The notes below the pieces were generated by a model, which saw nothing but the letters and a program-made list of their open reading frames with translations, was not told the origin of the DNA and made no database searches. Source: a virus (taxonomy: Duplodnaviria > Caudoviricetes). From it: a DNA stretch of 64,000 nt. Shown piece by piece: positions 1-64,000 of this stretch. The position numbers were made by a program, and so were the translations under genes. Where the stretch lies: positions 1-64,000 of IMG/VR virus record IMGVR_UViG_3300037424_001021. One strand, given 5' to 3'. Positions within the stretch are counted from its first letter, which is position 1. The number at the start of each line of letters is the position of its first letter.

Positions 1-521
1 TTCCAGTGATCCCAATACCGACTCAACGCAGCACGGCGATCCTTGATCTTCGAAATGAGACCAAAGAACTCGTCCGCAGGAAGACGCTGACCATTGTGCG
101 CAGCATCCAGACGCTCTTGGATCTCATCCACCGCAGCCTTGGTAGGCTGGATGAACTTTTCCATGCCCACGGCCATCCGACTCTGGATCTCGCTCAGTTT
201 GTCGAGACGAGAATCCAGCTCCTCTTCGGCCAAACTGTTCACCACGCGATCGTGATCATAGAAGGCATGAGAACGAGCACGTTCCTGTTCCCAGGTCGTC
301 TTGTCGCTCAACGCATGAGCGAACATCGCCTTTTCCAGGATGTCATGAATCTGAGGAGTCACCTCCAAATTGAGGATCGCGATCTCCTCCTTGGAGAGAT
401 GCTCCTCCATCATGAGGAGATCTCCCTCATTCAGACCCATATCTTCGCGCACGAACTGAAGACCGTGCCCCGAGAACGAACTGAACAGCGAAATGACTTC
501 CTGATTGAGATTGTCGAACAT
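1..521 (-). CDS. Hypothetical helical protein, partial (runs off the left edge; absent from the ORF track)
   Basis: Manual translation of the reverse complement from ATG at 521: MFDNLNQEVISLFSSFSGHGLQFVREDMGLNEGDLLMMEEHLSKEEIAILNLEVTPQIHDILEKAMF...RAALSRYWDHW, 173 codons with no stop. GGAGG Shine-Dalgarno just upstream. GC3-rich codons. Confidence 0.8.
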   Translation of the reverse strand, partial: MFDNLNQEVISLFSSFSGHGLQFVREDMGLNEGDLLMMEEHLSKEEIAILNLEVTPQIHDILEKAMFAHALSDKTTWEQERARSHAFYDHDRVVNSLAEEELDSRLDKLSEIQSRMAVGMEKFIQPTKAAVDEIQERLDAAHNGQRLPADEFFGLISKIKDRRAALSRYWDHW

Positions 522-556
522 CGAAGCCTCCAATAGAATGTTAAAGAACCATTTTC

Positions 557-591
557 GAGAAAAAGGCGGATTAAGTTTTACCCTTTTTCTC
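557..591 (-). terminator. Intergenic inverted repeat (terminator-like hairpin) containing AAAGGCGG
   Basis: GAGAAAAAGG (557-566) and CCTTTTTCTC (582-591) form a perfect 10-bp inverted repeat. Confidence 0.45.
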
Positions 592-759
592 ACAGATAAT
601 CAATTTATCCTATTAGTATACCAATATATATATCTTAAGAAGTATTCATAACAACCTCCCTTCATAGAAACCATTGCGAAGCAAACAGAATGAATCAAAT
701 ATTTTGTGGAGTAGTTATCTACTCTACAATTTAAGCATATTGTCATTGCGGAGCAGATA

Positions 760-1284
760 CTAATCACACAAAGGTTCCAAGTCCAACTGCTCCACAAGAG
801 ATTGATACACTTGATAATCCTCCGTTTGTCGCTGACAAGCATCTGATCGATTTACTCCCAGATAGCGATGTCCATCATCTGCATCACCATGGTCCATCCA
901 CCATGCAAGATGCAACAACTCGTGAATCAAAATATATATTTCATATGAATCAGAATCATCCTTACGCAAGAAAATCGCACCATGCTTGCCTCGTGGATCA
1001 TTAGTCCACACAAATAGTCCATCGGCATCATCTGGAAGGCTATCAGCATCCCAATTGATACTAATCTCTGCCTTGCGATACTTGAACTTTGCTACTCCCA
1101 TGTCAATGCCTTCATACGCATGCACACCTTCAATCACTGCCTGAATCACCTCTCTGTCTAACTCCGCAGGAGGATTCACGCAAATACCATGTACATAGTA
1201 CAATGCATTGTCGCAGTTCGGTAGCTCAATGCAGCCACCAAGAAACAAGCTTGTCAGACTCAACACGATAATCAATTTACTCAT
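760..1284 (-). CDS. Predicted lipoprotein zinc metallopeptidase (zincin-like)
   Basis: Signal peptide MSKLIIVLSLTSLFLGGC ending in a lipobox Cys. HELLH (HExxH) followed by a further His (WMDH). AAGGAG SD upstream. Confidence 0.65.
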   Translation of the reverse strand: MSKLIIVLSLTSLFLGGCIELPNCDNALYYVHGICVNPPAELDREVIQAVIEGVHAYEGIDMGVAKFKYRKAEISINWDADSLPDDADGLFVWTNDPRGKHGAIFLRKDDSDSYEIYILIHELLHLAWWMDHGDADDGHRYLGVNRSDACQRQTEDYQVYQSLVEQLDLEPLCD

Positions 1285-1321
1285 GACTTTCTCCTTGTTG
1301 AGATGGATTAATTCCCACCAT

Positions 1322-1355
1322 AAAGGCGGGTATACCCTTTCAGATATAACCGCCT
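1322..1355. other. Intergenic imperfect hairpin containing AAAGGCGG
   Basis: AGGCGG-g-TATA (1324-1334) pairs with TATA-a-CCGCCT (1345-1355). Confidence 0.4.
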
Positions 1356-1366
1356 CTAGCTAGAAA

Positions 1367-1606
1367 TTAACGAGTCACCTTCTGTTGAAGAGCACAAATG
1401 CTCATTTCCAGACGTTCGATGTACCTCTGTGGCGCCTTGTTCTTCTCAGCTACCTCAAGAGCGATCTGCATCTTCTTGATGGTATCGAACAAGGTTACGA
1501 GTTTCCGATCAGCACGATTCTTCATGATTCGCTCCTGTGAACAGAGATCGCATCGTTGAAAAGTGGCAACACTACTACAAGCACTACAAATGCTATCCAT
1601 TGTCAT
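1367..1606 (-). CDS. Small hypothetical protein (Cys-pair N-terminus, coiled-coil C-terminus)
   Basis: 79-aa ORF; CxxC...CxxC near the N-terminus; GAAAGGA SD; co-oriented with neighbours. Confidence 0.65.
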   Translation of the reverse strand: MTMDSICSACSSVATFQRCDLCSQERIMKNRADRKLVTLFDTIKKMQIALEVAEKNKAPQRYIERLEMSICALQQKVTR

Positions 1607-1611
1607 CCTTT

Positions 1612-1800
1612 CTATTTGGTCGAGATAAATACCTCAACCAATTCTCGTGCCGACTTGACCTGAAGCATATTCAGATCAATTTCTATGTCAGGACCTAAGA
1701 GAACTTTCTCAACAAGCTCACTGCGAGTGAATTTGTATCTTTGCAAGCTTCCTACTTGTAAAGGAGATAACGTAACAGTAACAGGGGTATTCATTGTCAT
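1612..1800 (-). CDS. Small hypothetical protein
   Basis: 62-aa ORF with TAAGGAG SD; tightly packed with the 1367-1606 gene. Confidence 0.65.
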   Translation of the reverse strand: MTMNTPVTVTLSPLQVGSLQRYKFTRSELVEKVLLGPDIEIDLNMLQVKSARELVEVFISTK

Positions 1801-2193
1801 AGATTCTCCTTAGAGCAGTGAAAGAAAGGTCACACCATGGCGGCGGGTAATTAATATCCCAATCACTCGCAGATATACTATTATTTTATATTCCTTGACT
1901 ATTATATAAGGATGCAATAGTACATCCTTGCAGGTAATGATACCTACCATGACTACTCTCCTTGTCAGTTCTCCCAAGATTCCTCAATTTTCACCATGAA
2001 AATTTCAGACCCTGGGGCCTTGCAACGATATGGGACCCTAATTCCATATATAAAATACCCCCTACTCTAAAAGAATAATTCTCCTTTTGCTCCTATAAGC
2101 AAAAATCAAAATAAAAATATTTTTCCAATGCTGCTTATTGATCGAATTTTTATAAAATAATTTTCAAAAATGGCTCTATTAGACATTTTGATA

Positions 2194-2205
2194 TATAATG
2201 TCAAT
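2194..2205 (+). promoter_or_regulatory. Possible -10 element for a leaderless transcript
   Basis: TATAAT at 2194-2199 lies exactly 6 nt before the ATG at 2206, with no SD. It sits in the GACATT...AATGTC inverted repeat. No clear -35 box. Confidence 0.35.
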
Positions 2206-2448
2206 ATGAATAATTTAATTTCTTCTTTAGAGTCTCTTCGTCTTCGTTTGGATAAATCAGGAGTTAATAGAACTTACGGTTTAGCGACAACAATGGGCGA
2301 CGATTGTTTCTATTATAAAAAATCTTTAGATTTATTTGAAAGACAAGATCTTGATGAATTAAAACAACTTCTTTTAGAAGTCGCGAAAGAAATGAAAAAA
2401 GTTGAACCATCTTTTCTTGCCTTTTTTGAATCAAAAGGCGGGAAGTAA
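2206..2448 (+). CDS. Small hypothetical protein (start probably 2206, not 2170)
   Basis: In frame with the track ORF; its stop overlaps the next start (TAATG). Confidence 0.6.
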   Translation: MNNLISSLESLRLRLDKSGVNRTYGLATTMGDDCFYYKKSLDLFERQDLDELKQLLLEVAKEMKKVEPSFLAFFESKGGK

Positions 2449-3227
2449 TGTCCGTATACGAAAAGAAAAAAGACGCAATAGCTAATCTAATACGAGAAGA
2501 TAAAAAAGAAATTACTCGTGAAGATTACTTTAGATTTATTACTCATACTTTAGATGATTATTCTGATTTATCTTTTACTCCAGAAGAAGCAGAAAAACTT
2601 CAATCTCATCTTCAAAAACTCTCTACTGGTTCTACTGCTACTTCTCCAATGATTTGTCTCGGGCCGATGTGCATTGTAGCTGCAAGATGCCCTTTGCAGC
2701 AGATGGGGAAGGCCCCGATAGGAAAAATTTGCTTAATCGAGGCTCAGATTTTAAATCACTGGGTTATGCAATATATGGACGAGTACGAAGTAGATCCAGA
2801 AAACTTTACCGAAGTATCGATGTGTAACGAAATGGCAGAAATAGAAATGCTACTCAATAGACTGAATATGGCTCTTGCTCGTCCCGAAAATGCGGAGTTA
2901 ATTATTGATCAGGCAATAGGCGTAGATAATTCAGGTGAACCAATTATTCAAAAACAATTATCTCCTTATATGATCCAGAAAGAAAAACTTTTAGCAAGAA
3001 AAGCTAAGTTAGTTAAACTAATGGTTGGAGATAGACAAGAGAAATACAAGAAAGAGGCGGCTCTTAAAAAGCAAGAAACGCTTGACCCTTCGAGTAAACA
3101 GGCGGAAATGCGCAGAAAGATTGATCAACTAGCTAGATCTATGGAAAAATTGGATATTTCTACCACAGATAATAGCAAACCAAAAGTTCTTACCCCAGAT
3201 GAAATTATTGCTTCTATAGACGATTAA
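2448..3227 (+). CDS. Cys-cluster protein, candidate terminase small subunit
   Basis: C-x4-C-x5-C...C cluster (ICLGPMCIVAARCPL...KICLIE), helical/coiled-coil C-terminus, first long gene of the packaging operon. The function is inferred from position only. Confidence 0.35.
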   Translation: MSVYEKKKDAIANLIREDKKEITREDYFRFITHTLDDYSDLSFTPEEAEKLQSHLQKLSTGSTATSPMICLGPMCIVAARCPLQQMGKAPIGKICLIEAQILNHWVMQYMDEYEVDPENFTEVSMCNEMAEIEMLLNRLNMALARPENAELIIDQAIGVDNSGEPIIQKQLSPYMIQKEKLLARKAKLVKLMVGDRQEKYKKEAALKKQETLDPSSKQAEMRRKIDQLARSMEKLDISTTDNSKPKVLTPDEIIASIDD

Positions 3228-5998
3228 TGAAAAAGAATTGGACTATCTGGGATTTAGAAGCAGGTGGCCTAAAACCTGAACGTTCTTCTATCTATTCAAT
3301 CTCCTCTCTCTATCAAAATCAAGTAACAAACCTTTTTGCTAAACCAGTTCCTGGAACTGTTATGTCTCAATGGTCTCGTTCTCAAGTCTGGGAACCGATC
3401 CGCCGACAAGCCAAAGGAACAGAACAAGAAGCTCTCTCTTCTTTTCTTCAGACTCTTCAACAAAGACAAGGACAAACATTCGCTGGATGGAATATTGGCT
3501 ATCCCGACAGTTCGGCGGGATATGATATTCCTTTTATACAGAGAAGAGCAGAAAAGTACGGTCTTCAAGAGCAATTTCAAAAAGCATTTGCAGGAGTAGA
3601 AGTTAGAGATATAGGTAGAGAATATGCCTATAAATTAGCTAAAACTCTAGGCAGACATAAAGATGTTATAGATCCAGATTTATGGAGATCTCTTGAAACT
3701 TATAGAAATGTCGGAATGGCATTTCAAAAACAAGGACTTTCAGAAAGACAAGCCGCCGAGCAGTTAGCACGATCTGGATATAAGATCGCCGGATGGAAAC
3801 AAGAACAAGCATATGAATTATTAACTGGAAAGAAATATACAGCTCACCAGTCTCAGTTTGACATTGCAGCTCTGCAGGAGATAGCTGAATCAAAGATTCC
3901 AACTACTCGTGAATTCGCCGTTAAATGGAATAGCATGGCAGTTCAACAGAGAACTATCTCTTCTATTCTCTCAGGCGCGCCCGCGTGGGAAAAAGAAGCA
4001 ACCCATTATGTCGAGAATATTGAGAAAGCCAAAAAATACGGTATTTCTAATATTGAGGATCTAATTGCCGCCGAAGCTGAAAAACGTGGCGCAGATTTAT
4101 CTAGACTGCGAGCTGGTTTAGGGTTTAAAGAAGAATTCCAAAAAGTGGGCGGAAAAATTAGTTTCGCGGGGAAAACCCCCGAAATTAGTAAATTACTAAC
4201 ACTTGGCGCAGCAGGTATCAAAAAACATCCTTTTGTTACTGGAATAGGACTAACTCTTGGATTGGCCTATTTAACTAAACCCTTATCTGCTATTTCATCT
4301 AAAGATGATGACTACAATACAATTCAAGGATTGCAACACAAAGGAGTTGCAGGAAGAACAAGAAGAGAGAATACAGATTTTGGTTCAGGATGGAGAGGTC
4401 TTTTAAGAAGTAAATCTCTATGGACTGCAACTGGTATTATCGCAGGAATTGGAGGTCTTGGTTATGGAATTCATAAACTTCATGGGTATCTTGAAGAAAG
4501 AGATCCAGATAGGCGGCGATATTTAGCTAACATTAAACATCGATTTACAGGATATACTTCTAGTTTAGAAAAACATGGAGTATTTGTAGGTACTGGGCAT
4601 AAACGTATTCTAATTCCTAAATCAAAGTTCACAGAAGAAGATATAGAACAATTAGGTTTCACTGGAACTGTTTTTGCAATTCCAGAATCAGGACAAGATC
4701 AATTAACATCTTATCGTAATCCATATAATCCATATCATTTACATAGCCATGGAGAATTCTGGTCTGTGCATAAAGATAGACATGCGGCTATCACGATGTC
4801 TATCAAGAAAGTCTGGGCAGATAAAGATGCGTTTTTAACAAATATTGCTCAATCTATAGCTGAAATTCCAGCTGGAGTGGCACATATAGTTACAGAGGGT
4901 ATTCCCGGAGCTTATTACTGGTTAAGAAATAAATACAGTCAAAATATAGATATGGCAGAAAAAATTAGACGAGAACAAGGACTAAAATTTTCTGGAAAAG
5001 ATGACGATTACAATACTATAGAAGGTTTACGCCATGGAGGTTTAGCTGAACAAAAAAGAAAAGAATTAACAGACTTCGGTTCTGGTTGGGTAAGAAGAGC
5101 GCTTTCTAAAGGAATCGAATTAGAAAAAATTGCCACAGCAAGTAAAACTCTTGGGAAAGAACTAACTATTGAAACAACTTCTCAAGGAACTCGCTGGTTA
5201 ACTGGCAAACAGTTAGGCAAGGGCGGTTTTGGTAAAGTATTTGAAGCATTTCAAGAAGGCACTGGAAGAGCTGGTGTTTATAAGTATACAGGCTTGACTC
5301 AAGCTTTGGCTATTGGAACTGAAATTGGTTCTCCAGCCTTTTTCCATAGAACAAAAGTAACAGGATTAACCACAAAAGAACTCACTGCAACTCAAAGTCT
5401 AAGAGACGAGTTTGCTCGAAATTATATGAGTCCTACATCAGAAGCTTTTATAAAGACAACAAGCGAATATGGCGGCATGGGAGCAATGCACGAATCTGCA
5501 ATGCAGAGATTGGCACGAGAAAAATTTGGCAATATGGTTCCAGAAGTTTATGGCGAAACAAGTACTGGTCTGTTTATGGAATCGGCGGGCAAGTCACTCA
5601 AAGACAATCCAGTTGAAAGAGTAAAAGCCCTTGAATGGATGCAAAAAGAATGGGCAGGAAAACAACTAGGACAAAGTTCTAAATTTGATGAATTAGGAAA
5701 TCTTATTAAACAAAATGAATATCTTTACCATTTAGATCCTCAAATCGGGAATATAATGAAAAAAGGTAAAAGATACATGATGATTGATTGGGGAGTTGCG
5801 GCTAAAACTACACAGCCGTTGTCAAGAGAAACAATTCATGCTGCTGATGAAGCTTTTGCAGAATATGTTAGTATAGAGAAGGCTAAATTAAAAATTATGC
5901 AACAATCTATGCATCAAAAAGCAGTACAAGATTTAGCTACTCACTCTTTAAGGCCAGGGCAAGGTCATACCAAAATGACTAAAAAAATTGCGAGATAA
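3227..5998 (+). CDS. Polyvalent protein: DEDDh 3'-5' exonuclease + repeat + His-rich unknown domain + repeat + protein kinase-like domain
   Basis: ExoI WDLE (D9,E11), ExoII WN...YDIPF, ExoIII HQSQFD (H207,D212). Kinase Gly-loop LGKGGFGKVF (663-672), catalytic loop HLDPQIGN (835-842), DWG (854-856). Two copies of a 31-aa repeat. Confidence 0.8.
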   Translation: MKKNWTIWDLEAGGLKPERSSIYSISSLYQNQVTNLFAKPVPGTVMSQWSRSQVWEPIRRQAKGTEQEALSSFLQTLQQRQGQTFAGWNIGYPDSSAGYDIPFIQRRAEKYGLQEQFQKAFAGVEVRDIGREYAYKLAKTLGRHKDVIDPDLWRSLETYRNVGMAFQKQGLSERQAAEQLARSGYKIAGWKQEQAYELLTGKKYTAHQSQFDIAALQEIAESKIPTTREFAVKWNSMAVQQRTISSILSGAPAWEKEATHYVENIEKAKKYGISNIEDLIAAEAEKRGADLSRLRAGLGFKEEFQKVGGKISFAGKTPEISKLLTLGAAGIKKHPFVTGIGLTLGLAYLTKPLSAISSKDDDYNTIQGLQHKGVAGRTRRENTDFGSGWRGLLRSKSLWTATGIIAGIGGLGYGIHKLHGYLEERDPDRRRYLANIKHRFTGYTSSLEKHGVFVGTGHKRILIPKSKFTEEDIEQLGFTGTVFAIPESGQDQLTSYRNPYNPYHLHSHGEFWSVHKDRHAAITMSIKKVWADKDAFLTNIAQSIAEIPAGVAHIVTEGIPGAYYWLRNKYSQNIDMAEKIRREQGLKFSGKDDDYNTIEGLRHGGLAEQKRKELTDFGSGWVRRALSKGIELEKIATASKTLGKELTIETTSQGTRWLTGKQLGKGGFGKVFEAFQEGTGRAGVYKYTGLTQALAIGTEIGSPAFFHRTKVTGLTTKELTATQSLRDEFARNYMSPTSEAFIKTTSEYGGMGAMHESAMQRLAREKFGNMVPEVYGETSTGLFMESAGKSLKDNPVERVKALEWMQKEWAGKQLGQSSKFDELGNLIKQNEYLYHLDPQIGNIMKKGKRYMMIDWGVAAKTTQPLSRETIHAADEAFAEYVSIEKAKLKIMQQSMHQKAVQDLATHSLRPGQGHTKMTKKIAR
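4301..4393 (+). repeat. 31-aa internal repeat, copy 1 (KDDDYNTIQGLQHKGVAGRTRRENTDFGSGW)
   Basis: 22/31 residues identical to copy 2 by direct comparison. Confidence 0.95.
4997..5089 (+). repeat. 31-aa internal repeat, copy 2 (KDDDYNTIEGLRHGGLAEQKRKELTDFGSGW)
   Basis: 22/31 residues identical to copy 1; immediately precedes the kinase region. Confidence 0.95.
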
Positions 5999-5999
5999 A

Positions 6000-6536
6000 A
6001 TGAATTTCATTTCTTCAATGCTAGTAGGAACAGGAAAAGCCACAGGAAAAGCTGCAATAGGAAGTGTTCCTAAAAGAATGCTTCTCGGAGCAGAGCTTGG
6101 AGCTGCCTATACTGCCGCAACTACCGATCAACAGGAAACTACCAATTATCTATCAAGTCTTGCTAAAGGAGCATTGACTGGAGGATTACTTGGTGGAGCA
6201 TCTAGATTGGTTACTCCCGCCCTTGTTGGTGGACAAATTAGAAAGCCACTTGGAATGACTGGAAAAGGAATCAAAAATATTGCAAATGCTGGATATAAAA
6301 CAGCTAAATTAGGACTTCGTGGGACTTTTAATACTGCTAATTTCGCATTACGTCATCCCTATATGGCGGCGGGTATCATAGGTGGCGGATATGCCCTAAT
6401 GAATCAAATAAGTGAACCAATCTATAGTTCAGATATATATAGTGCTAAATCATATCAATCTTCTGGTTCCAATAGACAACTGATGCAAAGTACAGAAGGA
6501 TTAGTTTCTGGAATGTGGCAAAGTAGGCACGGATAA
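6000..6536 (+). CDS. Gly/Ala-rich basic protein with hydrophobic helices (putative internal/ejected virion protein)
   Basis: ATG at 6000 follows TAAA, in frame with track ORF 5988. Gly-rich hydrophobic segments (LAKGALTGGLLGGAS, YMAAGIIGGGYALM). Confidence 0.55.
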   Translation: MNFISSMLVGTGKATGKAAIGSVPKRMLLGAELGAAYTAATTDQQETTNYLSSLAKGALTGGLLGGASRLVTPALVGGQIRKPLGMTGKGIKNIANAGYKTAKLGLRGTFNTANFALRHPYMAAGIIGGGYALMNQISEPIYSSDIYSAKSYQSSGSNRQLMQSTEGLVSGMWQSRHG

Positions 6537-6539
6537 ATA

Positions 6540-7148
6540 ATGTTCAAATATATCAATACGTTAGAAACTCCAGTTCAAAAATTTGGGCAAACTAGTGTTG
6601 GAGGAATTTTTAAAAGAGGAATTCTCGAAACTTTTGGTTGGGAATTCAAAGGAACTCAAAACTATGGCTTTCTTGGTAAACATTCTCCAGAGTTAGCAAA
6701 GAGTATTGAAAAAGCAACTGGGAGAATGGGTAAATTTAAAGCCAAAACTCTTGGTAAAGGATTTAGAGGATTAGGATTAGGCTTTACCTTATTTAGTGCA
6801 TATCAGGGATATAAAGAAGGCGGGATAGCTGGAGCAGCAAAAGAAACTGCCATTATGACAGGTTATAATATCGCATTTCAGGCTGTTAAAACTGCCTGGA
6901 GTGTTGGAAGTTCAGTTCCAGTTCTTGGAGCCGTTGCTGCTGCTTATGGAACTTACAAATTTGGCCAAGCGGCGGGGAAATATGGTAAACGAATGGAAAG
7001 TCTAGAAATGGGAAGGCCAATAATTGATAATTATGGAACAATTGCTACACTTAGACAAAGAAGTATGCAAGCTATACAAAATACGCATTTAAATGGAAGA
7101 ATGGCAATGGGAAACGAAGCATTTTTGATCCATGGAGTTATGAGGTAA
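6540..7148 (+). CDS. Gly-rich membrane-helix protein (putative virion/ejection protein)
   Basis: GLGLGFTLFSAY and VPVLGAVAAAYG segments; polar C-terminus LRQRSMQAIQNTHLNGRMAMGNEA. Confidence 0.55.
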   Translation: MFKYINTLETPVQKFGQTSVGGIFKRGILETFGWEFKGTQNYGFLGKHSPELAKSIEKATGRMGKFKAKTLGKGFRGLGLGFTLFSAYQGYKEGGIAGAAKETAIMTGYNIAFQAVKTAWSVGSSVPVLGAVAAAYGTYKFGQAAGKYGKRMESLEMGRPIIDNYGTIATLRQRSMQAIQNTHLNGRMAMGNEAFLIHGVMR

Positions 7149-7155
7149 AAAAAAG

Positions 7156-7698
7156 ATGAGTTTAGCATGGATGGCAAATAATTGGGGAAGAATGGGACTT
7201 GCTGCTGCAAAAGGTTCTTTTGGTAGAACTATTCAAGGAGCTACAATTGGAGCTGCCGCTGGAGCGGGATGGGGAATGATGTCATCTGATACCTCTGTAT
7301 TGGGTGGAATGCTAATGGGCGCTGGATTAGGAGCAGTTGGAGCACGATATGGAGGAGCTGGACTTCGTAAAGGATGGAGAGGCGGTCAAGGTTTCATGAG
7401 TGGAGTTCGAGCACAAGCAAGAAGAGATTATCGAGGATTATTTTCTAACACAAGTGGAGCTTCTGTTCAAAAAGCAGCACAAGGAAGAGCTGCTCCAAGA
7501 GGAGCTACAATGAGTTCAAATGCTCCGCGATCTCGTATTATTAAGAGAGGACAAGGCGGACCTCTAAGAGTTCCTCCAGGAATTCATAGACTCAATAGGC
7601 AGACTTTTCCAGGATTCGGCGGGAATAGTGAACCGCTGTATGGAGGATCACGAAGAAATATTATTAGAAGAAGAGATGCTAGATTTTTTGGAGTCTAA
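7156..7698 (+). CDS. Gly-rich hydrophobic N-terminus with Arg-rich basic C-terminus
   Basis: GATIGAAAGAGWGMM and LGGMLMGAGLGAVGA glycine-zipper-like segments, then an R/G/P-rich tail. Confidence 0.55.
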   Translation: MSLAWMANNWGRMGLAAAKGSFGRTIQGATIGAAAGAGWGMMSSDTSVLGGMLMGAGLGAVGARYGGAGLRKGWRGGQGFMSGVRAQARRDYRGLFSNTSGASVQKAAQGRAAPRGATMSSNAPRSRIIKRGQGGPLRVPPGIHRLNRQTFPGFGGNSEPLYGGSRRNIIRRRDARFFGV

Positions 7699-7713
7699 TC
7701 CTGAAAGGTTCAA

Positions 7714-10700
7714 GTGGCAATAATAGATCTAAATTCCTGCGATAGTGCATGTTTACAATGCATCAAAGCATATAAGAAGAAACATAATCTCCAACTTGGT
7801 GATAAGTTTGAGTTACATTGCAAAGGTATACCAAAAAATTATATACCAGAAACAATTGCTCAAACATTATCTGAAGAAGAAAAATTAACCGCACTAACTC
7901 TCGTAGATCCAGTTGCTTGGGCTGCTAAAAATTTAGATTGGCATTGCGAAGATCCAGATGGTTCGATCTGGAAAAGAAAAAATCCCAATGAATATTTTGA
8001 ATGGGTTAGTACTCATCCAGGAGAAGATATCTGTGGAAAATCCAGATACCATCGATTATATCAAAAAAACCTATTGAGATGTACTAGCAAGTACAAGGTA
8101 GTTCGATGGGGAAGACAATGTTTAACTGGCGATACAGAAGTCTTGCTTTGGAATGGAACTAAAAAACAAATCAAAGATATTTCTATTGGAGATAAGATAT
8201 ATTCACTCGATGAAGAAACTAAAAGAATTAAAGAAGATCTTGTCAAAAATAAATGGATGGCTGGCAAGAAAAAGATTTTTGTAATCAAAACAAAATTCGG
8301 AAAAACAATTAAATGTTCAGATGCGCATAAGTTTTATATAATCAACAATGTTTTAGATAACTATCATAATAAAACTATTGAAACAATGACTCCTAAATGG
8401 TTATCCATCCAAGAAGGACTCAAGTCTGGAGATAAGATTGCAACTCCATATAAAATTCAAAATCGGATACAAGAAGATATTGGGAAATTGGCTCCATTAT
8501 TGGGTTATTTTTTAACAGATGGAAGTTCGTCTAAAAATCAATCTTCCAAATTTACCAATAATGCAGAATTGTACAAAAAAGAGTTTGAAGAATTATGCGA
8601 ATATTTTGGAAGTAAATGCAAATGGTATCCTAAAGGTAAAGGTCATGATCTGATTATCTCTAACGGAAGAGGGCAAAAGAATCCAGTTAGAGACTTACTT
8701 GAAAGACTTGGTTTAATCAATATCACTGGTCCTGAAAAATTTATCCCAGACTGCGTAATGAATTCCACAGACGATAATATTCGTTTATTTTTAAATAGAT
8801 TCTGGGCTGGAGATGGATACATTTCAACCTGGCAAAGAACAGGAAGATCAACTTTTAAAACTGAAATTGGGAATCTTCAAGAAAGTTTGAAGTTAATCCA
8901 GCAATTGAAATTTTTGTTTTTAAGATTTGGTATTCATTCTTATATCAAAAAAGAGGGAAACAACTATAGATTGGTGATTTCTAATAAATTCTCTATACAA
9001 AATTTTCTAAAAGAAATTATAAATATTCCTTTAAAAGTAACTCAAGCAGAATATGCATCTGAAAAGTTATCTTCGATTTCAGATACTTATTTTCTAAAGA
9101 CAGAAGATATTCTTTGGGATTATGTCAAATCTATCGAAGAGATAGAGGAACAAGAGACCTATGATATAGAAACAGAACTAAATCATAATTTTATCGCAAA
9201 TGAATTTATAGTTCATAACAGCGGTAAAAGTGATACCTTAGCAGTTTCGATACTTTATAATATATACGTCAAACCAGGCAAGCCAGAAGAACAAGGTTTT
9301 TCAGTTGTACTGGTTACTCCATATCAAAGTCAAATTGATTTAATTTTCAAACGGCTAGAAGAACTAATCAATTCCAATATAGACTTGAAAAACTCAATTA
9401 AACGCAATGTAAAAGCTCCAAATTACAAAATAGAATTATGGAATGGCTCCACGGTATCTGGGTTCACAGCGGGCACGAAGAGTGGAGGAAATGCAGATGC
9501 AGTTCGTGGTCAACATGCCGATTACCTCCTTTTCGACGAAGGAGATTACTTATCAGCTCAAGATGTAGAATCCGCCCTTTCTGTAACTACCAACTCTCCT
9601 AATGCTTTTGTATGGATGTCCTCAACTCCTACTGGAAAACGCGAGAAATTCTATTCAAATTGCTATTCACGTATGTATCGGGAATTTTATCAAGCAGCTA
9701 CAGATAACCCTCTATGGACTTCTCAAATGGATGCTCATTTTAAAGAGCAAATGACCTCAATTGCCTATGAACATGAAATTCTCGCAAAATTCGGAGAACA
9801 AGAGCAAGGTATATTCCAAAATATTTTTATTCAAGCAGCTAAAGCCAAGTATCAATATAAAGAATATAGATATGATAGCAAATGGATTTATACGATTGGA
9901 GTAGATTGGAACGATATTAAAAATGGTACAACGATTGCAGTAGTTGGATATTCTCCAACTACTAATCATTGGTATCTAATAGACAGAGATATAGTAAGAA
10001 AAGAAGGCTGGACTCAATTAGCAGCTTGTGAACGTATTGCCGAATATAATAGAATTTGGCATCCAGTCGCTATATATGTAGACAAAGGACATGGTGGCGC
10101 TCAATACGAAGTGTTACGAAAATTTGGGTATGATTCAACAATAGATCCTACAAAAGGGCATACTCATCCAGATTCTAAATTGAAAGATATAGTTTTTCAA
10201 TATGATTTTGGTAGTAAAGTCACAATTCACGACTTGTTTACACAAGAAGAAGTAGAAAAACCAGCTAAACCATTTCTTGTAGAAAACACAATGCGGAGAT
10301 TTGAAACTCATAGTTTTAGTTTTCCAGAATCAGACAAATCATTAGAAGCTCAATTATCTGGTTATGTCATTGATCATATTTCTCCATCTGGAACTCCTAC
10401 TTTTAAAGCAGGCAACGAAGAGGCTGGAGACCATTTATTAGATGCAGTTATGCTTGCTTTAGTTGCTTTTACTTTGCAGAAAACTCCATTTGGAATTCCT
10501 GTTTATTTAACAGGAATAACTTTTTCCGGCTTTTTTGGAGAAAAAGTGGAAAGAAATGATCCTGGTAGTATCTTAGTTCCTCGTGACCAAAAGCGAGTTG
10601 AACAAACTAAACGAGAACATCTAAGACCAGAAAATGGGAGAAGTTTTGAAATGGAATCTGCTCCCAGCATTGTAACGTCATCAAGCGATAATCTTCCTGC

Positions 10701-10842
10701 TAGTAATATTAATAAGAATAATGATATAATAAGAACCTGGAGTTGGGATGGATTTATGAGAGATCTACCTCCACCTTCTCCCACAAAAACGCGGTTTAAT
10801 AGAATTGGCAGGTCTGGAAATTCTCGAAGAAAAAATATTTAG
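7714..10842 (+). CDS. terL: Terminase large subunit containing one intein (about 675 aa after splicing)
   Basis: Walker A WGRQ|SGKS interrupted by the intein; Walker B LLFDEGD; motif C SSTP; RNase H-like nuclease motifs IGVDWN, IYVDKG, DHLLDA. GTG start. Confidence 0.92.
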   Translation: MAIIDLNSCDSACLQCIKAYKKKHNLQLGDKFELHCKGIPKNYIPETIAQTLSEEEKLTALTLVDPVAWAAKNLDWHCEDPDGSIWKRKNPNEYFEWVSTHPGEDICGKSRYHRLYQKNLLRCTSKYKVVRWGRQCLTGDTEVLLWNGTKKQIKDISIGDKIYSLDEETKRIKEDLVKNKWMAGKKKIFVIKTKFGKTIKCSDAHKFYIINNVLDNYHNKTIETMTPKWLSIQEGLKSGDKIATPYKIQNRIQEDIGKLAPLLGYFLTDGSSSKNQSSKFTNNAELYKKEFEELCEYFGSKCKWYPKGKGHDLIISNGRGQKNPVRDLLERLGLINITGPEKFIPDCVMNSTDDNIRLFLNRFWAGDGYISTWQRTGRSTFKTEIGNLQESLKLIQQLKFLFLRFGIHSYIKKEGNNYRLVISNKFSIQNFLKEIINIPLKVTQAEYASEKLSSISDTYFLKTEDILWDYVKSIEEIEEQETYDIETELNHNFIANEFIVHNSGKSDTLAVSILYNIYVKPGKPEEQGFSVVLVTPYQSQIDLIFKRLEELINSNIDLKNSIKRNVKAPNYKIELWNGSTVSGFTAGTKSGGNADAVRGQHADYLLFDEGDYLSAQDVESALSVTTNSPNAFVWMSSTPTGKREKFYSNCYSRMYREFYQAATDNPLWTSQMDAHFKEQMTSIAYEHEILAKFGEQEQGIFQNIFIQAAKAKYQYKEYRYDSKWIYTIGVDWNDIKNGTTIAVVGYSPTTNHWYLIDRDIVRKEGWTQLAACERIAEYNRIWHPVAIYVDKGHGGAQYEVLRKFGYDSTIDPTKGHTHPDSKLKDIVFQYDFGSKVTIHDLFTQEEVEKPAKPFLVENTMRRFETHSFSFPESDKSLEAQLSGYVIDHISPSGTPTFKAGNEEAGDHLLDAVMLALVAFTLQKTPFGIPVYLTGITFSGFFGEKVERNDPGSILVPRDQKRVEQTKREHLRPENGRSFEMESAPSIVTSSSDNLPASNINKNNDIIRTWSWDGFMRDLPPPSPTKTRFNRIGRSGNSRRKNI
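8119..9219 (+). mobile_element. Intein with LAGLIDADG homing endonuclease (367 aa) in the TerL Walker A loop
   Basis: Begins CLTGDTEV, ends FIVHN followed by Ser. LLGYFLTDGS and FLNRFWAGDGY motifs. Confidence 0.95.
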
Positions 10843-10851
10843 GAGTAAATC

Positions 10852-11271
10852 GTGGGATTAGGAATATATACAGCTGCAGATGTAAATAGTGCAATTAGTC
10901 TAGGAGATAGAAGTAGTCCTTTGCAAATTGCACTTAATGGAAAAAATGGAGATTCCAAGGAAATTCAATTATTCGTTCGTTCTGATTCAGATATTTTAAC
11001 ATATACATCTATTACTGTTAGACCTGTTCTTTTGACAGGGGATAAAAATCTTATCTCTGGAACTGATTTTTATTGGAAATTAAAAGTTGGAAGTCTTCAG
11101 CCTACATCGTCGGAATGGTCAGTGATTACTGCTGGTAACACTATTGCTATTCCTGATTTGTCAGATTCTGGAACATTTGCAGCCTTTTGGCTAAAAGTAG
11201 TCATTCCAGTTAATGCAACGACAAGTTCGTTTACGCATATTTCGTTACGAATAGAAGCAACTGAAACTTAA
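10852..11271 (+). CDS. Hypothetical beta-rich virion protein
   Basis: 139-aa ORF, GTG start, AGGAG SD, beta-strand-like composition. Confidence 0.6.
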   Translation: MGLGIYTAADVNSAISLGDRSSPLQIALNGKNGDSKEIQLFVRSDSDILTYTSITVRPVLLTGDKNLISGTDFYWKLKVGSLQPTSSEWSVITAGNTIAIPDLSDSGTFAAFWLKVVIPVNATTSSFTHISLRIEATET

Positions 11272-11272
11272 A

Positions 11273-11977
11273 ATGGCAATTAATCTTCCTCTTAAAAGTA
11301 AGAACAAGCTAGAATATCGACCACACATCGAATTTGTTGAGCCTCCGCAAGAGCCAGAAGATCCTCGCCCTGTTCAACAGATTGGAGATGATTTTCCGTT
11401 ACAAAAGCAACAAGATGAATTGTTAAATCTTGTAAATGCAGTAGATGTGCTTGGCGCAGCTTTGCAATCTCGTATTAACGAACGAGCAAAAAATATCAAA
11501 ATCAAATTAGATCCCAATGTAGATGCGCAAGTGATACAAGCGATGTGTAGAATGTTTAGCAAAGATGACGAAAACGATTGTTTTGGAATTCTTGACAATA
11601 ATAACGTATATATTACATATGAACACTATAAACAAGCAAGAGAAACGATTTGTAAATATGGAGCAGATTTAGCGGTAAATATCAAGCCTAAAGATGAAAT
11701 CTTTAATGAATCTGATTTAACAGATGGAAGTTTGCGTCCTGAATTATCTGATAAAGCTCAAGTTGTCGAGCCGTTAGATATGGCTGCTTTTCAGGAAAAT
11801 TTATTTAAATTATTAGTGAGACATATTTGGAAAAATTTTTTTAGAAAACCATTAAAAAAATTACCCGGCATAGGAAGAAAAATTCCAAAACAACTGCCAG
11901 GAACTAAATTAAATAGAAACTTTAAAGCTCAGTTAGAGAAAGCGAAACAACAGGGAGTCAAGGTAATCGGATTATAA
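11273..11977 (+). CDS. Hypothetical protein with a basic amphipathic C-terminus
   Basis: 234-aa ORF coupled to its neighbours; C-terminus LFKLLVRHIWKNFFRKPLKKLPGIGRKIPK. Confidence 0.65.
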   Translation: MAINLPLKSKNKLEYRPHIEFVEPPQEPEDPRPVQQIGDDFPLQKQQDELLNLVNAVDVLGAALQSRINERAKNIKIKLDPNVDAQVIQAMCRMFSKDDENDCFGILDNNNVYITYEHYKQARETICKYGADLAVNIKPKDEIFNESDLTDGSLRPELSDKAQVVEPLDMAAFQENLFKLLVRHIWKNFFRKPLKKLPGIGRKIPKQLPGTKLNRNFKAQLEKAKQQGVKVIGL

Positions 11978-11978
11978 T

Positions 11979-13565
11979 ATGGCAATACCAGCAACATTAC
12001 TGGCAGATTGCCAGATTATTGCAAAAGCTTTTGAACGAGGTTGTAATTTTTCAGCTACAGAAGAAAGTGTTTTTGCTGTGATGGCTCCTTCTATTTGCAC
12101 AATGCGTAATCTTGCTCAGTCCACAGCTTCTTTAATCAAAGAAAATCCAATTATAGAACTTGATAGTGCCAAATCTCTAGTAGAAAGATGGACGCAAGGT
12201 GGATTATCAGGTAGCGATTGTTTACCTTGCGATCTGAGAATTAATTTTAAAGAGCAATTGACATTTGAAGCAACATGGAAAAAGTTATATCAACATTATT
12301 ATGCTTATTTTACTAACGCTATTACACAAATCTTAGCGATGACAAATCTGTTAACTGGTAAAGGTAAAACTACAGACATCTGTCCTTTGATTAAGTTTTT
12401 TAAAGAATTCATGTGCGTGCCTGATTTGCAAAGAATGATCGCTGCATTAACTGCATTGATTATGCAACTAGGTATCGAATTAAGTAGTTTATTTGATTTG
12501 GTTCTTCAATTGGTTGGACCATTAATGATGCCATTTTTGAATGAAATTATTAATCAAATAAATCAATTTTTTCTCACAGCAATTAAGCCATTAGAATGCA
12601 TTATAGGAGTTATTACTTCGCATCTTTCTAAACTAGATTATGGCGCAATTTTTTCAAATCCTACTAATGCTCAAATAAAAGGTACTATTGAAACTGGTAC
12701 AATTACTTTAACAAAAAGCAAAGTAGATTTAAATCCAATTGCAACAAATCAAAATCAAAAAGATCACTTAGCTGTACTCAAGGCAGAAGAAAAATTAATT
12801 AAAATTAAACAAAACTCGAAAAATATAAATATTTCTAATTCATCAGATGTAATTTTACAAAGACAGCAAGAACAACAGTCTCAACAAGAATATCAAGATT
12901 CTCTACGAAATAAAGATCTAACGGCAATAGGTAAAACCAATGAAGAGTTGCATAAGATCCTAGAAACAACTCGCTCTGCTTTATTTAATTTAATTAAATA
13001 TCTTAAAATGGTCATTGATAAATTTAATGCATTTCAAAATATACTAGTTGGAGATTTTATAAAAATGTTAAATACTCTAACAGGAGGAGGAACTGGTTTA
13101 TTAATTCAACTCAATGATAAATTAGCAATAGTTCAGTTAATTACTTTAATAAAAGCTATTATGAATGTTTACAAGAATGGACTTCAATGCGATACAGATG
13201 GAGATAAAAACAATATCATTCCAGTACTTCCTATTCGATCAAATATGGTAGTTTATGAAGACAAAGAAGGTTATATTCATATAGATGAAAATTCCAGTGA
13301 AATAGACGCGGCAATCGATGGAGCAATCAAAGGAATAGGGCGCAATCCCGACAATTTCGATGTAGTTGGTAATGGAGATGTAGCATACCAAAAACTAACG
13401 TCTCTTATTAAGTTAACTGGCAATGAATTGCTGGATTCTGATATTTCCAGAGTGATTGAGTCTTTAGCAAGACCTTCTCGTGTAACATTTAAATGTCCAT
13501 TAGAAACGACAGTTGCTGATGCTGAAAAAGTTAATCAATGGATTTCTGAATTAAATGCGCTATGA
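11979..13565 (+). CDS. Hypothetical helical protein with hydrophobic segments and coiled coils
   Basis: 528-aa ORF between terL and portal; several Cys; hydrophobic helices such as MIAALTALIMQLGIELSSLFDLVLQLVGPLMM. Confidence 0.65.
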   Translation: MAIPATLLADCQIIAKAFERGCNFSATEESVFAVMAPSICTMRNLAQSTASLIKENPIIELDSAKSLVERWTQGGLSGSDCLPCDLRINFKEQLTFEATWKKLYQHYYAYFTNAITQILAMTNLLTGKGKTTDICPLIKFFKEFMCVPDLQRMIAALTALIMQLGIELSSLFDLVLQLVGPLMMPFLNEIINQINQFFLTAIKPLECIIGVITSHLSKLDYGAIFSNPTNAQIKGTIETGTITLTKSKVDLNPIATNQNQKDHLAVLKAEEKLIKIKQNSKNINISNSSDVILQRQQEQQSQQEYQDSLRNKDLTAIGKTNEELHKILETTRSALFNLIKYLKMVIDKFNAFQNILVGDFIKMLNTLTGGGTGLLIQLNDKLAIVQLITLIKAIMNVYKNGLQCDTDGDKNNIIPVLPIRSNMVVYEDKEGYIHIDENSSEIDAAIDGAIKGIGRNPDNFDVVGNGDVAYQKLTSLIKLTGNELLDSDISRVIESLARPSRVTFKCPLETTVADAEKVNQWISELNAL

Positions 13566-13573
13566 TATAAGCA

Positions 13574-15958
13574 ATGAAAACGTTTAAAAATGAAATAGAA
13601 GTAATTCATAAAACTGCAGATGCAGTTCCCGATATTTCGGTAGTAATTCCAAGTGATAAGCCAATTTCCCAACTGCCAAGAGTAGTTAATCCCGCGCTTT
13701 CATATTCAGCAACTAGAGGAAGAGGAAGAGGCAATTTTCTTGAATCCGAGTACGATTTAGCTCAAATTGGTCGCATACGCGACACAGAGAGTTATGTTAG
13801 TCAAGCGTTTGATAAAAAAGTTGCTTTAATGTTTAAAGAAGGATTTACTTTTGTAGGTAAAAATCCTAAAACAATTAAATATATTAAACAACGTTTTGCT
13901 CAAATTGCTCGCGCTAGTGGAGTTTCGACAATAGAACTATTGCGAAATTTAGGTTCTAATTTAATTCAAAAATCTAATGCCTTTCTTGTCAAAGTTCGAA
14001 AAGAAGAAGCTTCCGGTGGAAAAATCCATAGAGATTTTATTTTCAATAAAGAGCTAAAACCAATTGCCGGTTATTTCCCTATTCCTGCTGAAACTATGAA
14101 TGTCGATCAAGAAGGTTATAAAATTCGCAAATGGGAACAGAAATTACCAGATGGCTATTATAAAGATTTCATGCCAGAAGATATTATTCATATTCATTTT
14201 AATCGCAAAGATGGATTTATTTTTGGAACGCCAACTTTAATTCCAGTAATTGATGATATTAGGGCATTACGTAAAATTGAAGAAAATATAGAATTACTGA
14301 TTTATCAAAACTTATTTCCTCTTTTTCAGTTCAAAGTAGGCACCGATGCCAGACCAGCCGGTTTAACAGAAACAGGCGAAAGAGAAATTGATGTTATTCG
14401 TCGAGAGATTCAGTATATGCCTTCAGAAGGTGGCATTGTTACAGATCATCGTTCGGATATTCAAGTGATAGGTGCCGAAGGTAGAGCACTGAGAGCTGAA
14501 AAATATCTAGAACACTTTAAACGAAGAGTTATTGCAGGTTTAGGCATTTCATCTGTAGACCTAGGTGATGGAGATACGTCTAACAGGTCTACAGCTGATA
14601 ATATGAGTCGCAATCTGATTGATTCAGTCAAAGATTTTCAGCAAATTTTAGAAAGTTGTGTTGACCAATTAATTATCAACGAATTACTGCTTGAATCTAC
14701 TTTCAAAGAAGATGTACTCAATGAAGATAATCAAGTTCATTTAAAATTTAAAGAAATTGATATCACTACTCAAATTAAAAAAGAAGCTCACTACGCAGAT
14801 CAGTTCAATAAAGATATCTTATATCACGACGAAGCTCGTATCTCTATGGGTCGAGAACCTATAGTCATTCCCTCACAAGAAGAACAGGAAAAAGACTTAG
14901 ATTGGGCAAGTAAATATCCAGAATGGGCAAAAATGCGCTGGAAAATGTTTAAAGAACCTGAACTTCTTATTCAAAGTATTGACGAACCATATTCTCTTGC
15001 TGCAAAAGCTGCATTATCTAATCGAAGTGTAGGAATGACTCAAACTGAAGGGACTCGATCAACAAAAGAAACTGCTGCTGCTGAAAAAGCTAAACGTCCT
15101 TCTTCAGCTGCTGGAATTCCTACAAGAACTAAACTAACTAAAAAAGTTTTAAATAAAGACGCCTTTTTATCTGAACATTTTAATTCTATACAAAATGGAA
15201 TTATCACATATTTAAATTATAGACAAGTTTATGACAAAAATTGGATTGACAAGTTATTACAAATTAATTCCGCCCAAATAGCAGAACATATGACTGCCTT
15301 GCAGATGTCTTATTTTAGAAATTCGTATTTAGCTGTAAAAGATAAAATTGATTCAAATTATTTTAGTGCAACTAGAAAAGCTAAAATTCAGTTTGAACAA
15401 AGAAGTAATTTTTATCTTAAAAAGTTAATCAAAGATACAACAGATATCTTGCAAAGACATCTACAAAATGAAACTGAAGTTTCTATTTTAGGAACAAAAG
15501 CGCGAGAAATTTTCGATACATTGCAATTTAGAATTTCTGCAATAGAAGACGTAGAAGTATTAAAAGCTAAAAATTTAGGCACAGTTTTAGCATTACTAAA
15601 TCAAGGAGAGAAAGAAGTTTTTGTTTTATCTACAGATAAAGGATGTTTAACTTGTAAAAATAGATATAATCAATCTGTTTTATTAGATAATATCTTAATG
15701 GAAGATATTCCGCCTTTTCACAACAAATGCGAATGTAGTTTGTCTCGAATACCTAAAATTAAAGACACCCTTGAAAATCAACAAGATATGTTACAATTAA
15801 AACCAGAAGATAAAAAACAAGATTCTTCTGAGGAATGCAAACAAAAACTGATTTTAAAATTAAAAACAAAACATCCAGATTGGAAGCAAAAGAAAATAGA
15901 ATCTCAAGCTGAATTACTATGTGAAGCAATGAAATTATCGGAGGACGAGGAGGAATAA
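13574..15958 (+). CDS. Portal protein with a C-terminal MuF/gp7-like head-morphogenesis domain
   Basis: Position before the protease. Portal-like motifs IIHIHF...GTPTL...IRALRKIEEN...FPLFQFKVG and RRVIAGLG. C-terminal CLTC...IPPFHNKCEC resembles the MuF P-H-x-x-C-R-C motif. Confidence 0.8.
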   Translation: MKTFKNEIEVIHKTADAVPDISVVIPSDKPISQLPRVVNPALSYSATRGRGRGNFLESEYDLAQIGRIRDTESYVSQAFDKKVALMFKEGFTFVGKNPKTIKYIKQRFAQIARASGVSTIELLRNLGSNLIQKSNAFLVKVRKEEASGGKIHRDFIFNKELKPIAGYFPIPAETMNVDQEGYKIRKWEQKLPDGYYKDFMPEDIIHIHFNRKDGFIFGTPTLIPVIDDIRALRKIEENIELLIYQNLFPLFQFKVGTDARPAGLTETGEREIDVIRREIQYMPSEGGIVTDHRSDIQVIGAEGRALRAEKYLEHFKRRVIAGLGISSVDLGDGDTSNRSTADNMSRNLIDSVKDFQQILESCVDQLIINELLLESTFKEDVLNEDNQVHLKFKEIDITTQIKKEAHYADQFNKDILYHDEARISMGREPIVIPSQEEQEKDLDWASKYPEWAKMRWKMFKEPELLIQSIDEPYSLAAKAALSNRSVGMTQTEGTRSTKETAAAEKAKRPSSAAGIPTRTKLTKKVLNKDAFLSEHFNSIQNGIITYLNYRQVYDKNWIDKLLQINSAQIAEHMTALQMSYFRNSYLAVKDKIDSNYFSATRKAKIQFEQRSNFYLKKLIKDTTDILQRHLQNETEVSILGTKAREIFDTLQFRISAIEDVEVLKAKNLGTVLALLNQGEKEVFVLSTDKGCLTCKNRYNQSVLLDNILMEDIPPFHNKCECSLSRIPKIKDTLENQQDMLQLKPEDKKQDSSEECKQKLILKLKTKHPDWKQKKIESQAELLCEAMKLSEDEEE

Positions 15959-18037
15959 ATGCCTTTTATTATTCAAGATGATTATAAATTGACTTTTTCT
16001 GATAAAGAAATTCAGAGAGTTAAAGACACTTATGTAGCAAATCCTTCTAATGGAATTTTCGTTAGAATTCAGGCAACACATGCGGGATTAGTCAATCGCA
16101 ATAATTTTTTCTATCTTCCTGATAAGATGAAAGATAGTGTAGGTTCATTTTTAACTCCTTTTGCCAAACCAATTCTTGTTAACCATAACGAAGAAGGTGA
16201 ACCTATTGGCAGAGTTGTTGCTGCTAAATATGTAGATACTTCTTTATCTTTAAAAGATGGAGTTAGCGAATTAGTCGATAAATTTAGTTTAGTTGATAAA
16301 GAATTTCGTAATTTTATTACTGGAGAAATGTCTTTAGATGATCAAGTAAAATATATTAGCGATACACTTTACGACAAGATGTTGAGTGATCCTAATTTTA
16401 CAGGTTTAGGTTATGCTGAAATTGTCGCGCATATCACAGATGCTGCCGCCATTGAAAAATTCCTTGATGGGCGGTATTTGACTGGCTCTGTATCTGCAAG
16501 CACAGATAAAGCAATTTGTTCAGTATGTAAAGAAGATTGGTCAGAAGGGCGATGTGACCATTCTCCTGGCAAGTTATATGACAAAAAGAAAATGTTTTTG
16601 ATTGCTGGAAAATTTGGTTATGAACATTGGGCAGTTGTGAATACTCCCGCAGATGGTCATTCTAAAGCTACTGAAGTTTCAAGTGTTCCATTGAACGATG
16701 CGGTAGATACTGCTCAATATACACTTCAAGATATTAGTGTAGAATTATTAAATAGTTATTCCGAAGAGGGAGAGACAGAAATGAAGATTGAAGATTCAGA
16801 AAAAACAGTACAAAATAATCAAGTAACTTCAGAACTTGTTCCAGAACAAATTCCTGAAGTTCAAGTACAAGATGAATCTTTTGATGACTTTTTAACTCGT
16901 GTTTTAGACAAAACATCTAAATTAACAGATGAAGATTTAGAAAAAGTCTACCAACTAATGCTAGATGCAATGAAAGAAATTGAATTAGAAGAACAGGTCA
17001 TTGCAGATGCAAAATTAACAACCGAAAAACGGAAAAGTCTGGCAAAATCAACTTTCTGTGGCCCTGGCAAAAGTTTTCCAGTCCCAGATTGTGCGCATGT
17101 AGTAGCAGCTCGTAAACTGATTGGGCGTTACAAAGGTCCAGGAGACAAAGAAGCAATTCTTGCCTGCGTGTCTCGTAAAGCAAAGTCAATGGGCTGTGAT
17201 AAAGAAAAAATGAAAGATGCCATTCAAGAACCAACTCAAGCAGAGATTCTTCAAACTCAAACTCAAGATGGAATGACGCATGTCAATGTACTTTCTCAAC
17301 TTCTTGAAATAGTCAGAAGTCAACAATGGGCATCAATGGAACATAAACCTTTAACTGAAGAACAAATGGGAATGCTCCAGGAATTGATTTCTGCAATAGC
17401 TCAATTGGCAACAGTAGAAGAAGTTGCCGATGCTGTTCTTTCCGAAAAAGGTGGATTATCTCAGATCCTTTCAGATAAACTAGAATCATCGTTATTAGAT
17501 GAAGTAGTAAAATTAGAAACTTCTCTTGGAGAAGTTAGAGATGAATTTGAAAAATCCAAAGTAGAGGTAGAAACTTTAAAAGATGAAATAAAAGTAATTT
17601 CACAAGAAACAGAAATTCTTAGAGATTCTACTGTTCAAGCTAAAACTCAGTATCGAGAAATACGAGCTGATTATTTAACTCTTCTTAGATCTCTTAAAGA
17701 TCATTCTCTTATCAAAAGAGAAGATCTTATGAATCTTGAAGATAGTGCATTAAACTCAGAACTCGATTCCTTGGTTAAAGAATTAGATTTATTGAAAATA
17801 GTAGAAAAACTTGACGATGGAATGGCAAGAAATCCAACAGGTACTGTAGAAAATCCTATTCAAATAGTTGACAATTCTAAAGAAAATGCGACGATTACAG
17901 TGGAAGGAGTTGCAAAAGAACTCCGACATATAGAGGAAACTTTTATAGCAATGTCTCTCAAAAATTCCATATCTGCTAATAATTATCTTGCAAAAGAAAT
18001 GGCAAGAATGAAAAAAGAAGGAAAGTTACCTAATTAA
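15959..18037 (+). CDS. Prohead protease fused to an acidic coiled-coil scaffold
   Basis: ATHAG, KPILVNH...PIGRV, FLDGRYLTGSVS and CSVC...CDH motifs in the N-half; acidic coiled-coil C-half; directly upstream of the head genes. Confidence 0.8.
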   Translation: MPFIIQDDYKLTFSDKEIQRVKDTYVANPSNGIFVRIQATHAGLVNRNNFFYLPDKMKDSVGSFLTPFAKPILVNHNEEGEPIGRVVAAKYVDTSLSLKDGVSELVDKFSLVDKEFRNFITGEMSLDDQVKYISDTLYDKMLSDPNFTGLGYAEIVAHITDAAAIEKFLDGRYLTGSVSASTDKAICSVCKEDWSEGRCDHSPGKLYDKKKMFLIAGKFGYEHWAVVNTPADGHSKATEVSSVPLNDAVDTAQYTLQDISVELLNSYSEEGETEMKIEDSEKTVQNNQVTSELVPEQIPEVQVQDESFDDFLTRVLDKTSKLTDEDLEKVYQLMLDAMKEIELEEQVIADAKLTTEKRKSLAKSTFCGPGKSFPVPDCAHVVAARKLIGRYKGPGDKEAILACVSRKAKSMGCDKEKMKDAIQEPTQAEILQTQTQDGMTHVNVLSQLLEIVRSQQWASMEHKPLTEEQMGMLQELISAIAQLATVEEVADAVLSEKGGLSQILSDKLESSLLDEVVKLETSLGEVRDEFEKSKVEVETLKDEIKVISQETEILRDSTVQAKTQYREIRADYLTLLRSLKDHSLIKREDLMNLEDSALNSELDSLVKELDLLKIVEKLDDGMARNPTGTVENPIQIVDNSKENATITVEGVAKELRHIEETFIAMSLKNSISANNYLAKEMARMKKEGKLPN

Positions 18038-18066
18038 GGTTAATAACATAGGAGGAATGCTTAAAA

Positions 18067-19299
18067 ATGAGTTTTAATAGCGTTGGCCAATATTCGGCAA
18101 ATCATAAAGGATGGGATCATGTAGGAAATTTAATCCCAGATGTAGAGCACAGCGAAGGTATTCGTCCTGCGAGTGGATTTCGTCCAGCAGCTTGGCTTCC
18201 AGTTCAGTTTTATGAGAAATCTTACGAAAACTGGATTGTTGTCATGCCTGGTAAATCAATTTGTTTTGACAATGATGGCCGAATTGTTCCTACTCAATAT
18301 GGATTAAGTGGAGCAACTATCACTTACACGGCAAGCGATTTAGCTGCTGGAGTTATTGATGTTCGAACGGGTGTCGCTCTAGTAGCTGGTGGCGTTGGGA
18401 CTTTCAATGTTTCCGCTGTAACTGACTTCATGGGTCGCGGAGTAGAAGCTCTTGCTCTTAGCAAGCATGTGGGTGTTCTTTCTTATCCAGCTCTTCAATG
18501 GGCTGGCGATGGCAGTGCTGACGATGATGGTTACAACCCTGCAGCTCTACGTCAACATAACTATATTATGCAAACTGGAACTGCGATTCTTTGCGACTAT
18601 GTTTTACAGTTACCATTAATGCCAGCAACTACTTCTGCTGAAAGTCTTACACAAGATAGCCATGTTGGTCAAGTTCAGACTTTCACAGCTTTAAGTAATC
18701 TTCCTGTAGCTACCAATACAATGCGCACTCCATTAACATTTGCTGATGGAACTTTAACTGATTCTGCAACTCGTTTTGTGAATCAAGTAACAGATTCAAC
18801 TGAAATTCTTGCGCTAGGAGACTGGACTATTGATTACGCAACTGGCGTTATTCAATGTTGGGCTGATGCACCTTTAGGTGTTGGTAATCTCTATGCTCTT
18901 ACTTATAGTCATTATGCTTCAGCTCCAACTGGTTCAAGCGTGAGCAAATTTGCTTGCGTTCTTGGTGATGTTACTCCTGGTGATTTTCTTAAAGTTAATG
19001 CAGATTCTAACTTGGTAAAGGCCACTCCAAAGACTTACGGAGATGGCGTAACTGATAATTTTGATACTTTTGCTGATATTGTTGGTCAAGTATTAGCAGT
19101 TCTTACTGAACCTGTTGATTTACTAGATAGAGTTCGTACTGCTTATGATTCTTTAAACTCATCGGCTGCTGGCGCATATCCTGGTTATGCTGGTCAAATG
19201 GATCAAATGCCAGGTTCTGCAACTGGTGGAGTTGGGGCTCTTGTTCATTATGCAGGTGCAGCTGATAAATTAGTAATCGTTAATCTAATTTCACGATAA
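18067..19299 (+). CDS. Head decoration / minor capsid protein
   Basis: Lies between protease and MCP; GGAGG SD; Gly/Thr/Ala-rich beta composition; highly-expressed codon pattern. Confidence 0.6.
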   Translation: MSFNSVGQYSANHKGWDHVGNLIPDVEHSEGIRPASGFRPAAWLPVQFYEKSYENWIVVMPGKSICFDNDGRIVPTQYGLSGATITYTASDLAAGVIDVRTGVALVAGGVGTFNVSAVTDFMGRGVEALALSKHVGVLSYPALQWAGDGSADDDGYNPAALRQHNYIMQTGTAILCDYVLQLPLMPATTSAESLTQDSHVGQVQTFTALSNLPVATNTMRTPLTFADGTLTDSATRFVNQVTDSTEILALGDWTIDYATGVIQCWADAPLGVGNLYALTYSHYASAPTGSSVSKFACVLGDVTPGDFLKVNADSNLVKATPKTYGDGVTDNFDTFADIVGQVLAVLTEPVDLLDRVRTAYDSLNSSAAGAYPGYAGQMDQMPGSATGGVGALVHYAGAADKLVIVNLISR

Positions 19300-19333
19300 G
19301 TGGCACGAATATAAGGAGGTTTTAAATAAACAA

Positions 19334-20575
19334 ATGGCAGATATCAAATTTGAAGATGTAGCACAATATGAATGGATGTGGCGCAATAATGGATTGCATC
19401 CAGAGGATCATAAAACTCGCATTGAGTTAAAGGACGTTCTTTCTACTCAGAATGCTCCCATGTTTATGCCAAAGGTAATCTCGAATATTGTTAAAGAAGC
19501 GGCTGAACCTTATATGATTGCTACGAGTTTACTAACTCGAATTAGTTATACTTATGGCCAGGCAATTTCTTTTCCAGCAGTTGGTGCAATCACTGTAGCC
19601 GATATGGCAGAAGGTGATGAATACCCAGAACGATCAATGTCTGCTGGTGGATCGACGGTTACTGCAACTATCGGTAAAGTCGGTGCGGCAATTAAAATTA
19701 CCGAAGAAATGATTCGTTATTCTCAATATGACATTATTGGATTACATCTTCGTGCAGCTGGTAAAGGTTTTGCTCGCCATAAGGAAGGCAAGATTTTTGC
19801 TTATATCAAGAAAATGGGAGCTTGTGTATTTGATAACTTAACTCCAACTGGTTCAGTTAAAGGTGTTACTACTGGTCGAGATCTTCAAGGTGCTGGCAAC
19901 GGTTCGTTTACTATGGACGATCTTTTTGACATGTACGCTCAAGTTCTCCATCAAGGTTTTATTCCTAATACCTTACTTTTACATCCTCTGTCTTGGGTCA
20001 TGTTTATTAAAGATCCCACTCTTCGCGCATTTGCTCTTGCAAATGGCGGTGGAACTATGTTTGCAGGTTGGAATGGCTCTCCTGCAGGTCAAGCTCCTTG
20101 GCAGAATGGAGCCCAAGGTAAGCTAGGTATGGGCGTAGGTCAAAATATCGTACCTGGTGGTGCAGCATCTGGCGATGCAGCTACTGCTCTTACTGGTTAC
20201 TCTCAAATGATTAGTTCGTCTCCAATGATTCCCAGTTATTTTAATGTGCCTTTCCGTATCCTTGTATCTCCTCTGGTTCCATTTGATCCACGTCGTAAAC
20301 TAACCGATATCTATATGTTCGACGCCTCTGAATTAGGCGCTCTCATTGTAGATGAAGAACTCTCAACTGAAGAATGGACAGATCCAGCTCGGGATATTCG
20401 AAAGATTAAGATGCGTGAGCGCTATGCGGTTGGCATCTTTAATGAAGGCCAAGCTATTGCTGTCGCTAAAAATGTACATGTTGTGCCAAATCAAGTTGTT
20501 CTGCCTGCTCAGGCTCATCTTGATGCATCTGGTTCTCTTGCTGAAATTGATCCATTAGCTAGTGTTCTTTCGTAA
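19334..20575 (+). CDS. Major capsid protein (HK97-like fold)
   Basis: 413 aa; KEAAEP...ISFPAVGA...AEGDEYPE...IGKVGAAIKITEEMIRYSQYDII and KIKMRERYAVGI pattern; TAAGGAGG SD; strong terminator downstream. Confidence 0.85.
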   Translation: MADIKFEDVAQYEWMWRNNGLHPEDHKTRIELKDVLSTQNAPMFMPKVISNIVKEAAEPYMIATSLLTRISYTYGQAISFPAVGAITVADMAEGDEYPERSMSAGGSTVTATIGKVGAAIKITEEMIRYSQYDIIGLHLRAAGKGFARHKEGKIFAYIKKMGACVFDNLTPTGSVKGVTTGRDLQGAGNGSFTMDDLFDMYAQVLHQGFIPNTLLLHPLSWVMFIKDPTLRAFALANGGGTMFAGWNGSPAGQAPWQNGAQGKLGMGVGQNIVPGGAASGDAATALTGYSQMISSSPMIPSYFNVPFRILVSPLVPFDPRRKLTDIYMFDASELGALIVDEELSTEEWTDPARDIRKIKMRERYAVGIFNEGQAIAVAKNVHVVPNQVVLPAQAHLDASGSLAEIDPLASVLS

Positions 20576-20600
20576 GCTATTCACGTTATAAATAGTCTAT

Positions 20601-20634
20601 AAAAAAGGAACCGACTTGGCGGTTCCTTTTTTTT
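20601..20634 (+). terminator. Rho-independent (possibly bidirectional) terminator after the MCP gene
   Basis: AAAAAAGGAACCG-acttgg-CGGTTCCTTTTTTTT. Confidence 0.9.
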
Positions 20635-20674
20635 CTCTTTAATGTTATAATCAAGCATATAGAAAGGGGCTATA

Positions 20675-21265
20675 ATGCTTGAAATTTCATTAAATAATCC
20701 AGATTTATATCCAATATGGAATCTGTTAGGTACAGATATCTTTTTAACGTATGAGAATTCTAAGCCTTATAAAATTGACGAAACTAAGTTAACTTATCAA
20801 CAAAAATATAATTTAGCTCAGGCTATTAAATCTAATATTATCAAAGTCCATAACCGTGATGTTATAGGATCTAATACTTTTAAATCTCAAACTCAATTAA
20901 TTGAAGAAACAAGGTTTAATAAAATTCAAAAAATGCGGGATTTTCTTAATCAGCAATTAAAACTACTTAAGTCAGAAATAAAAAATCAAACCATTAGTGA
21001 TTTGCATCTTTTATTAGACGAAGAAAAACAAGGAAAAGCTCGTAAAAGTGTTATTGAGATTATTCAAAAAAGTATCTCTAAACATCAGAAGGATGTATTT
21101 GAACAATTAAACCAAAATATTCAAGATATTCCAGATAAAGATTTAGAATTACAAGAATTACAAGCTTTTTTAGGTAAAGCAGAATATACTGATCGTATTA
21201 AATTTGATTTAGAAGATGACAAGGATCATAAAATCATAATCACATATGGAGTGAATGAAGATTAA
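20675..21265 (+). CDS. Hypothetical basic/helical protein
   Basis: 196-aa ORF with AAAGGGG SD and a TATAAT just downstream of the MCP terminator. Confidence 0.65.
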   Translation: MLEISLNNPDLYPIWNLLGTDIFLTYENSKPYKIDETKLTYQQKYNLAQAIKSNIIKVHNRDVIGSNTFKSQTQLIEETRFNKIQKMRDFLNQQLKLLKSEIKNQTISDLHLLLDEEKQGKARKSVIEIIQKSISKHQKDVFEQLNQNIQDIPDKDLELQELQAFLGKAEYTDRIKFDLEDDKDHKIIITYGVNED

Positions 21266-22026
21266 TGGCAACAATCTCTGAAATTATTGATAACTATTAT
21301 CCTGCCGAAGGAGATGTTTCAGTCCCATTGCTTGCTGATATATCTATTCTTTTTGACAGAGAGATGGATGAAGACAATCTCGAAGAAAATATATTCATTA
21401 GCGGACCAGATACAGATCAGTTTGTTGGGATCGATTTAGAATTATTAGTAGATCCTGCAAATATCTCTCAAGGAGATGATTTTCTGACATCACCAAGTCA
21501 TACAGGTATCATGACTGGAACCTATACTTTTACTAAAATTGATATGATAGATGAAACCTTAGAAGTCGCAGTAGCCCCTTATAGGACTAAGTTAACTATT
21601 GCTCCTACAAGAGCAATGTCTGCTTTGACTTCCTATACTTTACACATGCCTGAAGTTAAAGGATTAGATGGAACTATTTATGAAGGATATTATACATTCA
21701 GTTGGACAACTGGTACTGGATCTATTCAAGCTTTGCCAAGTAGTGGATCTACTTCTGTATTAGGTATAACTGGTTCAGTTGATACAACTGAATTAACCGT
21801 ATTAAAGACAACTCCCGCCGATCACGGAATTCAAATTAAACCAATAACTAAAGATATTACTATCGAATTTTCAGCACGTTTAGATTCTAGTACTGTTACT
21901 GAAGATAAATTTATCATTACTGCAGAACCTGCAACTGATCATCCAAGTGCTGGAGTTACATATTCAGAAAATGAATTGGTTAAATCTCTTACTATTGATG
22001 ATAATAAAGTAATAATTCATATTTAA
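21265..22026 (+). CDS. Ig-like (SbsA/Big_5-type) domain virion protein
   Basis: Two segments of the type YPAEGDVSVPLLADISILFDREMD and TPADHGIQIKPITKDITIEFSARLD. Confidence 0.65.
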   Translation: MATISEIIDNYYPAEGDVSVPLLADISILFDREMDEDNLEENIFISGPDTDQFVGIDLELLVDPANISQGDDFLTSPSHTGIMTGTYTFTKIDMIDETLEVAVAPYRTKLTIAPTRAMSALTSYTLHMPEVKGLDGTIYEGYYTFSWTTGTGSIQALPSSGSTSVLGITGSVDTTELTVLKTTPADHGIQIKPITKDITIEFSARLDSSTVTEDKFIITAEPATDHPSAGVTYSENELVKSLTIDDNKVIIHI

Positions 22027-22045
22027 TATATGAATTAGAGGAATT

Positions 22046-22071
22046 CCGCCATTTTTTTCAGAAAAAGGCGG
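22046..22071. other. Intergenic hairpin CCGCC...AAAAAGGCGG
   Basis: CCGCC-a-TTTTT-ttcag-AAAAA-GGCGG immediately before the fibre gene. Confidence 0.45.
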
Positions 22072-22080
22072 GTTATTGTT

Positions 22081-23595
22081 ATGTCAAGTAATTTAGAAAT
22101 TCACAAAATAGAACATTTACAATTAGGATATAGTCTAACTGCTTCTGGAATAGAAGACATAGTTGATGAACATATTGCAGATCTAAATATTCATTATATT
22201 CAATCAGATATTGACCATGGAACAGTTAGTGGACTGGAAGATAACGATCATCCACAGTATTTATTAATTGAAGATATCGTAGACATAGATCATGGAACTA
22301 TTAGTGGTCTTTTAGATGATGATCATTCTCAATATCTTCTTCTCGCAGGACGCACAGGAGGACAAATTGTCACTGGAGGAACCGCTTCAGGAGATGATTT
22401 AACTCTCTATTCTACTTCTCATGCAACTAAAGGAAGTATTAATATTGGAACTGATTTATCTGAAGTAACAATTATCAATCATCAATTTCCCGCAGGTGGC
22501 GATAATATAGAAATCAACGCTTTGGGAACTGGTAATAGACTGGCTTTTATAGATTTTCACGGTGATGATACCTATACAGATTACGGTTTGCGTATAATAA
22601 GAACTAGTGCAGGAGCTAACGCTCCTTCTTCCATAGCACATAGAGGAACGGGCGAATTTTCTTTTTCTGCTCCTGAAGGAGCAAACTGGTATTTTTCAGG
22701 TGGAACCGTAGGTATAGGAACTACTGCTCCTCATGCAGGAGTTGGTTGGGCTAAATTTGCTATTGATGGAGCAGGAACCACTTCAGGAGGTGCTCATCTT
22801 CAGTTTACTACCACTTCAGATGATTATCCTTTGTTGCAGATTCTAAATTATACTCACGATAATATTAGTCTTTTCTTTGATTCATTTTACGATGGCTCTT
22901 TTAAATCATCTGATGCTGGTAGTAACTTTTGTATCCGCAAAACTGGCGATTTATTTTCTATTCAATATGATTCTGGCATAGCAGTAGGTAGTGTATTAAC
23001 CTGGAATACTGCTGGTTTTATAATGAATACTTCTGGCAATGTAGGTATAGGTGTAAATCCTGCTTATCGGCTAGATGTAGTAACTTCTTCAGTAACCAAC
23101 GTAGCCAGGTTTTTTAATGACGGTAATTCTGCGTCATACGGTGGTATTATTATTCAAGCCGGGACGGACGATGGATCAGGAACTGTGTTGTTTTTACAAG
23201 CAAACGACGGCGACGGAACAGCAACCGGTTATTTAAGATCGGTTGAAGGAGTGTTTGCTTTAATAGACGTTTCAGATGCCCGGGTTAAAGAAAATATAAC
23301 TGATACAAGAATAGATGGGCTGGATATAATTAAAAATATACCAGTAAAAGCTTTTAGTTACAAAAAACAAAAATTAAATGCAGCCAATCATTCTGCTGGT
23401 TTTATTGCACAGGATTTACAGCAAATTTTTCCAGAAGCTGTAACTGAAATAGATGGAATACTTGGGGTAAGCAAAGATACACTTATACCTGTTTTGGTTA
23501 AAGCAGTGCAAGAATTAACTGAACAAAATAATGAATTATTAAAACGAATTGAACAATTAGAATTAAAATTGAAAAAACATGATTCAGTTATATGA
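22081..23595 (+). CDS. Fibre/spike protein with C-terminal peptidase S74 intramolecular chaperone
   Basis: SDARVKENI...GFIAQDLQQIFPEAV...LIPVLVKAVQEL plus terminal coiled coil. Repeated VGIGT/VGIGV fibre motifs. N-terminal DHGTxSGLxDxDHxQY tandem repeat. Confidence 0.85.
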   Translation: MSSNLEIHKIEHLQLGYSLTASGIEDIVDEHIADLNIHYIQSDIDHGTVSGLEDNDHPQYLLIEDIVDIDHGTISGLLDDDHSQYLLLAGRTGGQIVTGGTASGDDLTLYSTSHATKGSINIGTDLSEVTIINHQFPAGGDNIEINALGTGNRLAFIDFHGDDTYTDYGLRIIRTSAGANAPSSIAHRGTGEFSFSAPEGANWYFSGGTVGIGTTAPHAGVGWAKFAIDGAGTTSGGAHLQFTTTSDDYPLLQILNYTHDNISLFFDSFYDGSFKSSDAGSNFCIRKTGDLFSIQYDSGIAVGSVLTWNTAGFIMNTSGNVGIGVNPAYRLDVVTSSVTNVARFFNDGNSASYGGIIIQAGTDDGSGTVLFLQANDGDGTATGYLRSVEGVFALIDVSDARVKENITDTRIDGLDIIKNIPVKAFSYKKQKLNAANHSAGFIAQDLQQIFPEAVTEIDGILGVSKDTLIPVLVKAVQELTEQNNELLKRIEQLELKLKKHDSVI

Positions 23596-23615
23596 TTAGT
23601 TGATTAGGAGAAATC

Positions 23616-24590
23616 ATGGCTAGAAGTGTGCAAGCTGGAGACTCGATTGCTTTAAGAACTCAGTTTCTTGACGATCAAGGGCATGTAAAACAGCCATCTC
23701 CAGTAAGTATTTTTCTTTTTGAACCAGATATAGATACTACAGACCTATCTTTAGCCTTAGTTAGCGGAGAGCCCTCGTATTTAGGGAATGGCATTTGCGA
23801 GTATATCTATACTCCAGTTAACGATGTCATTGCAGGAGAATGGGCAGATAGATGGCAAGGTACAATTAACGGACAAGTATTAGATACAACTTTTAGTTTT
23901 ACAGTTACTAATTCTGGAGAAATTTTAGATTTGCCAGATCAGTTATTTCGCAATAATATCATTGAAATTACTATAGCGTCTGGTATTCAAGGTATAGATG
24001 GTTCTGTAATGACAGAACCATATACTTTTACTTTTATGACAGAAACTTTTCCAAGTTATTCTAATATCAGAAAAATTCGTTTAGAATATGGCGGATATAT
24101 TCCAAATATAGAAGATGATACGATTCAATTGGCAATTCTGGAAGCGTCTTTAAGCGCAGATGATTTAGTTTTTTCACAAACAAAGAATACAAAATTTTTG
24201 AGTGCTATTAAGCGAGAATGGGTCACTTGTAAAGTGGCTTTAACTTTAGTGCATAATTTATCTCATTCCTTGATTAAATCTAAGTCATTAGCAGATTTTT
24301 CAGTATCATATGACACTAATACTTTGAGAGATGCAATGGCAAAAGCCTATAGCTGTTTAGAAAGATGGGAGCCACAACTAATGGCAGGTGGTTACGCCAT
24401 TGATGCTCAACAAGCCCGTGGAGTAGTCAAAGGAGAGTTGGATCCTGATAGACCAAAAATTGGCAGAACTTGGTTTGATGCGGGAGAAATAAATAGTGAT
24501 TCAAGATTACCTGCTGCCAATACAAAAGATCTTGCAACAACTCAAAGGCGTTACAAATCGATGCATAGTAGACGCAAAAGGAGTTGGTAA
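23616..24590 (+). CDS. Putative head-tail connector/neck protein
   Basis: Position between head and sheath; KSKSLADFSVSYD adaptor-like segment; AGGAG SD. Confidence 0.45.
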   Translation: MARSVQAGDSIALRTQFLDDQGHVKQPSPVSIFLFEPDIDTTDLSLALVSGEPSYLGNGICEYIYTPVNDVIAGEWADRWQGTINGQVLDTTFSFTVTNSGEILDLPDQLFRNNIIEITIASGIQGIDGSVMTEPYTFTFMTETFPSYSNIRKIRLEYGGYIPNIEDDTIQLAILEASLSADDLVFSQTKNTKFLSAIKREWVTCKVALTLVHNLSHSLIKSKSLADFSVSYDTNTLRDAMAKAYSCLERWEPQLMAGGYAIDAQQARGVVKGELDPDRPKIGRTWFDAGEINSDSRLPAANTKDLATTQRRYKSMHSRRKRSW

Positions 24591-25150
24591 TGGGAAAATG
24601 GCAACCATATCCAAGACGTTCTGAAATAGATTTAAGAACAGAAATGGACAATACTTTATCAGGAGTTTTTCCTGAAATTTCTAAAACTCAAAAAGTAGTT
24701 TTACGAAAAATGCGAAGAGATAATGATGGGAATTTGATTAAATGCGCTTGCGTAGACGAAGTTACTAGAGAACCTGATCTTGATAGTTTTTGCCCACTTT
24801 GTAATGGATCAGGAAACTATTGGGATGAAATCTTTGTAGATGTTTATCGTTCATCAAGTTTGGAATCTCCATCTACTCAAGCCTTATCTGATAAGTTATA
24901 TGCCACTGGATTACATAATATTCCATTGGTAGTTTTTTATACCAGATATACAGAAGATATAACAGAAGATGACAAGATTATTGAATTAGTTTTAAACAAA
25001 GAAGGGGAAATTATTCAACCGCCTCGAAGACGAAGATTATTTAGAATTGTCAGAGCGACAGATTATAGACTCGAAAATGGCAGGCTAGAGTTTTGGGGTT
25101 TACATTGTTTTCAAGAAGAAATAAGATTTTTGAATGGATTTAACGGATAA
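24590..25150 (+). CDS. Putative neck/head-closure protein with a Zn-ribbon
   Basis: KCAC...FCPLCNGSG motif; start overlaps the previous stop (TAATG). Confidence 0.5.
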   Translation: MGKWQPYPRRSEIDLRTEMDNTLSGVFPEISKTQKVVLRKMRRDNDGNLIKCACVDEVTREPDLDSFCPLCNGSGNYWDEIFVDVYRSSSLESPSTQALSDKLYATGLHNIPLVVFYTRYTEDITEDDKIIELVLNKEGEIIQPPRRRRLFRIVRATDYRLENGRLEFWGLHCFQEEIRFLNGFNG

Positions 25151-25861
25151 ATGAGTATATTACAAGATCTCCTTAGCGAAGAGTTAACTGAAAATAATGT
25201 CAGAATGCATGTTCAATATGTATATGATAATTTACTTGAACGATCAACTCATATTACCGATGAAAGAGTTAGAAGTCCTAAACCTGCAAAATCCTTAATT
25301 GAAGTTTATAGTCTAATAAAGAATGTTATCGATAATTATCAAGAACGTGCAAGTATTCCTGCAAGTCATAAAGTAATTTTTACAGAAGAAGAACCGGATG
25401 CCAAAGCTCAACAGGAAATGATTACGTATTCATTAGTTAGAAGAGAACCTGGAGCAATGGGACAAGGTTCTCCTTTTCAATCTAATGTTCATAATCTAAA
25501 ATCGAGATTCCGAGAAGAGTACGATGATGCAGAGAATCCGGGTTATCGTACTATGGTATCAGGTTATTGGCATGATAATTTAATTCGTTTAACCTGCTGG
25601 GCAAGAACTAATAAAGCTGCTAATGCTAGAGCTCAATGGCTAGAAGATATGCTTGAAGAATATTCATGGTTCTTTAAAGCAGAGGGAGTGGATAGATTTA
25701 TTTATTGGGAACAACAAGCGGATATGTCGTTAGATATTCAAGGGAATAAATGGTATGGGCGTCCTTTAGATTATTTTATTCGCACAGAAACTATCCGCAC
25801 TTTTTCAGAAAAAAAGATTGAAGAAATTATCATTAAATTGTCAACGAAATTGACTCCTTAA
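25151..25861 (+). CDS. Putative tail completion/terminator protein
   Basis: Immediately upstream of the sheath gene; alpha/beta pattern (DNLIRLTCWARTNKAANARAQWLED). Confidence 0.45.
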   Translation: MSILQDLLSEELTENNVRMHVQYVYDNLLERSTHITDERVRSPKPAKSLIEVYSLIKNVIDNYQERASIPASHKVIFTEEEPDAKAQQEMITYSLVRREPGAMGQGSPFQSNVHNLKSRFREEYDDAENPGYRTMVSGYWHDNLIRLTCWARTNKAANARAQWLEDMLEEYSWFFKAEGVDRFIYWEQQADMSLDIQGNKWYGRPLDYFIRTETIRTFSEKKIEEIIIKLSTKLTP

Positions 25862-25923
25862 TCATCTAAAAAGATGACAAGATTGGGTCTTGTTGTATTA
25901 TTACTATTGAATGAGTAGTAATA
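25862..25923. promoter_or_regulatory. Three short inverted repeats upstream of the sheath gene
   Basis: TCATCT/AGATGA, ACAAGA/TCTTGT and TATTACTA/TAGTAATA. Short and AT-rich, so partly expected by chance. Confidence 0.25.
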
Positions 25924-25962
25924 TGCATACTCGAATTTTATAGTTTTATGGAGGAATAAACG

Positions 25963-27861
25963 ATGCCTTTTGAAAATCTCCCAGGAATTTTTAGTACCAA
26001 ATTAGACGGTAATTTATCAGTCGTGCCAGTGAATACGAATCCAGTTACTCTTGTAATCGGAACTGCAACCAAGGGCGATACTGAAACTTTATATCGAGTA
26101 GATCGGACTTCTGATGCAGTCAAAACATATGGTAAAACTGGAAGTCTCATTCGTGGTATGTTTGAGGTGGCTATCGGTGGAGCGATTAATATCAATTTAT
26201 TTCGCATTGGCGCCACCTCTGCGTTGTTAGAAGATATTGGTAGTACAGGCGGCTTAACTCTTGAAACTGTTCGTAAAGACGATTCAGCTGGTACAGATTA
26301 TAAGGTGTTTTTTGATGCAACCACACAGCGATTACGAGTTTATCGAGTTTCTGATGATGAAGTTGTATGGGATAACAATCCAGCTTATCCAACTGAATCT
26401 ATCGACTTAGGTGAAGTTTCAGTTACAGGTACTACAGATGGTAGCGCTGGAGATATTGGTTCCCTAGCGACACCAATCACAATGGCTGCAGCTGACGGCA
26501 TTAGCGGAGCTAATTATACCGCTGGAACTGACGGAACGAGTCTTTCTCGTATGAAACTTTACGAGCATTTATACACTGCATATGAATTACTTAGTGATCA
26601 ACTTCTTGATTTTGTCGTTCCTATGAATGTCTATTTAGATGATTTAAATGTTATGGATGTTTCAGCTGCTACAGTTTCTAGTTTGGGTTTAGCAACGTTA
26701 TCTGATTATCCAACTGCTGGAGCTGACGATGATGCGTTGGGCAAGTTATTTGTTCAAGAGTATGAAGGTAAAAACCATTTTTGGTGGTGGTTGCCCAGTG
26801 ATCCAGCTGCAGATGTCGATACAACCTTTACTTCGGATTCTGGAGCTAATATTTTCCCATCAGTAGGACTTGCAGATGCTACCCATGATGCAGATGGCAA
26901 CGTTTTAACCGGAAGTAGCTTTCATGAAGTAAATTTTGCTTATCAATTAGCAGATTTCTGTTATCGGCAAAGTAATCAAAATACAGAAATGGTAGGATTT
27001 ATTGGCACTCTTCCTCCCGAATCACGTTCACTAAAAGATGTTACTATTTGGATCGGAAAATTACCAGTTACTACCGAAGATGCTAATGGCAATCTGACCG
27101 TTGTTACAAATGGCACTGGTCTACTTGGAAATAAGTTCATGAGTGGCAGAGTAACTGCAGGCGGAGTATTAGGATGGACCGTTGGAGGTATTGCCGCATT
27201 ATATAATGGAGGTTTAATTGCCACTGACGATGGTTGGCTAGACAGCGCTCAACAACAGGATGATAATGATCATTATATCGATATAGGCAAATATGTTTCT
27301 ATCGTTCCAGTATATCCTATCTTAAGTAATCCAGCTGTAACCACTTCTTATTCAGCAAGTGGTGCTCCTACTTATGCAGGATTTGTGTCAACTCTGCCTC
27401 CTGCGAGTGCGCCTACGAATAAAGTATTACGTTCGGTAGTGCTTCCATATCGCATTGGAACTGCAAAATTAGATCTTCTTGCAGGTCAACGCTTCGTATT
27501 TTTCCATCAAAAAGCTAAAGGGGTTGTCGTTTCTGATGCTCCAACTGCCGCTCGTCCAGATTCAGATTATCGTAGACTCTCAACTGTTCTAATTGTCAAA
27601 AATGTAATTAACAAGATTCGCGCAGTTGGAGAACCTTTCCTTGGCGAATCAATCACAGGGGCTCGCTTGGCAGCACTTGATACAGCTATTGAAAAAGAAC
27701 TTTCAACTTCTGTTCGCGATCAAGAGTTGACACGATACGAACATCGTTTAGTTGCTACTCCTGCAATGAAAGTTCTTGGACAAGCGACTGTCGAACTCAA
27801 ACTAGTACCTGCTTTCGAATTAAGACAGATTAGCATTATCGTTGGACTTTCAGCATCGTAA
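25963..27861 (+). CDS. Contractile tail sheath protein
   Basis: MPFENLPGIF...VTLVIGTATKG N-terminus; C-terminal RLSTVLIVKNVINKIRAVGEPFLGE...VELKLVPAFELRQISIIV; GGAGG SD. Confidence 0.88.
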   Translation: MPFENLPGIFSTKLDGNLSVVPVNTNPVTLVIGTATKGDTETLYRVDRTSDAVKTYGKTGSLIRGMFEVAIGGAININLFRIGATSALLEDIGSTGGLTLETVRKDDSAGTDYKVFFDATTQRLRVYRVSDDEVVWDNNPAYPTESIDLGEVSVTGTTDGSAGDIGSLATPITMAAADGISGANYTAGTDGTSLSRMKLYEHLYTAYELLSDQLLDFVVPMNVYLDDLNVMDVSAATVSSLGLATLSDYPTAGADDDALGKLFVQEYEGKNHFWWWLPSDPAADVDTTFTSDSGANIFPSVGLADATHDADGNVLTGSSFHEVNFAYQLADFCYRQSNQNTEMVGFIGTLPPESRSLKDVTIWIGKLPVTTEDANGNLTVVTNGTGLLGNKFMSGRVTAGGVLGWTVGGIAALYNGGLIATDDGWLDSAQQQDDNDHYIDIGKYVSIVPVYPILSNPAVTTSYSASGAPTYAGFVSTLPPASAPTNKVLRSVVLPYRIGTAKLDLLAGQRFVFFHQKAKGVVVSDAPTAARPDSDYRRLSTVLIVKNVINKIRAVGEPFLGESITGARLAALDTAIEKELSTSVRDQELTRYEHRLVATPAMKVLGQATVELKLVPAFELRQISIIVGLSAS

Positions 27862-27889
27862 TAAGGATTATTAGGAGGAATAGATAAAT

Positions 27890-28558
27890 ATGACGACTCA
27901 ATCTCAATATGGAAAAGGATATAATAGCTTTTCTGGTGTAGACATTAAAGGTGTTTTCGCTAGCAAGGTTATTGCAGAACTTCAGGCGATTTCTTGGTCA
28001 ATTACTCGTGAAAAAGCCCCCATTTATACAATGGGAAGTGCTGATCCTCGGTCGTTTTCCCGAGGAAAACGCGGTATCGCAGGCACTCTTATTTTTATCG
28101 TATTTGATCGACATGTTCTCTTAGGTAATTTAGGTATGTTTGCAGCTCAAGATCCAGGTCTGTATTTCTTATCAGACAAAGATGATGTTAAGCCTGCTGA
28201 TGCATCTCAACACGATCTTGCTACTGCTAATTTATCGTCTGCATTAAGTGGAACAGCTAGCGCTACGGTTCAAGCTCAAGAATCAGAACTATTAACTTCA
28301 ATCGAAGATGATCAAGAAGGTTCTCTTGCCTGGTATGCAGATCAAATTCCTCCAATTGACGTTACCCTTGCAGCTGCTAATGAATATGGAAGTCTTGCTG
28401 TAATGAGAATCTTTGGTGTTGAAATCATGAATGAAGGTTGTGGAGTTTCTATCGATGATATCGTAACTGAACAACAACATACTTATGTAGCTCGCACCAT
28501 CATTGGTTGGCGTCCAGTTAAGTATATCGATCCGGCTACAAAAATCTCTACTACTTAA
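27890..28558 (+). CDS. Tail tube protein (main paralogue)
   Basis: Follows the sheath; SFSGVDI...LQAISWSITREKAPIYTMG...RGKRGIAGTLIFIVFDR...DQIPPIDVTLAAANEYG; strong SD. Confidence 0.78.
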   Translation: MTTQSQYGKGYNSFSGVDIKGVFASKVIAELQAISWSITREKAPIYTMGSADPRSFSRGKRGIAGTLIFIVFDRHVLLGNLGMFAAQDPGLYFLSDKDDVKPADASQHDLATANLSSALSGTASATVQAQESELLTSIEDDQEGSLAWYADQIPPIDVTLAAANEYGSLAVMRIFGVEIMNEGCGVSIDDIVTEQQHTYVARTIIGWRPVKYIDPATKISTT

Positions 28559-28568
28559 AAGTAGGAAG

Positions 28569-28584
28569 GATGCTAGTTAGCATC
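28569..28584 (+). terminator. Short hairpin after the tube gene
   Basis: GATGCT-agtt-AGCATC; weak U-tract. Confidence 0.3.
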
Positions 28585-28592
28585 ATTATAAC

Positions 28593-29729
28593 ATGGCAAA
28601 AATAGTTCCCTCTATTATAGGAAATAATCCTCCTGAGCATCAAGATTATTATTCGCCCAATTTATTGCAAGAACAACAGTCAAATCAAGCAACTGCTAAT
28701 CGTCCAATTTCTCGAAATAAGAACGATAATCAAATCAACTGGCTAGGTTCTTCTTATTCTGGTGCGGATATTAAAGTAGTTGCGCATTTATATACCACTC
28801 CTCAAGAAACAGACGAAATAGTTCGATTACAACAAGAACTTGAAGAAGTACGTTCATCTTCAACTGCTTGCCGAATGGCATCTCAAGGTCTTCCGACTGA
28901 TTTAACTGGATTGTCTAGATTAACCGGACAAGATAGTGCAACACAAATTGCAAGACTTGGAGGAGTTCAGCCAGATAGTCCAGCTGGAATGCTTTTGATT
29001 TCTATCTTTAGAGCTGCTCCAAGAAGCGGTAACTGGACTTCTATGCGTTCTCATCTAATGCAAGCTTATGTTTCTCAGGCTGTAACTCTTCAATTAGTAG
29101 GAGATGCCTTACAATTAAAAATAAACTCATTAAACGAAATACGACAAAAATCTACCAATACTATAGTTCTTGGAACTTTGCAAACTATTAGTGTTCAAAC
29201 TTATCGAGAAAAAGTTGCAGTTAGAGCATTAGGTCATTCCTATCCAAAAGGAATGTGTCGAGGTAATCGTACAATTGCTGGTAGTATGATTTTTACTTTA
29301 TTTAATGAACATTCGCTTGCTCAATTGATTCGTTCGATGTCTGCAACTGGATCAATTTATGGCGAAATGAACAATGATTTATCTGCTTATATTGCAGATC
29401 AATTGCCTCCTTTTGATCTAACAATTATATTTGCTAACGAATATGGGTCACTATCTCAAATGAGCATTTATGGAGTAGAATTTATTTCTGATGGCATGAC
29501 TTTATCTATCGAAGATTTATTAACAGAACAAGTTTTGCAGTTTATAGCAAGAGACATAGATATTATGACTTCTCAAGGGAATATTCGTCTTTCTCGTGCA
29601 CAACGAGGAATGCATTTCAGTGACGAAGGGCAAGAAATAAAAGCTTCTGATTTGCCTTTTACAAGTAAAGAAGCATATTCCAAATATTTAGAGAGATTGG
29701 GAATTAGACGTAAAAGGACTCAATGGTAA
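28593..29729 (+). CDS. Tail-tube-like paralogue with a large helical insertion
   Basis: SYSGADI, then about 130 aa of helical/coiled-coil insert, then LQTISVQTYREK...RGNRTIAGSMIF...DQLPPFDLTIIFANEYG matching the main tube. Confidence 0.7.
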   Translation: MAKIVPSIIGNNPPEHQDYYSPNLLQEQQSNQATANRPISRNKNDNQINWLGSSYSGADIKVVAHLYTTPQETDEIVRLQQELEEVRSSSTACRMASQGLPTDLTGLSRLTGQDSATQIARLGGVQPDSPAGMLLISIFRAAPRSGNWTSMRSHLMQAYVSQAVTLQLVGDALQLKINSLNEIRQKSTNTIVLGTLQTISVQTYREKVAVRALGHSYPKGMCRGNRTIAGSMIFTLFNEHSLAQLIRSMSATGSIYGEMNNDLSAYIADQLPPFDLTIIFANEYGSLSQMSIYGVEFISDGMTLSIEDLLTEQVLQFIARDIDIMTSQGNIRLSRAQRGMHFSDEGQEIKASDLPFTSKEAYSKYLERLGIRRKRTQW

Positions 29730-30550
29730 TGGCAAATCCAGCTAATCCACTTCCTCCTGCTCCTCCAACTCCTCCTCCTATTCCAACGGAGGGATTTTCA
29801 AGTGGAATTTATAATTTCGACTATTTTATGTCTTCTCAAGTTGCATGTTATATAGGTTCTACTTGGATTGATGAAATAACTAGTATTGCTTTTGAAGTTT
29901 CTCATCAAAAAATGCCGTTATATGGTTATGCAGATAAATATTTTCGCACAGTCACCAAAGGTCAAGTATTGGTTCAAGGTATGTTTACTATTAATTTTAA
30001 AGAAGCTGGTTATTTATGGCTGGCATTAAATCAATATCATGGAGAATTAGGAAAATCTACTCCATTGAATCCTTTTAAAGATTCTGCGACTATCCAAAGT
30101 CAAAATCTTGAAAAGATTATTCAGTATAACAATATAGACGATGAAGAATATATCAAACATCGCAATGAAGCAGTTAATACAATGGCTGAATTTTGGTCAA
30201 AAGAAAATGCATACAATTCTCTTGCTGGATATCCAGGAGGAGGAAGAACTTCAGATGGGAAAAAGATGGGTAATGCCGAAAACTTATTTGAACAATTTGA
30301 AGATGCAATTTGGTCATCAAAAGGCGGGAAGTATATTCCTTCAGATGAACTAGATAGAGATCCTGCTAATTCAGAACTTAATGGTTTTGATATTTATATA
30401 TCATATGGTGATTTTATTGGAGATAATAAACTTAATCATACAATTAGAAAATTAAATAATGTTCATATTTTAAGTTGGGGCCAACAAGTTGCTCCAGATG
30501 GTCAAAATATACAAGAAAAATATTCTTTTCTTTGTAGGAATGCGGTCTAA
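29729..30550 (+). CDS. Tail-tube-like paralogue (baseplate-proximal tube/initiator)
   Basis: IDEITSIAFEVSHQKMPLYGY...TKGQVLVQGMFTINF tube-like pattern; Pro-rich N-terminus; TAATG coupling. Confidence 0.55.
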   Translation: MANPANPLPPAPPTPPPIPTEGFSSGIYNFDYFMSSQVACYIGSTWIDEITSIAFEVSHQKMPLYGYADKYFRTVTKGQVLVQGMFTINFKEAGYLWLALNQYHGELGKSTPLNPFKDSATIQSQNLEKIIQYNNIDDEEYIKHRNEAVNTMAEFWSKENAYNSLAGYPGGGRTSDGKKMGNAENLFEQFEDAIWSSKGGKYIPSDELDRDPANSELNGFDIYISYGDFIGDNKLNHTIRKLNNVHILSWGQQVAPDGQNIQEKYSFLCRNAV

Positions 30551-30559
30551 ATAAAAAGA

Positions 30560-30588
30560 TTGCTTTTTAAAATTTAAATCAGTATAAT
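30560..30588 (+). promoter_or_regulatory. Sigma70/sigmaA-like promoter
   Basis: TTGCTT-17 nt-TATAAT, followed by AAAGGAGG SD and ATG at 30617. Confidence 0.65.
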
Positions 30589-30616
30589 TAAATTTCCAAA
30601 GGAGGACATTAGAAAA

Positions 30617-31042
30617 ATGTCTAAAGTTACAGAAACTGAAGAAGTAAAAGAAGTAGAAGAAAGTGGACCACCTAATCTTCCTTCTATGTTGAAGAAACTT
30701 GAAGGCCACCCTTCTGATGAACAGATTGAAACTTGGAAGCAGCAATATGGAGAAGTATTTGTTTCTGGTTTTTCGGAAACAGAGTTGTTTGTATTTCGTC
30801 CACTTTCTTGGAAAGAACATAAAGACCTAACAAAAGCTCTTTCCACTCCAGTCGAGGAAGGCGAAGAACCAAAAACTGAGTTTGATTTACAAGAACTTGT
30901 AGTTGATACCTGCTTGCTATGGACTTCAGTTCCAGAATTTCACAAAAAAGGCGGAACTATTCCAACATTGTTTGAGCAAACGATGGCGAACTCAAATTTC
31001 GTAGCCCCTCAAATTGCGTTGTCGTTTGTAGCTAAATTATAA
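30617..31042 (+). CDS. Tail assembly chaperone
   Basis: Acidic 141-aa protein between tube and tape-measure genes; IETWKQQYGEVF...FVFRPLSWKEHK pattern. Confidence 0.6.
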   Translation: MSKVTETEEVKEVEESGPPNLPSMLKKLEGHPSDEQIETWKQQYGEVFVSGFSETELFVFRPLSWKEHKDLTKALSTPVEEGEEPKTEFDLQELVVDTCLLWTSVPEFHKKGGTIPTLFEQTMANSNFVAPQIALSFVAKL

Positions 31043-31051
31043 AGAAGAAAC

Positions 31052-31465
31052 ATGTTTAATTTATTTCCTCTTTTTAAAAAAGAAAACAAAAAAGAAGATT
31101 ATCAGTATACTTGCAGTTTTTTTTCAGGTGCAGATCTGAAGTTTTATTTAGAGTTACAAAATGGTCAAAAAAAATACATACCAGAATTTCGAGAAATTTC
31201 TTGGAAAGAAGACTTGATCGAAAATCAAGTGAGAGGTCAATTGATTTTTATTATTTTTGACAGAGATGCACTTGTTCCCTTTTTACAAGATGTCAAAAAT
31301 ATTCATTTAAAAGTTGCTACTGCAGTTAAAAGAATTAGCGAATTAAAATTTGAAAATGTAATATTTACCGAACGTAGAGAGAGTCTATCAGTTGACGATT
31401 TAATTTCAGAAATACACTATAGTTTTACCGCTCAATCTTGCACTTCTTGGAAAAAACTTCAATAG
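31052..31465 (+). CDS. Miniaturised tail-tube paralogue
   Basis: SFFSGADL, GQLIFIIFDRDAL and SVDDLISEIHYSFTA align by eye with SFSGVDI, GTLIFIVFDRHVL and SIDDIVTEQQHTYVA of 27890-28558. Confidence 0.65.
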   Translation: MFNLFPLFKKENKKEDYQYTCSFFSGADLKFYLELQNGQKKYIPEFREISWKEDLIENQVRGQLIFIIFDRDALVPFLQDVKNIHLKVATAVKRISELKFENVIFTERRESLSVDDLISEIHYSFTAQSCTSWKKLQ

Positions 31466-31476
31466 TCCAATGCAAT

Positions 31477-32370
31477 ATGAAGACCATTTCGGATTTACGT
31501 GAAGATTTCGGCGCAGTTTATATAATTGAATTATCTGATGGTCAAATAGTTCCTTTTCGTCTTTTAACAATTCAAGAATATATAAAATATGATGAAGACT
31601 TTAAACGAGGTCTTATTGCTATTCCTTCTTTAGAAGAAGAACTATTCCGCCTTTGTGTGAAAAATTCTTTTTTAATTGAGAATATCAATTTACAAAAGGC
31701 GGGGACTATCAGCTCTGTTGTATCACAGATAATGCAACAATCAGGTCCACGTAGTACCGAAGAATTCAATAGTCATCTAAATTTTAGTAGAAATAAATTA
31801 AATAATAATATCTTTCATCAAATGACTTCTTTGATTTGCACGGCTTTTCCTGCATATAAACCAGAAGACGTAGAAGCCTTAACTTATGAAACTTTCATTT
31901 TGCGATTAGTTCAAGCAGAAGTAACCTTATTGAGAACTGGTTATTTAGAACAGCCCTTGGCGTTGATAAATAATGCAGAAGAAATTACAGAAAAACCTCG
32001 CAAAATAGAGAATACTCAATTAAAACAAGCATTTGAACAACAACAATTGAGACAACAAGCTGAACAAAAAGTTCCTCAAAGTCAACGCAGAGTTCGAGAA
32101 GATTTGACACATTACCCCAAAGAAAAAGTACAAGATGGCAGAGTGATAATCAGCAAAGAAGAATTACGAACTAAAACTTTTTCTGGTGCCGACCTAGAAG
32201 ATGCCGACTTATTTGAGCACGCGATGCTTACTGAAGCTGTTGATATCTATAAAGATTATTTAGAAGATGTAAAAGCTGGTAAAAAAGTTATAATTAAATC
32301 TCCAGAAGAGAAGTTAAAAGAAAGACGAATGAAAAGCAAAACTAGAAACTCTAAATTATCCAAAAAATAG
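31477..32370 (+). CDS. Extended tail-chaperone paralogue
   Basis: FGAVYII...VPFRLLTIQEY...AGTISSVVSQIMQQS resembles YGEVFVS...FVFRPLSWKEH...GGTIPTLFEQTMANS of 30617-31042. Start taken at M14 of the track ORF. Confidence 0.55.
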   Translation: MKTISDLREDFGAVYIIELSDGQIVPFRLLTIQEYIKYDEDFKRGLIAIPSLEEELFRLCVKNSFLIENINLQKAGTISSVVSQIMQQSGPRSTEEFNSHLNFSRNKLNNNIFHQMTSLICTAFPAYKPEDVEALTYETFILRLVQAEVTLLRTGYLEQPLALINNAEEITEKPRKIENTQLKQAFEQQQLRQQAEQKVPQSQRRVREDLTHYPKEKVQDGRVIISKEELRTKTFSGADLEDADLFEHAMLTEAVDIYKDYLEDVKAGKKVIIKSPEEKLKERRMKSKTRNSKLSKK

Positions 32371-32382
32371 CAGGTAATTCAA

Positions 32383-35300
32383 TTGGCCAGATTTCCTTAT
32401 GTTTATAGTTTAGCAAGCGGCAGAGTTTACTATGGTTCTGCTTTGCCTTCTAATAATCAAAATAATCAACCTCAATATTGGACAAATCAACCTCAAATTC
32501 CTGTAACTTCTAATTTTCAAGTATTAAAAAATACTGCAATTACTGGTGGAGTTTTAGGTACAATTGGAGCAATCGGATTTCTTCCAACAAAAACAGGCAA
32601 TGTTTGGGATAAATATTTGCATGGCATGCGTGCAATTGAAGAGTTTAGTCCTGGTGGAATCCTTCGAACTTTTCAATTAAGTAATGTCTTTAGTCCATTA
32701 TCTTCTACAGTTAAAAAGGCTAATTATCATATTACGCCAGAATTATTAGCGAATAATCCGACTTATTTAGAATATCTTTCGCGATTAATTGGAGGTTCTG
32801 ATACTAAATTTAAATTATATCAACAAGGAGTAACTTTTCGAGGTGGGAAATTACATTGGGGAACTGGGAATGAACTTGCATTACGTTATTCCAGTATGTT
32901 GCTTTCTGCTGGTCATGGAACTGCTCAAAGAATTGGAGCAGCATATGCAAGAAATTTAGGATTACAGAGCAACGTTCCACTTGAACATTTTTTTGCTAAT
33001 ATTCAACCTCGCCCTGAATTAGCAGAATTGATCAATCCTTCAATTGAAAAAGAAGCGTTTCAAGTTATTGGAGGACAATCTCGTTTACAATCGTCATATC
33101 GTTACATAAGTGCAATTGGGACTGAACAAGTTGATAGATTTAATCGTCTTCTAAATGCTCAATCTGATATTCCAATTTTAAAAGAGGCTTTTGGAAAACT
33201 TCAAACTTCTTGGAAATCTGTTTTTGGCAAACCATTTAAATTAGGAGTAAAAGAAACTGGCGGTTTGCGTATGTTTGGCAAGCTTGGTTTTAAATATGGA
33301 GTTGGTTTAACTGCCTTAACTCTTGGATATCAGACTTTAGATTGGACAGCAAGACGCTCGGAATTATTAGATGATACAGTTTTGGATGAAGGTTTAACTG
33401 TAGCAGGAGCTACTGTAGGTATAAAAGCAAATCTTGCTATTTCTAAAATAGCAGAAAAATTAGGTTTACACTCTTATCGAGAAAAACAAGAAGAAATTGC
33501 ACCTGGATCTACTTCGTTAACTAAATTAGCTGCATTTCCTATAATGGGAGCATTAGCTCCTATTGGAGGGTTATATGCTTATAAAACTACTAAAATGGCT
33601 TCTCTTATTAGACAAGGATTAACTCCTGCTGCTGCCCGAGAAACTGCACAAGAAGCAATTAGTTCTTGGAAATCTGGACCTTTACTTGAACAAGTAGGCA
33701 ATATTTTTGCGAAAAAAGGCGGATTATATTCCAACGGAGGAATATTAGATAATCTAATAAAGAAAATAGCATTTCCAGATAAAGCAGGTAATTTAATCTA
33801 TAAAGGATTGGGCAAGTTAACCCCAGGTAAACTAGGTGCTGCAATGGGAGCGTCTATTGGATTAGCAATGATTGCTCCATTTTTACCTGGAGCACTTATG
33901 CCATCTCAGCGTCCTGATGAATTAGAAGCGTTATATTCTGGTAGAAAAGAAATTGCAATTCGAAAAGGCCGAGGATGGCTTATGGGCAGAAGTAAATTTG
34001 AAGGGGAAAAACCTATTACATTTTTGCCTCATTGGTTTCCTCGGATGAGAATGAGAGCAACAGAAAGAGGATTATGGGGACCTGAAGAAGATGAACGTAG
34101 CCCGATTTCTAAATGGTTAGCAAAAGAAACGAGTTACGAACTGGAGTTACGTCATTATTATGATCGGCCATATGGTTTAACCGGAACTTTCGGAGAAGAT
34201 TTACCATTGATAGGTCCATTAGTCGGAGCAACTATCGGAAGGCTCATTAAACCTCCGCGCCCAATGCATGAATCAGAATTTCAGGGAAAAGGCGGGGAAT
34301 TTTTAGTCCCTCAACCCAGATATGGAGAAAGAATAAACACTGAAATAGGACAACAATTACCAGGTAAACCAGTGTCTCCATATAGTCCTACTCAAGTAGC
34401 AGGTGAACAAATATATCGAATGTGTTTTACAAAAGATACTTCAATCAGAATGGCCGATAAAGCGTATAAAAAAATTAACGAAATTAAAATCAATGATGAA
34501 ATTTGGCAATTAAAACAGCCTAAAAGAGTAAAAAATATATTTATACATAGCCAAACAGAAGATGAACAATTAAAAGAAATTCAAGTCTATGGAGATTGGA
34601 GAAAGTTAAAAGTTACAGATAGTCATATAGTTTTAGCCTTGCAACCGAAATTCTGTTCTGCAAAAACATATAATTGTATACCTAATGGAAGTAGAGAAAG
34701 TTCTAAATGCAAAAAATGTAAAAACAAACTGTATCAAAAATATCAATTAGAGTGGATACCTGTTAAAGAATTAAAAAAATGGGATTATCTAATTCAATAT
34801 ATTCCAAAAGCGAAAGATAGCAAAAAAGAGTTATACCTCCCAGATATATTGAATATGGACAATTTTGAAATTATCGATAATCAAATATATCGACGAATAC
34901 AAAAGTCGTTTGTTCGAAAATCAAATGATTATATCAATTTTAAAGGAACTGAAATACATCGTAAGGGTAATGAGTACTCAGCTGACTACATAGATAGAAA
35001 TGCAAAAACACTGCCATTGTCAATTCCGCTAAATTGGGATTTTGGATGGCTATGTGGATATTCTTTAGCCGAAGGTTCTCCAAGAGCTTACCAAGTTAGC
35101 TACGCAGCTCATATAGATGAATTAGATTCTCATTTTAAAAAATTATTCGATTTAATGAATCTTTTTTTTAATGAAAAAGAAATACGTTGGATAGTAAAAA
35201 AAGATGGAGAACAAAAATTAACAAACGGAATTGAAGCGATTATAAATCATACCTCTCTAGCTGAACTATTGAGAAGTCTTTTGGGAATCCCTAGTCATAA

Positions 35301-38300
35301 AAAAATTAATTCTATTTTGTTAAATTCAAACAAAGAATTCTTATTAGGATTGCTTAATGGATTTATCGATGGAGATTTTCATATCAGGGAAAAAGAACTC
35401 TCTTGCAATCAATCAAATCAAATTTTACAAGAGCAACTGCGAGATATCTTTTTTAGTTTAGGGATACAGGTTAATACAACTTATGTAGAAAAAACTAATG
35501 GTATTCCAGATAAATTATACTATGCTTATGGATTTAATTTATATCGCAATGAAATATTTAAATTAAGACAATTAGGCAAATCAGGATTTAAATTATCAAA
35601 AGATATTGCGACTGGAAAAACTAAATCTACAGAAAGCTTTTTAGAAGAATATCCTGATTATTATATTTTATATAAAAAAATAAAATCAATTAAGAACTTG
35701 CCTTCTACCGACTTTCTTTATGATTTAGAAATAGAAGACAATCATCATTACTACGCCGAAGACTGCGTAGTACATAACTCCGAGATGGTGGGTTTGCCGG
35801 GCTTCATAGAGTCATCTATTAAAGAAAAATTAACTGGAACACAAGACTGGTTTGACCAGTTTGCTCAATTGGAAACTTCAAGAAGAATGGGGGGTTCTGA
35901 GAGAAATTACTGGGATAGAGAACTTGGAGATATTTTCGGAACCTCGGAGACTATTAGACGCTTTTTCCCGCATCGTCGAAGAGGTATAGATTTATACAAT
36001 CCAATTACTAATACTCAACCTTGTCTATTGCCAGATACCGAAGTTTTAATGGCAGATGGGAAATGCAAGAGAGCCGAAGATATAAAAATTGGAGAAAAAC
36101 TTATTTCTCATAAAGGAGAAGAAGTTTTTGTAGAAAATATAGGAAAATTCCCAACATCCAAAGTCGTTCATCTCTCTCTGTATGGAGATAATTTTCATAA
36201 ATTAGATTTTTCTCCAAATCATCCTATTTTAACTGATGAATTAATTTTCAAAAATGCTGAAGATATCAGAAAAGGAGATTACGTAGCCTTTCCTATTCGC
36301 AATTATGAAAAAGAAATACCAACGTACAAAATAGATATTTCAAATTTTCTCAATATAAACTGCTCAAAAACAGACAAATATTTATATTATGGAATTCAAT
36401 CTTCCAATTATATGGAAAATGAAATTGCAGAAAAGTATAAATTTAAAATTAAAGAAATTCCATTAGAAATAAAACATAAATATCCAAAATTATACAAAAT
36501 ATGCAATTATAGATTAAATAGTAATCGGAAATCTTCGTATAAAAGAATTTTAAGAAATTGGGATATTGAAGATTTTTATTATCTTATTGGAGTTTATATT
36601 ACAGAAGGTTCTGTTTTTTCGCTAAGAGATAAGTCTTTTAAACTTTCTGGTCATAAACAAGATAAATGGGAAGAAAGAATAAAAAATATTTTCAATAAAT
36701 ACGAGATTAAATATTCAATAGAAGACTCAATAACAGGAACAGGAAGAAATTTTCAGATTACCAATCCTATTCTTTTTAATATTTTAAGAGATATCTCTCC
36801 AGGTCATGCAAAGGAAAAATATATTACTGAAAATATTCTTAATCATTCTAATCCTGAAATTGCCATAAAATCACTAATTAAAGCACTGATAGATGGGGAT
36901 GGTTGTTATTTTAAAACCAAAAGCAATAGAATTAGATGTCAACTAAAGACAACTTCTAAAAATTTAGCCTATCAATTTAGAAACCTTGTAATAGATGTAT
37001 TTCATTTTGCTCCTTCAATTACTCATTCTGTTTTTAAAGAAAAAGAAAGTTTTCATATATCGCTTTCAGGTTTAAATGCAAATATTTTAGCAAAAGAAAT
37101 TGGATATCAAATTTTCGACTATACTCCTAAACAAAATAACAATAAACAATATTCAGATAATTCATACATCTATATCAAAGTAAAAAAAGTCTTAACTGAA
37201 GAAAAAGATACCTATGTAATTGGTCACCAAGTTGCAGGAGACCATACTTTTTGTGTATCTTTAATAGCTACTCATAATACGTGGATGCCCGGAGCTGGAG
37301 ATAAAAGTCCAGATTTTAGAACTGGTGATCCTATGGTCAAAATTCCATTTGGAGAAATGAGATTACCTGGACCTGGCATAGAAGCAAGATATCCAGAATT
37401 AGAAGGAGTTGCTCCAGAAGATTACAAACCCGCCTATCGCTATAAAATTCTATGTTTAGATGCTAAAACTCTTGTTATCACAGATAGCGGAATGAAATCT
37501 ATTCAAACTATTCTTGAAACAGATCAAGTTATCGGAGAAGATGGCCAATATCATTCAATACTTTCAAAAATTCATAATACTAGAATAGATGATAAATATA
37601 AATTATATACATTTTATAATTTCGAACCTTTGATCTGTAGTGCGAAACATAAAATTTTAACTTCAGATAAATCTGGAAATATAACTGAGAAAGAAGCGCA
37701 AAATATTACACAAAATGATTATTTAGTTTTTCCTAAAAGTTCTTTTGGGAATAAAAAAAATCTATGTATAGGAGACTACTGCAACACAGATGACGTAAAT
37801 ATTCAATATATAAAAGGAGTGTATTCAGCCAAAGCAAAAGGTTCTCAAAATTTTATACCTTTTAACTTAGAAGTTAATTACAACTTAGGATTTATTTTTG
37901 GATTATATCTAGCAGAGGGAGGGATTTCTAGATCAACTGTAATAACTTTTACATTTAACATCGAAGAAAAAAATACGATAGCTAAAAAAGTAGAAGAATT
38001 TTGTAATCAAATAGAACTTCCATATACTACTAGGGAAACTACCACTAATAGTTATCAAATTATCATTAGCAATAGGCTTCTAGCAAGATTTTTAGGAGAA
38101 AATTTTGGATATACCCAATATACTCATCATATTAAATTAGATTATTTAAATTATTCAAAAGAATTTGTTCAAGGAATTTTCGATGGCCATTTTAATGGAG
38201 ATGGATATATGGCTTGTACTCAAAGCACTATCAATGGTAGATCTACTTCGGTTTGTAAAGGCTTAATTGAAAATTTAAGATTAATGGGTCTAATGTTAAA

Positions 38301-40011
38301 TATAAATGGAGCTATTAATTTAAGAAAAGGAAAGTATATTGGCCAACAAGGTTACACTTTTGATATCCAAAGACGAGATTTAAAGAAAATTAAGATGGAT
38401 AAAATTCATTTGAATTATATTCCAAAATATAAAGAGTCTCAATCTAATAAATATAATTTTGAGAATGAAACTTTTCGTTTTGTTAGAGTTTCAAAAATAG
38501 AAATAGAAGAACAAGTTAATTGCGACTGGTATGACATTGCTATTGATGGAATAAACAATATTCATAGATTTGTTACTTCTCAAGGACTTGTTCACAATTC
38601 TGATGTTGCGCCATATAGTGATGCTTTTAAAACTGCTAAATTAGAAGTAATGCGCGCCCGAAAAATGAAATCTTGGACAGAAAGAGATGAAGAATTATTT
38701 ACTCAAGCAACTGATCAATTAAAAGAAAAGAAACAAGGACAACAATTTCAAGAATATCAATATCTCAATGAGATGGGCGGGTTAAGTGATAGCCCAGGTA
38801 AACAGTATGCGTCTCAATTATTAACAGAAATAAATGAAACACAAAAGAAAGGTATATCTTTTAATCAGTCAACTTTAAAAAATACAATAGGAAGTTATTG
38901 GGAATTATTAAGTCATAATGCAGAAACTGCTTTAGATCAATTAACTCCAGTATCTCCAGGAGCAAAATTAGTTCATCAACGTTCAGCAATTGAATCCTAT
39001 GAAAGAACTCAATTGTACGGTCAGTCTAATGCCTTTTGGCAACATCCTGTAAAAGATTTTCTTGCCCCATTTGCTCGTTCAGTCTCTCATGCATTTGGTT
39101 ATGAAGGAGAAAGTCCAGGTATACGCGAAAAGAGAGATATAGAAAGTTACTTTGATGTTTTAAAATATATGAAAGCTTCACGACTTGCAAATATAGCAAG
39201 GCAAGCTAAAGACGAAGAAGCTGTAAAAGAATTTGAAACTCAAAAAGACCAAACTCTTTTTGGCATAAATCCATTTACACGTAGATATGGAGACTTATTA
39301 CGAGCATTGCCAAGAGCAGAACGTGATTATCTTGGAGCATTTGAAAAAGCTGATACTTATGACGAGCGTGCAAAAATTCTTAAAATGGTTCCTGAAAATG
39401 AAAGAGGATTGTATCTTGCTCGATGGAAGTTAACCGAAGCTGACGAAATTCGTAGAGCACAAAAGGCGGGTATTTTATCACAAGACCAACTTAAACAAGC
39501 GGATAAAGAATTAGAACAATTTTATGGAGAAGCTAAAACAGAAGGGTTTCCATCTTCAAAAGAATTATTTGCAGAGTATTCTGCAACTCGTTCTTATAAT
39601 GAAAATTACGGAGATTGGTATAGAAGAATTTATCTATTGCCGAAAATTCCTAATCTTCCAGGGTCAGACTGGGTAGGATTTACTCCCCAGGTTGATTTAG
39701 AAGATATCAAAATGAAAGTCGTCAAAGAACATGGAAAAAATATTCATGATTACAATTTATGGGAATCCAGAGAAAAACAACTTGCCTATAAGTCGTATAT
39801 CAATGAAGAAGTAATTGCTCCAATTATGAAACCTAACCAGTTATCAATAGAAGAAAGAAAAAGTCAAATCAATGACGTATTACTTGCCAATGAAATCAAA
39901 GGTAGTACATTTATTAGAAGAGACAAAACTAGTAATAATTCTATAGATATTCATATAGAACAAAATAGAGATAAAGAAAAAGAAAAATTGATTTTAAAAG
40001 CATTGGATTAA
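32383..40011 (+). CDS. Tape-measure-position giant virion protein with three inteins (about 1289 aa after splicing)
   Basis: Follows the chaperones; multiple Gly-rich hydrophobic helices in the N-half; three complete inteins; TTG start. Confidence 0.65.
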   Translation: MARFPYVYSLASGRVYYGSALPSNNQNNQPQYWTNQPQIPVTSNFQVLKNTAITGGVLGTIGAIGFLPTKTGNVWDKYLHGMRAIEEFSPGGILRTFQLSNVFSPLSSTVKKANYHITPELLANNPTYLEYLSRLIGGSDTKFKLYQQGVTFRGGKLHWGTGNELALRYSSMLLSAGHGTAQRIGAAYARNLGLQSNVPLEHFFANIQPRPELAELINPSIEKEAFQVIGGQSRLQSSYRYISAIGTEQVDRFNRLLNAQSDIPILKEAFGKLQTSWKSVFGKPFKLGVKETGGLRMFGKLGFKYGVGLTALTLGYQTLDWTARRSELLDDTVLDEGLTVAGATVGIKANLAISKIAEKLGLHSYREKQEEIAPGSTSLTKLAAFPIMGALAPIGGLYAYKTTKMASLIRQGLTPAAARETAQEAISSWKSGPLLEQVGNIFAKKGGLYSNGGILDNLIKKIAFPDKAGNLIYKGLGKLTPGKLGAAMGASIGLAMIAPFLPGALMPSQRPDELEALYSGRKEIAIRKGRGWLMGRSKFEGEKPITFLPHWFPRMRMRATERGLWGPEEDERSPISKWLAKETSYELELRHYYDRPYGLTGTFGEDLPLIGPLVGATIGRLIKPPRPMHESEFQGKGGEFLVPQPRYGERINTEIGQQLPGKPVSPYSPTQVAGEQIYRMCFTKDTSIRMADKAYKKINEIKINDEIWQLKQPKRVKNIFIHSQTEDEQLKEIQVYGDWRKLKVTDSHIVLALQPKFCSAKTYNCIPNGSRESSKCKKCKNKLYQKYQLEWIPVKELKKWDYLIQYIPKAKDSKKELYLPDILNMDNFEIIDNQIYRRIQKSFVRKSNDYINFKGTEIHRKGNEYSADYIDRNAKTLPLSIPLNWDFGWLCGYSLAEGSPRAYQVSYAAHIDELDSHFKKLFDLMNLFFNEKEIRWIVKKDGEQKLTNGIEAIINHTSLAELLRSLLGIPSHKKINSILLNSNKEFLLGLLNGFIDGDFHIREKELSCNQSNQILQEQLRDIFFSLGIQVNTTYVEKTNGIPDKLYYAYGFNLYRNEIFKLRQLGKSGFKLSKDIATGKTKSTESFLEEYPDYYILYKKIKSIKNLPSTDFLYDLEIEDNHHYYAEDCVVHNSEMVGLPGFIESSIKEKLTGTQDWFDQFAQLETSRRMGGSERNYWDRELGDIFGTSETIRRFFPHRRRGIDLYNPITNTQPCLLPDTEVLMADGKCKRAEDIKIGEKLISHKGEEVFVENIGKFPTSKVVHLSLYGDNFHKLDFSPNHPILTDELIFKNAEDIRKGDYVAFPIRNYEKEIPTYKIDISNFLNINCSKTDKYLYYGIQSSNYMENEIAEKYKFKIKEIPLEIKHKYPKLYKICNYRLNSNRKSSYKRILRNWDIEDFYYLIGVYITEGSVFSLRDKSFKLSGHKQDKWEERIKNIFNKYEIKYSIEDSITGTGRNFQITNPILFNILRDISPGHAKEKYITENILNHSNPEIAIKSLIKALIDGDGCYFKTKSNRIRCQLKTTSKNLAYQFRNLVIDVFHFAPSITHSVFKEKESFHISLSGLNANILAKEIGYQIFDYTPKQNNNKQYSDNSYIYIKVKKVLTEEKDTYVIGHQVAGDHTFCVSLIATHNTWMPGAGDKSPDFRTGDPMVKIPFGEMRLPGPGIEARYPELEGVAPEDYKPAYRYKILCLDAKTLVITDSGMKSIQTILETDQVIGEDGQYHSILSKIHNTRIDDKYKLYTFYNFEPLICSAKHKILTSDKSGNITEKEAQNITQNDYLVFPKSSFGNKKNLCIGDYCNTDDVNIQYIKGVYSAKAKGSQNFIPFNLEVNYNLGFIFGLYLAEGGISRSTVITFTFNIEEKNTIAKKVEEFCNQIELPYTTRETTTNSYQIIISNRLLARFLGENFGYTQYTHHIKLDYLNYSKEFVQGIFDGHFNGDGYMACTQSTINGRSTSVCKGLIENLRLMGLMLNINGAINLRKGKYIGQQGYTFDIQRRDLKKIKMDKIHLNYIPKYKESQSNKYNFENETFRFVRVSKIEIEEQVNCDWYDIAIDGINNIHRFVTSQGLVHNSDVAPYSDAFKTAKLEVMRARKMKSWTERDEELFTQATDQLKEKKQGQQFQEYQYLNEMGGLSDSPGKQYASQLLTEINETQKKGISFNQSTLKNTIGSYWELLSHNAETALDQLTPVSPGAKLVHQRSAIESYERTQLYGQSNAFWQHPVKDFLAPFARSVSHAFGYEGESPGIREKRDIESYFDVLKYMKASRLANIARQAKDEEAVKEFETQKDQTLFGINPFTRRYGDLLRALPRAERDYLGAFEKADTYDERAKILKMVPENERGLYLARWKLTEADEIRRAQKAGILSQDQLKQADKELEQFYGEAKTEGFPSSKELFAEYSATRSYNENYGDWYRRIYLLPKIPNLPGSDWVGFTPQVDLEDIKMKVVKEHGKNIHDYNLWESREKQLAYKSYINEEVIAPIMKPNQLSIEERKSQINDVLLANEIKGSTFIRRDKTSNNSIDIHIEQNRDKEKEKLILKALD
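34423..35778 (+). mobile_element. Intein 1 (452 aa) with LAGLIDADG endonuclease and a Cys-rich insert
   Basis: M|CFTKDTSI...DCVVHN|S; GYSLAEGS and NGFIDGDF motifs. Confidence 0.93.
36022..37278 (+). mobile_element. Intein 2 (419 aa) with LAGLIDADG endonuclease
   Basis: P|CLLPDTEV...IATHN|T; GVYITEGS and KALIDGDGC motifs. Confidence 0.93.
37453..38598 (+). mobile_element. Intein 3 (382 aa) with LAGLIDADG endonuclease
   Basis: L|CLDAKTLV...GLVHN|S; GLYLAEGG and GHFNGDGY motifs. Confidence 0.93.
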
Positions 40012-40014
40012 GAT

Positions 40015-43000
40015 ATGCCGCCGCCAAAAAAAGAAACAAATAGTGGAGATTCATTTTTAAAAGCCGCAATTAGAGTAGGCACCGCTGGTGGATTATATGC
40101 TTCGTATAGAAAAGGTAGAGATTTAAAAACAGCAAAAAATTCATTTATCGAAACAAGTCAAGCGGTTGCTAAACCTTCAGGATTTGCTAACAAAACCGAA
40201 TATCTTGCTTTTCTTGAACAGCACAAGGAATTTATGCAAACTCCAGAAGGAGCAGAATTAACAAAACAAGCTTGGTTAAGAGCAGCAGAAAATGTCTCGC
40301 CTTCGTCTAAAAATCTTCTTTCTTTTACTTCAAATTTACAAAATGCGGCGGGTACTAATGTTTATTCTGCAATTGAAGCAACAATTCAACGTAATGAATC
40401 TAAGTATATAGGACGTACTGTTTTTCAATTTAAAAGAAATTTTAATGCATTTCGTTCTCATTATTCGTTAACTAAAACACTTCCTCAATTTACTACAGCA
40501 CCTGCAACAATGGCTGGAGTAGGAGCAGGGAAAGATGTAGCAGTTAGCGCACTTCCTTCTGGGATACAAGGTTATGTGTCTCGTATGCAACAAGAACTGG
40601 GAGGTTTAGTTAAAGCTAAATTTTATACGCGAAAAGGCTGGAAAGAAACTGGACATGGACAATATCTTTTAACTTTCGATACTCCAAAGGGTAAATTTTC
40701 TGTAAATGTTCCACTGCAATCTCAAGGAACTGTCGTGGAAGGATTAACTCAATCTTCTACGAGAATTGGACAATCAACTCGATTATTTGACAAAACAACA
40801 AAAGGACTTATTGGGACATATACGGCTCCAGAATTTATGCTTTATGAATTAGAAAAGACATTAATTCCCGCAATTCAGTCAGGCAAATATCAATCTGGTT
40901 ATGATATTCAAAAAGTAATCAATACTATATATGAAGAAAATATTGGTAAACTTGAAGCTGTACCTAATATTCCTGCAAATTTACGGCAAAAAGGTTGGAA
41001 ATCTTATACAGGAATTAAAAGTAGAGCTGTTAGATTAAGATTATTAGATCAAGCAAATCAACAATCAATTTTTAGAATTCCTGGTTCAGAAGAAAGAATG
41101 GCATTATTAAGAAGTAATAGAGATTTAACTCCTTTTACTTCTCCAGGTAATTTAGCAGAAGCAACCTATAGTACATATGATCCTCGTGCCTTATTGCCTA
41201 CTCCAGAAGCAATTGATTTTAGTCGTTCGCCTCGTCAAATGAACAGAGAATGGAAGGCAACCGAATATGCATCAAGAGCAATAAGAAATCTTGGTAGAAG
41301 TAAATTTGAAACAGTGCAATGGCAAAGAGATATGGGAGTTGGTTCGTCTCCTTTATTGAAAGCAATTTATATAGATCCAGAACGTCATTCTGATTTACTT
41401 CAAAAATTCGGTATGGCAGAAGGCGAACATTTGTTTGCAGAAAATCCAGAAGTTCGAAGAATGCTTCAATCTGAAAGAATTGGTTTTTCTGGTAATTTAA
41501 AAAGTATCACTCCTAATCTAGAAAAAAGAATTCGAGAAGGACGATTTACTCCAGGCGAAATTCTTGGAATGACAACAGAAGGAGAAGCCTATAGATATCA
41601 GAAAGGAATGAATCTTCTTGGATTACAACAAGTTTCAACTAAAGGTAAAGGAGCTTTTTATCAATTAAGTTATAAAGAAGTTTATGATTTTTCAGAAGCA
41701 GAAAAAACTTTCGGAACTAAAGGAATGGGCAAGTTTGTTAATGAATTTAATGTTCAAAAAGAAATTGCACCATTGACTCAAAATGCACAGATAACTCAAG
41801 GTTTTCAAACTGTTATTAATATGGATATACTCAAAAAAGACAGACAGCTTCATAATCAACAAATGCTTGGTGCGCTACATGAAGCAATAGTTATTAGATT
41901 TAATCAAGGAGCTAATCTTTCTGGTTGGGAAAAACGTTTCTATGAGAATCCAGTTGGTATAGGAAATATGTTAAGTAAACAAGCTACGACTGGAAATATA
42001 TATAGTCATGAGAATTTTGTGGCTAATTTAATGAGATTAGCAACTCAAAAACTAAAAGTTAATCCAGAAGAATTTGGCGTAGCATTTGGTTCTGTTCCAT
42101 ATACGATGGGATTAGAATGGGCACAGCAGCAAATGGAATCATTAGCTCTCTCTCAAGCACATAGAATGTCTTTGTTTTCTGGAATTTCTGGAGGATTAGC
42201 AAGAACAGTATTTGCAGGTCCTCATTCAAGGAATGCAGGAACACTGGGAGCATTAGAACCCCGCGTTTTTGAACAACTAACCGCAGGACAATTTGGACCT
42301 ATGGGAGATCAAATTGCAGAAGATTTATTTAATAGACTTCGGGTTACTAATCCAGAACAATTTGAGACTTTTGAAGCTTTGACTAAATCTTTACGTTCAA
42401 TGACGGGAGTAATAAAACCAGGAAAAGGAGAAGAAATTTGGGATTTATCGAATATAAACAAGATTTATGAATCTCAAGCTTTTCAAGAACAAATAGAAAA
42501 AGGAAGTTTCTGGTTACGTACTGGAAAGTTTGGGATACCAGATATATACGTTCCTGGAGTTGCCGAAGCTTCAAGGTTCGAGAGATATAAGACAGCAGGG
42601 GGCGAAGCCTTCAGAGGAGATATATCAAGTTTATACCATGATTATGCGCGAAAGGCGGGTACTGTATACCAAGATGTTGGACAAATAAGCAAAGAAGAAC
42701 TTCAGCAGTCTTTTGAAGAATTGATTTCAGGAGTTCACAAACAACAAGCTCCATTAGGAAAAGGAGCTGGAGCTTTATTCGGAGGCAAGGTTCTTGGTTC
42801 GAGATACCTGACCGCAGTATCGTCAATTGCTGGATATACTCCTCCTAATCTCAATACTGTTGGAATTAGTCCAGAATATCTAAATCAAATGATGGAGGAA
42901 ATGAAAGAAACTGGACTTTACGACACAGAAACCTTAGTAAGAAATCGGAAAATTTTAGAAAGAGGTGGAACTATTCCTGGCATGATCAGACGAGATCCAG

Positions 43001-44364
43001 CAATTGGTTCTTATTCTCAACAATTAATAAATTTCCAAATGATGAAAAATGCCGAAGGTCCAGTAATTGCAGTTCCATCTCGATTGACTCAAATCGCAAT
43101 TCAGGGAGAAGAAGAGTTGAATCCAGTTAAACTTGGTCCGATGTTGGGTCTTTCTGGAGATTATGATGGAGATACAGTTGCAGCTTTTCTTCTAAATCCA
43201 AAATTAAATAAAGATATCAATCAACATTTCACATCTCTTTCATCTAATTCGGAGTATCAGCAAGCTTATATCCAACACCAGATCAGAACACAATTAATGC
43301 AAGCAAAGGGTCTTGGAGTTAAAGGCGAAGTTGGACAAACTATATTAGATAAAATGATTGCAGATGCAGAGAAATTAGGAACTACTGAGTCTTGGGTGCC
43401 TAAATTATCAAATGAATTAACTGCAATGAAAGCAGCAGTTCATAGTAAGTTATCTAGACAGACTGCGGTAAACGCCAGAGCACTTTTAGAATTTGCAGAA
43501 CAAGTGCCTGTATCAGGCAAAAAACTACCAACAGGTCAAGTTCTTAACAGAACTATGGAAAGTTTATTTCAAACGATGCATCAATCAGTGCAATCTCGTG
43601 ATCCTGTTGCATTTACCAATGTTATCAATCGTATGTTGGAATCAAGTGGACCAATAACAAAAAGACTATTAACAGGAGATTTAAATATAACTTTAGAAGA
43701 CCAAACTCCGATAACTTTAAAAGGGATGGATCTTGAAGATACAGTAAATCAAATGATGGGAGCTTATACTCAAGCTCAAGAAAGTGGAGAAGCTCGATTT
43801 TTTAATCAATTGCGTGGACAATCTACTATGAAAGTTTCAACTTTAAGACGATATCTATCAGCAGGTTCTGAATTCTTGCAAGAAAAAACAACAGGTATTG
43901 GTTCTATGTTTAAAATGGTTTCAGCAACAATAGCTGGAGCTAATGAGTTAATGGCTGTTGGTAAAAAAATATTAACAAGTAAAAAAGTTGGATTTGGTTT
44001 TGCAGGAGCCATTGGATTGGCAATGGCATTGTCTTCTCCTAAAGATTCTATAGGGCCAGCTGTTGGATTAAATACTCAACCAAATCTAAATCCTAATAAA
44101 GGAAGTTCAAGAGTATCTCCTGACCAGATAGCTCCTTCTCAGCCATTAGGAAGTCCTACGTCTCCAGACTTGTTTAGTTCTCCGAATGCTCGTATTGCTA
44201 TGACTCCTGAATCTGGTAGAATATCAATTAGAGCAACCTCAGATAGGACTGTAAATAAACTAATGCTAGTTTCTAATATGACTGGTTCTAATAGTTCAAT
44301 AAATATAAGCGACCGTTCCGAACGTTTAAATAAACATGTTTTGATAAATAAATTGCTTGGTTAA
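40015..44364 (+). CDS. Putative single-chain two-barrel (DPBB) DNA-dependent RNA polymerase, probably virion-packaged
   Basis: Beta'-like motifs in correct order: FGGKVLGSRYL (~LGKRVDYSGRSV), GMIRRDPAIG (~LLNRAPTLH), LSGDYDGDTVAAFL (~NADFDGDQMAVHV; D1049/D1051/D1053). Weaker beta-like EKTFGTKG...TVINMD upstream. Confidence 0.7.
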   Translation: MPPPKKETNSGDSFLKAAIRVGTAGGLYASYRKGRDLKTAKNSFIETSQAVAKPSGFANKTEYLAFLEQHKEFMQTPEGAELTKQAWLRAAENVSPSSKNLLSFTSNLQNAAGTNVYSAIEATIQRNESKYIGRTVFQFKRNFNAFRSHYSLTKTLPQFTTAPATMAGVGAGKDVAVSALPSGIQGYVSRMQQELGGLVKAKFYTRKGWKETGHGQYLLTFDTPKGKFSVNVPLQSQGTVVEGLTQSSTRIGQSTRLFDKTTKGLIGTYTAPEFMLYELEKTLIPAIQSGKYQSGYDIQKVINTIYEENIGKLEAVPNIPANLRQKGWKSYTGIKSRAVRLRLLDQANQQSIFRIPGSEERMALLRSNRDLTPFTSPGNLAEATYSTYDPRALLPTPEAIDFSRSPRQMNREWKATEYASRAIRNLGRSKFETVQWQRDMGVGSSPLLKAIYIDPERHSDLLQKFGMAEGEHLFAENPEVRRMLQSERIGFSGNLKSITPNLEKRIREGRFTPGEILGMTTEGEAYRYQKGMNLLGLQQVSTKGKGAFYQLSYKEVYDFSEAEKTFGTKGMGKFVNEFNVQKEIAPLTQNAQITQGFQTVINMDILKKDRQLHNQQMLGALHEAIVIRFNQGANLSGWEKRFYENPVGIGNMLSKQATTGNIYSHENFVANLMRLATQKLKVNPEEFGVAFGSVPYTMGLEWAQQQMESLALSQAHRMSLFSGISGGLARTVFAGPHSRNAGTLGALEPRVFEQLTAGQFGPMGDQIAEDLFNRLRVTNPEQFETFEALTKSLRSMTGVIKPGKGEEIWDLSNINKIYESQAFQEQIEKGSFWLRTGKFGIPDIYVPGVAEASRFERYKTAGGEAFRGDISSLYHDYARKAGTVYQDVGQISKEELQQSFEELISGVHKQQAPLGKGAGALFGGKVLGSRYLTAVSSIAGYTPPNLNTVGISPEYLNQMMEEMKETGLYDTETLVRNRKILERGGTIPGMIRRDPAIGSYSQQLINFQMMKNAEGPVIAVPSRLTQIAIQGEEELNPVKLGPMLGLSGDYDGDTVAAFLLNPKLNKDINQHFTSLSSNSEYQQAYIQHQIRTQLMQAKGLGVKGEVGQTILDKMIADAEKLGTTESWVPKLSNELTAMKAAVHSKLSRQTAVNARALLEFAEQVPVSGKKLPTGQVLNRTMESLFQTMHQSVQSRDPVAFTNVINRMLESSGPITKRLLTGDLNITLEDQTPITLKGMDLEDTVNQMMGAYTQAQESGEARFFNQLRGQSTMKVSTLRRYLSAGSEFLQEKTTGIGSMFKMVSATIAGANELMAVGKKILTSKKVGFGFAGAIGLAMALSSPKDSIGPAVGLNTQPNLNPNKGSSRVSPDQIAPSQPLGSPTSPDLFSSPNARIAMTPESGRISIRATSDRTVNKLMLVSNMTGSNSSINISDRSERLNKHVLINKLLG

Positions 44365-44366
44365 TT

Positions 44367-47300
44367 ATGTCTAATTTAAATACAGACACTTCTTTCTTTC
44401 AGTTGAACGATATCTGCTTATCTATTCCACCTGAAAGCATAAGTATTCAGCATAAATTGTACAATAATACTTGGCAGACACTGCGTACTCGTTCTTCGAC
44501 TAAAGTTAAATCTGGTTTTTCTCAGATTGAGATAATTGTAAAATGTAAATTTGCAGATTTAGTTTTATTTCCAACATCAGGTGGATTACCTACCAATAGT
44601 TTTTATGAATTAAGAAATTTAGTTTCTCAATTTAGAATTACTCCATTTTGTTACGTAGAAAATCAATATTTAAGGGATAACATTTTATCCGGCGATTTGT
44701 CGGAAAATATGGCGCTTGCTTTGCGACAATTAGAGATATTTACTTCTCCAGACCAAGTAAACGTAGTAGATGTAATTTTTCATTTTGCATGGTTTAACTA
44801 TGCGCCTTTTCTGAAAAATTTTACTTTTAAACGAGACATTTTTCTACCAGATGAAGTGAATGATCCTAAAGATTCTCGTGCATATAGATTATTATATTTA
44901 GCAGAACAACAGCGGGTTATATACGATCCTCTGTTAAGTTTAAATGGAGATGTTAATTTTCAATTTTATGAATATAAAGTTATTTCTAAAAAACAATATC
45001 AAGCTTTAAAACATGATTACGAGTTATATGAAAAATTGCAAAATACGAATCCTGATCTTGTTATTGGTCGAGATCAATTATTAAATCTTGGATTTGCAGC
45101 AAATGAAACTAACGCCACTTTACAAAATTTATTTGGAAATCAATCTTCACAAAGTCAAGATATTACTTTAAATGACATTATCCAGTCATTAAATTCTTCA
45201 ATTCAGGATCCTACATCTTTTATTTCAACAATCCAAAAAGATTGGAAAGTTGTATATCTTGGAGGAGAACAAAAGTCAGTAAAACTGCAAACTACTTTAA
45301 AAACTGACCACGAGATTGAAGAAACAGAACTTAATAAAATTACCGAAGAAGAAATGGTACTTCTTCAAAAAAATCACGAAATTGATTTAGCAAAAGCTGG
45401 AATTGTCGTTACAGGACTTCATATTTCATTTGAAAATATATTAGCTACTATTCCTATGTTAGGTTATAGTTATCCAACTTTTCAACATATTGGTTCTACA
45501 GATGCAGTAATTTCATTGTCATTTCAAACTGATTCAGAAGCAGGAAGTCGTACTTTATCTAATATTCTTAACATCTATAATCAACAATCTTTAACTAATA
45601 GATTTATTCCACAAGGTCATCGCAATATTCATATTACTAATGATTTACTTGGAATGTGTGGATTACGAAATTTTATCATTGAAAGCAAAAGCATTCAAAC
45701 TGTTCCTGGTCAACCAGGTGTATCTGTTGGAACTTTAGTTTTCCTTGATGATTCATTAAATGAGAATACAAGTGAACAAATTATACAAGGTCAAAGTTTT
45801 ACTACAAGTTTCGATATAAGAAACAAAATTGCAAAAATTCTAGAAAAAAATCTGCAATTAGTCTCTAATGTCTTTAAATTTAATGACGAAGGAGAAGCTA
45901 TTTTAAATTCAGAAGCAGCTATTAGAATAGCAACTGGACAAACTGTAGCCGTTGTTGCAGGAGTTGCTGGAGTACCAGGTTCTGTTACAAATATAGCAAT
46001 AACTAAATCTTCGTATTACCGATATATTGGGATAAATGATAATAATCATCAAGTCTTTAAAAAACTTTGCGAAGAATATGGTTTAAATCTTTCTATTCTC
46101 TTAGAAGAATTAGTTGAATATTTGCAAGAAAAAGAATCTTTCTTATTGCAATTAAAAAGATTTTTTAAACACACTGAATCTGGAAGTTCTTTTTTATATC
46201 ATTTTTTTGGATTAACTAATGAAGAAATTATAGGTATCAGTAAACTTCAAGAAGACATGTATCCAGTTTTTCAGAAAAATTCTCGAAGAGACGAGTTAAG
46301 CGATAGCAGAATAAGTTCTCTAAATGAATTGCAAAAATTCTCTCGCGAACAACTAGAGCAATTAAATGATATAGAAACAACAGGGACTCAAACAAGTCAA
46401 ACTCAAGATTTATTGCTTTCCTTTATGCAAGATAAATTTACAGAATGGCAACAATTTACTTCCGCTTTTTTGGATAAAATTTTGTATTCTGGTTTAATAC
46501 ATTTGCCTCAATTTAAAGAAGCTACAGATTTAATTGCAAATAATGCATTAAATAGTGGAACTGATTGTTATCCAGATTTTCCCTTACAGAATTTAGTATC
46601 CTTATTGTCTTCTTCCAAGGATAATGATTTAAATTTAGCCTTTGAAGCATTAAACCAATTATTTCAAACTACTGATTTGGGATTTAAGAATATCTCGTTA
46701 TCTTCATTGATAAATCCTGATTTTTATTTTTTCAACAGAGTGACAGATACTATTGATGAAATTGTTCCTTCAGATATCGTCAAAAGAGCTACAGATGGAA
46801 TTATCAAAGCCAGAGAAATGATGGAGCCAGCTGAAAGTGATTGGATGAAAAAAGTTTATGAAACAAATCTTTTGACAGATATAAGAAGTAAACAAATTAC
46901 TGCCGATATGGCCAAACCACTAGCAGACAAAAGTTTAGAAAAAGCATTTCAAACAAAGGCAGGACAGTCTTATAGAAATCATTTACAAAGAGCAACAATT
47001 TTTGCACCAAATCAATTAGTAGGAAGTATTACCTCTGCAATTAAAGAATCTTCATATGGTAAAGATATAATTGAATTACCTGCATTTAGTTTAAGCAACA
47101 ATTCTCAAAATGTATTAACTAACGAGAGACAAGCTATTAATTTAACTGTTAATTCGAGTATTCCTGAAATAAAACATAATTTTGATACAGAAGAGGTATT
47201 AAAACCAATTAATCAACCAAATTCTCAAATTGTTTTTAACGGGACTATCGAAACTCAATTAATTGACAGTCAAGGACATAGTTTGCAAAAAGATGCCGCT

Positions 47301-49808
47301 ATTAATTTTAAAATTATGGCAGCACAAGCAAGACAAGAAGGTATCAATTTAGTTGTTAATTCAGCCTATAGGGACAATGAGTATCAAGCAATATTGTATG
47401 AAAAATATCTAGTAGAATTAGCAAAATTCAATCAAGAAGAAATCACAGAGCGTCCTGCGCCAGCAGCAGCTCCTGGTAAAAGTAAACATAATCAAGGACT
47501 TGCAGTAGATATTCAAGTTGAAGATTCTTTTGAAAGCACAGTATACATGTGGCTCGACAAGAATGCTCCAGATTATGGTTTTATTAACACAGGGAAAAAC
47601 TTTAAAAGACCTGAACCTTGGCATTGGGAATTTCAACCAGATATGGTAACAAATACAGAACAGATAAGTTCTATTGGGGCAGCAATTGACCCTAACAATG
47701 AATCTCTTTTAACTAAAAGTTTAAATCAATTACAGAAAGATATATATACTAGTCAGGGTTATACGATGATGCGAGCATACCCTACTTTTAAATTATATTT
47801 TATTGAGTCAGATTTAGGAGAACGTAAACGATATGCTTTTGATGACTTTTTTAGTTATTCAGCAGTCAAATCTATCGAGTTGATTAGAAGCAGAAAAATC
47901 GCGGCGGATTTATTGTTACTCGAATTGACAAACATATCAGGTATTTTATCAAATAGAAAATTTCAATCTGCATATGACCCAACAAAACCAAGAGATGCGC
48001 AATCTTCTTCAAGAGAAAATCTCAATAATAGAACAGATGTAAATACTTTAAATGAGAATCCTATCGCATCTTTAATGTTACAACCTGGAGTCCAAATACA
48101 ACTTCGTTTAGGCTATTCCAATTCACCTGAAGAATTAGAAAAAGTCTTTAATGGTATTATTACCGATGTGGAATTTTCAGAAACAGATGATTTAGTTAGT
48201 ATTGTGTGTCAAAGTTTTGCTATCGAATTAGTTCAATCGATTCATGGCGAAAGTAAAAGTTGGGGTGGATGGTTCTCTGGAAATGGAAAAACATTCAAAA
48301 TTTTAGAAGAAGTTTTAGCTTCTCCAGAAGTTGTCCATTTTGGCAGATGGGAAGGAGGAGATTTTGGAAGAAATACTCAACGCTCTTTGTTAACAAAAAG
48401 ATGGAAATTTATTCCTGCTCCTCAAGATGACAATATTTTTGCTCCTCAAGGAGATACAGGTATTGGTTTTATTGATTCTATAATAGGTTCTCATAAGTAT
48501 ACAATGTATCAAACTACTTTATGGGATGTCATTCAAGAAATGACATTGCGTCATCCTTCGTATATTGCTTCTGTTGTTCCATATGACGGGAAAGATGGAC
48601 CAAGATCTACAATGTTTTTTGGAGTACCAGATCAATTGTATTTTGCAAGAGATTCTTCTTATACAGAAGATACTGTTGCTAGTAATTTAAATTCTCAAAT
48701 AGATAATTCAGAAATTTCTGCAAGAGATGCGTCAAGAGATGCCAATGTTGAGCCAATTAACGCCTTAGCTCGCAAAGAAGAAGATTCTTTGTATAGAAAA
48801 CGTTATTTTGAATTACTAAAAAAACAATATGGACTCAATCGAGGATTCATTAAGCCTTTTCGAAATTATCATATTGCTACGTCTGGAATGCATATTGTAT
48901 ATAACAATATTAGCGCTTCTGGACACAATACGTTCAATACAGCCACCGTTCAATATGGAAAAAGTGCCGCTGATCCAAATGAAAAAACTGGTCAATTAGA
49001 TTTTGATGGTTCCAGTACGTTTACGTTGAAAGCAGATGCGGCAATTCCTGACGAAGATATCAGAGAACTATCTGTTCAATATCCAAATTGTATTGGTGAA
49101 GAGGTTGCAAAAAATTATTGTTTAAGTTTGCTTTTTAATTCATTAAAAGATTCTTATAAAGGAAATCTTGTTTTAATAGGCAATCCGAAAATTAAACCAT
49201 TTGATATTGTCTACTGTTTCGACACCTATAATGATCTTGTAGGGCCCATTGAAGTTGAGCAGGTAATTCATAAATTTTCTCAAGAAACTGGATTTATAAC
49301 AGAAGTAACTCCCGATATGGTAGTACATGTTAATCAGCATTCTACCCTTTCTACAAGTGACGCAATGGGATATATCGCAGAATATGCACTAAAAAAAATC
49401 GGTGTTACTAATAATGTTTTAACTGGTTTAAAAATTGCTGGCAATGTTGCAACTCTGCCTTTACTTCCTCTCTCTCCATTAGCTGCTATGTTTTTTAATT
49501 CAGCTGAACATACTTTGTCCACTGGTACTAATAATTCTCCTTTGGCTTTAATTGGGACTTTTGTATTTAAAAAATTAATTACACGAACTCAGTTAGCTCA
49601 TCCATTTAGATTTAGTCCCTTAGTTTTACAATCTCATCCAATGATTGGAGGACTACCTAATAGAAAGACAGATGGTGGTTTTTTTCAACCTTTCGGTGAA
49701 TGGAAGAAAGACTTTAAAGACTATAGTTCTCAATATCTTGAACATCTTATGGATAAATTTAATCCAAATAATTGGCTTGATAAATCCGAAGGAGATATTA
49801 AATTTTAA
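44367..49808 (+). CDS. Baseplate hub (gp27/gpD-like) with an inserted M15B/VanY-type peptidoglycan peptidase
   Basis: NSAYR...PGKSKHNQGLAVDI...EPWHWEF at about 47260-47635. Hub-like motifs IQLRLGY...VFNGIITDV...IVCQS and GNPKIKPFD...EVEQVIHKFS...GFITEVTP. Confidence 0.75.
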   Translation: MSNLNTDTSFFQLNDICLSIPPESISIQHKLYNNTWQTLRTRSSTKVKSGFSQIEIIVKCKFADLVLFPTSGGLPTNSFYELRNLVSQFRITPFCYVENQYLRDNILSGDLSENMALALRQLEIFTSPDQVNVVDVIFHFAWFNYAPFLKNFTFKRDIFLPDEVNDPKDSRAYRLLYLAEQQRVIYDPLLSLNGDVNFQFYEYKVISKKQYQALKHDYELYEKLQNTNPDLVIGRDQLLNLGFAANETNATLQNLFGNQSSQSQDITLNDIIQSLNSSIQDPTSFISTIQKDWKVVYLGGEQKSVKLQTTLKTDHEIEETELNKITEEEMVLLQKNHEIDLAKAGIVVTGLHISFENILATIPMLGYSYPTFQHIGSTDAVISLSFQTDSEAGSRTLSNILNIYNQQSLTNRFIPQGHRNIHITNDLLGMCGLRNFIIESKSIQTVPGQPGVSVGTLVFLDDSLNENTSEQIIQGQSFTTSFDIRNKIAKILEKNLQLVSNVFKFNDEGEAILNSEAAIRIATGQTVAVVAGVAGVPGSVTNIAITKSSYYRYIGINDNNHQVFKKLCEEYGLNLSILLEELVEYLQEKESFLLQLKRFFKHTESGSSFLYHFFGLTNEEIIGISKLQEDMYPVFQKNSRRDELSDSRISSLNELQKFSREQLEQLNDIETTGTQTSQTQDLLLSFMQDKFTEWQQFTSAFLDKILYSGLIHLPQFKEATDLIANNALNSGTDCYPDFPLQNLVSLLSSSKDNDLNLAFEALNQLFQTTDLGFKNISLSSLINPDFYFFNRVTDTIDEIVPSDIVKRATDGIIKAREMMEPAESDWMKKVYETNLLTDIRSKQITADMAKPLADKSLEKAFQTKAGQSYRNHLQRATIFAPNQLVGSITSAIKESSYGKDIIELPAFSLSNNSQNVLTNERQAINLTVNSSIPEIKHNFDTEEVLKPINQPNSQIVFNGTIETQLIDSQGHSLQKDAAINFKIMAAQARQEGINLVVNSAYRDNEYQAILYEKYLVELAKFNQEEITERPAPAAAPGKSKHNQGLAVDIQVEDSFESTVYMWLDKNAPDYGFINTGKNFKRPEPWHWEFQPDMVTNTEQISSIGAAIDPNNESLLTKSLNQLQKDIYTSQGYTMMRAYPTFKLYFIESDLGERKRYAFDDFFSYSAVKSIELIRSRKIAADLLLLELTNISGILSNRKFQSAYDPTKPRDAQSSSRENLNNRTDVNTLNENPIASLMLQPGVQIQLRLGYSNSPEELEKVFNGIITDVEFSETDDLVSIVCQSFAIELVQSIHGESKSWGGWFSGNGKTFKILEEVLASPEVVHFGRWEGGDFGRNTQRSLLTKRWKFIPAPQDDNIFAPQGDTGIGFIDSIIGSHKYTMYQTTLWDVIQEMTLRHPSYIASVVPYDGKDGPRSTMFFGVPDQLYFARDSSYTEDTVASNLNSQIDNSEISARDASRDANVEPINALARKEEDSLYRKRYFELLKKQYGLNRGFIKPFRNYHIATSGMHIVYNNISASGHNTFNTATVQYGKSAADPNEKTGQLDFDGSSTFTLKADAAIPDEDIRELSVQYPNCIGEEVAKNYCLSLLFNSLKDSYKGNLVLIGNPKIKPFDIVYCFDTYNDLVGPIEVEQVIHKFSQETGFITEVTPDMVVHVNQHSTLSTSDAMGYIAEYALKKIGVTNNVLTGLKIAGNVATLPLLPLSPLAAMFFNSAEHTLSTGTNNSPLALIGTFVFKKLITRTQLAHPFRFSPLVLQSHPMIGGLPNRKTDGGFFQPFGEWKKDFKDYSSQYLEHLMDKFNPNNWLDKSEGDIKF

Positions 49809-50227
49809 TGAACAATCAGTCGTCAGCTCCTAAAAATGCACTTCAGCAAGGATTTACTAGTTTAAATAATATTGCTAGTCAGCCTCCTGATGATATTGAA
49901 CGTATTAGTTATGGAGTCATTGCCGAAGTTCATGAAGAATCATATCAAGTAAAAGTAAATTTTCTAAAAGCAGATAAAACTCTAGGAGAAGCAATTTCTG
50001 ATGGATTCCTTCCATTGTTAAATTCTTTAAGTCAAATTCATTTACTATATGGAGCTTTGCGTCCTGGATTGTTGGTCAGAATATATTGGCGTGGTAAAAT
50101 AAAACCGAATACGGCGATTATAGAAGTTATAGGAGATGAGGATTCGTCATTTTTACAAAAAGAAATTGAAGTTAACGAAATTGAAACTGGTCCATGGATG
50201 CTTTTATCTGGTGGATTAGCAGTATAA
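49808..50227 (+). CDS. Putative gp5-N/OB-fold baseplate spike component
   Basis: YGVIAEVHEESYQVKV...LRPGLLVRIYW pattern directly after the hub. Confidence 0.45.
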   Translation: MNNQSSAPKNALQQGFTSLNNIASQPPDDIERISYGVIAEVHEESYQVKVNFLKADKTLGEAISDGFLPLLNSLSQIHLLYGALRPGLLVRIYWRGKIKPNTAIIEVIGDEDSSFLQKEIEVNEIETGPWMLLSGGLAV

Positions 50228-50238
50228 AAAGGGATATC

Positions 50239-50565
50239 ATGGCAAATAAAACAAGAGTATGGCGTGTAAGTGCTAATGCAAAAGCAGGGATGCAAATATC
50301 AGAAGATACTGCAATTATGGCAGCTAATACAAAGAATTTTATAGCAGTAGGCCAAACTGGAACTGCTATTGCTGGTCCAGTGAATTTCATGACCACTTCT
50401 GAAAATATCAGAAGTGGTGGACTATTTATTCAAATGAATGATTTTATTAAAATGATTCCTGGCACTATAGTTACTCCAATACCTCAAGAAATTCCTTTCC
50501 CTCCTGTAGCGATGTTTGCATATGTAGCAAAAGTTCTACCGAGTTTACTAGCTTTAATTACATAA
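50239..50565 (+). CDS. Putative spike/baseplate small protein
   Basis: Short beta-repeat-like segments; start taken at M16 of the track ORF. Confidence 0.4.
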   Translation: MANKTRVWRVSANAKAGMQISEDTAIMAANTKNFIAVGQTGTAIAGPVNFMTTSENIRSGGLFIQMNDFIKMIPGTIVTPIPQEIPFPPVAMFAYVAKVLPSLLALIT

Positions 50566-50578
50566 ATAGGAGAACATT

Positions 50579-51055
50579 TTGGGTTTGTTTGATGCCAATG
50601 ATATAGATTTTTCCTGGGATGGAGATTTTTTAATAGATTCGACTGGTTCGCTGGCAGATACTTCAGACGACTGGTTGCGTTCACTTGTTAACCAAGTTCG
50701 AGATTTAGTAAAATCTGAACAAGGTGATTGGGAAAGCGATCCAAATTTTGCGGCTGATTTGTCGGAATTTATTGGAGAAGCAAATACTCGGGAAATGGGG
50801 AAAAAGATTGAACAACGTATTCGTTCAAGAATTGTCAATATTGGATTAGTTCCTACTCAAGATTTAAATATTCGAGTAGTTCCTATTCATGTAAATCAAT
50901 TAGCCGTTTTTATTAAAATAAGTTGCACTCCTACTGCTAATAATAAATTAGTTCTTGGAGAACCCGTAATCGTAACATTCGTGTTTGACACCATGGAGCA
51001 TTCGATTTTCTTTACTCTCTCTAATACGAGTACGACAGATCCCTTTACAAGTTAA
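50579..51055 (+). CDS. Baseplate wedge protein, gp25-like
   Basis: DLVKSEQGDWESDPNFAADLSEFIGE...IEQRIRSRI pattern; lies between spike and baseplate J; AGGAG SD with TTG start. Confidence 0.75.
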   Translation: MGLFDANDIDFSWDGDFLIDSTGSLADTSDDWLRSLVNQVRDLVKSEQGDWESDPNFAADLSEFIGEANTREMGKKIEQRIRSRIVNIGLVPTQDLNIRVVPIHVNQLAVFIKISCTPTANNKLVLGEPVIVTFVFDTMEHSIFFTLSNTSTTDPFTS

Positions 51056-51073
51056 GATCTATCCAAGTAAAAA

Positions 51074-52120
51074 TTAGGAATTTCCATTTCCTTCTACAAG
51101 AGGTTCATGCCCGAACCCAACAATTTCAATATTCTTAGCAGCATTGACATCTCTTTGATGTTCAACTCTGCAATCAGAACATTTCCATTGTCTTATTTCA
51201 AGACCCTTCAATCCTTTCGGACCGCTAATGCAACCGCAATTAGAACAGGTCTGAGTAGTGAAATTTTCATTGACAACTTTGAACTCTGCTGATGCCCAAC
51301 GGCTTTTATACTCAAGCATTGTTTTGAACATTCCCCAACCAGCATCAAGAACTGATTTAGCCATTCTTGTTTGTGCCAATTTGAGGCTATTTACATTGCC
51401 AACTGCTATTTTTCCATAACTATTAACTAACCGCCGCGACTCTTTATGTAATGCATCTTTTCTCCTATTTTTTATTTTAAGATGAATACGTTTTACTCTA
51501 TCTTTTTTATTTGCTCTTTGAGCAATTGCTAATTTCTTTTCTTCATTACGATACCAATGTCCACCACTAAAAACTTCTCCATTTGAGAAGGTAGCAAGTG
51601 CTTTTAATCCTAAATCAATACCAATAGATCTAGTTTTATTTAATTTTGTTGGTTCAAATTTAACAGCAACATTTAAAAACCAATTACCTTTTGAATCTTG
51701 TGAAAAATTGCCAGCTCTTAATTCGTAGTTTTTAAGTCCATATGAATCCCAAACTTTATATTTAGTTCCATTGAATTTAATTAATCCATTTTTAAAAGAT
51801 ACTTGTTTTATTTTAAAAGGAATCCATCCAAGTTTTTTGTTAGTTCTCCATTTTAATTTAGAACGTTTCACTTGCTGCCTTCGTATAAAATGATCTTCAT
51901 TGACAGCTTGAATAGTTGCACTTCCAATACTTAGTTCTTTAGAAGTTCCAACCGTGTATTGATGCAAATCGTAATGAGTTAACCATTTTTTTCTTTGTTT
52001 CCAAGATTTAGCAGTTAATTCATTAATATAATTCCATACAAAATTCACATCTTTAGACATCTTAACAAGAGATTTAGTGTTCTTACTTTTCAATCTTATG
52101 TGAAGTGTTTTAGTTTCCAT
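51074..52120 (-). CDS. tnpB: TnpB-family RNA-guided nuclease with rearranged RuvC-II (no TnpA nearby)
   Basis: RuvC-I IGIDLG; RuvC-II position AVGNV (Gly instead of Glu) with a Glu 44 aa later (VNENFTT); CSNC...CSDC zinc finger; RuvC-III RDVNAAKNI. Confidence 0.9.
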   Translation of the reverse strand: METKTLHIRLKSKNTKSLVKMSKDVNFVWNYINELTAKSWKQRKKWLTHYDLHQYTVGTSKELSIGSATIQAVNEDHFIRRQQVKRSKLKWRTNKKLGWIPFKIKQVSFKNGLIKFNGTKYKVWDSYGLKNYELRAGNFSQDSKGNWFLNVAVKFEPTKLNKTRSIGIDLGLKALATFSNGEVFSGGHWYRNEEKKLAIAQRANKKDRVKRIHLKIKNRRKDALHKESRRLVNSYGKIAVGNVNSLKLAQTRMAKSVLDAGWGMFKTMLEYKSRWASAEFKVVNENFTTQTCSNCGCISGPKGLKGLEIRQWKCSDCRVEHQRDVNAAKNIEIVGFGHEPLVEGNGNS

Positions 52121-52126
52121 AAGATT

Positions 52127-52161
52127 ATTATAATTGATATTAATAATTAATCAAGTATAAT
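52127..52161. promoter_or_regulatory. Near-palindromic pair of divergent sigma70-like promoters
   Basis: ATTATA-a-TTGATA-ttaataatt-AATCAA-g-TATAAT. Plus strand: TTGATA-16-TATAAT. Minus strand: TTGATT-16-TATAAT, 6 nt before the tnpB ATG. Confidence 0.55.
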
Positions 52162-52207
52162 CATTTTATATAGTAAAATGTTAGATCCTTTTTTGAGGTA
52201 AAAAATA

Positions 52208-53428
52208 ATGTCTCTTTTCGCTTTATCTGAAAGCAATTTGTTTTCTGAAATTTTAACTGATATAGTTGATAACACGAATCTTACTCGTGCATCTCCTGGT
52301 TCTAAAACCCGCGCGATTTCGAAAACATTATCAACTCAATTGGGGAACGCTTACAAGAAGTTCGATGTCAACATTGCTCAAGCATTCGTAGATGGAGCAA
52401 CTGGAAAGTACCTTGAATTCATTGGAGAATTGCTAAACGTCTCTCGCTTGGGTGCGCAAACTGCACAAGTTGGAGTCGTTGATAAAACAGTTCGCTTTTA
52501 TGTAGATACTGGGACATTTGGAAACATAAACGGCGGGAATTCTATTCTTCTAACAACTGGAACTAAAATTACTACAGGTTCAGATAATTCAGGTATAGTC
52601 TATACCATTCCATATAATGTCGTTCTTTCAGCAAGTGCGTCAGAAGCCTTTGTTCCTGCTCAGGCAAATTCATCTGGTAGTTTTAATAATGTTGGTAAAA
52701 AACAATTAATTTTCCACGATTTTATCAATTACACAGATAATACAAATGATACTTTAAAAGTCACCAATGATGCAGAAGTTGTTAGTGGTCAAGATGTAGA
52801 ACCAGAAGCAAACTATCGCTATCGTATAGTCAATAAAATTCTATCATCAGAAGCGGCAAATCAAACTTCTATCAGATTGGCGGCTTTATCTGTTCCTGGA
52901 GTGGCAGATGTAGTAATTCTTCCTTATCACAAGGGTGTAGGTTCCTTTGAATTACTAATTAAATCTACTACTCCAAGTGTATCGTCTGGACTAATCGCCG
53001 CCGTTCAGGAAATTGTTGACAATACAAAGTCTCTTGGAATTCTCGCCAATGTTCGAGGACCAAAAGAAACTGGTATATCTCTAACTGTCACTTTAACTTT
53101 ACATAAAAGACTTAACAATGCAGAAAAATCAAATCTAATTCAATCTGTAACTAATAACCTAATTGACTATATAAATAGTCTCGATATCGGCGAATCATTT
53201 ATTCAGAACGAAGCAATTGAAAGAGTAATGTCTACATCTGCGGAAATCAAAAATATGGGCACTGCTACCAATCCATTTGATAGTAAATATATCTATAGAA
53301 GTTCAAGACTATCAGACAATAAGGTTCGAAATACTCTTATTGGAGATTTCGATCCGGCTATCGATGAGAGATTAACGGTCGAGCTGTCATACGCAGGCGA
53401 TCAGCCTATCCTCGTGAGGATTGTATAA
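52208..53428 (+). CDS. Baseplate J-like protein
   Basis: ATGKYLEFIGELLNVSR, GQDVEPEANYRYRI and AALSVPGVADV are typical baseplate J motifs. Confidence 0.85.
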   Translation: MSLFALSESNLFSEILTDIVDNTNLTRASPGSKTRAISKTLSTQLGNAYKKFDVNIAQAFVDGATGKYLEFIGELLNVSRLGAQTAQVGVVDKTVRFYVDTGTFGNINGGNSILLTTGTKITTGSDNSGIVYTIPYNVVLSASASEAFVPAQANSSGSFNNVGKKQLIFHDFINYTDNTNDTLKVTNDAEVVSGQDVEPEANYRYRIVNKILSSEAANQTSIRLAALSVPGVADVVILPYHKGVGSFELLIKSTTPSVSSGLIAAVQEIVDNTKSLGILANVRGPKETGISLTVTLTLHKRLNNAEKSNLIQSVTNNLIDYINSLDIGESFIQNEAIERVMSTSAEIKNMGTATNPFDSKYIYRSSRLSDNKVRNTLIGDFDPAIDERLTVELSYAGDQPILVRIV

Positions 53429-53440
53429 CGAGAAGAATTT

Positions 53441-55045
53441 GTGAAGAATTCTAACAAAACAAAACAACTGACAGCTTCGTTCCCCGAATGGGCGAAGATT
53501 CGAGATGAGCAAAGCATTGGATACACTTTTCTCAATGTCCTTGCTCAACCTCTTGAAGAACTAGACAAGCAATTAGAAAAAATGTTGAGAAATCAATACA
53601 TTCCATCTTTTAATTTAGATGAAATCGACTTGACTTACAAAGTAGAATTACCCTCAACTTTTTCTTTTACATTAGATTTAACAGACCCAACCAACCCAGT
53701 GAAGGTTGCTCCAACTTTGCAAGGCTTAGTAATCAATGATGTTATATCGGGATATGTAGATGTCGATATAGCTGAAGATAATGATTTAAAAACTTTTTGG
53801 TATGACTCATTACCTAATCGAGTTACCTATGGCGAAGTAGCAAGTGGAGAATATGTCTTACTTACATTGTCTAATGATGAGGTTACCTGGTCAGGAGAAA
53901 TGACCCACCATTTAGCCGATGAATCTTCTGGAGGCGGAAGTCTCTGGATTGAAGTAGCTGATGGGACTCCATATATTCGTAAAAATGAAACTCTCAATAG
54001 AATTGAAAGATCACAAGTCAGAATAGAAGGAGTGACTCGTAAAGGAACAGAAGACGAAGAAACGTTCGCATTTGGTTGGGATGAAAAGCAAAAATCTCTC
54101 AAAGAATGGCGGCGGATAAATAAAATTGACATCTCACATATGAATACAGGAACTACAATTCAATTACGTTCTGGAGATTTCAATGAAGGACCTTATTGGT
54201 CATTTTGGAATAACAGATTTGCAGATAGTAAAAAGAAGATAGATGAGTTTTTCGATTTAGGGACTACTATAGCAGGAAATTCTACTCTTGAATATATCAG
54301 TCATATATCAGATGATTTCCGTTTACTGATACAGGGTTTTGACGACAAGGAAGTTAAAAAAAGTTGGGAACTATTAGACGAAGACGATAATACATTAAAC
54401 TTAGTAGACTTAACAGTTCAACCATTTACAGATAGAATTTGGACAGTTACTTCAGATGGACAGCTTTTATGTTATGATTCAAGAGAAGATATGATTGAAA
54501 ATTTTGAATTCTTAAAAGATAAAACAAGTGGAGCAAACGTTCAATTACAATTCGATTATACAAACATTTTATTAGGAGAAGACTTTGTATTTCGGCCTTT
54601 ACATTTGAGAATAGAACAGGAAATTCTGAAGTATAGAGTATGGTGGACAGACCCAGATGGAACAGAATATTTTCATACTGATGATGATTGGCTTTTTCCA
54701 ACTCAAACATTGAGATTATTAGGTGAAGATTTTACAGTAACTCCCGCAATTCGCGGGGAATGGTTATTTAATGTTGAAACAGTATTTATTGATGAAACAG
54801 AACAAACAGACAAAAGAATAGGAGTCGTAACATATAAAAATCCATTGGTTACTCTTGACTTATCAAGTATCATTAGCCAACCCATTGTTGGACTTGATTT
54901 TGATAATGACCAGCAATTGTGGGTATTAACAGATGACGATTTTTACCATCGTATTGATTTTCATACAGATATTGCTTTAGTTGATTACAATAACAAGGTA
55001 ATATATCTAAAAGAAAATTATACAGATTTAAAGGTTACAGTGTAA
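53441..55045 (+). CDS. Baseplate wedge-associated protein
   Basis: 534-aa acidic beta-rich ORF after baseplate J; GTG start. Confidence 0.5.
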   Translation: MKNSNKTKQLTASFPEWAKIRDEQSIGYTFLNVLAQPLEELDKQLEKMLRNQYIPSFNLDEIDLTYKVELPSTFSFTLDLTDPTNPVKVAPTLQGLVINDVISGYVDVDIAEDNDLKTFWYDSLPNRVTYGEVASGEYVLLTLSNDEVTWSGEMTHHLADESSGGGSLWIEVADGTPYIRKNETLNRIERSQVRIEGVTRKGTEDEETFAFGWDEKQKSLKEWRRINKIDISHMNTGTTIQLRSGDFNEGPYWSFWNNRFADSKKKIDEFFDLGTTIAGNSTLEYISHISDDFRLLIQGFDDKEVKKSWELLDEDDNTLNLVDLTVQPFTDRIWTVTSDGQLLCYDSREDMIENFEFLKDKTSGANVQLQFDYTNILLGEDFVFRPLHLRIEQEILKYRVWWTDPDGTEYFHTDDDWLFPTQTLRLLGEDFTVTPAIRGEWLFNVETVFIDETEQTDKRIGVVTYKNPLVTLDLSSIISQPIVGLDFDNDQQLWVLTDDDFYHRIDFHTDIALVDYNNKVIYLKENYTDLKVTV

Positions 55046-55948
55046 ATGGCCACTACAAGTTTTACTCCTTCTTCCTGGCAAGTGCACAACGAGCTAGACT
55101 CATTGGGATTACTACTTGGAACTCCCCGCCTTGAAGAAGAAAGAAATATGGAATACAAACAACGTCTTTTAGATGTGTTTGTTCATCGTTCGAATTCTAC
55201 TTATTTAGGTTTGATTTACGGAATTACAAGAGAATTAGGATTGAATATTGCTGAAGTTATTAGATTACAACCTGTTATGAATGGTGAAGTCTCATTGGGA
55301 AATAATCCCGCCGTTTTGTTTGAAAATACTAAGTGTTACGTTTATAGCGATATCACTGATGACGAAAATGGATTAGTTGAGACTTTTGATAGATTTGACG
55401 TTTCAAAAGGCGCATTTACTTTGACGCAGTTAGTCGAGAAAATCAACGCAACTGGATATTTTACAGCAGTTCTTCAAAATAATATCAATGGTAACTTGAG
55501 AGCAATGACAATCTATGACCAAGCCAGCACTATATTAGTTCCAAGCGAAAGTATTTCGGGAGCGGGCGGGATTATTTCTTTAGCCAACCAAAATTTAATT
55601 AGTAATACTATAGTTATTAGTTCTTTAAATTTAACAGAAAGAGTTTCAACTTCAGAATTATTGGTTAAACAAAATCAATATTATATTGATACTGTAAACG
55701 GAATATTATATACTGGTTCAGTGCCAGAACCTGGTTCTCTTATTAGATATAAATACAGAGATGATGATTATTATATAAAATCTTCTCCTGTAATTTTACA
55801 TAATTTACAATCCACCGACTTTAAAACAAAAATGTTTCAACAAGTTCTACAGTTAGATGGAACAACTGAAAATAGTTTACCAACAGTTCTGGGAACAGAA
55901 CTTTTAAATGAGCTTTTTAGCGTTTATAACGGATTTTTAGGACCCTAA
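55046..55948 (+). CDS. Baseplate wedge/tail protein (gpI-like N-terminus)
   Basis: LDSLGLLLGTPRLEEERNMEYKQRLL...NSTYLGL resembles wedge-protein N-termini. Confidence 0.5.
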   Translation: MATTSFTPSSWQVHNELDSLGLLLGTPRLEEERNMEYKQRLLDVFVHRSNSTYLGLIYGITRELGLNIAEVIRLQPVMNGEVSLGNNPAVLFENTKCYVYSDITDDENGLVETFDRFDVSKGAFTLTQLVEKINATGYFTAVLQNNINGNLRAMTIYDQASTILVPSESISGAGGIISLANQNLISNTIVISSLNLTERVSTSELLVKQNQYYIDTVNGILYTGSVPEPGSLIRYKYRDDDYYIKSSPVILHNLQSTDFKTKMFQQVLQLDGTTENSLPTVLGTELLNELFSVYNGFLGP

Positions 55949-57091
55949 ATGGCTTATATTACTGAGAATATCGATACTATATTCGTAATTTTCAATACGG
56001 AGGCGGATAAAAATACCGCTTTTGGGTTCGATTCGATCTATACGTCTACAGAGCATCCTAGTACAGGTAATAAAATAGCAGGATGGAAATGGGATGAAAA
56101 CTTATGGGCTCAACCAGAAGATTTAGATAGTGAAGAATTTATACCATCAATCTTTGATGCTACAGAATCTGGTTTACAAGTAACTGATTTCATTTGCGGT
56201 ATTGGCGATAATGACGATCTAAAATTAGAAAGAGTAACAAAACAAATTATTGACAATACAGAGTATTGGACCCCATTTATCAATCACGGTTATTATTATA
56301 TAAACAATCAAGAATCTTACTTATTTAGTGACACTTATCAAGCAGAAATTATTAGACATAATAACGTTTATTCGGGTCTTCAGTATATAGATTTTATCTA
56401 TAATCCAAAACCAACTGTTCCAATTATGATTAGAAGTTTCACTTGGAATCATAACTTGCAACGATATGAGATTGCGCAAAATTTCCGAAAAAAGGCGGAA
56501 TTTACTGGAATTTATACAAGTGGAGAAGAATTAAGTACTTTCAACAATGAAGATTTGTTTGAATTAGCGAATATAGATATCACTAATCCAGAATTTATGC
56601 TAACTGGAGCTATAGAAAGTGGAGTAGGATTAACCGCCTATTTAAATAAGAATTATTCTGAATGGATAGGAGATGAAAGTTCTTTTTCTAATTTAGAATA
56701 TTTATATGCAGTCGAAAGTGGAGAATATCATACAAAATATTCTCCACTTGATTTAACAAGTGGAATGGATGTTTGGGTAGACTCTGGAACTTATACTCCA
56801 GAAGAATGGACACGGATTGATTTGGAAACTAATTTCACTCCTGGCCCTGCTAAAGAATACAAAGTAGATGAGATACTAGGATTGGTATTATTTGGAGATT
56901 ACACAAGTTTAAATGCAGGAGGTTCAGGTTTAGAACCAGCACCTTCTTATATAGTTGGTGCAGCGTATTGTAAAACCGCATTACTTGAATATGAACCAGA
57001 AAAGACAATAGATATCATTGAGTTAAGAGATATAAATATCAATTCGTTATATAATGAATCTTCAAATGGGTTTATAAAGGTTAAGTTGTAA
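55949..57091 (+). CDS. Baseplate/tail structural protein
   Basis: Acidic beta-rich ORF; YKVDEILGLVLFGD...G..P motif seen in baseplate proteins. Confidence 0.45.
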   Translation: MAYITENIDTIFVIFNTEADKNTAFGFDSIYTSTEHPSTGNKIAGWKWDENLWAQPEDLDSEEFIPSIFDATESGLQVTDFICGIGDNDDLKLERVTKQIIDNTEYWTPFINHGYYYINNQESYLFSDTYQAEIIRHNNVYSGLQYIDFIYNPKPTVPIMIRSFTWNHNLQRYEIAQNFRKKAEFTGIYTSGEELSTFNNEDLFELANIDITNPEFMLTGAIESGVGLTAYLNKNYSEWIGDESSFSNLEYLYAVESGEYHTKYSPLDLTSGMDVWVDSGTYTPEEWTRIDLETNFTPGPAKEYKVDEILGLVLFGDYTSLNAGGSGLEPAPSYIVGAAYCKTALLEYEPEKTIDIIELRDININSLYNESSNGFIKVKL

Positions 57092-57093
57092 TC

Positions 57094-59256
57094 ATGACAA
57101 CTGTTATTCAAGATACCGATATTTTTGTTAATATTTTTCGACGACGAGAAGTAGCTGAATTTACTAATGAATTAACCAAAGATTCAGTCAATATCAGTTA
57201 TATCGAAAATGAAGAATCAACAAGTGTTAATACTTTAAATATCTTCGATAAATCTTTGAATTTAAGTGAAAATACCTCTTTTATTAATACTTCTACAGGC
57301 ACTTTTCAGACAATAGCATTTTACTTGACAGCTAAGAATGCACTGTTTACATCGATATATGCGACATCAGATGGAATTTATCAAGATCAAAATAGTTTAC
57401 CACTCTTTAGATTTCATTTAATTGATCCATATCATTTGACTCGCGTTGATTTTCAAGACTGGTCATATATCGATAGCGATCTCACTATAGATGCAAGCAA
57501 TTCTTTGATTGATATTCAAATCTTAGATCAAAATTTTCAACCTATTCAACTTACCGAACAATGGATTGACTGGAATAAGGGCATTATTTATTTAAATTTA
57601 TACAATCATCTTGATAAATCTACTCAAGTATGTACATTGTATTATATTCAATATACAGTACAAACTAACACATCGAATATTACGTATATTGATCTTTTGG
57701 ATAGTCATCCTTATTATGGAGATCAGGATAGTCAGTATGAAAGCGCAAGAAGATTGGCTACGTACCATCGCACAGACGTACCTCTTGTAGGTAATTATTA
57801 TGAATTTAGCACTATGCAATTTTATAGTATAAAAATTTTAGCTATCCCATTACAAATACAGTCAATAGATTTGCAACCCAATACAGCCCCATGGTTTCTT
57901 AATTGTTCTAAAGGAGGATTTTTCAGGGCTGGACTTAAATATGAAGGCATAGTTTATGATTTACAGTATATAGGCTCGCAATCTGCAACGATTCTAACTA
58001 ATAATTTGATATATACTCCTTTTCCTCTGATGTTCTATCAGGAAACTTGGGCTAACGGAAGAATTAACATTGAAATCAATGATATCAACAACAAGGCAAT
58101 TGCTGCTTTTACAAACAGTTCCACTATCGAAGGCACTATTGCTACCAATGGTAGTATTTATCAAAAATGGAATACAGCAACTTTAACTGGCATCCAATCA
58201 ATAGATACATTTAATGGAATTATTCAATTAGCTGGAATTGTATTATTTGATACAGATCAAGTTTATGTAGATTACGCTATAGGACTAGATAGTGAATATT
58301 TCATACAAGATATCGAAGATGGAATAGTCGCTATAGAAAACTTTAATCCATTTATGATTCCAGAATTAAAAGAGCAAATGGTCGTTATAGCAGTAGAACC
58401 TACGCTGTATGATAATTATCAAATCCCGATTTTTTTTATTATTAATAAATATGGTCAAATTATTCGTTCTTCGTGGGCTAAGTTTGATAATACTACGCAA
58501 CGTGTCTCGACATTAGTTTCATTACCTAGTCACACTCGTGACAAATCTCTATATTATTCATCTATTCCATCAAATATAACCAATGCAGTATGCTATATAG
58601 ACGAATTTACAGTTGAAGGTGTGAATAGTTATTCCTTTAAACATTTAGTTCTTGGAGAAGTGACTTTTAATCCAGTTGGATCTCCTGAAACTATAAAATA
58701 TAAAGATGTTAGAGTTCGAGGAGGAGGAATACCTTCTATTCAACATGATAATCTTTTATTAAAAAACCAAGAGATTAGCAATTATACTGACATTGGTTTT
58801 TGGGATGGAACTCCTTATCCTGGCAATGGCACTTTTTTGGTAGAAATACCCGCCGATTTGTTAGAAAATTTTGGGGGGAATTTTAGTCATGAAGCATTAA
58901 AAGAAATAATTAGTAACCATATAGCTGTAGGAATCTATCCAATAATTCGAACTTATTGGGCGGATATAAATATCACAGTTGTCAATCCTTCGTTAAGTCA
59001 AATTGATTTACAATGGGAAACTTACAACAATATTATCGAAGTAAGATATAATGTTTATTTAGCAGATAAAAATAATGGACCTTGGACTAAATTCAATATT
59101 TCAGAATTAACAAGTAAAAGTTATTCTTTTACCAATCTATTCGCAAATACTTTATATTATATTAAAATTGAACCAGCGTATCTTAATGAAAATAACGAAT
59201 GGATAGCAATGCGAAATTCTACAGAAAAGATAATTGAAGTAAAAACTCTTAAATAA
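57094..59256 (+). CDS. Baseplate/tail protein with C-terminal fibronectin type III domain
   Basis: C-terminal SQIDLQWE...YNVYL...SYSFTNLFANTLYYIKI is FN3-like; DVRVRGGG...GFWDG.PYPG core motif. Confidence 0.55.
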   Translation: MTTVIQDTDIFVNIFRRREVAEFTNELTKDSVNISYIENEESTSVNTLNIFDKSLNLSENTSFINTSTGTFQTIAFYLTAKNALFTSIYATSDGIYQDQNSLPLFRFHLIDPYHLTRVDFQDWSYIDSDLTIDASNSLIDIQILDQNFQPIQLTEQWIDWNKGIIYLNLYNHLDKSTQVCTLYYIQYTVQTNTSNITYIDLLDSHPYYGDQDSQYESARRLATYHRTDVPLVGNYYEFSTMQFYSIKILAIPLQIQSIDLQPNTAPWFLNCSKGGFFRAGLKYEGIVYDLQYIGSQSATILTNNLIYTPFPLMFYQETWANGRINIEINDINNKAIAAFTNSSTIEGTIATNGSIYQKWNTATLTGIQSIDTFNGIIQLAGIVLFDTDQVYVDYAIGLDSEYFIQDIEDGIVAIENFNPFMIPELKEQMVVIAVEPTLYDNYQIPIFFIINKYGQIIRSSWAKFDNTTQRVSTLVSLPSHTRDKSLYYSSIPSNITNAVCYIDEFTVEGVNSYSFKHLVLGEVTFNPVGSPETIKYKDVRVRGGGIPSIQHDNLLLKNQEISNYTDIGFWDGTPYPGNGTFLVEIPADLLENFGGNFSHEALKEIISNHIAVGIYPIIRTYWADINITVVNPSLSQIDLQWETYNNIIEVRYNVYLADKNNGPWTKFNISELTSKSYSFTNLFANTLYYIKIEPAYLNENNEWIAMRNSTEKIIEVKTLK

Positions 59257-59257
59257 A

Positions 59258-61234
59258 ATGGCAAGTTATATTGATAAATATAAAGACACAATAAAACCTA
59301 AACAAATAGAACAGGTTTTAAAAGTTCTGAATAGGCAAAAAGATGACGGAGAAATTCGTTCATTAGAAGAGTTTACCCAAAAGTTAGATTCTTTAGTTAG
59401 AGAATTAACTCAAGCCACTTTAACTCCAACACTGAAAATTTTGCAACCAGAACAGAAAACAGATTCTGAAATTCATAATTTTATGCTTGATAGAGTTGAA
59501 GACGATTTAACCGTCGTTTTTGATGAAGCCCAAAATTTAGAAGTAGTCCAAACCGCTCATCATCAAATTATTGTTAATAATACTTTAAAAAAATTGCGGG
59601 ATAATCTTGCTATTTTAAATACGAAAATGGATGTATACGAGTTTATTGCCAATAATACTTATGGATTTGATAGTGCAATATTTTCGGTATTTGGCACATC
59701 TAAAAATGACCAACTTCAAAAAAATGAATTAACAAAAAGTCTATTTATAGATCCCAAAACTGGGAAAGAATTTCCTGAAACAGAAATCGCTCATTTAGGT
59801 TTAGACGATAAAGAGTTAACACTTAGAACTGCAATTAAAAATTATTTTAATATCATTTCTGTAATAGAAAATATCGATGAAATTGATATTGGAATATTTG
59901 ATACAACTTATTTTCCATTAGAAAATGCGATAGACAATGATGACCAAACTTTTGCAAGCAAAGAAATTATCAGTTTAGATAGTGTAGAATACAAAACATT
60001 GGTATTAGAATTAAGTTTAGAAGGTATTAAGTCAATTAATTTTCTTGAATTGTCAATTCCAGAAAGCAAAGATAACTTGAGACTATATAGTATCAAATAT
60101 TTAGATAATGATAACGTCATTCAGACTATTTCTATTCCAGACGTAAGATTGACTGCCCATGAAGTATTTAGATTTTTAACAGTTTCAGCTCAAAGAATTT
60201 ATCTTGAATTTAGAAACTATAGTGGAACATATTTTGAAAATAAATTTGAAAAAGAAATTCAATGGAACAATATACCGATTGAAACTAACGTATATAAGCT
60301 ATTAAAAGATAATATTAGTTCAAATTTCATAAATGCTAATGCTTTACCACAAATTACCATTCAAGAAGAAACTATCAAAGGCTGGAAATATCTTTTTAAT
60401 TTTATTTCCATAAAATGTGGATTTATAAAATATGAACCTAAGACTTGTTATATAAGTCAACCCTTCGAAATAGAAGATGTAATGAATATAGGATTAAAAA
60501 CTGACTATCAAATACCTTTAAAGGGAACTGATGGAGTATTTTTATACGACAAAAATGAAATCAAAAATAACTTACTACCTACTACTCAACAATATCTTGG
60601 GAATATAGAGTATTGGATCGTCAAAGAAGATCTAGACGATCATGACAATAAGCTATCTAATTTAATCTTTAGAATTCTACCATTAAATAAAACCATATTC
60701 GAAGATCTAATTTTTCTAACTTGGAATCCCATCAGTTTGCTGTCTTATGGTTATTATATGTTTTTGGCTACAAGAGTAAGCAACTCAGTATTGCGATTAA
60801 ATTCTATCAATTTAACCTATCCAACTGACTACTCTTTTCTTATAGAATATAAACCGCCAAATGATAATAAAGAATTAAGTCGCATTCGGATTTATGATAT
60901 TAAAAATTCTGATGGCTATTCAACACTTAGCGACATCTGTACTTTATGGAATACTTTTCAAGTATCAAGTACAGTTGCCTTGCCTCGCTTTGTTCTTTAT
61001 GATCCTCCTTATAATCCATTCTCAGTTTCAGATCTTGCTGGAGATTTGTCAATTCGATGGAACTGGAATAACGTCATTGGAATTGAAAAATTTAATCCTA
61101 AAATACGCAAATATAGATTTTATTTAATGATTATATTGCGACAAACATTTAATAATCAATCCGTAACTCCTATAGTAAATAACTACAAGCTATTTTTTGG
61201 AAAAATAGAACAAGATAAGTTTAAAGGTATCTAA
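59258..61234 (+). CDS. Large structural protein (helical N-terminus, beta-sandwich core)
   Basis: 658-aa ORF; shares its architecture with the next gene. Confidence 0.55.
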   Translation: MASYIDKYKDTIKPKQIEQVLKVLNRQKDDGEIRSLEEFTQKLDSLVRELTQATLTPTLKILQPEQKTDSEIHNFMLDRVEDDLTVVFDEAQNLEVVQTAHHQIIVNNTLKKLRDNLAILNTKMDVYEFIANNTYGFDSAIFSVFGTSKNDQLQKNELTKSLFIDPKTGKEFPETEIAHLGLDDKELTLRTAIKNYFNIISVIENIDEIDIGIFDTTYFPLENAIDNDDQTFASKEIISLDSVEYKTLVLELSLEGIKSINFLELSIPESKDNLRLYSIKYLDNDNVIQTISIPDVRLTAHEVFRFLTVSAQRIYLEFRNYSGTYFENKFEKEIQWNNIPIETNVYKLLKDNISSNFINANALPQITIQEETIKGWKYLFNFISIKCGFIKYEPKTCYISQPFEIEDVMNIGLKTDYQIPLKGTDGVFLYDKNEIKNNLLPTTQQYLGNIEYWIVKEDLDDHDNKLSNLIFRILPLNKTIFEDLIFLTWNPISLLSYGYYMFLATRVSNSVLRLNSINLTYPTDYSFLIEYKPPNDNKELSRIRIYDIKNSDGYSTLSDICTLWNTFQVSSTVALPRFVLYDPPYNPFSVSDLAGDLSIRWNWNNVIGIEKFNPKIRKYRFYLMIILRQTFNNQSVTPIVNNYKLFFGKIEQDKFKGI

Positions 61235-64000
61235 ATGAGCAATAAATATTTAATTGAAAATAAAAGTACTCTAATTAAAGAAAAATTGCTGTCTCTTGCT
61301 GATAAACTAACAGGAGGTTATTCTCCTCGTAATTTTCAAACAAAAGAACAGTTAATGCAAGAAATTGTAAGTATTTTAACTATCTTTGCTAAAACTTTAA
61401 ATAAACCAATTTTTACTGCGCCTGTGTTTCTTACAGGGGATATCGCTGATCCCAATTATTATAATCAAGTTTTTAATAATATTTTGAAAGACTTAACTAT
61501 TCTATTCACAGAAATAGAAAACCTAGAATCTGTAATAGTGAATAATTTTAATACAGGTATAGTTGAGTCAAATCGGTTAACTGCTCGTCTTAAAACTATA
61601 GCGTCTTTGCTATCTGATTACATTTTGTATTCGAAAATTTCGACGAAAGATATTCAATATTTTAGCGATAGTTTTAATGACTTATCTAAAATTGAAATCG
61701 AATCTGAACTTGCGAGAGCAGAGTATTGCTATGTGAATCACGACGAAGGCGTTGTTACTTTGCCTGTTGATCTAGAAAAAGAATCTCGAATAACTACAAG
61801 TTATGCTCCAGTTATAAACTCAAATTCAACAGGAATTATTGGAAATAATCAAGAATTGGATGCAGATTATCACGGGAATATTCGAGATGTATTAGATAAT
61901 AATCCTGACACTTGGTTTGAATATGAAAAAATCGTTTCAACAACAGATACAAATATTGAACCTTTAATTTTAGACTTAACCATCAATCTAGATAAAGAAC
62001 AAATTATCAACTTTATTAGAATTAACCCAAATAATTTCAATAATAAAACCGTTCTTCAGATTGATAAAATTGAAATATCAACAGATGGAAAAATTTTCAC
62101 AAGTATTAAAGAAGATATCCCAATTTCAAATTTTATCGATGATAATGAAGATACTACCTTTATCTTATCTTCATCTTCTTCGAAATATAATGGACAAGGA
62201 CTTTACACATTTACTCCTAGACAAGTGAAGTTTATTCATTGCGTTTTTAGACAAGAACAATCCTACCCAATTCAAACTTCATCTGGTGAAAAATTAAGAT
62301 ACGCAATAGGAATTAGAGATATCGATTTAAGAAATTTCACTTATAAAGAAGCAGGCGAATTGATTTCTATTTTATTCTCTATGGAAGAAGAAATTAAAAA
62401 AGTTACTTTAGAAGTTAATCAAAATCCTGTTATTAATTCGGATTTAGTTACAATAGATTATCTAATATCGCCTGATAATGGGCAGACTTGGAATACTATT
62501 TTACCTAATAGTGCCGATATATTGAATTACAATAGTTATGAAACTACTGCTATTCAAACTTCTGTTCCAGTTTATTCGTTAAGATTAAAAGCATTATTGT
62601 CTCGCAATAACGATGCTTTTAAAGAGGGTTCTTCGTTTTTCGCTAAAACTCAAATTCCGTTTACAGAATTATTTTCTATTTCAGATGATACTCCTATCGA
62701 ACTAGAATTAAATAAATTCCCAATTCCACAAACTATGCAAGTTATAGACGCTCTTTACGGAAGCAGAGGCAAGAAAGATAATCAATATGTCATTGGAAAA
62801 GGAAAAACTGCTTATAGAATACCTTTTACTTTGCCTCGGGAATTTAAAAAAACAACAATCAGTGGTACGCCGAATCAATATAAAACTCGTCTTCTTCCGC
62901 AAGGAGAACAAATGCATGTTTTCGTAGGAGGCGAAGAATGGGCGCATACAGAAAATCTGTTATCAGATTATGCTGCAAATTATTCAACAGCAAGCCAATT
63001 TCGACTTTTTGCATTTGATGCATCTTCAGGAGTTTTATCTTTTGGCAATGGACTTAATACAATGAGTCCTCCTAATGATGCTGAAGTTTCTTTTTATTTC
63101 GAAGAAGAGCATTTATTCCCATCTGCAGTTCAAAATATGCATAATGCCAAATTAGTTTTCCCATGTGGAGGCAATAAAGATCGGACAATTTTAAGATATT
63201 ACGAAGAACCTGCATATATAATAGAAAAACTTCCTGAATTACAAACTGCTATATTGTTACAGCATGGTCTGATTACTGATACAAGTCGCATAACGACCAG
63301 TTTAATTGCAAACGGATACATAACTCCACAAAATTATATCAATGGCATTGACGAACTTGTTACAGATACGGATTGGTCATTAGATAGCGAAAACGGAATA
63401 TTGTATCTTCATACTGGTATTCCAGATGGAACAATTATTACAATCGATTATCTTTATCAACCTGTAAAAGTAATTGACTCTAAGTTATGGAATTTCACCG
63501 ATACTAATGAATTAGTGCAAGAAATTATTATTACCGAAGAAGGGTGGCAAACTACACAGGTAGAATATCAAGAAATTAGCGCAACTAACGCAACCCATAT
63601 CAGAGAATTAGAACATTTTAATATCGTAAAAGGAAGTTTAGAATTTCTTTTACGAGATGCATCGACTGAAACAGAAGTTGACGCCGATGAAGATCCTTTT
63701 TTAAAAGAAATCGATTTTATTGACGGTAAGACAGAGTTAGGACTCAATGTTAAAATGCAATTACAAGCTATTGGATATGTAACTCCAGTAGATGGTATCA
63801 TAGCCTTTCAATTAAAAAGTCCGATTTTAGAAGATCCACAATATGGAGTTAATTTTACTCCTGATAGTTTTAGAGAGTATTTTGAAACTGCAGACAATGA
63901 TATTCCAACTTTAGATGGTCATTATTTCATAGATAGAGATCCTGATAGCAATACGTATGGAATGGTGTATCTTAAAAAGACTTTAACTTTTAATCAATGG
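61235..64000 (+). CDS. Large structural protein, partial (runs off the right edge; absent from the ORF track)
   Basis: ATG at 61235 (TAAATG coupling): MSNKYLIENKSTLIKEKLL... The frame checks at both ends (…MVYLKKTLTFNQW, 922 codons), and no stop-terminated ORF is reported in it. Confidence 0.85.
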   Translation, partial: MSNKYLIENKSTLIKEKLLSLADKLTGGYSPRNFQTKEQLMQEIVSILTIFAKTLNKPIFTAPVFLTGDIADPNYYNQVFNNILKDLTILFTEIENLESVIVNNFNTGIVESNRLTARLKTIASLLSDYILYSKISTKDIQYFSDSFNDLSKIEIESELARAEYCYVNHDEGVVTLPVDLEKESRITTSYAPVINSNSTGIIGNNQELDADYHGNIRDVLDNNPDTWFEYEKIVSTTDTNIEPLILDLTINLDKEQIINFIRINPNNFNNKTVLQIDKIEISTDGKIFTSIKEDIPISNFIDDNEDTTFILSSSSSKYNGQGLYTFTPRQVKFIHCVFRQEQSYPIQTSSGEKLRYAIGIRDIDLRNFTYKEAGELISILFSMEEEIKKVTLEVNQNPVINSDLVTIDYLISPDNGQTWNTILPNSADILNYNSYETTAIQTSVPVYSLRLKALLSRNNDAFKEGSSFFAKTQIPFTELFSISDDTPIELELNKFPIPQTMQVIDALYGSRGKKDNQYVIGKGKTAYRIPFTLPREFKKTTISGTPNQYKTRLLPQGEQMHVFVGGEEWAHTENLLSDYAANYSTASQFRLFAFDASSGVLSFGNGLNTMSPPNDAEVSFYFEEEHLFPSAVQNMHNAKLVFPCGGNKDRTILRYYEEPAYIIEKLPELQTAILLQHGLITDTSRITTSLIANGYITPQNYINGIDELVTDTDWSLDSENGILYLHTGIPDGTIITIDYLYQPVKVIDSKLWNFTDTNELVQEIIITEEGWQTTQVEYQEISATNATHIRELEHFNIVKGSLEFLLRDASTETEVDADEDPFLKEIDFIDGKTELGLNVKMQLQAIGYVTPVDGIIAFQLKSPILEDPQYGVNFTPDSFREYFETADNDIPTLDGHYFIDRDPDSNTYGMVYLKKTLTFNQW

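Follow-up and report, generated by a model that had tools for sequence, protein, structure and literature searches.

Three inteins in a single precursor of a conserved phage virion-module protein whose family is an intein hotspot

Proteins carrying several inteins are known from cellular organisms (for example, Methanocaldococcus RFC with three and Trichodesmium ribonucleotide reductase with several), and a density of intein insertion points like that of the family described here is otherwise known from replication and nucleotide-metabolism enzymes and from terminases. The phage gene described here is similar to the RFC and ribonucleotide reductase genes in combining several independent class-1 inteins with homing-endonuclease motifs in one polypeptide, placed at conserved motifs and with many alternative sites. 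Those hosts, however, act as enzymes in replication or nucleotide metabolism and have known folds, whereas the present host belongs to the virion module of a phage and matches no protein of known function or fold; in the examined sample of its family, 16 or more insertion points occur. As elements the inteins are ordinary, since both inteins and proteins with several of them are already known; new are the host, a very large phage-only family (>2000 representative clusters) having no annotation, Pfam model or detectable structural relative, the parts of the protein that the inteins mark out, and the gene neighbourhood. Among tailed phages, inteins of actinobacteriophages are described, in the accessible text of the reports, in terminase large subunit, portal, minor capsid and tape measure proteins (bioRxiv 10.1101/2025.01.02.630785; PMC3556154). 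These cases share with the present one the location of inteins in virion or assembly genes, but as far as that text goes they concern one intein per host protein, while here three reside in one protein of a different, uncharacterised family; two, three or multiple inteins are not mentioned in the accessible part of the preprint.

The nearest cultured counterparts are gp145 of Bacillus phage 0305phi8-36 and gp35 of Acinetobacter phage ME3 (annotated as ‘virion structural protein’), which possess homologous exteins and likewise follow the chaperone genes in position. Unlike the present gene, both are intein-free, and gp145 is larger (1930 aa), with non-intein insertions. The gp145 protein has been found in virions by mass spectrometry, and the tape measure of 0305phi8-36 was assigned, from tail length, to orf146, one gene further on (PMC2147016). 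A further precedent is Thermus phage P23-45, whose tape measure and virion RNA polymerase form one fused protein (PMC10770324); inteins are not mentioned in that paper. The shared feature is a DxDxD-bearing giant in the tail slot, and the system is a precedent for transcription machinery delivered through the tail; the likeness, however, is to the downstream neighbour of the present gene and not to the intein host, and the P23-45 tail is non-contractile.

The window analysed is a stretch of 64,000 nucleotides from an uncultured jumbo phage of the Caudoviricetes (IMG/VR record IMGVR_UViG_3300037424_001021, positions 1 to 64,000), and the features around the intein-bearing gene are collected in Table 1. 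An AGGT motif lies 8-9 nt 5' of the TTG start codon, and the N-terminus of the long frame agrees with the family consensus. Removal of the inteins, which make up 1253 of the 2542 residues, leaves a spliced product of 1289 aa (680 + 81 + 58 + 470), colinear with intein-free homologues of ~1250-1310 aa; only 139 extein residues lie between the first and the last intein. The inteins are lower in GC (0.27-0.28 versus 0.33-0.42 in the exteins), while their GC3 (0.15-0.20) is similar to that of the exteins (0.17-0.33), so that the lower total GC reflects amino-acid composition. A foreign origin of the inteins was considered, and their low GC was rejected as a sign of it.

Table 1. Features of the intein-bearing gene and its neighbours (positions within the window; residues numbered on the precursor).
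Feature	Position	Strand	Remarks
Chaperone-like pair	31052-31465 and 31438-32370	+	overlapping ORFs directly upstream; G/GT-type resemblance
Intein-bearing precursor ORF	32383..40011	+	2542 aa, TTG start, single open frame; 0305phi8-36 gp145 / ME3 gp35 family
N-extein	32383..34422	+	aa 1-680; QEEIAPGST motif invariant; start of conserved core
Intein 1	34423..35778	+	aa 681-1132, 452 aa; begins with C, ends with HN, then S; family site 680
Extein segment 2	35779..36021	+	81 aa
Intein 2	36022..37278	+	aa 1214-1632, 419 aa; begins with C, ends with HN, then T; family site 761
Extein segment 3	37279..37452	+	58 aa; within the protein's most conserved block
Intein 3	37453..38598	+	aa 1691-2072, 382 aa; begins with C, ends with HN, then S; family site 819
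C-extein	38599..40011	+	470 aa + stop; helical
Downstream giant neighbour	40015..44364	+	1449 aa; invariant D1049/D1051/D1053
1813-aa protein	44367..49808	+	baseplate-hub slot by synteny with 0305phi8-36 gp147 and ME3_37

The three segments carry the sequence landmarks of class-1 inteins. Each starts with Cys1 in block A (CFTKD, CLLPD and CLDAK for inteins 1, 2 and 3, respectively), contains a [T/S]xxH block B (TDSH, SPNH and SAKH) that aligns with block B of 16 other inteins of the family, and ends in His-Asn before the nucleophile (VVHN before Ser, ATHN before Thr and LVHN before Ser); in intein 1, block B is followed by a four-Cys cluster. Pfam searches of the precursor matched Intein_splicing (77.4 bits, cut-off 35.8, over three stretches), Hom_end_hint (48.2 versus 32.1), Vint (30 versus 27) and Hint, as well as LAGLIDADG_3 (E 9.7e-11, 42.2 bits versus 22.5), for which intein 2 is the best stretch. 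Intein 2 harbours the Hom_end_hint and LAGLIDADG_3 matches along with LAGLIDADG-type motifs (YLIGVYITEG, LIKALIDGDG), while for intein 1 (GYSLAEG, LLNGFIDGDF) and intein 3 (FIFGLYLAEG, FVQGIFDGHF..GDG) the endonuclease evidence is at the level of motifs. Furthermore, an alignment of 65 homologues shows the segments to be precise in-frame insertions that are missing from the relatives; across all three junctions, 56 intein-free homologues align without gaps, and their lengths match the spliced product. The original prediction of three inteins, with their lengths, their spacing and Ser, Thr and Ser at the +1 positions, was exact, with frame, boundaries, Pfam and alignment in agreement. Judged from these sequence features, which agree far beyond chance, the segments are genuine class-1 inteins with LAGLIDADG endonuclease motifs; they are mutually unrelated.

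The gene is identified by sequence comparison as the precursor of a conserved ~1289-aa virion-module protein of the gp145/gp35 family. Searches with tblastn link the N-extein (1e-17) and the C-extein (7e-16, 97% covered) to ME3, and the protein to 0305phi8-36 gp145 (2e-11). The family comprises 2105 representative clusters at E<=1e-3. Its member nearest to the present protein, P0003 (65% identity), lacks inteins. One homologue bears an SNase domain in an effector-like fusion. A BFVD search retrieved uncharacterised homologues only; one match is named ‘Large polyvalent protein associated domain-containing protein’, a name that is not traceable to the matched region. The ESM Atlas gave no usable match for the core or the downstream neighbour, and a scan of genome contigs yielded three MAG contigs only, with no clear host assignment.

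Mapping of intein occupancy, proposed along with the original prediction, was carried out on 204 of the 2105 representatives and revealed inteins in 59 members (~29%) at 16 or more distinct sites (533, 536, 541, 567, 599, 680, 687, 734/735, 761, 766, 780, 795/796, 819, 1175, 1178 and 1196). Among these 204 members, all sites are confined to extein residues 533-819 and 1175-1196, two inteins occur in 12 members and three only in the present protein. In the latter, sites 780 and 795 within extein segment 3 are empty, as is the second intein-prone block in the C-extein (sites 1175, 1178 and 1196). The homologous gene family is, therefore, an intein hotspot, with its insertion points lying in two highly conserved blocks. 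Inteins are also present at site 680 in P0068, P0069, P0086 and P0089, at site 761 in P0029 (~51% identity) and P0164, and at site 819 in P0103 and P0162. Inteins at the same site are 34-57% identical versus ~20-27% for different sites, and they are often more alike than their exteins (for example, 40.5% versus 28.6%). The occurrence of related inteins at the same sites in diverged hosts lends indirect support to homing, as far as sequence comparison can indicate it. Turnover is indicated by mini-inteins of 151-190 aa at site 536 and by the intein-free state of P0003. The +1 residue is Thr or Ser in intein-bearing alleles versus Glu/Asp or Ala in intein-free ones; for intein 3 it is Ser here and mostly Ala in intein-free alleles.

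Extein residues 741-820 constitute the most conserved stretch of the protein (column identity 0.73-0.81 versus a mean of 0.56), and the three occupied sites fall at the 87th, 99th and 94th percentiles of conservation; over the eight sites tested, the mean percentile is 0.91 (P ~2e-5). Among the invariant columns, G, P, W, Y, R and K predominate; acidic residues are limited to a single invariant Glu and one Asp, which slips to nearly invariant in the widest alignments. The core includes conserved Arg-rich and His-containing motifs (PHRRR, HGDP). AF2 models were built on L015, an intein-free homologue of 51% identity, rather than on the spliced sequence, and covered the C-terminal 814 aa and a 365-aa core. 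The former is predicted to be compact (pLDDT 81, pTM 0.78) and the latter to form a mostly helical domain (pLDDT 88, pTM 0.87); the prediction is at its most confident in the core, which represents the first intein block and holds all three inteins of the present gene, and sites 761-819 lie in a region of pLDDT 94-98. The core is hence neither poorly conserved nor devoid of a predicted fold, in line with the strong conservation that the original prediction had attributed to it. A folded domain of ~800 aa would be too big for the lumen of a tail tube, a point against the tail-internal placement considered below. No match was obtained in Pfam at E<=1 for intein-free homologues or in NCBIfam for P0003, and PHROGs gave only weak matches on the precursor, all inside intein regions. 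The profile search against PDB sequences reached a best E of 0.22, and Foldseek against the PDB best E values of 0.26 and 2.7 for the 814-aa and 365-aa models, respectively. VIA-align against 48,161 representatives gave Z<=7.6 on one helical hairpin (53 aa aligned at an rmsd of 1.7) and, for the 365-aa core, Z 5.4 over 80 aa of aligned helices (rmsd 3.7); with either model, both structural searches matched helical hairpins only. A missing PDB match for predicted models is no proof of a new fold.

The genes surrounding the precursor follow an order common to ME3 and 0305phi8-36, namely sheath, tube, chaperones, intein-host homologue, giant gene and hub. The upstream pair is syntenic with ME3_33/34 and 0305phi8-36 orf143/144, and its overlap contains a candidate -1 slippery sequence (G AAA AAA at 31450-31456), which makes a frameshift possible. 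The 1813-aa protein combines endolysin-like and VanY-type peptidase regions. The DxDxD motif of the 1449-aa neighbour is found in 51/55 downstream ORFs, at 69-86% of their length, and in 2/43 and 2/61 control ORFs; the downstream gene of ME3 has it, and that of 0305phi8-36 does not. Searches with the neighbour gave no Pfam match (Rpb1_2 and Rpb2_6 unmatched at E<=10), no PDB-sequence match and no tblastn match in cultured phages, and profile iteration over three rounds reached neither ME3_36 nor 0305phi8-36 gp146. It is a candidate for a tape measure or virion RNA polymerase. The conserved adjacency to this giant gene is the one observation in favour of the earlier suggestion that the intein host is a partner of an RNA polymerase; since tail-module gene order is conserved in general, it is weak evidence for physical contact, and the adjacency stands while the partnership may only be surmised.

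Taken together, a three-intein precursor from an intein-hotspot family, spliced to a conserved virion-module protein, is very probably the best explanation of the locus. By analogy with known splicing chemistry, which we infer to apply to the three inteins, excision of each would begin after translation with an N-S acyl shift at Cys1. Transesterification to the +1 residue (Ser or Thr) would come next, then the terminal Asn would cyclise and an O-N shift would complete the reaction, with the four extein pieces joined into the mature protein. The predicted endonuclease domains would cut intein-less alleles during co-infection, leading to copying of the intein into them (homing). Persistence in the core is put down to the conservation of the target DNA across diverged phages and to the lethality of imprecise loss. 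As the protein shows no similarity to a protein of known function, the functional reading draws on position, hydrophobic segments and synteny: in the N-extein, Gly-rich segments with centres near aa 60, 390 and 497 are hydrophobic, although no more than moderately so (Kyte-Doolittle 1.3-1.6). The protein may accordingly be conceived, at a little under even odds, as tail-internal or ejected, with its Gly-rich hydrophobic N-half engaging the envelope and its helical C-domain working with the DxDxD protein at genome entry.

With the G/GT-like chaperone pair immediately before it, the gene occupies the classical slot of a tape measure, so the original designation of a tape-measure position holds for the position; together with the hydrophobic Gly-rich segments, which resemble those of many tape measures, and the enzyme-like next gene with its invariant DxDxD, this location could suggest that the intein-bearing protein itself is the tail tape measure or a co-ruler, the next gene being something else. 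This is distinctly unlikely. The family keeps a near-constant length and a strongly conserved sequence even among very diverged phages, in contrast to the fast evolution of tape measures; for the C-terminal 800 aa a compact domain is predicted rather than an extended coil, and no tape-measure Pfam or PHROG model is matched. Moreover, the tape measure of 0305phi8-36 was assigned to orf146 (PMC2147016), and, with the fusion in P23-45 as a precedent (PMC10770324), an enzyme-like character does not debar the next gene from being the ruler. The host protein is probably not the length ruler itself; the compact model, like the published assignment of the 0305phi8-36 tape measure to the next gene, is in accord with the earlier view that it is no passive ruler. 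The intein-dense core might instead be the active site of an enzyme, with nucleic acid or the cell wall as possible substrates; this idea is raised by the usual location of inteins in catalytic or ligand-binding motifs, by the PHRRR and HGDP motifs and by the placement of sites 761-819 in the best-predicted region. A catalytic core, as suggested originally, is nevertheless unlikely and found no backing: the invariant columns, chiefly of the six residue types given above, include only one Glu and one Asp, no enzyme family is matched in Pfam, NCBIfam, PHROGs or PDB sequence profiles, and the best structural hits of the core (Foldseek E 2.7; VIA Z 5.4 over ~80 residues of helices) are not meaningful fold matches.

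A conditional switch, in which redox, zinc or temperature would gate virion assembly through the three inteins, could be read from the Cys1 residues and the four-Cys cluster of intein 1, and conditional splicing has been reported for other inteins (PMC6195587; PMC7360933). However, the closest relatives are intein-free, and the patchy presence and absence along with the mini-inteins fit selfish elements in a homing cycle; the switch is very unlikely, and the conditional control proposed earlier is pure speculation. Least probable is that the inserts are decayed, non-splicing inteins, leaving the gene dead or the inserts retained in the protein. Although the source is an uncultured metagenomic contig of an estimated 37% completeness, the 7.6-kb frame is intact, none of the three inteins lacks its nucleophile, the His of block B, the closing His-Asn or the +1 residue, and the near-extein GC3 is as would be expected for long-resident expressed sequence. 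Compared with these, the splicing and homing account of an intact tail-protein precursor is preferred. An extension of it, in which the gp145-like protein would be the obligate partner of the DxDxD protein, the two being injected together as a machine for entry and transcription in a large and for the most part uncultured lineage of jumbo myoviruses, with the intein-dense core as a new catalytic or polymerase/DNA-binding domain of a fold new to the PDB, is improbable as a whole.

Since inteins mark sites that are intolerant of imprecise deletion, their distribution points to extein residues 533-819 and 1175-1196 as the part of the protein that matters most for its function. The near-constant pairing with the downstream DxDxD giant provides a concrete target for structural and genetic studies in the cultured relative ME3, and the three dissimilar inteins may serve as orthogonal splicing parts. 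Apart from the gene described here, the terminase large subunit encoded on the same contig is likewise intein-bearing.

The clustering of three inteins in the tail-module gene at 32383-40011 (gp145/gp35 family) reflects a family-wide hotspot, located where the protein is strongly conserved and its domain fold is predicted with confidence. The original prediction of three packed inteins was reproduced in all its numbers by junction string matching (see the table), and removal of the inteins leaves extein pieces of 680, 81, 58 and 470 aa, corresponding to a spliced product of 1289 aa. Pfam Intein_splicing matches the precursor over three stretches (77.4 bits; cut-off 35.8), along with Hom_end_hint, LAGLIDADG_3, Vint and Hint. 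Further, when their N- and C-terminal regions are aligned with those of 16 related inteins, all three show Cys1, a block B [T/S]xxH (TDSH, SPNH and SAKH in inteins 1, 2 and 3, respectively) and a block F/G terminating in His-Asn, and LAGLIDADG-type motifs with a terminal Glu or Asp occur in each. They are thus real, intact-looking class-1 homing-endonuclease inteins, which would presumably be active in both splicing and homing. Since their pairwise identity is only ~19-27%, independent acquisitions rather than duplications are indicated. In intein 1, a four-Cys cluster (C-x6-C-x10-C-x2-C; small and zinc ribbon-like) directly follows block B, and comparable clusters are present in family inteins at sites 680, 780, 795 and 1178 (site numbers refer to residues of the window's extein).

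Features of the window discussed in this part
Feature	Position (nt)	Residues	Length (aa)	Details
Large terminase subunit ORF	7714-10842			contains the fourth intein
Fourth intein	~8146-9219	145-502		LAGLIDADG domain
Upstream ORF	31052-31465		137	overlaps the next ORF
Upstream ORF	31438-32370		310	directly upstream of the intein host
G AAA AAA string	31450-31456			in the ORF overlap; register right for a -1 shift
Intein host	32383-40011 (+)		2542	TTG start; single unbroken frame
QEEIAPGST motif	~33463-33522	extein 361-380		adjoins a hydrophobic segment
Intein 1	34423-35778	681-1132	452	C...HN, +1 Ser
Intein 2	36022-37278	1214-1632	419	C...HN, +1 Thr
Intein 3	37453-38598	1691-2072	382	C...HN, +1 Ser
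Downstream neighbour	40015-44364		1449	DxDxD motif
TnpB-like ORF	51074-52120 (-)			Pfam OrfB_IS605 and Cas12f1-like TNB

Longer proteins searched with the N-extein as query included 65 relatives, most of which (1228-1348 aa) have the size of the spliced product, including the closest, the intein-free P0003 (1263 aa, 65% identity). Eight are ~1650-1720 aa; the longer relatives carry one intein each, mostly at positions other than those of the window, and alignment shows the three inserts of the window to be exact insertions. For the family-wide census, each large insertion in 204 family proteins was placed on window-extein coordinates, and an intein call required a C...[H]N junction followed by S, T or C and consistent with the profile. 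Inteins were identified in 59 of these proteins (one in 46, two in 12), with three found solely in the window's protein. Insertion points are 533, 536 (the most frequent), 541, 567, 599, 680, 687, 734/735, 761, 766, 780, 795/796, 819, 1175, 1178 and 1196, besides one ambiguous case near 634; every site falls within residues 533-819 or 1175-1196, while the N-terminal 530 residues and the stretch 820-1174 are free of inteins in all 204 mapped proteins. The window's own sites are shared with other homologues: 680 with P0068, P0069, P0086 and P0089; 761 with P0029 and P0164; and 819 with P0103 and P0162.

Inteins at the same site are 34-57% identical, often exceeding the identity of their exteins (for example, 40.5% vs 28.6% and 47.1% vs 34.3%). 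Mini-inteins (151-190 aa) that lack an endonuclease domain occupy site 536 in a related locus (L010:3231-7598) and in homologues P0096 and P0145, and full-length inteins of 370-405 aa are present at this site in other members. The +1 residue (the first of the extein after the intein) is mostly Glu/Asp at site 761 and mostly Ala at site 819 in intein-free alleles, as against Thr or Ser at both in intein-bearing ones. The same-site similarity, the mini-inteins and the +1 differences are as the homing cycle predicts. The intein phenomenon itself is of a known kind; what deserves further attention is the family hosting the inteins and how heavily it is loaded with them.

The conservation profile of 56 intein-free sequences has a mean column identity of 0.56 and its highest sustained values (0.73-0.81) at extein 741-820, the stretch holding inteins 2 and 3. 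In smoothed conservation, the three sites occupied in the window rank at the 87th, 99th and 94th percentiles, and the mean percentile of 0.91 for eight intein sites was matched in 2 of 100,000 random draws. The QEEIAPGST block ranks in the top three of the protein's 20-residue blocks by conservation (0.80), and none of the 204 family members examined has an intein in it. Structure prediction was based on family alignments and the matching parts of L015, an intein-free homologue 51% identical to the window's extein, and gave a mean pLDDT of 81.2 (pTM 0.78) for its C-terminal 814 aa and 88.0 (pTM 0.87) for a 365-aa core. The modelled domain is mainly helical with few short strands; the region equivalent to extein ~750-830, which holds sites 761, 780, 795 and 819, is coil-rich, yet has a pLDDT of 94-98. 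The core is thus conserved, as originally proposed, and has a defined predicted fold, judging from column identity and the confident model of this homologue. No domain-covering match was obtained with Foldseek (best E 0.26 and 2.7) or in exhaustive VIA-align (Z 7.6 over 53 residues of one hairpin, Z 5.4 over 80), and BFVD matches were uncharacterised viral homologues only; the modelled core appears to have no known structural relative in these searches, which falls short of proving a new fold. The invariant columns are mainly Gly, Pro, Trp, Tyr, Arg and Lys; one Glu is also invariant, and one Asp is fully or almost invariant according to the alignment used. An interaction or architectural role of the domain would suit this pattern no less well than an enzymatic one.

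Matches to the N- and C-exteins among cultured phages (tblastn) are confined to a small clade comprising Acinetobacter phage ME3 gp35 (1263 aa; E 1e-17 and 7e-16, C-extein 97% covered), Bacillus phage 0305phi8-36 gp145 (E 2e-11), Moorella phage MTATph1 and two other Bacillus jumbo phages. The window and the annotated regions of ME3 and 0305phi8-36 have in common the order sheath, tube, tube paralogue, chaperone genes, intein-host homologue, second giant gene and a hub bearing cell-wall hydrolase domains; the sheath, tube-like proteins and hydrolase-bearing hub of the window were confirmed by PHROGs and Pfam. In 0305phi8-36, the tape measure has been assigned to orf146 from tail length, with the chaperonin genes described as “one gene removed” (PMC2147016); the intein host is homologous to the gene in between. 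The suggested tape-measure position therefore holds as a position, but under the published assignment the protein would be something else, and the intein host is a virion-module protein that probably does not act as the ruler. According to the 0305phi8-36 record, mass spectrometry identified its homologue gp145 in the virion, and the intein host may likewise reside in the virion and be ejected. IMG/VR contributed 64 loci, and when 1.84 billion representatives were searched with a profile built from the C-terminal 761 positions, 2105 proteins matched at E<=1e-3 and 1400 at E<=1e-30. The family is almost confined to phages, as only three MAG contigs matched among 185,579 species genomes scanned. 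In a distant homologue (L043:7652-13168), a staphylococcal nuclease (SNase) domain is fused to the N-terminus within one ORF (E 7e-15), a weak hint of an injected, effector-like role.

Homologues of the downstream neighbour occupy the same slot in related loci, and all 17 relatives that could be aligned share its D1049, D1051 and D1053 (GDYDGD), which follow a conserved RHPxIG-type motif. DxDxD is found at 69-86% of the length in 51 of 55 ORFs directly following a gp145-like gene (55 distinct loci), as compared with 2 of 43 third-slot ORFs and 2 of 61 gp145-like ORFs. Sequence-profile tests for RNA polymerase were negative for the neighbour (no Pfam RNA-polymerase, PDB-sequence or cultured-phage match). 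In Thermus phage P23-45, the tape measure is fused to the virion RNA polymerase (PMC10770324). The tight pairing of the two genes is compatible with the proposed “RNAP partner” role without demonstrating it.

The record of the window (an IMG/VR contig of 76,160 nt) is estimated to be 37% complete, and a jumbo phage is likely, since the genomes of cultured relatives are 177-235 kb. The C-extein of the intein-bearing terminase matches the terminases of ME3, 0305phi8-36 and MTATph1. Judging from their overlap and the string within it, the two ORFs upstream of the intein host may constitute a G/GT-type tail-chaperone pair. The TnpB-like ORF is the only minus-strand ORF of at least 120 aa among the plus-strand structural genes (~2.4-64 kb).

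What the first reader, a model, noticed from the sequence alone, without database searches (positions are those of the whole stretch)
40015..44364. Single-polypeptide two-barrel RNA polymerase in the tail operon, 3 bp after the tape-measure-like gene
Seen: three motifs occur in the order of the bacterial beta' catalytic barrel: GGKVLGSRYL (923-932), IRRDPAIG (R993) and LSGDYDGDTVAAFL (D1049, D1051, D1053; nt 43159-43173). Further N-terminal are weaker matches to the beta barrel (MAEGEHL, PGEILG, EKTFGTKG with two Lys, TVINMD). Established: DxDGD binds the catalytic Mg in all two-barrel RNAPs. Single-chain beta-then-beta' enzymes are known from crAss-like vRNAPs and SPbeta YonO, and Thermus phage P23-45 has a vRNAP fused to its tape measure. 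Inference: this is a virion-packaged, injected RNAP in a contractile-tailed phage, encoded as a separate ORF abutting the tape measure (an unfused counterpart of the P23-45 layout). Gly-rich hydrophobic termini could mediate ejection. Pipelines would likely call it hypothetical.
Basis: partly seen in the sequence, partly recalled or inferred. Interest (0 to 1): 0.92.

Follow-up and report, generated by a model that had tools for sequence, protein, structure and literature searches.

The report
Tail-slot single-chain RNA polymerase
A 1449-residue "hypothetical" gene among the tail genes of an uncultured sediment phage with a contractile tail is predicted with high confidence to be a one-chain version of the cell's RNA polymerase core with its catalytic residues intact; it sits where related phages keep their tape measure, so the phage probably carries it in the particle and injects it to start transcription.

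Summary
No Pfam, PHROG or PDB sequence search recognises the protein. An exhaustive HMMER search found 183 clusters of relatives, nearly all 1400-1600 aa. In 123 aligned members D1049, D1051, D1053, R750 and P995 are invariant, and K564, K569, R993 and E748 nearly so. AlphaFold2 models (pLDDT 87-90, pTM 0.86) match RNA polymerases. Beta-type subunits align to residues about 180-785 and beta'-type subunits to about 794-1200. Single-chain two-barrel enzymes (QDE-1, P74-26 gp62, P23-45 gp96, crAss gp66) align across both halves.

The layout needs correcting. The upstream intein-rich gene is a homologue of Bacillus phage 0305phi8-36 gp145, a virion protein, not a shown tape measure. The polymerase gene lies directly before the baseplate hub, in the slot of 0305phi8-36 gp146, the putative tape measure. 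It shares only gp146's conserved C-terminal module. So it resembles the fused P23-45 arrangement more than an unfused one.

Virion packaging and activity are inferred, not shown. Acinetobacter phage ME3 gp036 is a likely cultured relative. The scan has reported the same kind of gene before on other DNA (56 notes in at least 47 genomes). No paper found describes the family.

The parts
40015..44364 (+). Whole gene 'B', 1449 aa: single-chain two-barrel RNA polymerase with a tape-measure-type C-terminus
40015..40188 (+). Residues 1-58: low-confidence N-terminus with a Gly/Ala-rich helix (14-34)
   Evidence: pLDDT below 50 in the model of residues 1-1200
40189..40479 (+). Residues 59-155: helical bundle of unknown role
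   Evidence: Helices 60-153 at pLDDT about 85-93; only generic helical-bundle matches at Z about 6
40552..42369 (+). Residues about 180-785: beta-subunit-like module
   Evidence: VIA-align: bacterial beta 6j9e_C Z 11.0 (486 aligned, model 180-785); Pol I A135 4c2m_B Z 10.8; AR9 7s00_C Z 12.6; phiKZ 7ogp_C Z 12.3
41560..41739 (+). Residues 516-575: first double-psi beta-barrel (beta type) with K564 (nt 41704-41706) and K569 (nt 41719-41721)
   Evidence: Six strands 516-575 in both models; K564 118/123, K569 110/123 plus 7 Arg
42256..42264 (+). E748-P749-R750, an invariant motif at the end of the beta-like module; it resembles the GEME(R) motif of beta/Rpb2 (resemblance from my own knowledge)
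   Evidence: E748 121/123, P749 118/123, R750 123/123
42394..43614 (+). Residues about 794-1200: beta'-subunit-like module
   Evidence: The 50 Foldseek PDB hits listed are RNAP entries, nearly all largest-subunit (beta'-type) chains, best E 1e-5. VIA-align: Pol I 7ob9_A Z 10.2-11.4, Pol II 9mu7_A, vaccinia 6rfl_A, Mtb beta' 6edt_D
42799..43197 (+). Residues 929-1061: second double-psi beta-barrel (beta' type)
   Evidence: The isolated DPBB domain 7dbo_B aligns 83 of 86 residues at rmsd 2.1 A, Z 6.9-8.1, to residues 929-1061
42991..42999 (+). R993-D994-P995 (family consensus R-H-P), upstream strand of the catalytic barrel
   Evidence: R993 121/123, P995 123/123
43159..43173 (+). D1049-Y-D1051-G-D1053: predicted Mg-binding triad
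   Evidence: All three Asp 123/123; loop between helix 1042-1045 and strand 1054-1059
43882..44358 (+). Residues 1290-1448: C-terminal module shared with the tape-measure-slot proteins of 0305phi8-36 (gp146) and Moorella phage MTATph1 (CDS0031). It includes a conserved Gly-rich hydrophobic stretch (about 1321-1340) and a terminal N-x-N-x-x-D-x-R-S-x-L-N-like motif
   Evidence: C-terminal HMM: own protein E 7e-38, gp146 31 bits E 8e-9, MTATph1 CDS0031 21 bits E 8e-6; controls at most 8 bits
32383..40011 (+). Upstream gene 'A', 2542 aa with three inteins. The extein (about 1290 aa) is a homologue of 0305phi8-36 gp145 and ME3 gp035
44367..49808 (+). Downstream gene 'C', 1813 aa: baseplate hub / tail lysin with a VanY peptidase domain, homologue of ME3 gp037

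Best explanation
Gene B encodes a DNA-dependent RNA polymerase of the two-barrel (cellular RNAP) superfamily in one chain. A helical N-terminal domain is followed by a reduced beta-like module (about 180-785) whose barrel supplies K564 and K569. Next comes a reduced beta'-like module (about 794-1200) whose barrel supplies D1049/D1051/D1053. Together these would form the usual two-metal active site at the barrel interface. The last 160 residues or so are a Gly-rich hydrophobic stretch plus the conserved C-terminal module that this phage lineage otherwise has on its tape-measure-slot protein. The gene is expressed in the late tail operon, between the gp145-like virion protein and the baseplate hub. 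I infer that the protein is built into the tail by its tape-measure-type C-terminus, is ejected with or ahead of the DNA, and transcribes the first genes without the host polymerase, as shown for P23-45 gp96. What is shown here by prediction and comparison: the fold, the motif conservation, the conserved gene order and the C-terminal homology. What is inferred: catalytic activity, DNA as template, presence in the virion, ejection and early-gene role. My odds: two-barrel polymerase homologue with an intact active site about 0.9; virion-delivered early transcriptase about 0.65.
For: Fold: models of residues 400-1200 (pLDDT 89.7, pTM 0.86) and 1-1200 (pLDDT 87.3, pTM 0.86) were made without templates from 51 sequences. 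Foldseek against PDB gave 199 hits at E<=1e-3; the 50 listed are RNAP entries, nearly all largest-subunit (beta'-type) chains, including phiKZ and AR9 non-virion RNAPs. VIA-align against 48,161 chains: beta-type chains align only to the N-terminal half, beta'-type chains only to the C-terminal half, and single-chain enzymes to both. These are QDE-1 7y7p_A Z 12.6 (345 aligned, rmsd 4.5), P74-26 gp62 8f5m_A Z 10.7-12.2, P23-45 gp96 8h2m/8h2n Z 8.0-8.5, and crAss phi14:2 gp66 6vr4_B Z 6.6-6.9. Conservation: the Asp triad is 123/123 and the other catalytic-type residues are nearly invariant at 20-58% identity. Family: 183 clusters at E<=1e-3, 128 at E<=1e-30. Context: the same A-B-C gene order is found in nine IMG/VR contigs. 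A is homologous to 0305phi8-36 gp145, and gp145 and gp146 were found in virions by mass spectrometry according to the record. B's C-terminus is homologous to that of gp146. Hardies et al. 2007 (PMC2147016) report that only the last 60 residues of gp146 are conserved in that lineage. C is homologous to the ME3 hub protein gp037. Precedent: P23-45 gp96 (PMC10770324).
Against: No experiment exists: there is no proteomics, activity or transcript data for this phage. The contig is only about 37% of a genome, so early genes and any promoter motif could not be examined. No sequence method links the protein to known RNAPs; the assignment rests on predicted structure and motifs. Residues 60-1200 are predicted as a compact globular body. 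It is not clear how such a body fits in a tail tube, and it is unlike the long helical rod of a usual tape measure. The C-terminal hydrophobic stretch is weak (no 19-residue window reaches Kyte-Doolittle 1.4). The best single structural match is QDE-1, which also copies RNA, so the template cannot be read from the fold.
Confidence: 0.7

Rival explanations
1. Active RNA polymerase, but not packaged. It is made late from the structural operon and works inside the cell (for example on late genes); its place among tail genes is historical.
For: Packaging is untested. 0305phi8-36 has its known RNAP (orf99, YonO/RdRP family) outside the structural module.
Against: The position is fixed between two virion/tail genes in nine contigs and in ME3. 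The C-terminal module is shared with gp146, a virion protein in the tape-measure slot. A late-made enzyme with no route into the next cell would be of little use for late genes that are already being transcribed.
Confidence: 0.12
2. A two-barrel polymerase with another substrate: an RNA-dependent RNA polymerase like QDE-1/RDR, or a primase- or DNA-polymerase-like enzyme like archaeal PolD.
For: QDE-1 and plant RDR2 are among the best structural matches (Z 11.4-12.6). The fold alone does not fix the template or product.
Against: The beta and beta' subunits of DNA-dependent RNAPs score equally well and cover the extra N-terminal beta-like region 180-400. The single-chain phage relatives tested so far are DNA-dependent RNAPs: P23-45 gp96 and gp64 (PMC10770324), and YonO and crAss gp66 from my own knowledge of their papers. 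A dsDNA phage has no known need for an RdRP.
Confidence: 0.08
3. A structural tail protein (tape measure or ejection protein) that keeps an RNAP-derived fold but no longer catalyses anything.
For: It occupies the tape-measure slot and has the tape-measure-type C-terminus.
Against: A relic would not keep all three aspartates in 123 of 123 sequences at 20-58% identity, together with the two basic residues of the other barrel and R750, R993 and P995.
Confidence: 0.05

Closest known systems
Thermus phage P23-45 gp96 (also P74-26, G20c, TSP4): virion RNAP fused to the tail tape measure (PMC10770324; PDB 8h2m, 8h2n)
   Same: Single-chain two-barrel RNAP joined to tape-measure-type sequence and encoded in the tail module. 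The predicted core aligns over both barrels (Z 8.0-8.5, about 350 residues). It has the DxDxD triad.
   Different: P23-45 is a siphovirus whose 5002-aa protein carries a long tape measure after the RNAP. Here the protein has 1449 aa, the tail is contractile, and only about 160 C-terminal residues are tape-measure-like. No sequence similarity was detected. This protein also has a beta-like N-terminal extension (180-400) that aligns with cellular beta.
P74-26 gp62 / P23-45 gp64 non-virion RNAP (PDB 8f5m)
   Same: Minimal single-chain two-barrel RNAP and one of the best structural matches (Z 10.7-12.2, 291-339 aligned).
   Different: About 600 aa, not in the structural module, and no tape-measure-type tail.
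Neurospora QDE-1 and plant RDR2 (PF05183 family), phage YonO, 0305phi8-36 gp99
   Same: Both barrels lie in one chain in the order beta then beta'. QDE-1 is the top match for the core model (Z 12.6).
   Different: There is no Pfam PF05183 hit, and PF05183 was not found in this contig or in five related ones. Those enzymes are cellular or non-virion.
crAss-like phage phi14:2 gp66 virion RNAP (PDB 6vr4)
   Same: Virion-delivered single-chain two-barrel RNAP embedded in a large protein. It aligns over both barrels (374-467 residues).
   Different: The match is weaker (Z 6.6-6.9). That phage is a podovirus with head-packaged cargo and no tape-measure link.
phiKZ / AR9 multisubunit phage RNAPs (PDB 7ogp, 8que, 7s00)
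   Same: Their beta- and beta'-fragments are the best matches for each half (Z 10.9-12.6; Foldseek E about 3e-5).
   Different: Those enzymes are split into four or five polypeptides; this one is a single chain.
Bacillus phage 0305phi8-36 gp146 (putative tape measure, virion protein)
   Same: Same gene slot (after gp145, before the hub) and a homologous C-terminal module.
   Different: gp146 has 2537 aa and no DxDxD, and it does not match the polymerase part of the profile.
Acinetobacter phage vB_AbaM_ME3 gp036 (1603 aa, 'hypothetical protein')
   Same: Same slot between the gp145-like gp035 and the hub gp037. It has R-E-P-A-x-G, then G-G-D-H-D-Q-D about 40 residues later, and a K-x-F-x-x-G-x-K motif in the same order. 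Its BFVD model matches the core (second half E 1.4e-7, first half E 1.4e-2), and HMMER hits barrel A (E 7e-5 among 7 sequences).
   Different: Sequence-level support is weak (hhalign probability 9%) and its C-terminus did not match the C-terminal profile. I treat it as a likely distant relative, not a proven one.

Membership tests
Two-barrel (DPBB) RNA polymerase superfamily | Two double-psi beta-barrels in one catalytic core | tested here: met
   Predicted structure only. Beta-type chains align to about 180-785 and beta'-type chains to about 794-1200. An isolated DPBB domain (7dbo_B) superposes on 929-1061 at rmsd 2.1 A over 83 residues. Barrel A is the six strands 516-575.
Two-barrel (DPBB) RNA polymerase superfamily | DxDxD metal-binding triad on the beta'-type barrel | tested here: met
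   D1049, D1051 and D1053 are 123/123, in a loop inside barrel B.
Two-barrel (DPBB) RNA polymerase superfamily | Two basic residues on the beta-type barrel | tested here: met
   K564 is 118/123 and K569 110/123 plus 7 Arg, on adjacent strands 563-566 and 570-575.
Two-barrel (DPBB) RNA polymerase superfamily | Templated, Mg-dependent RNA synthesis | not testable with these tools
   Needs a biochemical assay.
YonO / QDE-1 RdRP family (Pfam PF05183) | Significant match to the PF05183 profile | tested here: not met
   No Pfam hit at E<=1 other than a sub-threshold DUF2561 match. The relation is structural only.
Virion-packaged phage RNA polymerases | Protein present in purified virions | not testable with these tools
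   Indirect evidence only. The slot equivalents gp145 and gp146 of 0305phi8-36 are virion proteins by mass spectrometry, per the record's notes.
Virion-packaged phage RNA polymerases | Encoded within the structural (late) module | tested here: met
   The gene lies between sheath, tube and chaperone genes and the baseplate hub, with 2-3 nt gaps to both neighbours. The gene order is conserved in nine contigs.
Tail tape measure proteins of the 0305phi8-36 lineage | Gene directly upstream of the baseplate hub, after the gp145 homologue | tested here: met
Tail tape measure proteins of the 0305phi8-36 lineage | Conserved C-terminal module (the only part conserved in that lineage, PMC2147016) | tested here: met
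   31 bits, E 8e-9 to gp146; 21 bits to MTATph1 CDS0031; controls at most 8 bits.
Tail tape measure proteins (general) | Long, mostly helical extended body whose length sets tail length | tested here: not met
   Residues 60-1200 are predicted as a compact mixed alpha/beta body (pTM 0.86). Tail length is unknown.

The most novel reading that the evidence does not exclude
In a whole lineage of large contractile-tailed phages (183 protein clusters, probably including cultured Acinetobacter phage ME3) the tape-measure slot is filled by an RNA polymerase. The enzyme would travel through the tail tube anchored by a tape-measure-type C-terminus, stay at the entry pore in the host membrane, and pull in or transcribe the incoming genome as it enters. 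Genome entry and first transcription would then be one coupled machine, and tail length would be set by another protein, such as the gp145-like neighbour.
Probability: 0.25. Interest if true: 0.85.

Novelty: new variant of a known kind. Interest (0 to 1): 0.72.

Why it matters
Polymerases that phages inject decide how an infection starts and whether it depends on, or escapes, the host's transcription and its inhibitors. The only published link between a tape measure and an RNA polymerase is one group of Thermus siphoviruses. This gene suggests the link is widespread in an unrelated lineage of large myoviruses, in a much shorter protein that no annotation pipeline recognises. A cultured relative (ME3) probably has it, which makes the idea testable at the bench. 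It also adds a compact, highly diverged beta-beta' fusion to the set used to reason about the minimal cellular-type RNA polymerase.

Tried and rejected
Sequence searches with no informative result:
- Pfam and PHROGs on the protein.
- phmmer and a 123-sequence profile against PDB sequences; only noise such as calmodulin-like hits at E>=0.01.
- tblastn of the protein against 50,697 phage records: no match.
- One scan of bacterial and archaeal genome contigs for relatives: none. This says nothing about hosts.

Searches for a second polymerase or for links to isolates:
- PF05183 (YonO-type RNAP) was not found in this contig or in five related contigs. All are fragments, so this is inconclusive.
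- hhalign of the family against 0305phi8-36 gp145/gp146, ME3 gp036 and MTATph1 CDS0027 gave no confident full-length match.
- The link to ME3 gp036 rests on motifs, a weak HMMER hit and the BFVD fold match.
- The ESM Atlas look-up for the ME3-like protein gave only leads below 0.9; its first named family was PF05183 at 0.76.

Other:
- The sigma-70 promoter and terminator scan of 31000-50900 was at or below chance.
- Sequencing runs: no RNA holder is listed. The only full holder is a sediment metagenome that may be the source.
- The supplementary survey of viral two-barrel RNAPs in PMC10770324, as far as it is held, has no entry for ME3, Acinetobacter or 0305phi8-36. The stored file may be cut.

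Full report
OBSERVATION. The window is the first 64,000 nt of a 76,160-nt IMG/VR virus contig that CheckV rates about 37% complete. The only full holder among public runs is a sediment metagenome. ORF 40015-44364 (+) encodes 1449 aa. It starts 3 nt after the stop of a 2542-aa ORF and ends 2 nt before an 1813-aa ORF. Pfam, PHROGs and PDB sequence searches do not recognise the protein, and a family profile against PDB sequences does not either.

FAMILY AND CONSERVATION. A word-indexed search found four relatives. An exhaustive HMMER search of 1.8 billion cluster representatives with residues 400-1200 found 183 clusters at E<=1e-3 and 128 at E<=1e-30. Nearly all are 1400-1600 aa, and the longest among the best 150 is 1851 aa. 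In an alignment of 123 members at 20-58% identity to the query, the column counts are as follows. D1049, D1051 and D1053 are each 123/123, as are R750 and P995. R993 and E748 are 121/123. G928 is 119, K564 118 and S929 117. K569 is 110, with 7 further Arg. Position 1052 is Ala in 79 and Gly in 32, so the family signature is DxDxD. The order of the conserved blocks is K-x-F-x-x-K, then G-x-x-E-P-R, then G-K...G-S-R, then R-H-P-x-I-G-x-Y-S, then G-D-x-D-x-D. From my own knowledge of bacterial RNAP, this is the order of the beta barrel lysines, the beta C-terminal GEME-type motif, and the beta' motifs before and in the catalytic barrel.

STRUCTURE. AlphaFold2 without templates, on 51 sequences, gave a model of residues 400-1200 with mean pLDDT 89.7 and pTM 0.86. 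A model of residues 1-1200 had pLDDT 87.3 and pTM 0.86; only residues 1-58 were poorly defined.

Foldseek against PDB returned 199 hits at E<=1e-3. The 50 listed are RNAP entries, nearly all largest-subunit (beta'-type) chains, including fragments of the phiKZ and AR9 non-virion RNAPs (best E 1e-5).

VIA-align against 48,161 representative chains separated the two halves cleanly.
- Beta-type chains align to residues about 180-785: AR9 7s00_C Z 12.6, phiKZ 7ogp_C Z 12.3, Xanthomonas beta 6j9e_C Z 11.0 with 486 residues, and Pol I A135, ASFV RPB2 and Pol III.
- Beta'-type chains align to about 794-1200: Pol I 7ob9_A, Pol II 9mu7_A, archaeal A', vaccinia Rpo147 and M. tuberculosis beta', at Z 8.7-11.4.
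- Single-chain two-barrel enzymes align across both: QDE-1 7y7p_A Z 12.6, maize RDR2 Z 11.4-11.5, P74-26 gp62 Z 10.7-12.2, P23-45 gp96 Z 8.0-8.5, crAss phi14:2 gp66 Z 6.6-6.9.
- An isolated DPBB domain (7dbo_B) superposes on residues 929-1061 at rmsd 2.1 A over 83 of its 86 residues.

The Asp triad lies in a loop inside that second barrel. K564 and K569 lie on adjacent strands of the first barrel, residues 516-575.

CONTEXT: WHICH GENE IS THE TAPE MEASURE? The window carries these genes: a large terminase with an intein, portal, major head protein, tail fibre, sheath (25963-27861), tube-like paralogues, the three giant genes, a TnpB insertion, and baseplate J. The nearest cultured phages by portal and sheath are Bacillus phage 0305phi8-36, Acinetobacter phage ME3 and Moorella phage MTATph1, at 28-39% identity. 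In 0305phi8-36 the order after the sheath is tube, two chaperonins, gp145 (virion protein), gp146 (putative tape measure, virion protein), then gp147 (hub with lytic domains). Hardies et al. 2007 assigned the tape measure to orf146 mainly from tail length. They noted that only its last 60 residues are conserved in the lineage.

Nine IMG/VR contigs keep the order A (1266-1627 aa), B (1416-1955 aa), C (about 1915-2145 aa).
- A: its intein-free homologues match 0305phi8-36 gp145 with hhalign probability 100 and E 5e-58.
- C: it matches the ME3 hub protein gp037 (E 9e-37). It carries VanY here but peptidase M23 in a relative.
- B: its polymerase part does not match gp146. A profile of the last 175 or so columns of the family, however, hits the C-terminus of gp146 at 31 bits (E 8e-9 among 589 ORFs) and MTATph1 CDS0031 at 21 bits. 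The best of 2356 reversed or shuffled controls scored 8 bits. An independent whole-record search found the same two places.

So B, not A, is the positional equivalent of the lineage's tape-measure-slot protein, and it shares that protein's one conserved piece. The finding's title ("3 bp after the tape-measure-like gene") and the phrase "unfused counterpart of the P23-45 layout" therefore need correcting. This is a polymerase carrying a tape-measure-type C-terminus, without the long rod.

CULTURED RELATIVES. ME3 gp036 (1603 aa, 'hypothetical') lies between the gp145-like gp035 and the hub gp037. It has R-E-P-A-x-G followed about 40 residues later by G-G-D-H-D-Q-D, and upstream a K-x-F-x-x-G-x-K motif. 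HMMER with the family profile hits its barrel-A region (E 7e-5 among seven sequences). hhalign gives only 9% probability. In BFVD the two halves of a 1603-aa ME3 protein (A0A172Q021) match the core model at E 1.4e-7 and E 1.4e-2. That protein is evidently gp036, judging by its length and its split into two chunks. Other BFVD matches are a second ME3 protein of 798 aa (E 1e-7), a Microcystis phage MaMV-DC protein (E 4e-6) and a metagenomic 'minor tail protein' (E 2.5e-10). I take ME3 gp036 as a likely distant member.

MECHANISM. Shown by prediction and comparison: a beta-beta' fusion with all catalytic-type residues under strong purifying selection, encoded in the tail operon, with a tape-measure-type C-terminal module and a conserved Gly-rich hydrophobic stretch. 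Inferred: the protein is assembled into the tail through that C-terminus, as a tape measure is anchored at the hub. It then leaves with or ahead of the DNA and transcribes the first genes independently of the host enzyme, as demonstrated for P23-45 gp96 (PMC10770324). How a compact body of about 130 kDa would travel through a tail tube is unexplained; the same question is open for P23-45. The alternatives are listed with odds under rival explanations: a non-packaged enzyme, another template or product, or an inactive relic. The invariant triad argues strongly against the relic.

NOVELTY. Full-text searches found only the P23-45 paper for a tape-measure-linked RNAP. They found nothing on RNAP in ME3 gp036 or in this slot of 0305phi8-36-like phages. 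The 2021 jumbo-phage survey lists only the YonO-like gp99 for 0305phi8-36. The part of the P23-45 survey table that is held has no ME3 entry. The library is incomplete, so this is absence of evidence only. Within this scan the same kind of gene has been reported many times on other DNA: 56 notes in at least 47 genomes, several followed up with the same conclusion. I rate it a new variant of a known kind: a virion two-barrel RNAP linked to the tape measure, here in a different phage lineage, a much shorter architecture and a sequence family that is not annotated anywhere.

Noticed in passing
window 32383-40011 (+): The upstream 2542-aa gene holds three inteins (Hint/intein-splicing and LAGLIDADG hits). 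Their C...HN boundaries are followed by S, T and S, and they are inserted in three very conserved extein motifs within about 140 extein residues. Intein-free homologues are 1266-1348 aa, highly conserved (53% mean column identity) and homologous to 0305phi8-36 gp145. What this virion protein does is unknown; three inteins suggest an enzyme-like conserved core.
   Followed up: partly
window 7714-10842 (+): The large terminase subunit is interrupted by an intein with a LAGLIDADG endonuclease (Pfam: Hint module from residue 134, intein-splicing domain 145-502).
   Followed up: partly
window 51074-52120 (-): A TnpB-type gene (OrfB_IS605 plus Cas12f1-like TNB domains) is the only convincing minus-strand gene. 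It lies between small baseplate-region genes and a Baseplate_J gene (52208-53428).
   Followed up: partly
window 44367-49808 (+) and L004:14150-20077: The hub/tail-lysin protein swaps its cell-wall domain between relatives: VanY (D-Ala-D-Ala carboxypeptidase) here, peptidase M23 in the L004 relative.
   Followed up: partly
L012 (Moorella phage MTATph1) about 30012-37368: In MTATph1 the tape-measure slot seems to be split by a transposase insertion. CDS0027 (1309 aa) comes first, then a transposase (CDS0028) and a hypothetical protein (CDS0029), then CDS0031 (313 aa), which carries the conserved C-terminal module.
   Followed up: no
BFVD entries A0A172Q0S6 (ME3, 798 aa) and A0A075BUT7_2 (Microcystis phage MaMV-DC): A second, shorter ME3 protein and a MaMV-DC protein also match the polymerase core by Foldseek (E 1e-7 and 4e-6). 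ME3 may therefore have two unannotated two-barrel RNAPs, like P23-45.
   Followed up: no
window 27890-28558, 28593-29729, 29723-30550 (+): Three neighbouring genes hit PHROG 9206, labelled 'major head protein'. In 0305phi8-36 the corresponding genes carry the same product name, but their notes say tail tube and tail tube paralogue, so the PHROG label looks misleading.
   Followed up: partly
window 11979-13565 (+): A 528-aa protein between the terminase and the portal has a weak PHROG hit to an RNA polymerase sigma factor family (E 7e-4) and no Pfam hit. This may be chance.
   Followed up: no
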